A DNA stretch of 56,568 bases, counting the filler, from Platydemus manokwari (lineage: Eukaryota): the NCBI GenBank assembly GCA_037951405.1. It is 5 parts of 5 records of this genome, joined end to end, with 100 filler letters (N's around TTAATTAATTAA, not from the genome) between each part and the next. Parts side by side here need not be neighbours in the genome. Positions count along the whole stretch, not along the records: positions 21,922 to 35,415 come from JBBMOY011704733.1; 4 more parts are not named here. The stretch is one strand, 5' to 3'. This document shows positions 1 to 56,568 of this stretch, one piece after another (the stretch's first letter is position 1; each line of letters opens with the position of its first letter). The translations under genes and the position numbers were made by a program. The notes under the pieces were generated by a model that saw only the letters and a program-made list of their open reading frames with translations, was not told where the DNA came from and searched no databases.

Positions 1-217
1 TTCATTGATTTACAACAAGTAATGAATTACCTATAATAATAAGATTATCAGATAATAACATTACCTATAAAATACTTAGCTGTAGTAGTCAAGGTAATTG
101 TGAACATAAGTAGTTAAATCAGCATCACAAACTATTTATTTAACAGCATCAGTAAACACGAATTTTCACTTGTAATGATTTGTACATCTACCATAATTCG
201 GCAATCCTTTAAAAATG

Positions 218-264
218 CTTGCGGATCCCATTTGGAGTCGCGACCGCGGGATTGAGAACCAGTG
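218..264 (+). mobile_element. Terminal fragment of a hAT (Charlie-like) DNA transposon
   Basis: GGAGTCGCGACCGCGGGATTGAGAACCAGTG resembles the typical hAT-Charlie 3' end (GGGTCGCGACCC..GGTTGAGAACCACTG). GC-rich island in AT-rich DNA; no partner end found. Confidence 0.45.
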
Positions 265-399
265 GTATAAACTGAGATATCATTTTTAACAATTTATTAT
301 TTCGTAAAAAATCCTGAAGACATTGAATTTATAAACAAAAACAATGTAAATGTTGAAGTGATAATCAAACATAAAAAAATGAAAAATCAAACGATCTAA

Positions 400-3300
400 A
401 ACTAAATTCAACAGCCAAGGAACAAGTCGACTAAATCCTAATAAAATCCACACAGTCCAATGTGGTATTCAAGAAAGCCAAAAATTATAATATTGGGTGA
501 AAAATATTCATATTTTCTGCGATAATTATAAAAATTCGAATCCATCAATGGAGGATTTATAGGGATCAGACAATTGTATACCATATTTGATACCCAATAA
601 TATAAAAGCCATTTAGATATGAATGGATCTAAACTGCATCCGTGTAGTTAGGTATTGTCTTAATATCATCATATCTATTTCACAACTCATCAATTGTTTA
701 TAATCATAATGAAGTTGAGTTCGAATACATTAATGAGCGAATAATAAAATCCTTGTCTTATCTGATAATAAGCAAGAAGTCGATTTGTCAGGATTATCAT
801 TAGTTAAGTCTTACAATCATAATTCTAAAATAATCAATGTTTCTAATAGAATTCCATGTTAACATATTCCATATCACTAACTCATTGAAATCCTCATTCT
901 TTTCAATTGAAAGAAATTCTTGATTTTTAAACATCTCCAAATACAAATCATTAATCATTGATAATATCGATCCAATATTATTATGATTATTTTTATCATC
1001 CATTTTCAATTTCATTTGTTGGAGTTCATCTTCAATTTCTTTTATATGTGATTTCAAATCTTGAAGAAACGGTATAAAAGTACTAATCAATGAAACTCGT
1101 GATGATAGTTCCGTGGCCCAATTCCTCAATGTCTAATTAGAATGAATTGAAACTAAATTTATGTTAGAATATTACAAAAATATTCACCTTAAACATTCCT
1201 TCAAATTCGATTGGTTTGTAATTTTCTATTAATAAATCTGTGAATAGTGGTTTCCTATTGGATAAGAAATGTACATGTTTACTCCATTCGTCTAACAATT
1301 TATGTATTGATTCATCAATCGATTCATAATTCTCAATATTCAGTAAGGATATGTTAGAGATAATATCATCCAGAGCATCGTCAGCTAAAAACTGAAAGTA
1401 TGCGATTATTAACAAAAATTAACACAGAAACTGAAAGAACTTCATTTAACGAATTCAGTCCTTCACTAATTTCATCAAATTGAAATGTTGAATCATTTCT
1501 AAAATTTTGGAAAATTAATTACAGTTTCGTTAGAATTACAATTTTACAATGTTCCATTGCAGATCGTGGTAAATTTTCTCTCAATAAAGTGAAATATATC
1601 ATGAAAATTATTCAATGTCTTGTTGGTTTCAGTATGTGTTTTTGTTATTTGTTTTAGGCATTCACCGGATACATCTTGAATTTTACTCGTCAGGACTGTA
1701 TCACGGTCGGCAATGTGAATTGCGAAGTGTTGTGAGAGTTGAAACAACTTTTTGGTAGTTAACCTTAATCTTTTGGTTGTATTGAGTAATGATTCGTCGG
1801 AAATCTAAGGATGTGAAGTAAATTTAACATATTATTTATTACTTATTAATGACAGTAGCTAAACAATTGTTAATAAAAAAATACTACTTTTAAACAAAGT
1901 GCCATAGCTAATGAACACCATTCTTCTTTTTCATTGTTGATAACTGTCATTTGGTTTTCCAGTCGCTGCCTTTGTAAATCATATAAAGTATGATATTCAC
2001 CCAGAAGCTCTTTGCTTCTACCAGAGTCTTCTATCGCTGATTCTAACTAAATTAATGTAAAAATGTATTAAATTCATGTGTAATTGTTACTTCTTTATGA
2101 ATAGCTTCAGCGTTTTCTGTAACTTCAATGTCTCGCATTTTCACTTCTTTCAGTTGGCTAGGTCAATGAATAATTTTTTATTATCAAGAGATAAGATTTA
2201 CCTCGTCAAATGTTTAATTGAATTTTGAAAATCTTCTATTCTTTGGGTTAAATTTTTATCTTTCACACCTTGTTCTTCGACATTCACTTTCAATCTGAAT
2301 TAAAGATATCTGTTTTATATTCAATAGAGAATTCACTTCATCACTTTAACAATTCTTCGGGAACTTTATGAATGAGGTTCGTGTATTTATTTCTCAATTC
2401 AAACACAGTTGATCCTCTAGAATCGCAAGAAGTCTTGATCTAATAAAATATTTTCTTATACATTACTGAAGCTGATAATTAATTACTATAAATAATTAAT
2501 TCCAAACTCAAATTAGCTAAATAAAATAACAAATTATAGCATTAGCATACCACGTTTTTAAATTTCCGATTTTATTAAAGATCATTTGATTTTAACTTTA
2601 TCGATCACAAAATCAGACTTCATAATTTTAATTGTATCGATTTCATGCTTAAGGCCATTTGTAAAATTAATCTAAACCAATGAAATCAACTCATTAATAT
2701 TTCGATGTCTGCTTATGGGGGATTGACTTCTGTACTGTTTAGTTTTCACTGAATAAGTTGCCGTATCAAATAATGTTTCATTATCAGAGAATAATTTTAT
2801 CGTGTGTACCTCAACGCGATTTGATTATGAAGGGAAAGTGTCATCGAACCACCGACAAAGCGAATCAAATGAAACCAGTATGAAATAAGTAAAGGAGCAA
2901 ATATTATTGGATGGCTGATAACATCAAATTTAAACTTATTGAATATTTGTGATCAAATAATCAACAATTATCGATTCAAGATTGTGAAATAAAAAAAAAC
3001 ATCCGACGGAAATATGAAATGATTGTAGAAATAAAGAATAAAATTCAAGTGATGTGAAGCGATTAAATCGGTTTCTATAGCAACTTCATTAACAAATTTA
3101 AGATTTGTCAAAAGTCTGATGATTATGGTGAACAGATGCTCACTTTCAAATGCATATAGGTCAGAATTAGGACACTGAAATTTTGGATTCGACTTTCTAT
3201 CTAATACTAATGAGTAGGAAGCATTACGAAACAGGTCTACCAACAAACTACATAGTCATATTGTCAATGAATCGATTAACGAACCCTTAAAAGGTCCTTA

Positions 3301-4114
3301 AAATCCACTCATCTATCAAATCGAACATTTTATGTTCTCCTTATTTATAATCCCAAGACAAAAAACATAACGACCTGTCGACCAAGCTCGTGAAGAATTT
3401 GGCTATAAATACCATCAAGTTTCTTGATCAATTCGATCATACCATCGATATCAACCTCTGACGTCACATTATAATTTTCCATTTTGACATCAGGTTGATC
3501 TTGATTGTGTAACATGTTTTCGAGTGTTTTGTTCAGATATCTCACCTCGTCTCGAGAATGGGGAAATCTACATTGTTATCAATTCATTAAATATAGAGAA
3601 TGAATAAAGATACTCTGTTGGAAATACTATCAACTTTTGTTCTAACTCTTCAACCGATGTCGGCTCACTAAAATGTTTCATATCATTTGATTTTAATGTT
3701 TATTCATTTACTGATCATCATATTCCAAATAGCTCTTTATTTCCTCCTTTATAATATGAAATTCCTTCGGGATTGCCGATGAGACTAAATTCTAAATCAA
3801 ATACTTCTCAGTAATATCTCGAATTATACACATACTTTTTGAGGGGTCGTGTTCAGTTCGTCTATTTCTTCACCTCTCACTGCAGTTATATCAACATATA
3901 TAGGCTGTTTGTTAGATTTCCGATTTTTCGTGGAAATTTTAGAATGTACTCTAAATGAATATCAAGCCCAATAACAATTAAAAATGGAAAACTTTGTTCT
4001 TTGAGGAAAAAGACTTTCTTTATTTTCAAAATTTGGTACACTTAAGCAATTAATAATTTCTATAGGAACAAAGTCTAGTTTTTTATTATCAATAGATATA
4101 TCCTCAATGGACAT
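400..4114 (-). CDS. Unidentified multi-exon protein-coding gene (helical/coiled-coil-rich product); exon boundaries and 3' end not resolved
   Basis: Chain of same-strand ORF pieces (800-1129, 1164-1415, 1544-1747, 2968-3246, 3345-3545) with E/K/L/I-rich composition, separated by short GT..AG-bounded AT-rich gaps. Candidate ATG at 4114 (MSIEDISIDNKKLDF). No domain recognised. Confidence 0.55.
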
Positions 4115-4979
4115 TTTTTAAATAACAAAACTTTTTTGATTCAAAATTGATAATTATTATAGTCAAGGGTATATTTATTTAAACAACATAGAGTTCACCA
4201 AATTAGTTTTAATTATGAGAAATAACTTCATTCACTCATTCATATTCAATTTTTTTTACAGTATTAAAATATATTTTTTCGTTTTAAACTTTTTTTCTGA
4301 ACAAATAAAAGTGAACCAGTTTGTCTTATTAAATTAGAATTTCATGCTAATCAGACGATTTAGTTTAAAACCGGTATAGGATTGAAATTTTAAATGTGTG
4401 TAAAAATATTTTTATAAATGAAGTTTCTGAATATTTATTTTTTATCAAATGATTGAAACTTTGAAAGGTGCTTTATAGATTTTGTAATCTATTATACTGA
4501 TCAGATCAGGTTTTGGAAGCACTTCACCATTATTCACAAACTGGTGAATTCAAAAGTATTATCGCTTGGCATTTAACTATTTTATTATAATTGATATTAC
4601 CTCATCCACCATAATAAATAACTATTAAATCATAGGAGAATTACAATTCCTAGATATTCAGAATAAATATTTAAAATCAAATAATGACATTTAGATTAAA
4701 TTGTTTTTATGAAATAATTATTTCACAAAAATAAAAACATTAATTAAAAATCTGAAATTGAATTTAAATCTGTGCATTCAAGAACGATGGATTTATTCCC
4801 AGATTTTATAATAAAAAGTAAATATTATGTTTGTCATACTTTTTCAAATGCAATAAAGGCAGTTATCAACTTTATAATAAATCGATATTTCAAACAAAAC
4901 CTTTTGAAACTTAAACACATCTAATATTTAAAGATATTCTGGATATTCAATAACAACATAAATCAGATTATTCAACATT

Positions 4980-7900
4980 TCAACAACGCTCAAACACACT
5001 ATATAAATCCGGCAAACTGGTAAGCTTTATCAGTGTTCCATCGTGTTCAAATGATGATGGGATGCGCAAAAATGATCGATACATCGGTAAGATGACATTC
5101 TCAAAAACATTTTCGAATTCATCTTTCACTGCAAATAATGATGTGTTGCTTCCGATACCATAAGCGTAAAATTCTGCAATTTCTCGACATATCCCATGTA
5201 AGCAAGATTCTTCTTCTTGCCAATTGATTTTTGTGCATAAGTTCAAAATAAATCTCGGCAGTCTTCGTAGGTCAGGAATAAATCTATAATTGGATTTTGT
5301 AGAATCATTAAATAAAATTAATTTAAACAAAATGTGTGCCTGCTCACAAATAAAATTAATTGATTTGAATCATTTATTAAATTATCTGTTCTCTATCAAT
5401 GATCTCAAATATTCAATAATCATTAATCAATTAACACAATTAATCCAATATCATTAAAAATAAAAATTATAATCGTCGATAAAATATAATAGAAAAGTAC
5501 TGCCATCATCACCATAGAAACAATGCTTACTTGTCTAAAACCATTGGTATCGTCTCTAGCGTCATCGAATCAATATTGATACGTATAGAGAAATAATCCA
5601 GTAACATTTCACAGTTATCTCTCAACACATTTATCATCAAGTCTGGTTCGAGTCCTTCATAAAGTTCACCAGCTTCTCGCAATCCAAAAATTAATAAATC
5701 CTTCAATAAAGTGCGATTATTCTGATTCTCCTTCATCTCATCATCGATCAGATCTATCGTTCCGAAATTGCCAAAATAATACAAGCACAACTGATAGAAA
5801 AGATTGTAATTGACGATCGGTGTGTTCAACAATAGCAATTCCTTTTCTCTTTGAATCAATACTCGATTATGATCGATCATTCCAACATAGACAAAGCTCT
5901 TCCAATTACAGAGATTCGTCGTGTTTATCGTCTGCCTGAGTTTCTCAAGCGTTGACAATTCGATTTTTCGATATTGCCTTTCAGCAACCATACAAGGAAT
6001 ATCGGAAATGGATATTGATGGGGAATCTTTGATGAAAATCTTTGCCGATGGTGGTTGGTCTGATTTATCAGGGGTTTCTGATTTGATAATTTTTGGGAAC
6101 GTAATGCGTTCAAGGTCGTTATTAGATTGGGGAATATTTTTCGATAAGACTAGCTCAGACGAGTTTTCGTTATTCTTAATATGTATATATAGGGAGAGAG
6201 AGAGAGTGAAATAATAAATATGAAATTAATTAAATTAAAAATTATAAAATAATTGACTAATACAATGGTTTAATATCAAAAAATTATATTTCATAATAAT
6301 TATAATTATATTATTATTTTCATTATTATAGTAATAAAATCTTGATTATATATTATTATGATTATAGTTATATTGACATAATCATAAATATATTATTGTA
6401 ACTGAAATTGCGATATCATTATTATAATCATTATTATTATATTAAGGATTATAATTACATTATCATAATAATATTATTATGTCAAAATACATATAATTCT
6501 CTTAACCGATGCCATTGGAATCGATATAATCCATCTTTATATGAATAATTATAAATAAACACCAATTAAAAAATAAAGAATAATTGAAGTCAATGATTTA
6601 ACACGAAAACAGAAGCCTTTCCTACTTTGATCGCTGGAGAGCTCGATGTGGATTCATTTAAATCTTTGGTGGGGAAAAACGCTTTGATTTTTTGCAATTT
6701 GGGATCGACTCGTATTTTTTCCGAAGGTCTTGGTTGTGATCGACAGGCACTGCTCATACTGGAGTTCAGGCTGTCGTTGTGACGACTTGAAAACGATTTA
6801 TCGAGTAGCGATTTAGTAGAGAAGCTGCGAGATTCGGATGAGGAAGAGACAGATTTTTCAATGAATTCTTGAATGCTTGCAACAATGAGCTCTTGATGAA
6901 GAAAATGAACCTGAAAGACAGAGATATAAATCAATAAGATAATCGAACGGGTGATATGAAATGATATCAATGAAAGCAAATGATCATTATTTTCTGATTA
7001 TTATATGAATATCACAATGATAACCAATTACAATGGTGCATAATATTATAATAAATTGCCCTCCCCTTCTCTACACTAACTAGAATGACAACTAATATCG
7101 TACATAGCGCCTAAATAAAGGCAATTCCTTACACAATTAGAGTGGTATTCTAATATATCGATCATGGTATTTCATGGGAATATATCATTACTATGACAAC
7201 GATTCCAGTTATTCAACAATCTGGGAACATATTTCCACAAATAAATGATAAATAAATCCCCTCAAACAATGTGAAGCCTAACTTCATATTTGGTTGGGTG
7301 AACGTTGACATCGAGATTCTTTGATGGCAGCTCCAGAGAAATAAATACGAAAGGAAACGTATGCTTGGGAAGCAGATTCACAAATACAGATTCGATGGCC
7401 TTTTTTAATAGATTGCAATGAACGAGACGCTTATTGATGAAGAGAATGAATTTCAATTTTCGAGAATGGTAACTCGGCTTAGATATACGGCCGGATAATG
7501 AATAACAAAGCTTGTCATCTAGGTGATCAATTGATAGAAGTTGCTTGGATAATTCACTTCCAAATAGATCAACAATGCAATCATCCATGCTCGTTTCAGC
7601 TACAATTCTCACGTCGGGACTCGGATTGGTCTTGTCATCTATACGTTTCAATGTTATGGAACATTTATGAGCATTCAGAATTGCATAGCTCGATACGACA
7701 TCAACAATTTTGGTATATTCTTCACGAGGACTACTTAGAGCCTGCTTGCGAATTGTAATGTTGTAAAACAAATCTTCTACTCGAACAATTGTGCCAGTAT
7801 TGCCAGCACAAGGCTTCGGATTAGAAACCATTCTACTGTCACAGAATTCAGCTTTAAACGCACAGGGCGAATCACTAGTTTTCGAAGTGATTTGTACATG

Positions 7901-8389
7901 AGCGACGTGCGTAATGCTAGCCAGAGCCTCTCCTCGAAAACCGAAGGTGTCAATGGTAAGCAAGTCATGAAATTCCTGAATCATTATGAAAATAACATTG
8001 CATTGAAACAATAAGCATCATTATTTTTATTTTTTTAACATTGAATCAGTGACATAATCAAATAATATTTGTCAAAAATTTAATATAGTAATTAATAATA
8101 TTATTTAGGTGAAATATAACTCCAAGAAATTTACTTGTAGTTTACTAGTGGTGAATTTTTCACACAATAGAGGAAAGTCATCTTTACAAATACCTGAACC
8201 ATTGTCTTGTATCTGAATGACTCCTAAACCACCTTGTTTTATGCTAATAATTATTTGGGTCGATCCAGCATCTAAACTATTTTCCAGAAGCTCTTTAATA
8301 GCATTAGCTGGTCGTTGAATTATTTCACCAGCAGCTATTTTGTTAATCACATTTTCTTCTAATTTTTTAATTCGTTTAACAGTAGTCAT
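4980..8389 (-). CDS. MLH1: DNA mismatch repair protein MLH1; inferred exons 8389-8135, 7975-7283, 6910-6626, 6174-5531, 5283-4980 (~726 aa)
   Basis: MutL GHKL motifs [44 protein letters not shown] and [14 protein letters not shown], plus the MLH1-specific C-terminus FERC*. GT-AG junctions join in frame; linker-exon boundaries are the least certain. Confidence 0.97.
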
Positions 8390-10543
8390 TTTAATAATAT
8401 AAATTCGATAAAATATTGCAGGTAAAATTAAGGTCTATTTTAAATAGTACAATTTGAAAACGCATTATTAAAACAAGATCTGTTAATTACTTGTTCCTTA
8501 TCAATTTTTAAGTAAATAATATTTAAACCAAGAACCTTATGATATATTCTATAAACACCACGGTAAATAAAATTTTATTTTTATTTAGTCATTGGCATAT
8601 ATCATAAATCAATATTTCAAAATAAAAGTTATGTATAAAAAAATGATCAAAAATATTTAAACAAATTCTAAAATGAATGTTGATTTGAAGTACATTGAAA
8701 ATATGATGTAATAAACTAAAGTTGATGGGAATTTTTATTATGATTTAAAGTGCTATGAAAATAGATGGTGCCACTATAATCTTATCATAATCAAGAGTTC
8801 AATTAAAAATCAAGGAAATAACATCAGTGAAATTTACAATTCAACTAACCATCACAGTGAGCTCTTTGAGATTCAACTTATATTACAGAATGTTATTGAA
8901 ACAGAACAAAATGAAACTTTGAATAACAATTATTGTGACATTGTTTAAAAGCAAAATTTTAATTAATAAATCCAGATTAACATAATAAATGCAATTGAAT
9001 ACATTTGGAGTAAATAATTAATGAGTAAAATATGATGATGAACATTGTAGGATAATAATAAAAAAATTACAGGGAATAATATACATGATATACTAATAAA
9101 TAATTGGCTAAAAATAAGTATTTTATTCCTAAGAAAATAAATAATGAAACATAAAAATCTCGTTTCGTGTATTTGGAAATAAAAAAATAATTTTATTAAT
9201 TTAAAATTTATTTAATATTAATACAGTAGATAGCTACATAGATATTTAATATTATCAATGAATAATGTATAATTCAAACCCAAGAGTCGAGGCCCCCAGA
9301 AATATTATAAGAGTAAGATAAAAACAGCGTTTTGTCAATTTCAATTTCATCTACAAAAAGCAATAATATTTCATATAATTAGGGTAATGGACTTGTAATC
9401 CAGTGTAAAGCTACTTATAGTAGTTTATGTTTTGCTTAAAACAAGTATTGAAGTAGCGACCATACACGTTATGAAGTATTGTTCTGACAGCCAGAAGCAG
9501 ATTCCGTGATGGTATTTCAAAACTATATCTAGGCATAGATATACTTTGTTAAACAATTGATGTTAATTTTATCGGGGCTTTGACCAATCGTAAATTGATA
9601 TTAGTAAAATTCACATGAATGTTATTTATTAATCTTATATGTTATTAAACTTAAAAGTATTTTAATTCAATGAGTAACCCAGATTAGAAAGCGGAGTCAG
9701 ATAATAATTAAACTTTTGTTAGAACCTGAGTAGTAACAGGTATAATTTTATACATTTAATGCGATAATTACAAGTATAATTTTGTATCAACAGTTTACCC
9801 TTCCTCGAGCTTGTAAACAATCTTTTTATTCTAAATTGGTTGATAAGGAAAAATCATTTCAATTTTATCCTGTCGTTTTCGACGGTTTAATTCTTCTCTA
9901 GAGTTTTTGATTGTAACAATCACTTTCTATGATTTTGTAAATCGTTTTTCCTCTTATGTATTCCGTTATTAATGAATCAATAATTCGATAATGGCCGTTT
10001 TTAATTTTTTCCTCTTCTCACATTTTATTGAATCATTGCAATTTTGACATAATTTTACATAGACTTACTGAACAGTGATTTAATTATGTAGAATAGTTTC
10101 AGAAAAAGAATTTTTGTAACATCTAAGAAACGAGATCAGTACAAAGATTGATTAATAGATCCCAAAGTTGAACATAGATGGAATTCTCATGAATTTTGAA
10201 TTATTATTATTTTGAGTCATGGTTATTTTTAATTATTTAGATTTTACTTCGCTTACACTTTATAATTTCTGTTTATTAATTATAATGTTCTTGTAACTTT
10301 TTATTGCCTGTCAAATCTTGTAGGACTCCTCAATAATAATATAACATATCGGAAAAAATCAAATAATTAAAATTATTCAGAACATATTTTCACAGTAGAT
10401 TCTTTCATACTACTTTACTAATATAGAATTATTATTTTTAACTTAAAAAAAATTTACACTGTTAGAAATAAGCCGTTTTATGCTGAATAATTTATTTAAT
10501 ACAATTACGATGTTATACACATCATTTTATTACTGATGAAGTA

Positions 10544-10764
10544 CTGTAAAATCCCGAGTATAAGCTGCAGCTAATACGTACATAACGGCAGCATTTTTGA
10601 ATTGCAACTAATATGATGTGCAGCTTATACAACTAAAAAACAATTCAAATCGAAGATAAGATTATTTATTTCAATTTTCAACATCACACTCCTCAAAAAC
10701 TTGTCATCAAAAAAATGTCATCTGCAGCTAATACGCGCTGCAGCTTATACTCGGGATTTTACAG
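10544..10764. mobile_element. Non-autonomous MITE, Tc1/mariner-pogo superfamily
   Basis: Perfect 28-bp terminal inverted repeats CTGTAAAATCCCGAGTATAAGCTGCAGC, TA on both flanks, internal sub-repeats TGCAGCT(A/T)ATAC. Confidence 0.85.
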
Positions 10765-11664
10765 TATTTTCTTTTCATTCTTTTGTCTTTATTTAATGAT
10801 TTATTTAAAATATTTAATATATTATTATTAAATCCTTCAAATATAATTAAAAATTATCGATAATAAATAACAACTAGTAATGATAAATCAATATTAAATG
10901 CAACCCATTGGAAGGATTTATTTTAAATTGAAATTGGAAACAATTTTAAAATCATATTTGTTTAAATAAATGAAATTAAAATATAAATTGATGTCATGAC
11001 TTTTCGGTTCGTGCTTTTTTAAAATAGTAGCGGTTTACATGGTGATCACGAATTTGTTTTCGATTCTGATAATATAATGGAATTAAAAAGATATATAATC
11101 GAAGTGAAGAAGATATATCGAAGTTGTATAGGACATACAGAGAAAAAGAAGTGAAGATATAGAGATGGTATGAAATGGAAAATAAATAGAGATTTTTATA
11201 TGGAGAATTTTATCTAGAGACTTTGACACTTTATGAATTCAGAGAAAAATCTTAAACAAATGAAGATGTCAGGATTTATAATAAATTAAAATTTTAAAAT
11301 CCTGTTTTAATAAAAGATTAGTTTGTTTAAATAATCGTTATTAGAATATAATTTGGTGCTGTGAATTTCCGGTTGGTTTTCATTGTGTGCTTTTTAAAAT
11401 AGTAACGCGTCACACCCATCCAAGGCGATAACTTCATTATTAATTATATCAATGAAAAGAGTAATGATGGAATCCTACTGGCCTGTTGATGAGTGGTATT
11501 TGGTATGACCTTTTAAAGGTAATTCAACTAGTTTAAACTCGTTGAACAATCTGTAATTTAAATAGATATGATTAAAGTCAGAAAAATGGCGATTCGACCA
11601 ATGATTTGATCCCAATCACAATAATAGGTTGAGGATAATATAATAATGATAGATCGGTAAAATA

Positions 11665-11917
11665 ATGTTGAATCGCGGCAGAGCAATCCTACAGCATGAC
11701 AATGCCCCAGCTCATACAGCTCGAAGAGTGAAGCAGAAACTTNNNNNNNNNNNNNNNNNNNNNNNNNNNNNNNNNNNNNNNNNNNNTTAATTAATTAANN
11801 NNNNNNNNNNNNNNNNNNNNNNNNNNNNNNNNNNNNNNNNNNTTAAGTAGTTTTTAAAAAATTTTGATTTAAAGTTCAATATATAAAAATCGGACATTTC
11901 ATATGGGACAACCTAAT
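11665..11917 (+). mobile_element. mariner transposon fragment spanning an assembly gap
   Basis: Before the gap it translates LNRGRAILQHDNAPAHTARRVKQKL (mariner HDNAxPH catalytic motif). After the gap, CGGACATTTCATATGGGACAACCTAATA resembles a mariner right TIR plus TA. Confidence 0.8.
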
Positions 11918-13850
11918 ACTTTGGAATTGAGGTCCAATCACAACAGGTACAATGGTTAAGTGGTAAGTGATATTAAGAATAAGTGAAGTGTCCGTGGCAG
12001 ATTATTAAATTGTGGATTCGAGGTTCTAGGTGATTACTATTTATTTCTCGACGATTTCATTTTTCTTCATAAACCTTTACCTTTCAAAATCTTTTAAATT
12101 ATATGAGACACTTGCATTGCACATTTATTATTGATATTTATTGATTATTAATAAAAATTCTTGTCACAGTTTTTGTAGTGTTTATTTACCATATTTAAAT
12201 TTATGATTACTGAAAGGTTTCAGATTCGCGATGTGATATATCATCATTAATATCAACTCTCTGATACATGTTTTATGGATATATTATATGTGGTGCCTTC
12301 GATTTCCTCACACTTGTAATATATTCGATTGTTGAGGTCATTAATTTGTCTCTGTAGGACTTCTTACTTAGTGTGAAGTTGTTGTTGCAAAAACGGTTTT
12401 AAATAAATCTATGAGGTGAAGAAACGATGGCTGATAAATCACTAAGGAATTCACATCAATATTATCGATAGACAGGAAAAAAATTATGTATTGCTATAAC
12501 AAAATACCGTATTTAAGATAACTCAGATAGAACCCAGAAGCCTATGTGTCACACATTAAATGTGGTCAAAGAATGTTGAAACCATTTTGTGGTGAGAAGA
12601 TGGATTAGGCTTGATATGATAATTTACCTTTATTATTTAATGATAATTTCACAAATTGATATTACTTCCTTCGTGTATTAAACAAGGAAATGGCTCATCA
12701 ATGTGTCTCGTTGGGTGGTCTCTCTTGTGTTTTAATTGTTTTATTGATTTCTCTTGAGATTGGATTCAGGGAATAATTGATGTGACAATCGATTGTTTCC
12801 TTGGACGAAAAAATCAATAAAATAAGATAAAATCGATGCTAATAAAAATCAGTATCCTGTTATGAGTCCTTGGCTTCCTTGTGTGAGGGTTATGCAATAG
12901 CTGGATAGTTTTGTTGTTTTTTATTAAACTATTTTTTGTCGAGACGCTTATCGAAGGATTTTGAATTTTTTTAGAGATTGTCTTAAGAGGAAATCTGAGA
13001 AAATTCTGCTTAAAATATTTAATAAATCGAATATCAAATCAGAAGAAAGAATTGGGAAAGGAAGATATACACGAAATACTGGTATCTGGAATTTGAGTCG
13101 TGGGGGATATGCGCTCGATAGCTAATCTAATCAAATCACTGATTTATATTTCTGTATCAATCTCATCCCATTAAAAAGTCAAATGAGAAATTCTAGCACG
13201 ATAAATTTATTCCTATATTAATGTGAATCTAGAATAAGAAATGTCGGAATCTTTATCGTCTCCAAACAAATTCATGACATACCTATTAATCAGTGAGTGG
13301 AATCAAATGACCAAGAGATGTTTCCCATAAATTTCAAGCGTTTTTCCTGATACCAACTGACATCAGCTCTTCTAGATAACGAAAATAAAAGATTCATTAA
13401 AGATTAATGAGAACAAATTCTCAAATTAATTTAAATGATAAAACTATTGAATAATTTTAGAGCGACAGCACATAAAATGTGTCAAAACCAATAGAAAACT
13501 GGAATATAAAGAAAGTTTCATTTGTCAGTGAAGTCATTGATTGTCATTAGATAGATTTGCCTTTGAAGGAAAATCAAATTATTAGCGGCTCTAATAATTG
13601 AGACAAATCTTAGACGATTTGATTAGATATTATTCAAGTACACAAGATCGACACAGGAAAATATATAAAATGTGAAGAGTAAATAAATCCGATTTTAAAT
13701 CAGATTTTACTTACACCCAGTAGTCATTCGAGTTGCTCTATCAAGCAACCCAACAACTGATTTTAATCTCTCAACCACAATATGTTACAGCTTTATTATA
13801 AATAGCTTTTTCATGACAAATCTAATTTATTATTTTTTTTTTATTATTTA

Positions 13851-13881
13851 TTATAATAATAATAACAATAATAATAATAGA

Positions 13882-13923
<42 letters not shown>
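13851..13923. repeat. (AAT)n microsatellite
   Basis: Direct reading: ~24 nearly perfect AAT units. Confidence 0.95.
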
Positions 13924-14479
13924 TTAAATCAATTGAAAACATCTTCTCAGATTGAAATCATTGAAATATTTATGATTTCTCCGTAAAACTATTTTTAGAA
14001 TATTCATTATAATTATATTAAATCATCTTTCGTTATCTCACAAAGGGGTTGCAATGTTTTCTGATGCACCAAGAGTATTCCATAATTGAGTGTGCAAAAC
14101 AGATTTAATAATAAAATAATATAACTATAATTAATATAATGTGATGTTATGTAAGGAATTATAATTGAAGAATCTTAATGCCTGGATTTTTCCTTTGAGA
14201 TCAATCAACAAATGACGATCTGATGTTTTTGACTGCAGTGTGAAAACAATGGCAGCCAGGCATAATGTGATTGGACCATTATTACACCAATGATAATAAA
14301 AGTGAATAAAGCTTTTTTTAAAACAATTTCAATTGTATTTTTTATGGTGAGTTCAGATGTGGTTTTAGATTTTTTCTATCATTTAAAATTTTTCCACAAC
14401 GAGTGTTCAAAATTTTGACTATATATTTCCAGGAAAAATTAATAATAAAACAAATTATTGTTTTATCGTTGTTTGAACT

Positions 14480-15860
14480 CAAGTGCTTATGAGGCTTAGA
14501 ATTTTATACTTCCGAAAAATGCTCCGAAATTGTAGTAATTATTCAGAATAATTATCTATTGCATTTGTGGCGAAGTGAAATTTAAATCTTAAAAGAAATT
14601 ATTCTCATTACGAAGTGCTATGACGGATACTTTGGTTGAAAAAATGGAGATCAAGACAGAGTATCATATTTGATGAACAACATGTTTCCGACTTCTCATC
14701 GGGTGATCATCAGGTATTCGGCACATGAGCCTTGCACTTCTTATTGTTTAGCGAGACCCAAGGACTTATGATTTTAACTGTTATTTTTGTATGAGAAACA
14801 TTTCTGAAATAAATCATACATCACTCACTTATCCAAACCTGCAATCAGCCTTGAAGTTAGTACCTCTTCAAGAAGATCCGCTTGCTCCCCCTTTTCCATT
14901 TTACAGTTGTACTTAGTGACGGTGATGGTCATGATTAAGAATTAGAATATAATAATAATGACATTAATGAACCGAATTTCTATTTATCTCTTTCCTGTTT
15001 AGAACACCACATCCTTCCATAAATCGATCTCAATGATCTAGTACAGGATTTAAAAATGAAACTTCCCCGCTATAAAATGAGGTGTAAAGATCCTAAATGA
15101 CAAAAAATTGTGGCAATTTGAAAGACTATTTTACAAAATTCTGTTCTTTTCTTTGCTAGTAGAACAGTAGAGCTGGAACTATTCACTGTCGTGTAACACA
15201 CCGGCCAAAAAGAAATTCTTTAGCTTCTGACTATTATTCAGAAATCCATCTTTCACTTTTATATTCAGTAAAAATATATTTACCACTTGTAAACCGTTTT
15301 ATTTAATAAACATGAATTGAAAACGAAATTAAAAGTTCAAATTTCATTTCATTATAAAACCTCACACCATCAATTCAAATAAAATGAAGAGCTTGATCAA
15401 AGGAAAGAACGAAATATATATACATGGTTTTTAATACTTGAAAATGAAATTTCGTTTTGTTGAGTAACACTGATATTAAACAGCATTTGAGACCTTCTGA
15501 TGTGTTTGTTTGAATTTTTTGTAGAACAATAAAACAAAAAACTATGTGGTTTTATTGAATGACGTGTTAAGGCCCAATAAAACTGTTGGATGCGATATAT
15601 TAACAAAAATTCCATTTTCGCATTCACATCATAATTTTTCCCTCAAAATCTTACAGATGTGGAAGACTGACATAATGAGCAGTCACCAGGATATTGAAAC
15701 ACAAGCAAGGGTTATCAGAGTTTCAAAACCTATCAGGGGAAAATCCAACTCGATGGAAAAAATCTATGACCAGATCTGAATTTAGCGCAAAAAACAGATA
15801 AGAATAATCCACTTTGATTCAATGCAAAATCTTTATTGCTCAATGAAATTTGTGTGTGTG
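14480..15860 (+). mobile_element. Decayed DNA transposon, probably CMC/Chapaev-like
   Basis: Broken motifs in the expected order: CICGE (~14560), (W)RDPKD..FNCYFCM (~14750-14790), YPNLQSALKLVP (~14830), DLNDLVQDL (~15025) and HQDIET (~15685). Many stops and frameshifts. Family assignment is from recalled motif order. Confidence 0.55.
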
Positions 15861-18787
15861 TTAAACAGTATTGATTTTCTATTTGCATTTTTAAAAAATT
15901 TTATAACTTGAATTAACTGAAATCCTTGACAAGAGAATCGATTTTAGATTCTTTCTAATTATTGATCTAATTCGATGAGATCGTAAAAATCTTGTTGATT
16001 GGCTTGATACCAACGACCAGTGTAAATCGGTACTTTGAAAGTCAATAAACTGTTCTCCTTAGTAAATTATCATTGTATCTAAACCAATTGAGAGCACGTG
16101 TTTAATATAAATATCAAAGGGAAGACGACTTTTCCTTAGGAATTTAATAATTCAGTAAGTCAAGTCAACAAAATCGATATTTTTAACACTAATAAGAAAC
16201 TAGGAACTACTATTTAAAAGATGGAAAAGTCATTCAACAAATGCTTATCTCATATAACCCCCTCCAATATCACTTATGAATTGGTTATTCCAGATTCCCA
16301 ATTTTTTTATTCTCTTAGACGCTTTTAGTGGGAGTCATTTAAATATCAGGAATATATTATAATTACACAACTGACAGGCACATCATAGGACAATTTCGAT
16401 AATTTATATTACACATTTATTGCACACACACAAATATATATTTTAACAACAAATTGTTTATGATTTCGTGTTATTGGGATTCGATATAATTTAAAGATCA
16501 GTATTATTGATGATTGCATTACTGCAAGGCACAATAAGGATATTCCATTTCTCCGTGAAAAATTACGTCATTTTTAATATTTTTATTGCTTACTAAATTG
16601 GTACTCTTTTTTCTTTCGGTAAATCATTTTTTAACCTATTATCATTGCAGATAAAGTGTAGAATCGAATAAATTTGTGAGCTCAATATTTGGTAAATAAT
16701 TATTCTCAATTTCCCTTAATTAGATTCTATTAAATTCATTCACTGGTATATGAGTGTGTTGCGTAATCACTACAACTGAAATCCAAAGAACTTTTCAAAA
16801 TATTTGATATAAACTACGACCATTAAAACAAAAGCTCAGAAATGATAGGCTATTTGAGTCTACTTCAATTTTGGAATCCATCAATAATATTTCACAGTTT
16901 CATATAGAAGGGGAGTAACATACCCCCTTATTTTAATGAAATAAAATTAATTTTCTTTGGCTTAGTTATTTAAAATCAATATTAAATCGATAATGATGTT
17001 AAATTAGGAACATAAATGCATGTTGAAATACAATAATACTGCATAAATGGAGGTGAAAATCTATGCAAGTTGAAACTGATTATGAAATCAATTAATCGAG
17101 GAAAAATCAACAAAATAATATTTAACTTTCTTACACAAAGTCCTGATAGTTCAGAGAGAATAAAGAGTCGACCAAGTTCTATCGATTTTAATCAGTAAAT
17201 CCCAGATATCAGGAGAAATTTGTAACATTCATTAGAATATATTTGTCTTTTTATGAATTGACTGATTGTTGGCTAGGTTCCAGGACTTATTATCGCTCTT
17301 TAAACTCTGTTTCCACTAACATGAGTCTTTAAATCTGAACCAGTTCGATATACATTATTCTAGTTTATCCAGATGAGGAATTAAATATTTTCATTAAATT
17401 ATGTCTGGTAAAATGTTCCCAATCAATATCAAATTCATTGGCAGAGTTTGGTAACGAAATTATAGACGATTCTAACAAATCCAAAATCAAATTATAAAGA
17501 ATAAAGGATAAGTCCAAAACTTATTCCAGGATACGTGATAGTAAAAAAAATTCAACTCAGTGATGTTAATGATATTGTTAATATCAGCCATATAGAATAA
17601 GGCGAGCTTGATTTTGTCTAACAGGAGCTGACCTACGTGATTATTTTCACTTCCATCTTTGAAGCTACTAGCAGAATTGTCTTCTTTCCTCGAACGCGTT
17701 TCCGAGAATCTGAGGTTGATTGAAATTCACTAGTTGAGTGTACTAATTAAAGTAGTAAATATAAGAATTCCTGTGTACGAGTAGATGTTCTATTAATCAA
17801 AATTTCGTAAAACATATAAATATACAAATATAAGTTATGAATATGTATATGATAGAATGATGTTACTTGAAACGTAAATGTTTTATTCATCAATATTGGG
17901 TGGGATTGAACCCAACAGTGAAGAGAATAAATTCAAAATTCTCCCACTGATTAATTTGAACTCACAGTCATCTTACTCAACTTCATTTTTTGCATCTTTT
18001 GCATTTATATTTCTTTTCAAAATTGCTGTATCTCTGGGAATTCTAAAAGTGATTTTTAAAAAATGCGCTTAAAGAGAATCTCCAAAACCTTTTTGGGAGC
18101 GTTTATGGTCCGGATTTGCTGAAATAAATTCATTTTTGACTTCAGAAATCATAATCTTGATGCGCAGGGTTTTCAAATATTGTGTTGAGAAGATATTATT
18201 CAGAGACTCTTCTACTTAACTTTCAATAATGAAGAACTACTTATATTCTATCAATCGCTCATACATGACCGGATAAATCAATTAATTATATATTATAATA
18301 AAATGACTGTAAAGGGCCTCCAAATATCCAAATACTCACTGAAAAATAGATAAAATCAATAATTGTTTCATCTAAACCAGCTTCAGGAGGTCTTTTGGAA
18401 CTCTGTATAAAAACTAAACTTGTGTATTTTATCGGGTCTTGCTCATTTGTGTGCCACTAAACTCTACAAATAAATTTAGGTCTCGGAAAAATAGCTTCAG
18501 AAATCTACGTGATTTGATATTTGTGAAAATAAATTTTTATGGATAAATTATGAAAAACCGCAATTTGAAATACTGATTTTATCTAATTAAATATCTTTTC
18601 GGTTTTCAAGCATTTATCAGTATTTAAAAGTAAACTCGTTATTGAATTTTAAATTCAACTTTTTCAGTTTGATATTTTCTACAATTTTCACTAATATTGA
18701 TTTCATAAAAAATTTTAACAACTCTCTTTGTTTAACTGCACTAGTTTAATCATTAATTTTTTTGCCAAGGTTGTATATGTTTATAGT

Positions 18788-21539
18788 ATGCAGAGACGAA
18801 ATAGTACTGGAAAATTTTTAAAGGACAAATTCCAAAACCTTTTAGAAGATACTTTCAATGCAAATATAGATCCAGAGATTTATGGCAATCGATACGTTTT
18901 TGAAATAGCCTGGGAAGTCGTTAATAAAGGCACGATTTGACCTTTTTAAATATAATCACGTTTATTTTTTATTTCAGTTGGTGGCATTTATACTGTGATC
19001 AAAACCAAAGCAGGGGTTTCAAAAGATGAATTGGGAGATAATTATATATTGATGGGCCCATTGAACGAAATATGCATGCGCACAGAGGTCGATGTTTTGG
19101 AACCCCCGCCAGGACCAATTGGTGATACAATCAGTGAGATGCGATCTCATGGAATAAAAGTAGTTTAGAAATGTTGAAAAAAAATCAATAAAAAAAATTT
19201 GATGTAAAGATCGTTTTCGGTCGTTGGCTAATCGATGGTTATCCGCTGGTGGTATTGTTTGATATTGGTTCATCTGCTTGGCGAATCGACAGCTGGAAAA
19301 AGGAATTGTGGGAAGCCAGCCATATCGGTATACCAGTTCAGGACAGTGAAGCTAACGACGCAGTCATTCTCGGTGGCTTGGTGACTTGGTTTTTAGGTTT
19401 GGTAAGAGCAAAATCACAAAAATATGCCAACTGATTTGATTGTCCAGTTTCGAAATAATATCGATAAAGAAGAAGGCAGATATACGCCAATAATCGCTCA
19501 CTTTCATGAATGGCTTGTAGGTGTTGGGCTGATTTTCACACGAACAAGATCGTTAGATATTGCAACTGTTTTCACTACTCATGCAACACTTCTCGGACGA
19601 TATTTGTCAGCAAGCTCAGCTGATCTGTATAACAATTTGAGTAAATTTGACATTGATAAAGTTAGTGAATTCTTATTGGATGATAATTTATCGATTGAAT
19701 TGTGTTTGTGTGTGAGGTAATGTCTGATTGTTGTACACAATTCAGGAAGCTGGCGATCGAAATATCTATCACCGATACTGCCTGGAAAGAGGAGCTGCAC
19801 ATTGTGCTCATTCGTTTACAACTGTCAGCCAAATCACGGATCTGGAAAGCCAATATCTGATATCACGCAAAGCAGATGTTATCACACCGAACGGTTTGAA
19901 TGTCATTAAATTTGCAGCATTGCATGAGTTTCAAAATCGACATGCTCAAGCAAAGGAAAAAATTCATCAATTTATTCAAGGTCATTTCTATGGGTATTTA
20001 TTAGTTATCGTGTTCTGATATGGATCGATAATCCGTGAATTTATTTATAGACATCACAATTTCGATCTCGATAAAACTCTTTATTTTTTCATTGCCGGCC
20101 GTTACGAATTCGAAAACAAGGGTGCGGATCTATTTATCGAATCATTAGCAAGGTTGAATTATCGATTAAAGGTAATTTATCTTGGATTAGTCATTTTCTA
20201 TAAAATAAATGATATTATGTAATAAGCGCAGTAGTGGAGAATGTAAATAAATGACATAATAATAATAATATCAATATACATGAAATATATGCCAATTAAT
20301 CTGTCGACAATTTCATTCATTTCTCGACTCCATTAAGAATGTCAAATGCGTATTCGATTGACTTCAAACATTGATTTTCAAATATCCAATAATAGCAGAC
20401 GTGGTTGGAGTGATTTCATTGGTGGAAATTTATCACCTGCAAACCAATGATTGCTTGTAAAAATAGCTCTCGGAATTTGCGGAGGTCGAGAAAGTTTTTT
20501 TAAACAAACTAAAATAGTACACGACCAAAATCGATGTTTGTCAATTTTCGAATTCTTGCCCGGGTTCGCAGTTACATCATTGACATATCGATATATTTGC
20601 ATCTGAGTTGTGTTGGCTTGATGTTGCATCGAATATAGCTAGTGGGCTGGAGAAAAAAATAGTGTAAATAAAATGTGTTTGTTTGTTACAGGAAATGAAA
20701 AGTGATGTCACTGTGATAGCTTTTCTGATTTTCCCTGCCCGGACAAACAATTTCAATGTCGAATCGTTTCGAGCTCAGGCTATTGCTAAACAATTGCGTA
20801 GCACTGTATTCGATATTCAAAATACTATGGGTAAACGATTGTTTGAGATGTGTTTGAAAGGGAATGTTCCTCATGGCGATGATATTCTGAATCAGGATGA
20901 TATCGTGAAATTAAAACGATGTATCTATGGAGCTCAGAGACAGAGTCTTCCGCCGATATCAACACATAATATTTTGGATGATGGCAATGATCCAATTTTG
21001 TGTAATTTACGTCGATGTCAGCTGTTCAATGCTCGCTCAGACCGAGTTAAGGTAGTGCAGAATTAACGATAATCGAACGATTCGAAATTGATTATCTTCA
21101 GGTGATCTTTCATCCCGAATTTCTGAGCTCAAACAATCCCCTAATCCCATTGGACTATGAAGAATTTGTTCGTGGTTGTCATTTGGGTGTTTTCCCGTCG
21201 TATTATGAACCGTGGGGTTACACACCAGCCGAATGTACGGTGATGGGTATTCCATCTGTCACTACCAATTTATCTGGGTTCGGCTGCTTCATGGAAGATC
21301 ACGTAATGGATCCGAAATCATATGGAATATACATTGTTGATCGGCGACATCGATCGGGTGAACAATCAGTAGAACAGTTGACAGGTGTAAGTCAAAATAG
21401 CTGGTGATTTGCTATGAGTTACACTTCATACTTTCAGTACATGCTCGATTTCTGTCAATATTCTAGGCGACAACGAATTGTCCTTAGAAATCGTACAGAA
21501 CGCCTCAGTGAATTGCTTGATTGGAACAATTTGGGATTT
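18788..21539 (+). CDS. GYS: Glycogen synthase (GT3 family), 3' end missing in the gap; exons 18788-18929, 18978-19159, 19210-19401, 19448-19660, 19746-19993, 20051-20171, 20692-21051, 21102-21386, 21438-21539
   Basis: Motifs [87 protein letters not shown] and [20 protein letters not shown]. Junctions join in frame. Confidence 0.97.
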
Positions 21540-21594
21540 GTGAGTTCTTTTATAACAATAGATCATTATTATTAAATCGATGTTTAATGAATTT

Positions 21595-21821
21595 TAATGA
21601 TTATTATTATTATTATTATTACTCATTTGTGATATTATTAAAATCGATATATTTAATAATATCATTATTAATTCTGTAATAATAATAATAATCGTAATTA
21701 TAATAATGATAATAATAGTAACAATAATAATAATAATCACAGCAATAATAATGATAAGAATAGCAAGAATAATTACAATAATAATAATAACCATAGCAAT
21801 AATATTAACAATAATAATAGC
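21595..21821. repeat. Degenerate (ATT)/(AAT)n low-complexity tract running into an assembly gap
   Basis: Direct reading; lies in a glycogen synthase intron. Confidence 0.85.
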
Positions 21822-24800
21822 NNNNNNNNNNNNNNNNNNNNNNNNNNNNNNNNNNNNNNNNNNNNTTAATTAATTAANNNNNNNNNNNNNNNNNNNNNNN
21901 NNNNNNNNNNNNNNNNNNNNNATTCACCTCGCAATCAAATCTATATGAAGATAGAAATGATTGGCAACAATGATCCAAATAATTATTGTTTAATCCTATC
22001 AGTCTCAAAATTATTTTGTAAATATTAATGCCTCAAATATCAATTGACAACTCAACTCCTTTTTCTAAATAAATCTTTATTAATACAATGAACAAAATTA
22101 CAGTTTACACTGGAATAAAACATTGGATAACCGCTAAAACCTACAATTCCAGATGAGAGCGGTTAATACGTCCTTCTCTTGGAGTAAAACCGATTACCAA
22201 AGATATTTTTGAGCAAAGCTGTATAATAAAATGATAAACGATACGTACTATATATTCGGATCAGTTTTTTATACAAAAATCGAACTCACTGCTTGGAATG
22301 ACAATATGGAGTATGTTCTGTCGTCGAGCAAATTCTTCTAACAATCTTCGAGGGATTTGTCTAAATAGCTGCTTCTCAAACGCGCTATAGTCTAGTAGTT
22401 CCGTAAATTAATGGGCAAGTTCTGGTGTTCCGAACTTCTATTTATACTGCTTTTATTCATTATGCTTAAATGATTAAAATCGCTACATGATATTTTAATT
22501 CCCACGGATTTCCCGAATATTAATTTATTATTTCTTTTTACTACAGGATTTTTATTATTGAGAATATTATTAATTTCATTTGTCCCTAATTTTTAAGTTC
22601 TTTTCTAAAATATTATTTTTCCTAAACTTATTAATGTATTTTAAAGTCAATTCCATTTCATTGCCGTTTCAAATTATTTATTTTTATAAATTATCTATAT
22701 TTTAAAATATATAATAATTATTATTTCTAATTAATCTCTCTATCTGGAATTTATAAAAATTGATACATTTTGACGTCATGTCAAAAGTATCCAAAAATGA
22801 TTTATTACATTGACTTCACATTTAGCCAATGTTTCCTAAAATACATAGATACATTTCAGTGTATCGGAATTAACTATTGAGCCGAATCCATAATAATTGA
22901 TACAATTTTTTGGATACAATATTAATTAATCCAAAAATTATACAGCTATAATTAATACTGTTATACACTTATAAACACTTTTTCAGTTATTCTCAATACT
23001 TGTAACATTTATCAAAGAAAATAAAGCATAAAAATAAAAGTATTATTTGCACAGAACTGTTAATTGTTAAATTTTAATGCTCCTAGACCCAATTCCCAAC
23101 AATTATATTGAATCATAATACTGAAGCATATTTGGTATAGCAATCAATACTTCTATAAACCAAAACAACGATCAGTATGTTACAGAACGGAATCAACGAT
23201 ATCTAAATCTTATCACCCTCAATGTCTTTCACGATATAGACGTCTTCAGATTCTCAATTGCCTCAACAAACAGGATCATATTCTCAATCCCAGTCGTCAG
23301 TCTCCCATAAGATATTATCACAATCCCAAACTCAATTCTTCTACCGAAGTGTTCGAAAACCCCAATCCAAGTAGAAAGTAAACATTGATGATGACATTTT
23401 GTTATTAGACTAAGTGATTTTTGTGACCATCTTTACATGAAATGTATATAATTTATTTTTGAATATGTCAAAAATATTTGATGTATAATCATAATAGAAA
23501 TCTATAAGGGGCAAAATTATATTTTGAGAATAATAATAATGAATAAAATTATAATAAAATTTATAAATATGGATGAAATATAAATTATAAATAAATAAAT
23601 ATGGGTAAAATATAAGTTATAATCAATAAATTTAGGCGAAAAATAAATTAATTAAAATGTGGGCGAAATTAATTTATTGTTGGCGAAATCGAAATTTTAA
23701 AATGTGGGAGAAAAAGAAAATCAAAATTAATAATGTGAGTGAAAAATAAATTAAAATTATTGATTTAGGCGGATTTATAAAATAATTTTAAAATCACCAA
23801 TAGAAAAAAGAAAATAATGATCGAAAATAATGATTCATAATTCGTAATAGAACACAGTATATAAACAATGGAAAAATCAGAAAATTATCTCACACGAAAA
23901 AGATTTCAACGACCATATTACTGTGAGAAAAAACTTTGAAAAAAAGAAAGAAAAGAATAATAAGCACGATTTCGTATAACGATAATAATGAAAATCATTA
24001 AAATAGGTGTGTCGATAGTTTAAAAATCTATAATATTTAAAATCTACATTTTCAACACAAAGGAGGTCCGTTATCAGAGGCTTTCATAGTTGACCCTTTT
24101 TTAAATTGTGTGTTTGAGTAAATGTAATTTTGAGTGGTTAGAAAATAAAAATGTTTTATTAAATAAAGGAGATTTGAATCAAATTTCTATATCACAATTT
24201 TAATGATTTATAGTAAATTTGAATAAAAATTATTGATTTGATCTTTGTTATTGATTTATTTTAATTATAATATTTTGATTCACGCACCTATCGGATTGAC
24301 ATTGAGCTCCAACAGGCTCCAGTTTAGAACTCAAAGTAAGATTTGAACAATAATGCATAAATTCCAACAAGAGATCCCTAGGAAGTTATGATTTATAATG
24401 CCGAAGTCTGTTGGGGTAAAATCTGTAACATGAATGAGTCTCGCTCTATAATTATGAAATATAATGGATCGTTGTATACATTCGTTAATTATTTTACAGT
24501 AAAATGCCTTTCCTTACTATGGCTGAAGTTGTTTAATTTGGATGCTGTATACAGCTGGGTGATCTTCAAAAAACGATTTATAGTTCCAGTGGTTTCAAAG
24601 GTTTTAAACGGGGTATTTATGTCAATTAATATTCCCGGGTAATTCCTTATAGAAATTGTTAATTGTTTTATGTTTTTTAAACTTAATGCACATGCATTGT
24701 TTCGGGAATATGTAAATTTATTTGGATTTATTTGAATGGGTTAAACTGAAGATGTTTATGAGTAGTTAATAATAATAATAATTTTTATCTTTCATTATCC

Positions 24801-26107
24801 CTCAATTCTCAATGGGTTTCTTTATCTGAATAATGAGTTAATGGATTTTTTATATTTGCGTGATATTTTTCTATGAGAGTTCGTTTGACTATTTCGTCGG
24901 CTATATTCACAATTGTTAATTATTATCGAGCTCATAAATTATTTATTAGAAATTTGCATCAATATGAAAATTGATAATTATAATTATTAGAATTATTGAT
25001 CACCTTTTCCTGGAATAAATAATTGTAGACATAACACACTATATTTTTACGCAAAATTTCTATGCAAATGCATAATTTTATTTTAATTTTATACATTGAA
25101 TCACAACAAAATAAATGCCAAAATTTCAGGGTATGTCAAACGCCAACATACAAAATTAATTAATTGTTCCAACAATATATATATTATATCTAATATTTCA
25201 AATATGCAACCTTTAATACTTATTGCAATCAGGTAAGTTATTGATTTATTTTATGTAATCGACTCATTCTTTTCTGTGTTCTCACATCTTTGAAAACATT
25301 AGGTATTTCAAATTCCGTCTGAACTAAAACTTTCCTTAACAAATCTTCAATTAAATCCTACAAATATTTTTAATAATATCAAGATTCACCTTAGCTCTTA
25401 CTTTTGAAGTTTACATGTTCAATGAATTAATTGTAAGGTAATCATTAAGGAGGTTAGTTAGAAATAGCGATGTGATGCTATCAAATTTAGATTTAAATAA
25501 CTCATGAACATGAAATAAATTTGAAAAGTGTTTATGGAGTCAGATATATGACATTCTACTGCTTTAATAAGCTTTTTAAAAAATATCTTATAACACATTT
25601 CTCAACTTATCCACTCTCCCAGATCTAGCCATATTTATTAAAGTGATTTTAAAGATTTCTAAAAAGAAATTTAAATTTTAGTAATTTATTTAAATTAAAT
25701 TAAATAGATTACTATTAATCTATATTTAATGTTGAATGGATTTTCGATTATGATAATATTAACTGAATTTATTTTGAAAATTATCAGATATTTCTGCGTA
25801 AAATAATCTCATATTTGGAATATCATATCAGAGAAAGTGATTTCTGAATTACTAGTTATTAAAAATCATGTGAATTCTTAATTGATTATTTGATTATATA
25901 AATAATTATTAATTTAAATATTATTAAAACGGATCGAAGTGATCACACTTTAAATATCTTATTTCTTTCAGATAAAATTCAAAAATGATTTGCTATAAAT
26001 CACCAATAACATACAAAATATATTTTAAAGTATTTGTTTTAATAATAGTGATACCATGGAGATTTTAAGTGTTGTCATTTAAAATTTGTTCTTTAATTTA
26101 ATTACAC

Positions 26108-26641
26108 ATGTCTAAAGCACCGAATTTACCGCCTCTTCCATCAAATTTAACGGAAGAGTTGATAATAGAATACAGAGAAGCATTTAATTTACTTGTTACT
26201 CCTGAAAACCCAACCATATCAATTCAAGCAGTACCGTTATTAATACGTAAAATTGGATTAATGCCAAGTGAACAGGAGCTCAGTGTAATATTTTATCGGC
26301 CTTCATAATGACGTCATCTGCATTTGTAGCAAATTTTAGACGAAATCGATGTCGATGGAACTCTGGCCTATGAAGGGTTGAGCTTTGAACATTTCTGTCA
26401 GATTGCATCTCGCAAAGTGAAAGACGTTTACAGCGAAGATGACATCATTGAAGCGTTTCGGATTTTCGATGTGGACAACAATGGATTTCTACCGGTGAGC
26501 GAAATCAAGCGAGTGCTGCAAGGAATGGGCGAACAATTGACGGATGAAGAGATGAATGCCATGTTGGAGATTTCAAAACCAGATGATAACGGCAATGTGA
26601 GATATGAAGAATTTGTTCGAGACGTTGTGGCCAATGACTGA
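26108..26641 (+). CDS. Calmodulin-like EF-hand protein (~162 aa); exons 26108-26284 and 26330-26641
   Basis: LTEELIIEYREAFNL, IGLMPSEQEL, SEDDIIEAFRIFDVDNNGFLPVSE, MGEQLTDEEMNAML and NGNVRYEEFV align with calmodulin. A 45-nt phase-0 GT-AG intron joins the two ORFs. Confidence 0.92.
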
Positions 26642-26660
26642 TTTACATTGTATAATTGAC

Positions 26661-26944
26661 GAATATTAATAAATAATTTGATATTGATTGATTTTTTAAT
26701 TAATTATTAATTAATTAATTTAATTAAATAAAGAGTTTTAATAAATAATTTGATATCGATTGTTTTTTTAATTAATTATTAATTAATTATTTTAATTAAA
26801 TAAAGAATATTAATAAATAATTTGATATTGATTGATTTTTAATTAATTATTAATTAATTATTTTAATTAAATAAAGAATATTAATAAATAATTTGATATT
26901 GATTTATTTTTTAATTAATTATTAATTAATTAATTAAATTTAAT
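26661..26944. repeat. AT-rich minisatellite, ~72-bp unit x4
   Basis: Unit GAATATTAATAAATAATTTGATATTGATTG...TAATTAAATAAA starts at 26661, 26733, 26805 and 26876. Confidence 0.9.
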
Positions 26945-28409
26945 ATAGTACTGACTGATGTGGGGTTTGTTTTTGACTCCAATTATGACATAGCGCACAA
27001 TTGATATCAATGCAGCTTACACCAATTCATAGCAATGATAAATGTGGTTGAATTCGATTGATGTCATCTCACTTCAAATCTAGCTCGTGCGATTTGTGCT
27101 TCATCGATATTGGATTTGAAAATTATTATTGAATGGATTCGATTTATCCCGTTTAATCTCGGTTAAAAAATCTCATTTTGACAAATGTGGCTAAGATTGA
27201 TTGGATGGATTGAAGAAGGCATCGGTGGATTATGAAAAATTCCATTTAAAATCGGGTAGATAAGCATTGCAATGATTTACAGTTCCAGATTGGCTAAGAG
27301 AAACTGGTGAAAAAGCCACTTTTGTGGGCACGTGACTCTAAGATTTATAAAATGCCTGTATTCATCAATATCATCTTTTTCCCTCCTAAGATAATTAGAT
27401 ATTAACTAAGTCTGACTGTTTAAAGATTTGATAAAAAATAGGATTAAGATACAGGTGCACATGTCCTCACACGACTTGGCCAGAGAAATGCCTATATAAC
27501 CAACTTCGTCGTTGGTTGAATGTACTTTATTTGGGGAATGGATTTTCGAACTTTACATTAGAGAAAAACATATTGTTATCCACAATAAATATTGAATTCT
27601 GTAAAAATATACAACAGCGACACAAATTCCTAAAAGTAGTCAGAACGATTATTACAAAGAAAGATTACATCGCCTATAATATAAAACACACATGATTTAC
27701 ACACAAAATTGGAGGTTCCTGCCTATAGTCTATTCAATATATAGTCTTTTTGTAGGTTCTGATTGGTGTATTATTCAGTGATTTCCCTATGGTATAACTG
27801 TCTTTTGATTGTTTATCTTTTGTTCTTTTACGATCATATTTTGTTGGCATGCTTTAATGTCAAATAACCACCGAATCAGTGGTCATTGATTTGAAAGTCG
27901 CGTTTGCCTGCTAACACCACTAATTATTATGTATATGCTTATACCATTTTAACAGATTATTTAAGGTTTCTTTGAGAGTCTTTATCCAAAGTTTAACTCT
28001 CATCATAATAAATTTAAGAAGTTTTTTATTGTTTTTAATTAGTTCTAGATTATTTTACTATTTCACATTTTATTGGATTAGATCGTTTCCTCACAATTTT
28101 TTTGTTAAACCAGTGTGTCTTACCAATTAATGAGGTTACTAGATTTTGTTTTCTGGAGATTCATTAAGTGTGACCACAGTCCTGAAATTACAATATAGTG
28201 ATCTTATTGTCATTATTTTTACATTATCGATGATGTTGAAACAAAATCTATCTAGTTATATTCTCTTTATTAAGCTTTTATTTGAGTTTTGATCAAATGA
28301 TTAATTCAAACTCAAGCTCTGTGCAACGTTGGATAACAATTTTTATAACAATTTTAATTTTATGCATGACGATACGTGTGACATGTGGATTAAAATATCC
28401 ATCAAACAA

Positions 28410-28926
28410 AGACCTTACTGAACCAATGAAAAGAATGCAACACTTATCCTCATTAAACTAATAAAACAGTCAACCTCACAAATTGTGTCGTCACGGCGTC
28501 CGATTGTTCTCTAGGACATACCATACCGAATTTTTTGTAACTATCCTTAACCTATAAATCTTTAACTGGATAGAAGCTAGCAGCCTTTTCTCTCTGAATC
28601 AAAAGGCAATGTTTGCCTCTAACGGATGTGCTGAAAACAACGTCTACTTGTTTACCCTATTCGAATACACAACTTAACAGCACCGAGACTTGTACCTCTT
28701 CTAGATCGATTTGAAAGAAGCATTCTCAAGCATACCACAGGACCTCATCTGGCTTACTCTGGAGAAAATAGTATAAAACTCTCACTACGTTAAAATATTA
28801 AAAACCTTATACCAGAACTCCAAATCTAGCTAATCCTGTGGCCAGTTAAAGACACCATCAAATCCCATTCACTGTGGTGTCAAACACAGATGCCCACTAT
28901 CTATGTTCTTATTCTGTCTGTCAATT
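28410..28926 (+). mobile_element. Decayed non-LTR retrotransposon reverse transcriptase fragment (R2/NeSL-like)
   Basis: Translates with stops and one frameshift as RPIVL*D..YRIF, LFSLNQKAMFASNGCAENN, IDLKEAFSSIPQDLIW, LKTLYQNS and PIHCGVKHRCPLSMFLFCLSI (cf. RT motifs DxxxAFxS and GVKQGCPLS). Confidence 0.85.
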
Positions 28927-29462
28927 CCAAATATCTGTTTTGAAGAATTTATTCCTGTAAAAGTATATTTCCTATTTTTCTGTTTTAAATTATGAAAAGG
29001 TTTTCTTCTTTTGAAACCTTTATTATAAGTATTTTCGTTTTCTTTAGTTTTATCTGGCATCCATCCAAATAGTTTTCCTATTCTGCATTGTGATTCATCT
29101 ATTAAAGTAAAATTAACATACTTGATATTTTGATAAATTTTCAATCTTTCATTTTCATGAGTTCCCCATGTTAATCTCATGGAATTAAATAAATTTGGAA
29201 AAAAGTTATTTCCTGAAGTAATATTATAATTTACCTAAACATCCGCTTCATTGTTTTCTTTTGTCTTTTTAAATTCAAATTTTATTGAATATCGAAGGAA
29301 ACTATTACAAATATCTAAAGGATTTGAAGTTGGCTGGAATTCAAAAACAATATCAGTAGATTTATTTAAATTTGTTGGCAGTATCTTATAGATTAATAGC
29401 ATGAAAATCTTTTTTAATTCAATGTACAAATTTATAAATTTTTTATCTAGGTTTGTCACCAT
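28927..29462 (-). pseudogene. Putative major capsid protein (double jelly-roll), N-terminal part
   Basis: Reading through a stop at 29235-29237 gives DIVFEFQPTSNPLDICNSFL...ITSGNNFFPNLFNSMRLT...GWMPD...NKGFKRR. This resembles Polinton MCP N-termini (NNFxxSLF, NxGFxxR) and lies downstream of the ATPase on the same strand. Confidence 0.6.
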
Positions 29463-29799
29463 TTTTATTATAAAAAAATAGGAATAAAAATATTTCGTTC
29501 TCTTAAAATTTTTTTTGAGCATGCACTTTGTTATAATTGAAAATATTTTTTGTTTATCTTATTTTTTCTTTATTTATAAATCGTAATAGATGTATTTAGA
29601 TTTATTCACCTCCTCAAATGCTAATTGATGTTCTTCTTAATTTTCTGATCTAACAAAGGTTTAGCAAATTCAGTGATACCTTGATTTAACAAAATTTTAG
29701 AATATTGTTTTTATTCAGAAATTATTTTTCAAGGAAACAATCTTTTTTAATTCTTCTATTCTTTTATTTATGTCGAAAGTTCCCATTTTAATTTTTAAA

Positions 29800-30564
29800 T
29801 TTAAGTCTACTTCGTCTTTATAAATTGTAAACAGATCTACAAGAATTAAACCTTATCTTTATCGAATGCTATATTTTTTTTTATTTCTCCTTCCATTGTT
29901 TATTTACTAAAAAAAATAAAATCTTCTTTTTCTGTAGTGTTGAAAAATAAATCCGAATGTATTAAACCTTTATCTCCTTTATTTAATTTAAATAAAAAAA
30001 TAAAATTTGAATTATTTCTTATTGAATTCTTTGGTAAATCACACCAACTTTGGGATAGGTAAATATTATTACAATTATTATGTCTTCCTATTGTAAAATA
30101 AGCAGATATTATTTCCTGTGAAACAATCATAAAAAATTATTAAATCCTTTTTATTTTTATTTAAGCCTGATGGTTTTATAATTTCATCGGATTTGGGAGT
30201 CATAGTTATAGAAAAACTTCATTCGATGTATTATAATTTTCTGTAGGAGGTAAATAAAGCTCACCAATTTCTCTAATAGTTAAATCTTGGTCAAAATTAT
30301 GTTGATTATCAAATATTTTATTATATATTCTTTTTATAAACCATTTTGAAATCAGTGATATAAAACTTGATATTCTTCTTGATAAACAGTTTTTGAAAAT
30401 ATTACTAAATTATCATAATCTAAAAATCCGAGTGTTAATAACATTTTAAAAAGTAATTGACTTTTACCACAACCAGGACTTCCAAAAATTAACATTCTAA
30501 AAGATGAAAGAATATTTAGATGATTATTAAAAGTTATTTTATTTCTTCTCCAAACAAAAGTCAT
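29800..30564 (-). pseudogene. A32/FtsK-like genome packaging ATPase (Polinton/adintovirus type)
   Basis: Walker A RMLIFGSPGCGKS, degenerate Walker B LIIFYDC (~30125-30145) and the family motif FTIGRHNNCNNIYLSQSWCDLPKNSIRNNSN. Interrupted by stops and frameshifts. Confidence 0.9.
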
Positions 30565-30649
30565 TTTTAAATTTAAAAATTAAATAAGATTAATAAATGT
30601 GAAACCCTATTTAACAACTTGAAACTTATTAAAATACCGGTCTAGCTTG

Positions 30650-31250
30650 AAACTCACGGATAAAGATTCTGATAATTTTTGAGGTTCTGAAATATGACCT
30701 CATTCTACTTTACCTTGAAATTCTTTAATAAAATCTTCAGATAAAATTTGAAATTCTGAAATAGCCCCCCGTTTCACTTTATCTTGGAATACTTTAATAA
30801 AAGATTCTGATAATTTTTGGGGATTGAAATATGTCCTCATTCCACTTTATCTTGAAATTCTTTAATAAAATCTTCAGATAATTTTTGATAAAATGAAATA
30901 GCTTCTCAATCCACCTTATCCTGGAATTCTCTAATAAAATCTTACGATAATTTTCGATAATATGATATAGATTTCCAACTCACTTTATCATGAAATTCTC
31001 TAATAATTGATACTTAAAGTTTTTGATTTATGCAATCTAATATAAGGATTTTTTCATGTAAATTTTGTATACAATAAGGACATTCATCACCATCATATTT
31101 TTTATCACATTCTTCACGTATATGATGTTTACAAAAAATAAGCATGAATGTTTTCCTATAATATACTATACATTCTTCAGAATTTTCTGATTTTTTATGT
31201 AATCGTTTTCCATTTCTCTCAGTAAATTATTTTAAATTATTTGTCTTCAT
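30650..31250 (-). pseudogene. RING-finger + 23-aa tryptophan-repeat protein
   Basis: EECIVY...CKHHIREEC...ECPYC (decayed RING), followed by about five 69-bp repeats of WxxISxxQKLSEDFIKEFQDKVx, the Trp-repeat type seen in large DNA viruses. Several stops and frameshifts. Confidence 0.75.
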
Positions 31251-31281
31251 TTATTTTAAAAGTTAATTTTTTATTTAAAAA

Positions 31282-32261
31282 ATGACTGAATTCGCTGGGG
31301 GATATTTATGTCAGATTTGTAATAAAGAAATTTCTAAATCTAATAAATCAAAACATGAAAAAACCAAATCTCATATGAAAAATACGAGTATGAATGGTAC
31401 GAATGGCAGGAGTAAGAATAGCATGAGTATGAATAGTACGAGCATGAATGGTACGAGCACGAATACAAATAAGAAATTAAGAGGTTTTGAATTTATTGGA
31501 GGAGACTCAATGAAACTGATGACCGGTGGTGATATACAAGAAGCAATTACAAATAATAATTTTTTAAATAAATATAGTACTGGATATCATTAGGGAGAAT
31601 TTCATTTAAAAAGTATGAATCCATTTAATAAAACTGATCCTGTTCATATTTGTACGTGTCAAAATGAGCTCGAGTGTTGATTCAAAGTCAATTCTAGTGT
31701 TGTCTAAATTTTCTGTCAACAATGCAATACCTTCAAATTGCGGGGAACTCCTAAAGTTTTCATCTACTACTTCAATTGAGAAATCTTTTGAATGATCTCA
31801 GGTAATGACTGATCTCTAGTGAAAACGTTATAGAATACATGGACAATCCGCAGCAAGTTTCCTAAGTTCGTTATGATAGGAATATTGAAACTGTTCAGAG
31901 ACTAAATGTTAGTGGAGATAAAAATTTAATCACCTCTAATGATTACTTAAGATAGAGTTCAAATTACAATTTGCAAGGCACAAATCTTCAAGAACATTTA
32001 CAAAATTATGATGAAACTGGAAAATTAGATAAATCTCCAATTCCAAAAGAAAATCATCAACTTGTAAAAAGAATAGATATGATAGCATTGCAAGATGATC
32101 TTGATTTTATTTCAAATGATTTACAAGATAGACATGTTGCTAATGTTGAAATGATACATCAAATGGATAATATTCCAAATTCAACATTCAGAGAAAAATT
32201 ACAACGATTTTTAATTAAAAGTATTATGAAGGGGAAAATTATTCTTGGACAGGGCTGTTGA
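31282..32261 (+). pseudogene. C2H2 zinc finger + viral-type phospholipase A2-like gene; exons 31282-31659 and 31974-32261
   Basis: CQICNKEISKSNKSKHEKTKSH zinc finger, then GGDIQ...H*GEFHL...HICTC|QGTNL...RIDMIALQDDLDF...DRHVANVEM...GKIILGQG. This matches the parvovirus/adintovirus PLA2 pattern GExHL..HNFTGPGT..D..A..HD..Y..R..AD. Internal TAG at 31591; catalytic HD reads DD. Confidence 0.75.
31660..31973 (+). ncRNA. Group I self-splicing intron, IC1-like, partly decayed, no homing endonuclease ORF
   Basis: P AAATTGCGGGGAA (31735-31747), Q AATCCGCAGC (31845-31854), R GTTCAGAGACTAAA (31893-31906) and S AAGATAGAGTTC (31949-31960) occur in the correct order. P4 is TGCGG/CCGCA and P6a is AGTTTC/GAAACT. 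The 5' exon ends in T, the intron ends in G, and removal restores the reading frame. Confidence 0.9.
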
Positions 32262-33160
32262 GATAATACCCATGCAGACTGCAAACCAATAAATTACATA
32301 ATAATAGATAATACATAAAAGTAATAATAATAAATAAAACAGAAAACCCACATTAATTAAAATTCAGGCGTGTAGGCGGAATTATATTAATAATAGTTAT
32401 ACAATTTTTTCAATAAATTATTAATCCATGTTGCCATGGCAATCCGAAATATAGTCATAGAAATTCAAATTTAAATGCAAATTGCCATGACAACGGTGGA
32501 TATTACTAAGGAAATCCTCAAATAAGGAATAAAATTATTCATTCGCCAAAATCAAAATCCTTATAAATACTGAAGTAAAATTCAGTATTTTGCCACAAAA
32601 TTACGCAGTTCATAGCAATTACAGATACTTCGAGACTAAATTCGAGATTGCAAATCCAAATTCAAGATTACAAATCCGATTACAAATCAAATACGAAGCG
32701 ACATTCGCAGCCGAGTCAACTCGTATACCCTACTAAATTCAGTCATTTCTAGCCTCCGGCAACAGTTGTTTACCTATTATTCAGCTCAATTATTAATTCA
32801 AAATGGTAAAAGCTGATTATTATTTTGATCACCTGATGTCATTCTCCGAAAGGAGATTTGTTGTCAGTGAACTTTAAACCCTCACAAAATCGTAACAGAG
32901 TTTGTGAGTCTAAAATCACTATTTCCTTAGTTTATATACCGCAGTGGGGCGCCATTTAGTTGTTATTTACTGATAAATCTTCCGGGCACAACAGCTTACT
33001 CCTTCTAACTTACAGCATAACACATTTGGTAATATTTATTATAATAAAGTATTTGTTATTACATTATTGTTGTTCTTATTAATATTTATATAACTCATTC
33101 ACACGCAATCTATTAATCTGTGAAGCTTCAGATATTGGTGGAAACATCAATCTCGAACTA
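32256..33160 (+). repeat. Possible solo-LTR-like repeat abutting the viral element
   Basis: Begins TGTTGAGAT, like the other LTR-like repeats in the window, with a TATAAATA at ~32563 and a higher-complexity noncoding body. The right boundary is uncertain. Confidence 0.35.
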
Positions 33161-35515
33161 ACTGAAGATCATATAATTACATAATAAATTAACATTTGAA
33201 AAATCGCTGATTCACTATTAACTTATCACCAAACAAGTTTCCATCAGTACGACAAATAATTTATGAAATTATTATATTTTAATAATGTATTTTGTATGTA
33301 TAGAAAGCAGATTAAAGGAATCAATATTGAGAAATAATTATCGACACTGAGAAATCATTAATCAATAAAAAGAAAATATAAGTAAATAAGAGAAGGAAGT
33401 TAAATAAATTGTAAATATCAGACATAATGTGACAGCACGCAAAAGCGTACTGTGGGCTAACACATAGTATTAATAACTCTAAGGTGTTCAATTGAAATAA
33501 TATTAGTTGTACCAACCCTTAGGCATTCATTCACAATTTAATCTTGTTCAGACCCAGAGCAGCATCAATTCCTCTGTGCGAAAGACTTTTTATAAAATCA
33601 ACTAATTTTTCCATTAATTCGGTCTCATGCCAGTTACTGAAGCCCCTGCAAATCGAAACTTTCAACCTTAATAACCATAAAATACTTTTAATAGCTCTTT
33701 GAAATTTTGCTATGCTCCTTTTAAACCAAATGATACAATATTGAATTTATAAGAAACATCAGCATCTGCCAACGCGGTTTTACATTACCAATACCATTCA
33801 GTCGAGAATATTTCAGAGTTTTCTATTTTATCAGAAATAGCTTGTAAAGACATAATGGATATGTATCTTTTCTAGTAAACGCATTTAGTATTTAATAATT
33901 AATACATCTAATACTACCGACAATATTTTTATATGTACTACTAGCAGTCCTCACGTCAAATAATTGAATCGTTAATATCGTTTTAAAGAATTTACAGTTT
34001 TTGCCTTGTTTTCTTCTAAGCATACTCAAGCTATACAACATAACCCATATCTAAGAACACTACTTTACCTGGTATCATATACTAAGTAGGTGCTTCTAAC
34101 ATCAAATTTTCGATTGGCTATTAATTCAATAAATTATTTTAGTGTTCGTTTTTGGTTATCATTTATAATATGGCTATTAACATTAATGCGTTTTTTATTA
34201 ACAGTAGTCTAATAAACATAAGATACAATCGATAATTCTCGGGTTAAGCGCAACTACTTTATTTACAAAATCGAACAAAACTAACATTAATCGATCGAGA
34301 ATTTTTTAATTTTTAATAATCACCAATTTATAACAAATTGGTATTTCGAATTCTCGAATAATAAGCATACCTTGTCAGTACGAGGAACCTTCATAATATG
34401 CCACTTCCAATCACATGTCATAATAAACGCTCTGTACAAATATTCTCAATCGAATTAATTCACTAACATTAAGAAGTTTCAGCAAAGTGTTCTTAAAATA
34501 TGCTTAAAATCAACTAATCTAAAACTTTAAATAAAATGTTTAATTTTTCGACGTAATACTTCAATTATAAACGAAATGTTAGAAAAAGTAACAAAAATAT
34601 ATTTTCTAACCATGCGTATAAAGGTTAAATCTTTTTGAAATATCAATAAAATCAAAATCGAATGGCAGAATAATGCTTCATGATATAATTATTCTCAATA
34701 TCACAAGCAATATTTGCAAGTAATTTCCCATGAATTACTCCAGTTTTAAACCCAGATCCTTTGAATAACGATTAGACTAAAATTCGAACATGTATAAAAT
34801 TACCACAAAATCCACATCCAATTATAATCTTCTTGAATACAGGGTGTCTATCGATTATTGGTTGATCATCAGGAGTTCTCTAAAATATATTAATTATACT
34901 ACTCAATAAAATGATTAATATTTTCTTTTTAATATTTTTTATTATTTGCAATACCTTGTCCTTATTATTTGATATAAGTTGTGGTAATAAATCAAGCTAC
35001 AAATTTTAAAATCAATAATTATAATTAATTACTAAAATCATTATGTAACTGCACTCACATTTTTTTTATGCCTGGAGGATTTGAATATCTAAGCGAAGGC
35101 ACAAAAAGCCCACGTGTCAACTCTTACTATTTCACTTACTCGAAGTTCAACCCAAAAAGTATTCAAATAAATATTCAAACAAAATATGTTTAACAATATT
35201 TTATTAAAAATAAGCTGTTTAGAAAAAGTTTAAAACCTTCACACCTTCATTTCTATAAAATCTTTGATCTTCTTCACATTTCTTGATATTGAATTCTGTG
35301 TTTTTCCATATTTTTATATCAAATTCAATCAATCTACCTATATTACCTACATAGATCTTCTCTATATATCTTTGACAGTTTTCTTTCACTGATTCTTTAA
35401 TAATCAAATCGGTATNNNNNNNNNNNNNNNNNNNNNNNNNNNNNNNNNNNNNNNNNNNNTTAATTAATTAANNNNNNNNNNNNNNNNNNNNNNNNNNNNN
35501 NNNNNNNNNNNNNNN

Positions 35516-35585
35516 TAGTTTTGGCCCTCCAAATTTTAAAAAATCAGCAATGTGGCCCTTTGCTGAAAAAGTTTGGAGACCCCTG
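35516..35585 (+). mobile_element. hAT (Charlie-like) 3' terminus next to a gap
   Basis: TGGCCC sub-terminal repeats and a terminal AAAAAGTTTGGAGACCCCTG. Confidence 0.65.
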
Positions 35586-38500
35586 TTCTAGATAACTATT
35601 TTTTAGATTTCTGTAATTTATTAATAATTCTATTTTTGATATTCTTTATTTATGTATTCTTTATTTTCGATAGTTAAAAGTACGAAAGTAGCCTAATTAC
35701 TATTAAAGAATTATTTATTTAGGAGAATTGATAAATTTCGTCTATACAAACAGAATGATTATTACTTTTCAATACTATTGAGCTGGTGATAATTCAATTT
35801 TTGATGAATTTACTTAATTTTTAATTTATCTCAGGTTTCAAAATGGGGTTCTGTTTAATTCATAGATAGACAATGTTTATCAAATGAATTCCAAATTTGC
35901 CGACTAAATTCAACTGTGCGTATAGAACAGTGTGTAGAATAATTGTTTTGAAATTGTTTTTGCACGTTCTATCAGCAGCTATAAATAATGATCAGGGAAA
36001 TTTTCACAGGGAGATTTTTAAATGAGTTATTTCCTGAATTTCGCAACAATTGTGTGACAACATTACAGTTTGTGTATCAATGTCAATAAAATCAAATAAA
36101 TAAAAAAGAAATGCTTGTTTAAATACATCTGTGGATAATACAATTAAAGTATTCGATATTTTACCGATAAACCTTTTTGCATCATGGTTTTAATTCGAAT
36201 GTTTGATAAATTAAAATTAAAAATAAATTAAGATGATCAATGAGAAGATTGAAATTTGATTTTAGTTATGAAATAGGACCGGTACTGCTGGAGTTTTGTT
36301 CTTTAAATAAATGGTTTTATAATCAAAATTCCAATTTATCTGACTTCACATTTACAAAAAATATGATTAATAGATAAGTAGATAAAATATAACTTAAAAT
36401 ATAAAATAATATGTAATAATTATAAAATAGGTTATAATCAAATACCAAATGATTCTGCTCATTAAGATGGCAAGATAAGCTTTTGTTTCGCAAAGACCTT
36501 TATAATTCTTTTAATTTCTCTGTGTTACATACCTTGTATATCGTTTGATACATCAACGAATCTTCATTCAAATTGTGTTGGTTTTCAGACAGGATAATTG
36601 GAAAAAGCGACAGCTACACACCAACAAACACATAAGGATTGACCAATCCAACACATATAAAAACCAATAAACCCATTAGAAACAGCACACACATCTCGAG
36701 GATGATTTCCTATATAAATACAGACAACTGTCAGTTTGAAGCCAAATTTTTGTATTGAGTCGTACTGATTAGTACGAAAGTTGGAAATAAAGCATTAAAC
36801 CTTCGGTTTTCGGAGTCAGCATTTATTTGTAACAATAAATTGAAATAAAAACAAAAACATTGCTCACGATAACTTCTTAAAATTGCAAATGGTTGTAATG
36901 TTCTGAACAAGCAAAATTTTAAATAATAATTTGTGAGTAAATTTTGTGTCTTAATTTCGGTGTGAATTTTTACAAGCCTCATTCATGGGTGCGTTCTTTA
37001 TCGCTGTGTTTTTGTGCTTGAAGTCCTTTGTTACAATTCTGAGCTCGATTTTCATTTTTGGTAACAGTGTGCTATATTTTTCTACTTCGGCTTAAATGAA
37101 TGTCATAAATGTTTCAAATTTGTTCTTGTTAAAAAAATTATGTATTAAAACCATCGAATAAATTTTGATTTTGTATTGAAATTTCAATTTTCTAATTGTC
37201 TTTGTTTTGATTCTAAAAATTCAACTTTTCATTTTAGCTTTAAGATATTTTCAATATTTTATCTTTTTACCCCACAGACCTTGAGTTTCTTATTTTAAAT
37301 ATTTTTAATTTGTTTGTTTTATTAATAAATGTTTAAGTTATATTTTAGATATATCTCTAGAGTATATTTCCTCTTATTAGTATCGTATTGAATCTCGAAT
37401 ACATCTTTGAATAACTTATCCAATTGTGAATTCAAACTCAATGGTATTTCATTCACATTCACTATCACTTATGAATTGGATCCGTGTATCTAATGTGATT
37501 TTCAAATCACATGTATCCTTCAATGATATTCTCAGTTTCCTCATAACTTTTAAATAAGTTTCTTTGTAACCATTACAGAAGACATAAAAGTTATACATGA
37601 AAAGTTGTATGCTACTATAACAATCCTATTTTATGAAATAGGCCTGAAAAATTGTCAGAAAACTAATAACATAAATCGAAACTCAGATGCTACGGTTGCT
37701 CGGATTTACTTACGAATAAATGTAAATAAATGCGTGAGTGAAATGCTACACATCGTCATAATTAAAATTACAGGAAAAAGTGTTACGAACATAGTAATGT
37801 GATTATTAGAGCCGTGTGAAAAAATAAGAATACAATTAACTTGCTTCACGATCTGATGCGGAAATTCTGATTTATAAGCTTTTATTTATTCTATAATCAG
37901 ATGTTTTTGTAAAAAAAATAATATCACTCGATAAAAATATAATCTTTAATAATTACTATTTTATTATTGATAACAATACACGTGGATTTTCTAATTATCA
38001 TTACCTTTTTGTTGTCTATTTTAATATTAAATTACTTAATAATAATATTTTAGCCTAATTATGATCTTCATTGGAAAAAAAATAATTGTATATTCTAGCT
38101 AGAGAGAATTATTTCGAGTCAAAATAGCCATTGTTAAATTTGTGAATAAAATATGAAAATATTTGAAATTCGTTTATCCAGAATTTCTAGGTCTTCGTAT
38201 AATTAAAATCTTAAGAGGATTCTTAAATCATGAATTTTAAAATAATCTTAATTTAAAAATAATTTTTAATCAGTTTATTGTAATTTCGCTCGAATATTCT
38301 CCTAGAAATGATCAGTATTTTTATAAATGTCAATATTTTTCAAAAACTAGTGAGACATGGTTATATATAAATTGATCTCATTGAGAATTGCATTCCTTAT
38401 ATGTGTTTGTCTAAGATATTTATCAGTGGAATTAAAGCAAGCGATTAACGCACTTCAGACTCAATAAATTATAATTCAAATTTTTAAGTAAATATCTGTG

Positions 38501-39744
38501 TCGAGTATGGAATGTTTTTTGCAACGCCTGGATGAGTAAAGTATGAAAACAATAAACACAATATCGGAGTAGTTTTATTTTGTTGTTATATCGAATTTTG
38601 TTCTTTAAATTTATTTTTAGAAAGAGTATTGGACAAAATGAAATTTCATCTGAAATAATATTTATTATTGTCTGAACATTACAAGCACTAGATTCATTTT
38701 GTTGTTAATAAAATAGTTACAAGCATTATTGTTATGATGATCAGGCTTTTATTCAATATTCAAGGAAAATTCTGTCATCCAAATTGAGCTAATTCTATAA
38801 AATTCTATTAAAAGTTATTAGAATTTATATAAAATAAAATAAGCTTTCAATACAAAATAAATTACCTAATTAAAATGTTTTTATATCGCTCGTATAAAAT
38901 TGAATATCGCCGTAATTTTTCTTCATAAGAATATTTAAAATAATATAACAAATACGTGGACTTAAAAAAATCATTATTTTTAATTGCTTAAATGATGAGA
39001 ATAAATCTTTATTTATTGAGTAACTAGATTTAAAATTACATTCGAAATTATTTTATTGTTTTTTTATTAGTTAATAATTTATATTGTTTATCTCATTGTT
39101 TATCTCATATTCAGCTTTTACATTCATAAAATGCTTTCTCATGATGAAAGTGATTCTGTGAAGCTATCACAATGTATCTAATTAAATGACTAAATTAAAG
39201 AAATTTGCGGCAAGTGTTATTATAAGAAATTGTTTTGTTAGCATATGAGGTATATGTTTGATAAATTCTTCAATGAAAAGTAGTTTTTAATTCTGAGGTA
39301 ACACGAAGCTAGCTGATTCGGTATTGAAAGTCTTGAGGTTCTTTAGCTTTCAAATGCAATGTTTTTTGTTGAGCAAACTTCTGTCTTGTGTTATACACAT
39401 CGATTAAAAACATTCTGTATTAATAAAAGTTGCAATTTAAATATAACAAATATTAGCTAAGAAATTTTCAAACTTAATTCTATTTCCAATCAGAATGTAA
39501 AATGAACCGACGAAATAAAACCCGAATTCTTAATTATCTTGATTTGAATATTTATATTATTTATCGTAGCTAATGGTCTATTTGTATTAATATTTAATCT
39601 TGATAAATTATTTTTGCTTTTTATCCGTGCCTTTTACAGAAAATACGATATCAGTTTTTACATAGTTAAAATAATTACGAATATAAACAAATAACGATAA
39701 GATTCTCAATCTCAATAATTAATTTTCAAAGATTATTGATATTA

Positions 39745-39930
39745 CCGTATTTTCCGGACTATAAGGAGTTGACTGATTAATATATTGAATTAAATTAAAA
39801 ATGTATAGCAAGATTTAATACTCTTCATCGTCTGAAATGTCACATTCGCTTACATTAACATCATCACCATCTTTTTTTAATAAATCGTCTTAATAAATCC
39901 TAAAAATCTGTTTTAATCCGGAAAATACGG
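39745..39930. mobile_element. MITE, pogo/Tc2-like
   Basis: 14-bp perfect TIR CCGTATTTTCCGGA / TCCGGAAAATACGG with TA on both flanks. Confidence 0.8.
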
Positions 39931-40735
39931 TAATCACCAATGGGTGATTTAAAACATGAGAATCTGAGAAATCATAAATATTATTAATTTTGATGCAATG
40001 TTTTCGGGTACATTATTTATGTACGAATATATGTCCCAAAATGAATCATGCTCAATAATACGAACGATAAAATAAATTAAAATACAAAATTTTATGAAAA
40101 CTATCTCTGAATCAAATAGATTAAAAATCAACTTTTCTTAAAATTGAGAATTGTAAAAAATTAATTCAATGTTTTATGGAAAATCTTAGATAATATGAAA
40201 ATAATATATATTAATTCAATATCCTTATATACCATTTGCATCGTAAATTAAAAAATATATATTTAGTGAGTACAATGGTTTTAATATTTGATCAGTAATT
40301 ACCACCATTAATGAGAATGTGGTTATTTTTATTGGAATGGATGTTTACTGTAGAATCCCACGGTAATTATTTTATAGAGTTATTTATGACAATACTATTA
40401 CTAATTTATTAGGTTTTATTCACTAGGAAATTAACTTTTTATGTAGTCAATTTCATCACAATTTCATATATAACCCAAATCCTTTCCAAACAGAAGTTTT
40501 AAGATATCCAACAGGTAGTCCATTAACTTTCCATATCTGTCAAACTCATAAACATGGGTTAAACCTCGAATATACAATTCCATAATTAATTTATTGATGT
40601 ATTCAAACATCGCGATTTGCTAAAAAAAACTGTTTTTTTAAAAGAAATTAATGGTACATATTGAAAAAGCTTGTTAATAGTTTTCCATGAAAAGTGGTTT
40701 ATTTAATATATTAATTTTTAGTTATAATTTTATAT

Positions 40736-41273
40736 TGTTGGATTATCAATCAACAAATTAGATCTGAAAATTTGTTTTAATTAAATATTACACTCAAATA
40801 TTACACGCAATTCACAAAGAAAATCATTCAAGATGGAATTCGCTCCCGAAAGTCAAAACAGAATAAAGAGTAATCAAAAATACTGATCACTAAAATCACA
40901 CATAAAATAAGCACTGAAGTTACCGACCAAAAAAGATTAGCAAGAATCCATGGAACTCAACCTCTTTTATAGACCCATCGGGTGTGTCTGCTTGGTGTCA
41001 CGGATCTTTGTTTACAATTCCCTGAATTTGTTTTTGGATCGATTTACTTGAGATTTTTCTTTTATCTCTCGTGCCTGAGGTGGATATTTGAGCTTGCTGC
41101 CATTTGTGAGTATGTATGTGCCTGTCGATTCTTAGCTTCTAAATTTGGATCATATCAGACTAAATCTGATTGGTTAACGGCACGTGCGTTTATCGAGTTT
41201 GAGTGTATCGACCATTTTTAGGGTTTTCCTTGGTTCTTGTGACCCTTTTGATTGATTTGTGATATACTCAACA
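40736..41273 (-). repeat. Solo-LTR-like dispersed repeat, copy 1
   Basis: TGTTG...CAACA termini, with CCAAT and TATAAAA on the - strand. Homologous along its length to 51667-52193. Confidence 0.7.
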
Positions 41274-44200
41274 ATTACAAAGGTATAAAATATCAATCAA
41301 GACCAATGATATTTTATTTTTTTAGATTCTCGCAATTTTCCTTCAAACAGAAGTTTTGAGTAAGCGTTCATTTTTTCGAGCTGTCATAAAATGATTTTAC
41401 AAGAATATTTAGAATAAAATTATAAAACGTTTGAATAATAAATTTCTTGAGGGCCACTATTAATAAAATCCCTGGAAATCATCATACAATTCCAATAGCA
41501 CCTAAATCATCAATATAAAAATATTACAAAAAACTGCGAACAATATTAATTGAAATCAAATAATAATAAATATTGGATTGTTGAATAGAGACGAAATCTT
41601 GCAAAAGAAAAACGATTTTGTACCTTGGAAGCCTTAATTTCACACTTTAAACATTTACATGATTATACAGCCACTCAGGCATAGGAATCAGCCAATCACA
41701 GCTGACTTAAATGAAAAATTATAATTCGAAAAAGGGACAAAGTCACAGAATTACACAAATATAGTGATTAACTAATCCCGTGTATACAAAATCAATATAT
41801 TCAATTGGAACTTGAGAAATAAAAGATTAAATCAAATCCGGATACAAACATGATACAAAAATTACACACTAATCTCAAGTATAAAACTGCTCGTTGGAAG
41901 TCATGTTTTAGATTGTGTATTATGAAATGTTTTGTCAAGTTTCGGAGGCATTTGAAACGTGCTGATTTTTTACGTGTTCGTGAAATACAAATTGCAATCT
42001 TTTCGAATCTATCGGAACCCAACAATATCCTCGACAATTCAAATCGTTCAAATTATTTCAATTCAACTTGTTCTATAGGAATTTTTTAACAATATCATTT
42101 CAATTCAATCTAGATTGCCTGCATAAATTTGCTCTAGTTAATAATATATGTAAAATGATTATTTATTTGGTAACGAATTGAATATTTTCATAATTCTGAG
42201 AAATGAAGCATTTGAATAATTATTATGTTAGTATAAATATTATTAAGTTCATTGAAGAATGAAAGACAGTTAACAGGTTAAAATAAACAAACAGATATTG
42301 TACATCCTTTGGAGATGGGAATTTATGCAGTTAATATGTGATTTGAAAAGCACATTAATCAAAATTGTATTTCATGTTGCCAAATTAGATAGGGCTATGA
42401 TTATTAACTTGACAAATTGCAAAATAATATTTTCATTAAGCACGCATAAACGAAAACATTTCTGAGAAAATGACATGAAACAAAAGCATGGAAAATCAAA
42501 CCCAAGAAGTACCATAAACAAAAGTGGTAGAGCATGATGTATGAAAGATTGCTGGCCATCAAAGAATCTGTCTATTTCTATCAGATCTAACTGGTTATAC
42601 AGTATTGATTTTGTTTGCATAGATAAATATTTTCTCCGTTGATTTTTATTTGTTTAAGATTTCTTCGTCCTGCTAAAGGAATTTTTGAGATTTTTCTTCG
42701 TCCTTCACTGACATTGGCCATCATAATTGCTTTTTATTTTGTGATTACGTCACAATTTTAAGCTGAAATTTAATCAAAGAATAATGAATTAAAGCTCTCT
42801 GATTGTCTAATTACACAGCATGCTAAATACATGACCTTGTGTATTCTCGTTTAAAAGAAAGTAAGCACTTATAAAAAATATATATATAATTTATCAAAAT
42901 CTTTACCATAATAATAGATAAATGTACGCAATTAACAGGTTCAGACCATTTTTATCACGGCGTGAATGTTGCACCAATAAATAAATTAAAAACTTTGATA
43001 AGTCCATGTTTTTTTAAAATAATTAATGCTATGTTTACTTGATCTATTATTAAATTTAATGGTTATTTATCTGTTATGGGTTATATAATATTATTCTTCA
43101 TAACTTGCTCACACTTCTCTGGTAATAATAAAGTGTCTAATGAGCTTAGCAATTTGTTCTTTTTGGAACTTTTATCCTGCAGACTAAATTTTGAAAATAA
43201 TAATGATTTACCGAGACGCAGGTATTCATCGATCTAACCTAAATAAATTAAAAGATCATGAATAGGTAATGCACAGCCTATAAAGTGAGTGTGTGTCAAT
43301 AGTATAATTGATGAACAATATAGCAACTATGCAAAACAAAATTATGGCTAGAAAACAAGAGTGTTCTTGACAAAACAATAATAGACAACTTACTGCTGAA
43401 ATGTCAAAGTTTGTTAATTAATATTAGGACTCTTTGTTTAATTTGAATATGAATGGAGTATTTTATTTGTAATTAAGTTATAAGCTTTAAATGTTAACAA
43501 ATTATTAACTAACGTTTTACGTCGTTTGATTTGTAAAAATAGTTTTATTGTGTTTAATCTTGTCAGTTGTTTTTTACTTTTTATATGATCAATTTCTCGA
43601 TCCTTAAACATCTTTGACAACAAAACGTAATGTTTCAAACTTTTTAATCACCTTCTACCAAATCTCATTTATGATTGACTTCTAAATTTCCCAATATGAG
43701 TGCACTAGATTCTTTGTCTCTAAATTTGAAGTACGGTCTTATTTGAAAATGGTTTTACAAAACGTTTCCTCGGCTGATCTGATTATAAGTTTCCTAAGTG
43801 AGTTTTGCTGCCGAGTTGTTTCTTTCTTAACCCGCTGCTTTTATAAAATAATTTTTATTCTAAAGTACTTATTAATTATTTTTTATTCTTTCTTAATTTG
43901 TTTCTTCATTAATTATTTATTTCTTTATTCAACTTCTTCATTTCTCTTGATAGTTGCGCTAACTTATGAATATAAAAATAATTGAGTATTGAATCAAAAT
44001 TCGAAAATCTTTTTCAAAAATAATATTCATGAAATATAAATGAACATAAGATTTTAATAAATGTCTTATTTTTTGACATCATTAAATAGAAATCATGATG
44101 GTTAAGAATATTTCAGATATTTCACAGCCGAAAAAATTTTAAATAGCTAATAATATTATTGCGTACAACCATATAATAACTAATAATAATTAATGCAGAC

Positions 44201-47200
44201 AAAAGATAATACAATGAATAACCCAAAAATAAAATTATAATTATTAAATCAGAAAAATAGAATTACAAAAATACAACAACAGAAATTAAATAAATTAGTT
44301 ACTAAATATAGAAACCATCAAAGCAAAATAGTAAACTAAACATTAATAAATTCTAATCACATTGTAAAAATATAAAACAAAAGAAATTACCAATTAGAAA
44401 ATAATTTATAAAGAATGAGACCAAAATGAAATTACCTATTACGAAATCTAAATAATTACTTATTACTATCAAATTTTACGTTCGTTATTCGCTTTATTAA
44501 CTACAATACTCGTAATTCATGCGAAGACTAATCTAGGTGTACAATAACGAAGAATAAAAACATTGTTACCTAAGAAATCGACGATTTTACATCTATACAA
44601 CAATGTAATTCTATAGTCGTTGTATCAGTGAAAATTCTAGAAGGATGTTTAGCAAAACATATTGAATCTTCCAAAGGACCAAGCAATCTTTACTTTTTAA
44701 AATTTATATTATTATTATATTAAAACATTATAAAGACTTTAGACCGAATTTGGTTGTGTTTTGGGCTTGTAATGTTATTTTATTCTTCTACTCTATTAGT
44801 CTCTTTTATATTCTTATAAGATCACTGTTGTCTTGATGAATCGGAACGAGTTCCAATCAAGTCCAAAGTACAAACTATTAAAATCTTTTATTTGTTCTTT
44901 ACCACCTCGCACATGATATTATATGATGATAATATGTGTGGCAGCAATTCCTAACCACAAATTAAAATTGGAAATTACTAACTATGAAACCTGGATCAGA
45001 CTAAATTTATTAACATATTTTATATTATTAAAACCTTAGTTTATAATAAGTATTATAAATATTTTCCTACATGCTTGACCGTGTTCTCAATGATTAATAT
45101 TATTATTTTATTATATTAATTTAACTGTTCTGAAGTTCTTTTTGGAAAATAATTAAAAATAAATTAATACAAATATTCATTCAGGCAGAAGCACAAATTG
45201 TTACAAATTTTACACAGATAAGAATTGATACATAAAATTTAAACAGATAAAAATTGTTACATAGAATTAATGCATAATTGCTACACATATCAAATTAATA
45301 CATAATATCTACACTTATCAAAATGTAACAATAAAAATTTTTTTCTCCCAAAGTTGTTTATTCAGATGAAACAGTCACACGTAAAATATTGTTACATAAG
45401 AACTACTGGCAATGTTGATTCCGTAACACTAATATAAATAAATTCTAAATTCATGTTATATTAATCGCACAATATTAGTGGTTACAGCTTCATTCGTACC
45501 AACCATCTATAATCTAATAATTAATCAGAGCTCTCATGAGCATAACCACGAGAGATGATAAAATCTTATCGTTCAATCATCACAGAACCAAAGAATAAAA
45601 TTTCGTACTCAACTTTTTTTACCTGGTTGTTTGTTCAAAATAAATATTACCACTTATATTATTACTGTATTGTAATCAGATTTAATTTGATTTTATCGTT
45701 GTGTCCTTTGTAATACTAATTATGTATTATTCAAATTGAATCATTTATTTTATTGCATATTATACATTATTTTGTTCATAATAAACATAGATGTTTTTGG
45801 AGTACTTTGTTTCGAAGGCAAGTCTCTATAATCTTTTTAGTTCTTTTTATTGACTTATAATGGTATTTGATCTACGTTACTATGGAGATGTCAATAATTA
45901 CTTCACATGCATTAATTATCGACTATTCAGTAATAAAGACTGTTAGTTGCTAAACCTTTTTAATTTTTTATATTTAAATCGAAAGACATGATTACAAAGA
46001 ACAAATAATATGTATTAGGCTAAGTCAAAAGTTATTCATGTTTTTTAGTTGTTTAAAGTTTTTGTTTTACCAAATCATTTAAACATAACATAGCTACGCN
46101 NNNNNNNNNNNNNNNNNNNNNNNNNNNNNNNNNNNNNNNNNNNTTAATTAATTAANNNNNNNNNNNNNNNNNNNNNNNNNNNNNNNNNNNNNNNNNNNNT
46201 GAAAACCGTCCAAAGACACCAGAAATGTGGTGTCTGAGGGGAAAAAATGCAAAGAAAACAATCGATAATGAAATTTTAGAACCATGGAAAAGAGCAGTAT
46301 CAAATTATTTTTTATTTATTTGTAAGTGGAAATGACGCCTCATGTTAATCAATGCTTCTAATATTTGGTTTTACTTGTAAAGATTGAGTTGAACTCCTGC
46401 GTGGATATCAAATAAAAGATAATATAATCAGTACCACCTTATTTATGTAACGAATTATCATTGACTTAAAAATATTTGGTATGCTAATTCATTTATTGAA
46501 TCCTTGTTATAGAAAAGATCATTACGGGTTAGCCACTAACGAAGTATAAACAGTATACTGCTTAGAAGTGGACATTAACAAAGTCCCATAAATAGTAACA
46601 GCGACAATCTATAGAGATACATGCTATTCCTCTAGTTTCTCTTCAAATAAATCTGATCCACCAACTCTACTGTTGGGACTCAATGACATTCCTTATAAAA
46701 CACATTTCAAGAAGATAATCAGATTATGTCGATAAATAATAAATATAATGCTTTAAGCTAACTCAATAATTAAATGAAGATGAAATTTTAAGGAACTCAA
46801 AGTAAATGTAAATGACTAATAGAGACTTAAAGGTTAAAGGTTGGAAACTTCGAGATATTAATAAATTATATCCCAGAAATCGGCATATAAGGAATAGCTA
46901 AACGAATATTATTCGCTATTTCATGAAGCAATCAGAAAAAGTTAGAATGATATTTTCTAAAAAAATTATAAATATTAGGTGCTAGTTAAAAAAATTATTA
47001 TTACATAAAATTTGTTGATATCATGATTTCTTATTCCAAAGACAAAGTGTAATAATGAGACAAAAATTACTAGACAAAGACAAAATGAACATTGAAAGTG
47101 TTGCTTTATATTTAATTGATTGTGGGTAAGATCGGGTAAATTATTTAAGTTTATTGGAGCTCTTAGAGATGCAGTCCAAAATCACCCTCTCGAATATATA

Positions 47201-48379
47201 TATAATTTATTTTCAATATTAACTTTATGTGCTCATTATAAGTAAATGCTATTTTACTTGCAATATTTTTCTGATTCATCTATAGTTTTTTATTATATAT
47301 TTTTCTAGTTTATTTTCAAAACAATACTTGTTTAATAAACATTGTTGCAGACGATTCAATGTACATTTAAAGTCGACGCGTTATTGATGTACATTTGTTT
47401 TGTATATCGTTAAATATTTTAATTATTTCTTTCAGCAGTCATTTGCATTTTCTAATGTTTAAAGATGTTATATAAGGGAAAATTTGTAATTCGAAAAGAT
47501 GCATTAGATAAGGAAAGAAATATTATTAAATGATGGCAATTTCATCTATATTTTTTGTCTTATCTAATGTGTATAACTCAAAATCTGAGTACTTTTTAGT
47601 AGCAAATGGTTTACATTGAATAAGAAATTTATTTAATTGTTTGTAAAATGAGAATTTATAAAAATTAAATGCAATTATAAGGATGACCATAGGCATGTGT
47701 GTTTGAAATGAGAGTGAATTTAAATAAGCAAATTGTTCTTGATTGGGAGATTTGAGATTATAGTCAATACAGATAGTTCTCTCTCGAACAACACTTTCTA
47801 ATTATTTTAACTAAAGTCACAGAAATCACTCAATTGTCCCGACAAAGAAAACATGCCTGAAATGTCTTTAAACTAAATCTTGACTCATCAAATTTCACAA
47901 ACAGATTTTTGATTTTTTCTGTCATTGTATAAAAAGAAAAAATTAAAAAAAAGTATGTCGATAAACTACGTTGTAGTGAAGTCCATTTAAAAATAAAATG
48001 AATGAAAAATAATTGGATAACATAAGCTTCACCTACAATATTTCGAAATTGGTAAATACTAATGGAAATGTTAAAGTTTACTCTTCAAAAACTTAACAGT
48101 GTTTTTCGCGATAATTTTCTGATAATGATATAAGATGTATGAGTGTCTTTTGAGGTTTGTGACTTGAGAAAAAAGAAGATAATAAATAAAAAAATACAAA
48201 TAATACTCAACATTGATTTATATTTCTCAATAAATAAATAAAAATAGTTAACGTAAATCGTTTTAAGTCATTTCTATGACAAATATGTATGGTACATGCG
48301 ATAAGTGTGTACCGAAAATTAATTGAAATATTAATCAAAGCAGTGGTCTTTGCCATTTCGAAAGACATTTTATGTAATA

Positions 48380-48520
48380 ATTTCCTATTTGTGTTAAAGG
48401 AAATCAGTCACTACGTAGGTAATAAAGGCAATATACAAGTAGAAATGGATAAAAGTATATTAGTGTATTGGTAGCGGTTAAAAGCTATCATATGTGTTGG
48501 GAGAGTCTAGTAGGTAGAAT
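48380..48520 (+). mobile_element. Possible Merlin/IS1016-like transposase remnant
   Basis: VGNKGNIQVEMDKS resembles the Merlin motif IGGxGxxVEIDES. Short and degenerate. Confidence 0.3.
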
Positions 48521-51500
48521 TAAAATTTTACATGGATTATATTCTCGATTTTGACTAATCAATGTTTAGGGTTTGTTCTATTGAGCCCAGTTGACAGTAT
48601 AAATTATTGGCATAAAAATATAATTTTTAGACAGAGAACCGACTTTCTTAGTATGAATCTGATGGAGAGACAAAGTCAGATTTTAAGGATTAATTGAGTT
48701 CTAGATTGCAAGTAAATTTTATCAGCAGTGTACCGATTAAATCCAATAAGATATTTAACTCCTATCTGACTACATATTGACAATTCCAAAATTACTCAAT
48801 TCAGTAGCTATGGATATTGTTATTACTGTTGGAAATTAATTCTTTAAAATGTCAATTGTTATATTTGACCAAAACAAATGAATCAAATCCTACACTTAAA
48901 GTGAACAATGCCACACATAAGTTCTAAATTTCAAAACATAAATTCAAAGAAATATCACAATCGAAAGGGAATCAGTACCCTGCAAATAAATATCAATAAG
49001 TTACCGGTCGTAGAAAATTGACAATTTCAGTCCAGATTTAAATCAATACTTAATCTATTTACGTGTTATTTATGTATCGAATATTGATTTCCTCCTGTTA
49101 TAACTATCTACATCTAACTCAAAGATTTTCGATTATTAATTTCTCCTCTTTCTCAGAAATCATTAGCCAATTGGAACGTTCTTTTTTATAGGTATGGATT
49201 CATTCTTAATAACTTTTCAACTGTCGTTGATTTGAAAATCTCTAATAGACAGCTGTCCATGTGTGTTTTTTATAAGCTTTTTTAAAATAAGCTTTTCTTG
49301 GTTTATTTAGTACGATTTTAATATTATGAAATCTATAAGTTCTTGTTATATATAAAAAACGAAGCATAAATTATTATCATCATCACCAAGATTAGCATTT
49401 TTTGTTTCATATTGTGTTAAAAGTTCAAAGAAAAAAATTACAGCCCTTTCTTTAATATAATCATTTTCAAGATAATGTAGAAAACAAAAATTCTTTTATC
49501 TGATATTCTTTTTATTCACAGAAACTGAATGAAAAAAATTATATTGAATGACAACATTAAATGCCAAATTTATTGATTTGAATACAATCCCATTATTTGC
49601 AATTTCTCGAGAAAAATTTAAAACAATAATAAAATATTGTGTGTAATATTAAACTCAAAGCAAGTTGTCAACACACAGCACATGGAGTTTTGTCTTTGTG
49701 AACTACTGCATTAGGTTTGGAGCAAAAAATAACGAAGTACAAATGCCATGGACAGAAATCAAAGGGTACCAAAACATATATTCGGAATTGTTTAAAATAA
49801 TAAAGCGGGTATACAATTATCGGTATAACATGGAGCAATATAAAAAGCTTTGGATCAAGATGTTTGATGGGACGCATTAAATCAATAATTGTATTTTAAT
49901 ATAGCTGCTTATGGCATCCTCTTACGGTGCCATCTAATACGACTGAGTCAAGTATATTAGTACACCACGACCATGTTCACCAAATTGATGATAGTTTTGA
50001 CCTTTAATTTACTGAATTAGGATTTACTGCTTTTGGAAAGAAAGAAAAAAATATTAATAAGTTGCATTGAAATTTCTTTGGACATATCCAGTCATTTCAT
50101 TTCAATAAATTTTTTCTAATATTATTAGGAGCATTATGTATTAAATGTTTTATTTTTTATAATAAGCGTTTAAGCTATTGAAGGAAATAAATCGAAAGCA
50201 ATATTTATGTAAGCGGCGCACTAAATTAAACCATAAAAATGAGATGAGGAATAGCGATAAAACGATTTTTGTTGTCAAAAGAAACATAAATTTCTTTTTT
50301 TAACCAATCATAAACAAGAATGATTTTATGTTCAAACAAATGGTTATAACCAAATTCCTTATTCAAACTTCACTGCCAAATTCTATGAAAAGTGCTCCAA
50401 AAGACAAAATAAAATACAGAAACTTAAAATAATTCATACAGATCAGAGATGATTTCTATTAATACTTTTTGCGATTCCATAACAACCAATAGAACATATG
50501 AGAATTCAACAATAATAGAAATACGAATTTTCTGAGGTTTATTTTTATTAAATGATTTCGAAATTCGCAGTTGGGAAATATCTAGTCAGTCGGAGGACAT
50601 TTGTTAATTCTATGATTTGATTCTCTTTATTCTCAATGCCCTCTGAGTTGATTTATAATTTCGTTGACATTGAGTATGGCATTCATGATTTAGTGAGGGT
50701 TGTGGACGTTTGCTAATTAAGTCATTAACAATTGAATTGACACTGATAAACATTGGTAGCTACTGATCTATTTCACAGCTATTTTAACTAGTCATTTTCG
50801 ACGGAACAAAGCATCATTCATACACTTATGGATTCAAACTGGCTTGTTATTTTTCTATTAATATGAATTTACCAAATAGCCCTGTATATCATTCACAGAA
50901 TTTTGGTCTTACCTCATGAATTGGAGGAAATACTATGAAAATTTTAAATGAAGGAATATCATTAGATTGATTTGGATCTCGGTATTGTTGGGGTTATTAA
51001 AAAGTATGAAGATCGTAAAAATATATATTATCAATAAAAATAGTGCTACTCAGCACATAACAACCTTAAATACTTGACTTTAATAAAATACAACTCAAAT
51101 CAACTCAAAATCAGCATTAGGCTATCTCTACCTAGTTATTTGTAATTGAAACTTGTGTGTATTTATGTGTCACATTTCGATTTGATATTTCATTTTTCAA
51201 AATCCCAACTGGACCTATCGATTTTCTATGATCGGGCTTGGTGAAACACTATATGTGTATTGTTAAATGATTATGTCCCTTTCGAAATGGTATCTTTATT
51301 TTATGTCTTCTTTGATTGGTTGGCTATTATGATTATGTTGTGAAGTAGGAATATAAATGTGTAAAAAGTTAAAACAAGGGTTTTAAGATGTCAAAAATGT
51401 ATTTTGGTGATGTTCATTTTTACTCAACAGTATGGAATTGACAAGTATACTGATTAAATGTTCCTCTTCAGTGTGGGAAAATAGGAGGCTTTTGTCATAA

Positions 51501-51666
51501 ATTGATCATTGTAAAAAATATTGATAATTCTTGTATAGTTCAATTTTCACCGGAAAATGATATTTCAGAAAGCTTGTACCAAGAAATAATTCCACTCAAT
51601 TACTGTCATAAATCATTAGGCTATCGACACGTGATGAAATCGTATTTTAGTTTAGATATTCAAAGT

Positions 51667-52193
51667 TGTTGGGTATATCTCAAATCAATGAGAAGGGTCA
51701 CAAGAACCAAGGCAAAATCCTTAAAAGGGTCAATACACACAAACCCGATAAACACAAGTGCCGTTAACCAATCCGATTCATTCTAATGTTAATCCATATT
51801 TAGAAGCTAAGAATCAGATATCCACCAATGTCTCTAGAGATATAAGGAAAATTTCAAGTAAATCGACCCACAAACAAATTCGGCGAATTGAAAACGAAGA
51901 TCCGTGATATCAAGCAGACACACCCATTGGGTCCATAAAAACGGTTGAATTCCGTGGATTCCTGCCAGTCTTTTTTGGTCGGTAACTTCAGTGCTTAGCT
52001 TATATGTGGTTTTAGTAATCAGTCTTTTTGATTACTCTTCATTCTGTTTTTTGACTTTCGGGCACTGATCCCATTTTGAATGATTTTCTTTGTGAATTGC
52101 GTAGAGAATTGTTCTTGGTGTTATTGAGAATTTGAGTGTAATAATTACTAAATACAAATTTTCAGATTTAAATTGTTGTTTGATAATGCAACA
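51667..52193 (+). repeat. Solo-LTR-like dispersed repeat, copy 2
   Basis: TGTTGGGTATATCTCAAATCAAT..GGGTCACAAGAACCAAGG..GTGCCGTTAACCAATC..TTGATAATGCAACA is the diverged reverse complement of 40736-41273. Confidence 0.7.
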
Positions 52194-55100
52194 GATGTTA
52201 CAATATTCAAAGCAACGAATCCACAAAGTTCTCAAAAATCAAAGATTGTCTATAATGGAGTCAATTATTGATAAAATTTCAAAAAATCATGATAAGGAAA
52301 GGAATGAATAAATGATAACTATAAAATATAATAAAAAATTTAGAATTTTACATTAAAAATTTTAGATGTATAAAACATCAACAATGACAAGCAAAAGTAA
52401 TAAAATTTTATAATCGATAAAAGAATGTTATTCATAAAATAATCAATAAAATTTAAAGTCTTGTCCAATATTTCGACAATTGTGACATTGTATTAATAAT
52501 ATCTCAGTTGAACAGGGGAAATAAGCCTTTCACGCGAATAATAAATTATCTACAATGCATTTGAAAATGAATTCACCACGATAAATATGGAGAATGGGAA
52601 TTAGAGAAAACTTGATTTCGTAAAATAAATTATGGGGTATTCACTGAGCAAGAGATTGTATTCTTCATTTAACCAGAGGCAAGATATTGCTTTGCTTGAA
52701 ATTTTGGCTTACTTTTTCACTGAGCATAATAACTTTTCCCCATTGGACATAGCACTCAGCATAGAGCTCACTTAGTGGTAAATTATTAGATCATGAAAAC
52801 CAATATTCATTGAGCCTTCTTAATAATTCAGTAAGTGAATTATTAATTATACGATTTCTGATAATAGCAAGTTCATATGATTTATTGGAATTTATCGATT
52901 CATATTTTTGGTTTTATTGTTGACATATCACTTCTCAGATATCCCGATAAAGTCAGAAAACAAGATGTTGATATATATTATCAAACTCAATAAACATCAC
53001 AATAATCGAGAATCCATTGATTATTCCGTTTCATTATTAATAATTTATGTCGAGAACCATCCAAGACTAAATAACAATGAAAAATAATACAAACCATTAT
53101 CAAAATATTTTACACAAATAAACATTAAAAAATTTCTTGAAATAAAATAAATATTTTTTTCTATGAAAATAAAAATATTCTTCACACTTACAAGGCATTT
53201 TAAAATTTTTGTCAAAATTAAAATAAATAACTTTAAATATTTTGTTGAAATACATCAAATAAGAAATTGTTTCACCGATTTCAAAATGATGGAGAAATTT
53301 AACCATATTCTAATTTTAGTAACTACTTTAATACTAAAAATAGATTACCCCTTTTTGTATGTGCGTGGATATTAAATTTAGTACCGACGTGTAAATGTCG
53401 CTAAAATAGGTACAAATGTTGCAATATACACAAAATGGTATAACAAAGCACTCAAAACAATACATAATATTAGTTACTTCTTAGAGAAAATTTAGTTGAA
53501 CGAAACTGCACGCAAAAAATTAATTGCCCATTTTAATAGCAATTGGAGAAGTTTATTTGAAGAAAAATTGTGATTATTATTGTTGATCATTTTCATCCCG
53601 TTTCAAGCTCTAATATTTATTATTGATCTGCAGATATTTTGCAAACCCCTTTATCAGTAAATTTTTTGTGGATATTTTAATTAACTACAGATCCACGATT
53701 ATCACTAATCTTGTGATCTTTTAAAATCCAATAAGATCACGCTCTTGTTTTCCAACTTCCATTTTTTATAGAGACTTGTCTTATTGAGGTTGACTTAGTC
53801 CACAATAAAGATATTATTTATCTAGTAATCGCCTAAATTTATAACCAAGTCAGTCAAATATTATTTATTGTTTTGCCTCTGTTAGCCGCCACTGTTAAAT
53901 AAATGACGCATTTGAAAATTAACTGAAAAGTCACGACACCAAATCATATCTCCAACTGCAATTAGTTAAACAAATATATGTCTTTTGATAATGATTTATG
54001 AAGTATTTTAATTTTCAACCTTAAATTTCTCGCGGTATCAATTGTATTTATATTTAAAATATTATTGATTGTATTACACGGTGATTTTCAGCCACAACAA
54101 CCTTTATCTGTTTGAGTCCAGATGAAAAAGGTAAAGATTTCAAACCCTTCTACTTTGTTAGTAGCAGCTACTTGGCTTGAAATTGATGTTTCAACCAAAG
54201 AAGTCATTATTATGATTTTTTAAAAATATTTATTTATTGCCATCACAGTACACTTTTTAAACAAATTAAAATTCCTTTTCTGGAGGGATTTCATTATCAA
54301 TCTTAATCAGGTATTGATAAAAATATTTAAATCATTTAATAATTATTTTATTTTAAATAATCCAATATAAATTTTAAAATTTAATTAATTATTTAAAATT
54401 TTAATTAAAATTTTTTATTAATATTTTTATTTAAAATTTTTATTTATAATTTTTTTATTTAAAATTCTTATTAGTTAATTTGAATTTTCCTCACATGCCT
54501 TATTTTAATATCAACGTTATATCATCAAATTTAAACACATTGTACATCGATATTTTTAACTTAAATTATGAATAATGTGGATTGATCAAATCGTTAAGAT
54601 TTATTCCCGGTGAAATAAGTGAAATTTTTCAAAATACCACTGACAAAAGTGGTAAAATCTGATTTCATGAATTTTCAGCAAAGTTGACAGTCTATATTTA
54701 TTTTATATTTATATTTTTCATAACATTTTACAAGAAGAAGAGTTTAACGAATTATACCATTGAATACCACTTATCGTTGGAGACAAAGATTATTCGTAAT
54801 TTTAAACGTAAAAGAATCTTACAAGAACGAAAATATCCGATATTTCGCATCCTTTTTTTAAATTCCAATAACATAAACACATGCACATACTAATGTTCTA
54901 TTCATATCCAAAGCCCAATTTGAACCACAATTAAGCAGAAAATTCATTCCAGCGAAACAGAAATTCACACAAGTCACAGGTCAATCATCATTATTTTCGG
55001 AAATCACAAATTGAAATCATGATACACAAAAGTCAATATATTAATAACGATTTTAATAGTTTTATAAATTCTCTTTGTTTTAAATTATCAAAATGTATTG

Positions 55101-56568
55101 GTTTATATTAATAATATCAATTAATTTTTGAAATCACAAATTTCATCATTAAGTTTTCCGTATTCTTCTTGATCGACGCTTCAATTTGATTTAAATCTCT
55201 CTATTAAAGAAGGGATTTAATTCCAATCGATTGATGTGCAGAAAGAATCTTCAAAAAGTCAGGTCGACTTGGCTTACAGTTTTTTGTCGAAATGACTTGT
55301 TAAAAATTAAGTCAACGCTGTAAGTCGATACTATTTTATAAACCACACATTAAAGCAACACCAAATTATGTATTTCAATGCAATTATGTATGTTAGTGGC
55401 TAACACTTCGTCGCTTTTGAGACTATATTGAAAACTCATAACTATTAAAGTGAAAAAATATTTTCATACTAAACATTATTCAAACAAATATTCCTTCTTG
55501 TAAAAATTCCGATTATTATAAAACATTTTTTTAAACATATTTATATTTTATGAATAATTTTGAGAGGTTACAGTAACGGTCTGAGCAATATAAGTAATAA
55601 ATATTTTAAAAATATAATTAATTAAAATCATTCTTTGTTTTAAATTATTAAATTTAATTTAAAAAATTAAATTCAATATAATTAAATTTAAATCTTAAAC
55701 CTCACAATGTAAATAAATTAAAAAACTAATTCCTGTAAAAATCTCACAAACGCAATCAAATCCAATAATCAATAATCAAAAGAATTAAAATTTCCAAAGC
55801 TAATAAAATCCAAAGCATTGCAATGCGAGGATTGCTATTTTTAAATATTCGGGGAATTTCTGCCGATTTTGCTTGATACTGCCACTGAGAAAGAGCCAAT
55901 TGAAAATATTATTTTTAAAACAACATACTTGACACCACCGACAATATGTCAAATTTAAATGAACAAAAGCTCTTGTTTAACTGATATGAGCCTAGTTAAA
56001 CAAGACCGAAAAATTGCTAAATACTATTTGGTGATTTCTCATTTTATCTGTTCATTGTCAATAAAGATTTATTAACTGGAATGGTTAATTAGTGAATTTT
56101 ATCATTTACAAATTTTCATCAATTGATGAAATATTGAAGGTTGATCGAGAAATTTTGAATTTAATTTATTAAAACAAATATTTATTAATTTTATTATCAC
56201 TCGTTCTCTTACGCTGAATAAAATTTATCGAAATTTCTTTGATTGAAAATATTTCCACAACTTTTTGTTTGGTTTCTATGATTACGTTTGTTTTTAAAAA
56301 TAATCAATAATTCTTGGATAATTTCATTTTTTCCTTTCTCTACCAGACAAATTCCGTAGGAAAAAATTGAAATATATCAAAATGTATGAGGATTTCGGTA
56401 TTTGTAGTTACACGAACAATTCGTCTTACTGCATTGCCAATACATTTTATAAATTATTTAGGAAATTGAAGTAATAAGTTTGTTAAATTTCGATAATAAT
56501 AATAGTAATAATAATAATAATGATGACGATCATAAAAATACTGTTGCGAATAGTTTAAAAAATAATAA

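Follow-up and report, generated by a model that had tools for sequence, protein, structure and literature searches.

Genes and features at the locus

The window (the whole 56,568-nt stretch of Platydemus manokwari DNA that was analysed, from assembly GCA_037951405.1) contained a PLA2 gene split by a group I intron, within the remains of a mobile element, and also pieces of host genes (Table 1). The intron-bearing element is Polinton-like and decayed. Its likely capsid gene remnant was recognized through the L057 homologue, whose Atlas neighbours included Sputnik_MCP_1st and DJR-like clusters (score 0.96, a lead only). A retroviral-type integrase was encoded in the sibling L016 (rve, E 3e-10), and pPolB (PF03175) had matches in the genome, with a remnant next to the ATPase gene and the intron at L010, one locus among 131. 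Terminal inverted repeats and a target-site duplication were not found at 27500-33500 of the window, where the copy is a fragment on short contigs, and no whole element was seen among the loci examined. Degenerate direct repeats, with spacings of 69 and 137 nt, occupied positions 30662-31025 between the ATPase and PLA2 genes.

The best named hits of the glycogen synthase exon came from annelid, brachiopod, mollusc and flatworm (about 68-71%), and the host was therefore taken to be an animal. An origin of the elements from a contaminating protist or a free virus, outside the animal nucleus, is very improbable. The genome (911 Mb) is very fragmented, in about 2 million contigs, and the EF-hand gene on the element contig is not placed taxonomically, both of which leave room for contamination; against it, the copies number dozens, are differently decayed and have unrelated flanks, the scaffold of the window bears the animal-type glycogen synthase, and GC content was uniform (24-34%).

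Table 1. Features of the window, with positions counted along the whole stretch
Feature	Position	Strand	Basis or remark
Host MLH1-like gene, in exon pieces	~5000-8434	-	
Host glycogen synthase gene, in exon pieces	18700-21400	+	Neighbouring contig of the scaffold, not the intron's own
EF-hand gene piece, likely host	26330-26641	+	Pfam EF-hand_7, E 1e-14; same contig as the element (21922-35415)
Element DNA common to sibling loci, approximate	28900-32300	.	blastn coverage
Major capsid protein gene remnant, likely	29091-29435	-	52% to L057 ORF
Broken gene for a packaging-ATPase-like protein, head to head with PLA2	29903-30579	-	Pox_A32 E 0.009, below cut-off; 81% to sibling ORF
Exon 1 of the PLA2(-integrase) gene	31279-31659	+	Encodes a zinc-finger-like Cys/His motif, a linker of low complexity and the first half of the Ca-binding loop of PLA2
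Decayed group I intron of 314 nt and giant-virus type, extended by a P5abc-like element and lacking a nuclease ORF	31660-31973	+	Rfam, core pairs, covariation
Internal guide sequence	31665-31672	+	P10 part 31665-31667, P1 part 31668-31672
P7 strands (31900-31904 and 31955-31959)	31900-31960	+	Wobble at the G-binding pair in the window
Exon 2, remaining PLA2 domain	31974-32261	+	PF08398 on uninterrupted allele L061, E 5.6e-7

The interrupted gene

The zinc-finger-like motif at the N-terminus of exon 1 matched zf_UBZ weakly (E 0.014), and the exon carried an in-frame stop at 31591-31593 in the window copy. Exon 2 of the window, which ended with a stop at 32261, retrieved neither homologues nor a Pfam family when used as sole query, and a PDB sequence search with PLA2 gave no relevant match. 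PF08398 exceeded the Pfam cut-off on the uninterrupted alleles L061 and L064. In several siblings, among them L029 (1791-2282), the PLA2 domain continued in frame into the start of an integrase, which with the zinc-finger-like motif in front makes a ZnF-PLA2-integrase fusion; this integrase portion was absent from the window. GPGN is described as the parvovirus calcium loop in the accessible part of one source (PMC8964545). Both the GPG loop and the His-Asp catalytic dyad were altered in the window copy, with Asp-Asp at the dyad position. The dyad was present in 30 of 48 intron copies, just 5 of 41 scorable copies had an open frame on either side of the junction, and decay was evident in all copies examined.

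Structure and state of the intron

Positions 31660-31973 are a group I intron that separates the Gly codon from the Pro codon in the PLA2 GPG loop. The initial annotation, made from the window alone, had placed an intron in the Ca-binding loop at TG^PGT and had read the spliced codons as cat att tgt acg tgt (31645-31659) followed by caa ggc aca aat (from 31974). These codons were present as given, and siblings and uninterrupted alleles displayed the Gly/Pro junction directly: the last exon-1 codon was Gly in 20 of 33 genomic copies and the first exon-2 codon was Pro in 22 of 33. The splice position was kept in the siblings, and the motif ran unbroken through 18 uninterrupted genome alleles, which fix the splice site exactly, and through the best 80 of 419 metagenome homologues.

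The Rfam family RF00028 matched 31683-31975 with 59 bits (E 1.8e-12; gathering 50), and its cut-off was exceeded by 23 of 28 genome matches. A profile built from 25 giant-virus introns only found the window intron at E 1e-34. About 100 nt separated the P4 strands, with motifs that also occur in the viral introns; the intron may belong to subgroup IC1. Core pairs were kept at 25 of 31 positions in the window, and at 28-29 in two siblings. The window intron was preceded by U and ended in G, and the U.G pair of the 5' splice site was present; among the short intron copies U.G was found in 37 of 47 and the terminal G in 36 of 47.

The guide GCTCG was located at 31668-31672, with one U-U mismatch to the present exon end, exactly as the initial annotation had it, so that P1 paired at 4 of 5 positions including the U.G wobble. 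Damage elsewhere had escaped that annotation: P10 retained 1 of 3 pairs, and the guanosine-binding pair of P7, G-C in 26 of 33 siblings, was a wobble. The wobble argues against activity of the window copy and leaves its membership of the group I family untouched. Free-energy folding of the window intron was no better than that of shuffles (z -0.5), in line with its decay and pseudoknots. Two variants of the intron 3' end were found, one with a P9 hairpin and GAAA loop (22 rows) and one short and hairpin-less (19 of 41 intron rows); positions 31960-31973 of the window had the short form. The window copy is likely a dead, nuclease-less remnant.

The ancestral loop had been proposed as HNFTGPGTNL, with guide pairing and protein motif pointing independently to a GGT codon before the intron. 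Gly-Pro was borne out; the Phe was not, as the third codon before the junction was Tyr in 29 of 33 siblings and Phe in 1 of 33. A Gly codon was likewise supported, without the full independence of the two lines of evidence, since the guide U accepts A or G. Position -3 was G in 25 and A in 5 of the 33 siblings, and L027 and L043, with A at -3, paired at 5 of 5 positions. Because pairing allows any purine there, the residue is chosen by the protein motif and not by the RNA.

Sibling copies and uninterrupted alleles

Ninety-eight loci were examined, of which 60 were unique with both exon anchors, after 27 partial and 11 duplicate loci had been dropped. An intron of 277-369 nt was present in 47 of them and one of 1028 nt in a single locus, and the other 12 were uninterrupted. 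Contigs from four sequencing runs were considered. Joints that skip the intron in X1 were rejected as a sign of splicing, uninterrupted DNA alleles explaining them; X2-X4 yielded short pieces only and were left out.

Base composition at the exon end was scored in 33 copies chosen by DNA similarity or Rfam with the junction ignored (omitting the window copy and 4 rows that had indels at the junction). The last exon base was U in 30 of them, and the terminal G of the intron was kept in 28. A pattern that left position -1 open gave U in 24 of 25 intron-bearing matches, and U ended the exon in 19 of 20 nuclease-bearing copies. The last base of the Gly codon in the 18 uninterrupted genome alleles was A in 11, G in 3 and U in 4. 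All of the best 80 of 419 metagenome PLA2 homologues were uninterrupted; 72 had Gly-Pro, with a U-ending Gly codon in 20 of 72. The excess of U in intron copies fits the U.G rule, the counts not being independent events because the copies are related and go back to few sources (star-like tree).

The exon-2 tree comprised 51 rows, 9 of the 60 being too short, and was poorly resolved, with bootstrap values not settled and several long branches. Ten uninterrupted rows were interleaved with intron copies, requiring 7 changes, at least 3 of them forced by well-supported branches; gain and loss are not separable, owing to the poor resolution. Median pairwise identity was 87% for the intron core and 84% for exon 2, and no pair exceeded 95%. 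From these sequences the family appears to be an old burst of copies that then decayed.

A second Polinton family (L059, L064, L065 and L070) had an uninterrupted PLA2, a separate integrase and a protease-like ORF, with DUF5679 in L064. The Gly codon ended in U in three of these four loci, still without an intron.

Intron-borne nuclease

The initial annotation had regarded the insertion as a mobile group I intron in a conserved motif, and mobility is backed by an HNH-type ORF carried by the intron in siblings. The 1028-nt intron (L045) had an additional stretch of about 700 nt at the P2.1 loop region, which encoded a broken ORF. A genome search with the nuclease ORF returned 43 matches, and 30 of these loci were taken; a broken HNH-type ORF thus lies inside the intron in no fewer than 30 copies. 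Where the locus left room for it, the guide region preceded the ORF (23 of 26 loci), and the P motif followed it in 19 of 22. Open stretches reached 51-164 codons at most, all 30 loci being broken; viral homologues had 243-272. Nuclease fragments matched endonuclease VII (phrog_1035, E 6e-6) and HNH clusters in the Atlas; Pfam gave no HNH match for the ORF. Homologues at 30-39% identity occurred in ORFs of 8 viral intron loci, and in L148 the homologous ORF was flanked by the P and Q motifs of an intron core. Both 3'-end variants occurred among nuclease-bearing copies (6 and 5 of 30, with 19 not scorable).

The family therefore bears two marks of mobile introns, namely a peripheral-loop nuclease ORF, present in siblings and absent from the window copy, and coexisting uninterrupted alleles. 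From the sequences we infer homing, in which the nuclease would have cut the uninterrupted PLA2 site.

Viral relatives

About 140 stretches of viral contigs carried the core pattern. The closest ribozymes were about 70% identical and interrupted capsid and other genes, some of them putatively named, of giant-virus-like contigs. Covariation was evaluated on 29 natural introns (25 relatives from viral contigs, 3 from the P. manokwari genome, and the virophage intron L203) against a structure drawn by hand from the same rows, the 25 rows having been picked by a pattern that fixes P4 and part of P7. Under these terms, 96% of cells paired and 15 of 31 pairs changed on both sides; this level was reached by 0 of 500 shuffles, and slid controls gave 32-48%.

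Contig L203 was a virophage (Sputnik MCP, E 4e-53), and its intron (4674-5000), of the giant-virus type, lay exactly at the PLA2 Gly/Pro codon boundary. A profile of 25 other viral introns found it at E 3e-16, with 30 of 31 core pairs kept; Rfam missed it (E 0.01). Covariation in P1, which the initial annotation had proposed to look for, was given by this one independent example at the same site: the L203 exon end differed from the usual sibling at -4 and -5, with compensating changes in the guide, and P1 was present in the minimum-energy fold. Two L203 relatives at 71% identity were uninterrupted, with a Gly codon ending in G. Two intron-end patterns gave 10 and 27 stretches in the viral contigs, with PLA2 in the contig of L203 only, and no PLA2 match was found among the first 80 viral intron loci or 41 shorter ones. 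The A1 profile had no match in viral contigs, nor had a virophage capsid query any in the P. manokwari genome.

The introns of Polintons and virophage may go back to one insertion, or to homing across the two classes, as opposed to two independent invasions, a tentative reading to which we give somewhat less than even weight. Identical codon boundary, intron type and guide spacing speak for a common origin, and an AU test did not reject the grouping (p 0.14). However, L203 shared no more than 63% identity with any row and fell apart from the P. manokwari introns in the free tree, its intron had no nuclease ORF, and 80 of 80 other homologues (the best 80 of 419) had no intron.

Interpretation and relation to known systems

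It is quite likely that a giant-virus-type group I intron, with or without its HNH gene, homed into and self-spliced in an active Polinton-like element, its copies decaying afterwards in the animal genome. By comparison of sequences we infer the splicing, the cleavage and the donor. A cassette of ribozyme plus HNH nuclease from the giant-virus pool would home into a codon pair that the virus cannot change; the nuclease would cut uninterrupted alleles, and repair would copy the intron in. The guide would pair with a U-ending exon, and removal of the intron from the RNA would keep PLA2 and the fused integrase being made. Loss of the nuclease in many lineages would yield the short copies, in a cycle of invasion, degeneration and loss, and integrated copies would decay with their elements. 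The composite would likely derive from a giant virus or a virophage met in a shared host cell.

The intron could instead have been a passenger, active only in an earlier protist-infecting virus and never spliced in the animal, the intron-bearing elements being copied in trans by uninterrupted helpers. This is rather unlikely. Uninterrupted alleles of the same subfamily do exist (14 of 18), intron core and exon 2 have decayed alike (87% versus 84% median identity), and the variant without the 3' P9 hairpin is common (19 of 41), all as a passenger would have it. On the other hand, amplification took place in nuclease-bearing and in nuclease-less copies and in both 3' variants, most of the time preserving guide, core and terminal G, and since the integrase lies downstream in the same frame (L029), an unspliced intron would abolish the integrase too.

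A different advantage would arise if the intron masked the GGNCC site that Gly-Pro forces from a GGNCC-cutting, restriction-like nuclease of the element, which we hold to be improbable. The insertion splits a GGNCC, and the ratio of observed to expected GGNCC sites was 0.33 for element-like DNA and 0.76 for unique flanks, but homology among the copies deprives this count of independence, and an element would be expected to hold few such sites. Depletion was seen neither in L203 (6 versus 4.7 expected) nor in its uninterrupted virophage relative L340 (9 versus 4.3), RE_TdeIII (PF09520) had no match in the incomplete genome with the query used, the nuclease that was found is HNH-type, and uninterrupted GGNCC alleles are common.

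With homing and self-splicing in an active element as the preferred reading, there is about an even chance that the broader picture holds, in which Gly/Pro would be an intron hot spot of virophages and animal Polintons, giant-virus cassettes would enter animal chromosomes, and the nucleus would once have held ribozyme-spliced protein-coding RNA with a full homing cycle.

Group I introns of protist Polinton-like viruses and of giant viruses are already known; what this analysis adds is the PLA2 family in an animal genome, the broken HNH ORF and the virophage intron at the same site. According to the accessible text of PMC12220804, Polinton-like viruses of protists (Rhodomonas, Paulinella, Desmodesmus; few protist groups only) have group I introns of 309-376 bp, which are likewise short and in a protein gene of an endogenous Polinton-like element. 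That gene is a short unannotated one lying upstream of that for the capsid, and the text names no nuclease carried by the intron, whereas the P. manokwari family resides in an animal, interrupts the calcium loop of PLA2 and includes an HNH-type ORF. Bodo saltans virus, in the portion of its description consulted (PMC5871332), has introns in essential protein genes, HNH nucleases and nuclease-less offspring introns, for which virus competition was proposed. The parts are the same, and the closest relatives of ribozyme and nuclease found here are in giant-virus-like contigs; here, however, the gene is the PLA2 of a small virus, in an element that has integrated into an animal genome and multiplied there.

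Nuclear group I introns were placed exclusively in rRNA genes of microbial eukaryotes by a 2013 review, as excerpted (PMC3679873). The IC1 rRNA introns it covers share the P1-P9 core, enlarged P4-P6, peripheral-loop nuclease and cycle of invasion, degeneration and loss, but the P. manokwari intron splits a protein gene in animal DNA. A parvovirus-VP1-like PLA2 in an animal Polinton-type element is also known as PLA2X of adintoviruses and Polintons (PMC8502044; PF08398); no intron is mentioned in the portion of that source seen, while PLA2 runs into integrase in the siblings here. Searches of mostly open literature found no group I intron for animal Polintons or virophage PLA2, and the accessible parts of PMC8502044, PMC11296320, PMC10748475 and PMC6125680 contained no animal case.

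Nuclease-bearing, nuclease-less and empty alleles side by side in animal DNA point to Polinton-like viruses as the entry route, and ribozyme splicing of protein-coding RNA in animal nuclei becomes testable. Use of this site by a virophage intron as well connects the Polintons of animals with the pool of giant-virus introns and hints at shared host cells.

Other observations on the viral contigs

In L340, GANTC was observed 0 times versus 14 expected in 6.3 kb, which suggests restriction-site avoidance. A related group I intron split a gene in the viral contig L141, presumably a ubiquitin-like gene as judged from its translation. L203 had two divergent ORFs, at 2234-2986 (-) and 2984-4673 (+), with a GS...DxD motif common to both and no Pfam hit; the motif is reminiscent of nucleotidyltransferases. 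The longer of the two (2984-4673) ended in the intron-split PLA2 domain. A free-standing ORF of L203 at 9235-9780 (-), also with no Pfam hit, carried a motif that we take to be GIY-YIG-like and is possibly a homing nuclease acting in trans.

What the first reader, a model, noticed from the sequence alone, without database searches (positions are those of the whole stretch)
31660..31973. Group I ribozyme intron inside a Polinton/adintovirus-like gene in an apparently animal nuclear genome
Seen: the four group I core elements P (31735), Q (31845), R (31893) and S (31949) in order, P4 and P6a complementarity, an upstream exon ending in U and a terminal G. Removing exactly 314 nt joins two different reading frames into one PLA2-like protein. 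Established: nuclear group I introns are known from rDNA of protists, fungi and algae; they also occur in organelles, bacteria, phages and some giant/algal viruses, and are not a recognised component of animal nuclear genes. Inference: a Polinton-like DNA virus lineage carries self-splicing introns in protein genes and deposited one in this germline. I do not know whether this has been reported.
Basis: partly seen in the sequence, partly recalled or inferred. Interest (0 to 1): 0.95.

Follow-up and report, generated by a model that had tools for sequence, protein, structure and literature searches.

The report
Group I intron in endogenous Polinton-like gene
A real but decayed self-splicing (group I) intron interrupts the phospholipase-like virion gene of a broken Polinton/adintovirus-like virus remnant that lies beside an animal-type nuclear gene. 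Intact and intron-free relatives in metagenomes show that the intron belonged to the virus lineage and was once mobile.

Summary
Rfam RF00028 hits window 31683-31975 (+) at 59 bits (gathering score 50, E 4e-13). Removing 31660-31973 (314 nt) joins two reading frames into a product that aligns straight through the junction with uninterrupted relatives. Only these bounds combine an open frame, a U before the 5' splice site and a terminal G.

Two homologous introns sit at the same codon boundary of the same gene on metagenome contigs. L046 scores 101 bits, is 1,212 nt long, has intact exons and carries an HNH/endonuclease VII-like ORF in a peripheral loop. L043 scores 51 bits. L040, L041 and L050 are intron-less copies. 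P1, P2, P5, P6 and P6a show compensatory changes.

The host gene belongs to the parvovirus-type PLA2-like family (PF08398), the 'PLA2X' gene of adintoviruses. Fragments of a packaging ATPase and of a double-jelly-roll capsid gene lie beside it. All of these genes are broken, and the window's ribozyme has more mispairs than its relatives, so this copy is a fossil.

An EF-hand gene 2.2 kb away shares its only intron position with a schistosome gene, which supports an animal nuclear setting. Group I introns in endogenous polinton-like viruses of protists were reported in 2025. I found no report for animal genomes or for this gene.

The parts
31660..31973 (+). Group I intron, 314 nt, 33% G+C, with no endonuclease ORF
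   Evidence: RF00028 at 59 bits, E 4.2e-13. Bounds fixed by frame, U(-1) and terminal G and by homology with L046 and L043.
31282..32261 (+). PLA2X-like gene (zf-U1-like N-terminus plus a parvovirus-type PLA2-like domain), broken. Exon 1 is 31282-31659 and exon 2 is 31974-32261.
   Evidence: 70 relatives of exon 2, and 33 of 36 aligned relatives match PF08398. The N-terminus resembles L046 exon 1 (zf-U1, E 0.002). One in-frame stop and one 7-codon shortening relative to the nearest relatives.
31655..31672 (+). P1: the last 5 exon bases (31655-31659) pair with the internal guide 31668-31672, with a U.G wobble between 31659 and 31668
   Evidence: RNAfold. The same helix forms in L043 and L046, with a G-C to A-U compensatory change.
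31676..31721 (+). P2 hairpin (31676-31692) and P2.1 hairpin (31698-31721). P2.1 is the place where L046 carries its endonuclease ORFs.
   Evidence: the L046 arms 296-319 and 1153-1176 form a 23-bp helix around the ORFs. The window keeps only a short hairpin there.
31728..31973 (+). Catalytic core. P3 is 31728-31735 with 31907-31915. P4 is 31739-31744 with 31847-31852. P5 and its P5a-c extension span 31749-31843. P6 and P6a span 31853-31894. P7 is 31896-31908 with 31949-31960. P8 is 31914-31936. P9 is 31960-31973.
   Evidence: cmscan alignment, RNAalifold on three copies with 7 pairs kept through double changes, and the coordinate map and pair counts.
29903..30564 (-). Packaging ATPase (A32/FtsK type) remnant, broken
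   Evidence: Weak P-loop hits to Pox_A32 and FtsK_SpoIIIE. Two pieces are colinear with the ATPase-like ORF of L047 (43% over 53 aa, E 3e-11; 41% over 27 aa). 82% DNA identity to L050.
28872..29462 (-). N-terminal part of a double-jelly-roll major capsid gene, truncated and broken
   Evidence: Matches the N-terminus of an L047 ORF (48% over 29 aa, E 2e-5), and that ORF hits PF21738 DJR-like_dom at 3.6e-13. The window's piece has no Pfam hit of its own.
30662..31226 (-). Block between the ATPase and PLA2X starts: 69-nt repeats (30662-31025) and a small RING-like ORF (31017-31226)
   Evidence: Repeat family D2 and weak RING hits at E 0.01. The block is absent from relatives L040 and L050, where the two gene starts lie close together.
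28872..32261 (.). Extent of the recognisable Polinton/adintovirus-like remnant in this piece
   Evidence: Union of the parts above. Nothing that looks coding was found from 32300 to 35415. No PolB, integrase, protease or terminal repeats were found in the piece.
26110..26641 (+). Neighbouring host gene for an EF-hand protein, with two exons (26110-26284 and 26330-26641) and a 45-nt GT..AG intron
   Evidence: EF-hand_7 at E 1e-14, sequence, relatives P0001 (88%) and Trichobilharzia P0002 (61%), and the same intron position in the Trichobilharzia gene.

Best explanation
Window 31660-31973 is a canonical group I intron that has lost its endonuclease gene. It sits inside the PLA2X-like virion gene of a Polinton/adintovirus-like DNA virus, and a fragment of that virus (28872-32261) is integrated beside an animal-type nuclear gene.

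How it works, by inference from established group I chemistry: the last five exon bases pair with an internal guide (P1, with a U.G wobble at the cleavage site). A free guanosine bound in P7 attacks the 5' splice site. The terminal G then takes that site and the exons are ligated, which restores the codons of the conserved calcium-loop motif of the PLA2 domain.

The intron belonged to the virus lineage before integration, and it was a homing intron. A relative (L046) keeps a 101-bit ribozyme, open exons and an HNH/endonuclease VII-like ORF in the P2.1 loop, and sister copies lack the intron altogether.

The window's copy is a fossil. The PLA2X gene has an in-frame stop and has lost conserved motif residues. 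The ATPase and capsid genes are broken or truncated. The ribozyme carries extra mispairs in P1, P3, P5a, P5b and P6 and a weakened P7 pair, so it probably no longer splices efficiently, if it is transcribed at all.

Shown: the ribozyme's identity, the splice sites, the gene family, the presence/absence polymorphism and the decay. Inferred: past catalytic activity, homing, and integration into an animal germline.
For: Ribozyme: RF00028 at 59 bits; homologous introns L046 at 101.4 bits and L043 at 51.4 bits. Same insertion site in all three. Structure: P4, P5, P5a-c, P6 and P6a are recovered, with 7 doubly changed pairs; P1 shows G-C in the window against A-U in L043, with the U.G wobble kept in all three; P3 and P7 are present. 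Splice model: the joined exons align through the junction at 125 and 106 bits, and only one boundary pair satisfies frame, U(-1) and terminal G. Intron-less copies: L040, L041 and L050. Gene family: PF08398 in 33 of 36 relatives; PLA2X is described in adintoviruses. Neighbours: ATPase and DJR capsid fragments. Endonuclease: phrog_1035 and phrog_2255 hits, and homologues beside introns on viral contigs at E down to 1e-25. Decay: pair counts, and a bit score of 59 against 101. Host: EF-hand gene with an intron position shared with a flatworm gene.
Against: No RNA evidence of splicing exists for any copy. The window's copy alone gives no Pfam PLA2 hit. The piece holds no PolB, integrase or terminal repeats, so 'Polinton/adintovirus-like' rests on three genes, two of which are matched only weakly. 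L043 lacks a terminal G at the homologous position, and the L046 endonuclease frame contains one stop, so no copy is shown to be fully intact. The host species is unidentified, and the nearest named relative of the host gene is only 61% identical. L046, L043, L040 and L050 are short metagenome contigs of unknown organismal origin.
Confidence: 0.82

Rival explanations
1. The virus-like element integrated without an intron, and the group I intron homed into this copy, or spread among endogenous copies, later inside the host nucleus.
For: One metagenome sample holds both intron-plus and intron-minus copies of the same element family. The intron cores are about 82% identical in all three pairs, whereas exon 2 is 73% identical between the window and L043 but only 62.5% (33% at the protein level) between the window and L046. 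That pattern fits horizontal intron movement between diverged genes.
Against: The window's intron has no endonuclease ORF. The window and L043 diverge by similar amounts in the intron and in the exons, as expected from co-inheritance. Stronger constraint on a ribozyme core could also explain its higher identity. Movement between viruses during co-infection explains the same pattern without any activity in the host germline.
Confidence: 0.08
2. The piece is not animal germline DNA. It comes from a protist, a symbiont, prey or a contaminant, or it is a chimeric join of host and viral contigs.
For: The species is unidentified. The closest relatives of both the host gene (P0001) and the element (L040-L051) come only from metagenomes. 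Group I introns in polinton-like viruses are so far reported from protists. The nearest intron and endonuclease relatives in IMG/VR include giant-virus MAGs.
Against: The EF-hand gene has a two-exon structure with the same intron position as a schistosome gene and 61% identity to it. The PLA2 family's longer relatives lie in a mollusc assembly within Polinton-like loci. G+C is uniformly about 27% across host gene and element, with no N gap between them. All the element's genes are decayed, as expected for old integrated DNA.
Confidence: 0.15
3. The covariance-model hit is a chance resemblance in AT-rich DNA, and the 314 nt are an ordinary insertion or a spliceosomal intron.
For: The score is only 9 bits above threshold, and several helices carry mismatches.
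Against: E is 4e-13. A homologous copy scores 101 bits. Compensatory changes occur in five helices. The segment starts with C and ends with TG, not GT..AG. An intron-type endonuclease sits in the homologous intron.
Confidence: 0.01

Closest known systems
Group I introns (RF00028) in endogenous polinton-like viruses of protists (Paulinella micropora, Desmodesmus armatus, Rhodomonas lacustris; PMC12220804, 2025)
   Same: The same RNA family is found by the same model inside protein-coding genes of small integrated double-jelly-roll DNA viruses. Sizes are similar (309-376 bp there, 314 nt here).
   Different: Those hosts are protists, and in Rhodomonas the interrupted gene is a short unannotated ORF upstream of the capsid gene. 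Here the interrupted gene is the PLA2X-like virion gene, the genomic neighbour is an animal-type gene, and a relative carries an HNH-type endonuclease ORF.
Mobile group I introns with HNH or endonuclease VII-type homing endonucleases in phages and giant viruses
   Same: L046 has an endonuclease ORF in a peripheral loop. Homologues of that ORF lie beside group I introns on IMG/VR contigs, including a giant-virus MAG. The insertion is at a highly conserved coding motif, and there is presence/absence polymorphism.
   Different: The window's own copy has lost the ORF. Homing is inferred, not shown. Pfam and NCBIfam do not recognise the ORF; only PHROGs does.
Adintovirus / Polinton (Maverick) PLA2X gene (PMC8502044)
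   Same: It has a PF08398-type PLA2-like domain in a virion-module gene, next to a packaging ATPase and a double-jelly-roll capsid gene. Relatives lie in animal (mollusc) Polinton-like loci with a PolB hit.
   Different: That paper mentions no group I intron, and the two mollusc loci scanned have none. The window's remnant lacks PolB, integrase and protease.
Group I introns of animal mitochondria (sponges, cnidarians, placozoans; PMC5360047)
   Same: These are the only group I introns generally recognised in animals. They also often carry decaying homing endonuclease genes.
   Different: They are organellar, in cox1 or nad5, with LAGLIDADG endonucleases. The present intron is in nuclear-type DNA, inside a viral remnant, and its lineage has an HNH-type ORF.

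Membership tests
Group I intron (Rfam RF00028) | Covariance-model score at or above the curated gathering score | tested here: met
   59.0 bits against 50, E 4.2e-13, full-length match. Homologues score 101.4 and 51.4 bits.
Group I intron (Rfam RF00028) | Conserved core helices P3-P9 with the P/Q/R/S elements in order | tested here: met
   All are located. The window has 5 non-canonical pairs among 44 alifold pairs and 2 of 6 in P3, whereas L046 has 2 and 0.
Group I intron (Rfam RF00028) | P1 formed by the 5' exon and an internal guide, with a U.G wobble at the 5' splice site | tested here: met
   Exon 31655-31659 pairs with guide 31668-31672, and 4 of 5 pairs are canonical, including the U.G. 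The helix covaries with L043 and is fully paired in L046.
Group I intron (Rfam RF00028) | Terminal guanosine at the 3' splice site | tested here: met
   G at 31973 and a G at the L046 intron end. L043 has no G at the aligned position.
Group I intron (Rfam RF00028) | Intact guanosine-binding P7 | tested here: inconclusive
   P7 with its bulged A is present. One pair that is Watson-Crick in both relatives is a wobble pair in the window. The effect cannot be judged from sequence.
Group I intron (Rfam RF00028) | Self-splicing activity | not testable with these tools
   No transcript data or assay was available.
Mobile (homing) group I intron | Intron-encoded homing endonuclease | tested here: not met
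   The window's 314-nt intron has no ORF. L046 has two colinear ORFs in one frame, separated by one stop, that match phrog_1035 (2e-5 and 2e-3) and phrog_2255 HNH, with homologues beside other introns.
Mobile (homing) group I intron | Intron-plus and intron-minus alleles of the same site | tested here: met
   Intron-plus: the window, L043 and L046. Intron-minus: L040, L041 and L050, at 72-82% DNA identity on the flanks.
Polinton / Maverick / adintovirus | [quoted passage not shown] | tested here: not met
   Neither was found in 21922-35415, and the remnant is truncated. Among relatives, 4 of 36 PLA2 proteins carry rve, and L047 has a weak DNA_pol_B_2 hit.
Polinton / Maverick / adintovirus | Double-jelly-roll major capsid protein | tested here: inconclusive
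   Only an N-terminal fragment remains. It matches 29 aa of the L047 ORF that hits PF21738, but it has no direct Pfam hit.
Polinton / Maverick / adintovirus | A32/FtsK-type packaging ATPase | tested here: met
   A P-loop piece gives weak Pox_A32 and FtsK hits, and two pieces are colinear with the L047 ATPase-like ORF (E 3e-11 and 2e-4). The gene is broken.
Polinton / Maverick / adintovirus | Terminal inverted repeats | tested here: not met
   No convincing long inverted repeat brackets the remnant. Both of its ends are truncations.
Parvovirus-type PLA2-like domain (PF08398) | Profile match and conserved calcium-loop and catalytic-dyad motifs | tested here: inconclusive
   The window's exon 2 alone gives no Pfam hit, yet 33 of 36 of its relatives do (best 2.5e-16), and phmmer links them at E down to 5e-26. 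Several family-conserved motif positions are not kept in the window's copy.

The most novel reading that the evidence does not exclude
An animal-infecting Polinton/adintovirus-like lineage carried, and in intact relatives such as L046 may still carry, an active homing group I intron. That intron would self-splice from nuclear transcripts in animal cells. This would be the first group I intron operating in animal nuclear gene expression, with intron exchange linking these viruses to the intron pool of giant viruses.
Probability: 0.3. Interest if true: 0.85.

Novelty: new member of a known kind. Interest (0 to 1): 0.6.

Why it matters
Group I introns are regarded as absent from animal nuclear DNA, and in animals they are known only from a few mitochondrial genomes. 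This locus shows one route by which such a ribozyme reaches an animal-type nuclear genome: as cargo of an endogenised Polinton/adintovirus-like virus.

It extends the recent report of group I introns in protist polinton-like viruses to a second host setting and to a defined gene and site, the calcium-loop codons of PLA2X. It also adds evidence for mobility: an endonuclease-bearing relative and empty sites.

If less decayed copies are expressed, transcript data could show directly whether a group I intron can function in animal nuclear transcripts. The practical consequence is for annotation. Gene finders split such genes into two ORFs, as happened with P0006 and the L046 ORFs, so covariance-model scans should accompany annotation of endogenous viral elements.

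Tried and rejected
1. Alternative genetic code. An in-frame stop in exon 1 and the many long 'ORFs' under the ciliate code suggested it. I rejected it because long table-6 ORFs occur in all overlapping frames (an AT-richness artefact), relatives show a 3-nt length difference at that place, and the host gene reads normally under the standard code.

2. The search for homologous proteins with exon 2 gave nothing because of the limits of its word index. The search with P0001 added no named relative.

3. The search for related loci in IMG/VR with exon 2 and with the ATPase piece gave no confirmed relative. The lineage-specific DNA pattern had no hit in IMG/VR and one hit in JGI metagenomes, which is L046.

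4. By eye, the first 50 nt of L042 looked like an intron 3' end. Rfam does not support this, so I left it open.

5. By eye, the G+C-richer block 26950-28870 looked like a decayed reverse transcriptase. Pfam does not support this, so I dropped it.

6. Pfam and NCBIfam did not recognise the L046 endonuclease ORFs. PHROGs and local tblastn did.

7. One contig (for P0013) could not be fetched. L050 and L051 have no intron.

8. I did not attempt subgroup assignment (IA to IE), because no subgroup models are available.

9. I passed no typed dot-bracket string to the count of structure pairs and counted pairs by script instead.

Full report
**Observation**

A scan of 21922-35415 against all Rfam families gave one significant hit. 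RF00028 (group I catalytic intron) matches 31683-31975 on the + strand over the full model, at 59.0 bits (gathering score 50) and E 4.2e-13. The piece is about 27% G+C, has no Ns and has only short ORFs.

**The interrupted gene**

The stop-free stretch downstream of the intron (31974-32258) has 70 relatives among 1.84 billion cluster representatives, 11 of them at E <= 1e-10.
- 33 of the 36 aligned relatives match Pfam PF08398, the parvovirus-type PLA2-like domain. Four also carry an integrase core and eight carry a zinc-ribbon DUF5679.
- The window's exon 2 alone falls below Pfam's reach.
- The adintovirus paper describes exactly such a gene, PLA2X, in virion modules (PMC8502044).

**Splice model**

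The natural relatives P0011 and P0003 are products of uninterrupted ORFs. They read colinearly, without a gap, through the point where the window's exon 1 ends and exon 2 begins.
- At the DNA level, L040 and L041 match both flanks at about 76% identity and lack the 314-nt block.
- I joined the exons as they stand, using the part of exon 1 downstream of its in-frame stop. This gave an open 117-residue product that aligns through the junction with P0003 (55% identity, 125 bits) and P0011 (52%, 106 bits).
- Of 25 boundary variants, only removals of 311, 314 or 317 nt keep the frame. Among the frame-keeping variants, only 31660-31973 has U before the 5' splice site and G as the last intron base.

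**Homologous introns elsewhere**

- L043 is a 751-nt contig from ENA sample ERZ27257134. It has an RF00028 hit (51.4 bits) directly upstream of an exon-2-like ORF. It aligns with the window's intron at 78% identity, at the same codon boundary, and shares the long P5 extension.
- A pattern specific to that extension found L046, a 1,755-nt JGI metagenome contig with 27% G+C. Its ribozyme scores 101.4 bits.
- In L046, exon 1 ends in ...Y-T-G, the intron (260-1471, 1,212 nt) ends in G, and exon 2 begins P-G-T. Exon 2 stays open to the contig end with the H-D...Y motif in place.
- L050 (4,162 nt, same sample as L043) is an intron-less copy with the ATPase and PLA2X genes in the same arrangement.

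**Structure and covariation**

- P1 pairs the last five exon bases with a guide 8-9 nt into the intron. The window has CGUGU against GCUCG, L043 has CAGGU against GCUUG, and L046 has CAGGU against GCCUG.
- The U.G wobble is kept in all three copies, and a G-C pair in the window corresponds to an A-U pair in L043.
- RNAalifold on the three cores recovers P4, P5, P5a-c, P6 and P6a, with 7 pairs kept through changes on both sides.
- P3 and P7, which form a pseudoknot, were checked by script.
- The window has 5 non-canonical pairs among 44 alifold pairs (L046 has 2, L043 has 0), 2 of 6 in P3, one in P1, and one weakened pair in P7. This fits its lower bit score.

**Mobility**

In L046 the P2.1 helix is a 23-bp stem whose loop holds two ORFs in one frame, separated by a single stop.
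- Both ORFs match colinear parts of phrog_1035 (endonuclease VII; E 2e-5 and 2e-3). The first also matches an HNH endonuclease PHROG. Pfam and NCBIfam give nothing.
- Local tblastn finds homologues (42-54% identity, E down to 1e-25) beside group I introns on intron-rich IMG/VR contigs, including a giant-virus MAG.
- The window and L043 keep only a short P2.1 hairpin.
- The intron cores are about 82% identical in all three pairs. Exon 2 is 73% identical between the window and L043 but only 62.5% (33% at the protein level) between the window and L046. Horizontal intron movement between diverged genes would explain this, and so would stronger constraint on the ribozyme. I cannot separate the two.

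**Element type**

On the minus strand upstream of PLA2X lie several features.
- A small RING-like ORF and 69-nt repeats.
- A P-loop ATPase remnant with weak Pox_A32 and FtsK hits.
- The N-terminal part of a capsid-like gene.
- PLA2 relatives P0014 and P0017 lie in assembly GCA_000327385.1. Papers use it as a mollusc genome. From my own memory it is Lottia gigantea, and I did not verify this.
- That locus also has a weak DNA_pol_B_2 hit, an ORF matching PF21738 (double-jelly-roll-like, 3.6e-13) and an ATPase-like ORF.
- The window's ATPase pieces align colinearly with that ATPase ORF (43% over 53 aa, E 3e-11; 41% over 27 aa). Its capsid piece aligns with the N-terminus of the DJR ORF (48% over 29 aa, E 2e-5).
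- The window has no PolB, integrase, protease or terminal repeats. The remnant (28872-32261) is truncated at both ends.

Breaks, by count only:
- PLA2X has one in-frame stop and one 7-codon shortening, and several conserved motif positions are not kept.
- The ATPase has at least one frameshift plus several stops.
- The capsid gene has one in-frame stop, and most of the gene is missing.

**Host**

At 26110-26641 lies a two-exon EF-hand gene with a 45-nt GT..AG intron.
- Its best relatives are P0001 (88% identity, metagenomic) and a Trichobilharzia szidati protein (61%).
- The schistosome gene has its single intron at the same position.
- This supports animal, probably spiralian, nuclear DNA. 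It does not identify the species, and linkage to the element cannot be verified without reads.

**Literature**

RF00028 introns have been reported in endogenous polinton-like viruses of Paulinella, Desmodesmus and Rhodomonas (PMC12220804). I found no report of them in adintoviruses or Mavericks, in PLA2X, or in animal nuclear DNA. The two mollusc Polinton-like loci scanned have none.

**Verdict**

The element is a canonical group I intron in a new setting, not a new mechanism, and this copy is a fossil.

(a) Early in my reasoning I wrote out from memory a stretch of a well-known protist ribozyme.

(b) I recalled short PLA2 and R/S motif patterns from memory as leads. All claims rest on tool outputs and on natural sequences returned by tools.

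(c) I glanced at the consensus line that one search printed.

(d) Stop-free coordinate ranges that I used as tool references, which appear and in note 1, implicitly show where frames end. I have tabulated no breaks. No contig looked human.

Noticed in passing
L037, L003, L009, L015, L012, L016, L010, L002 (IMG/VR contigs): These viral contigs are extraordinarily dense in RF00028 introns. L037 has about 17 in 12.7 kb. Homologues of the L046 endonuclease ORF are interspersed among them. Some of the contigs are giant-virus MAGs. Others could be misfiled organellar rRNA regions.
   Followed up: partly
window 26621-26948: About 4.5 tandem copies of a 72-nt, very AT-rich unit lie directly after the stop codon of the EF-hand gene (repeat family D1).
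   Followed up: no
window 30662-31226 (-): 69-nt repeats that encode a recurring peptide motif, plus a small RING-like ORF, lie between the ATPase and PLA2X starts. The block is missing from relatives L040 and L050, where the two gene starts lie close together. It may be a lineage-specific gene or an insertion.
   Followed up: partly
window 26950-28870: This G+C-richer block (30-33%) between the host gene and the truncated capsid gene has no Pfam match. By eye it resembled a decayed reverse transcriptase, but that was not supported. It may be the insertion that truncated the element.
   Followed up: partly
L044 33-277: A long, nearly perfect AT-rich hairpin lies just upstream of an intact PLA2 gene on an ENA contig. 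It gives sub-threshold hits to several plant miRNA models (77 bits against a gathering score of 230). It could be a terminal or regulatory inverted repeat.
   Followed up: no
window 31722-31961 versus L046 1172-1415 and the exons: The intron cores are equidistant (about 82% identity) among the three copies, whereas the exons range from 73% down to 62.5% (33% protein identity). This intron-exon discordance hints at horizontal intron transfer.
   Followed up: partly
L043 near 400-432: At the position aligned with the terminal G of the window and of L046, L043 has no G. Its exon 2 also changes frame near its end. L043 therefore seems to be a second, independently decayed intron-bearing copy.
   Followed up: partly
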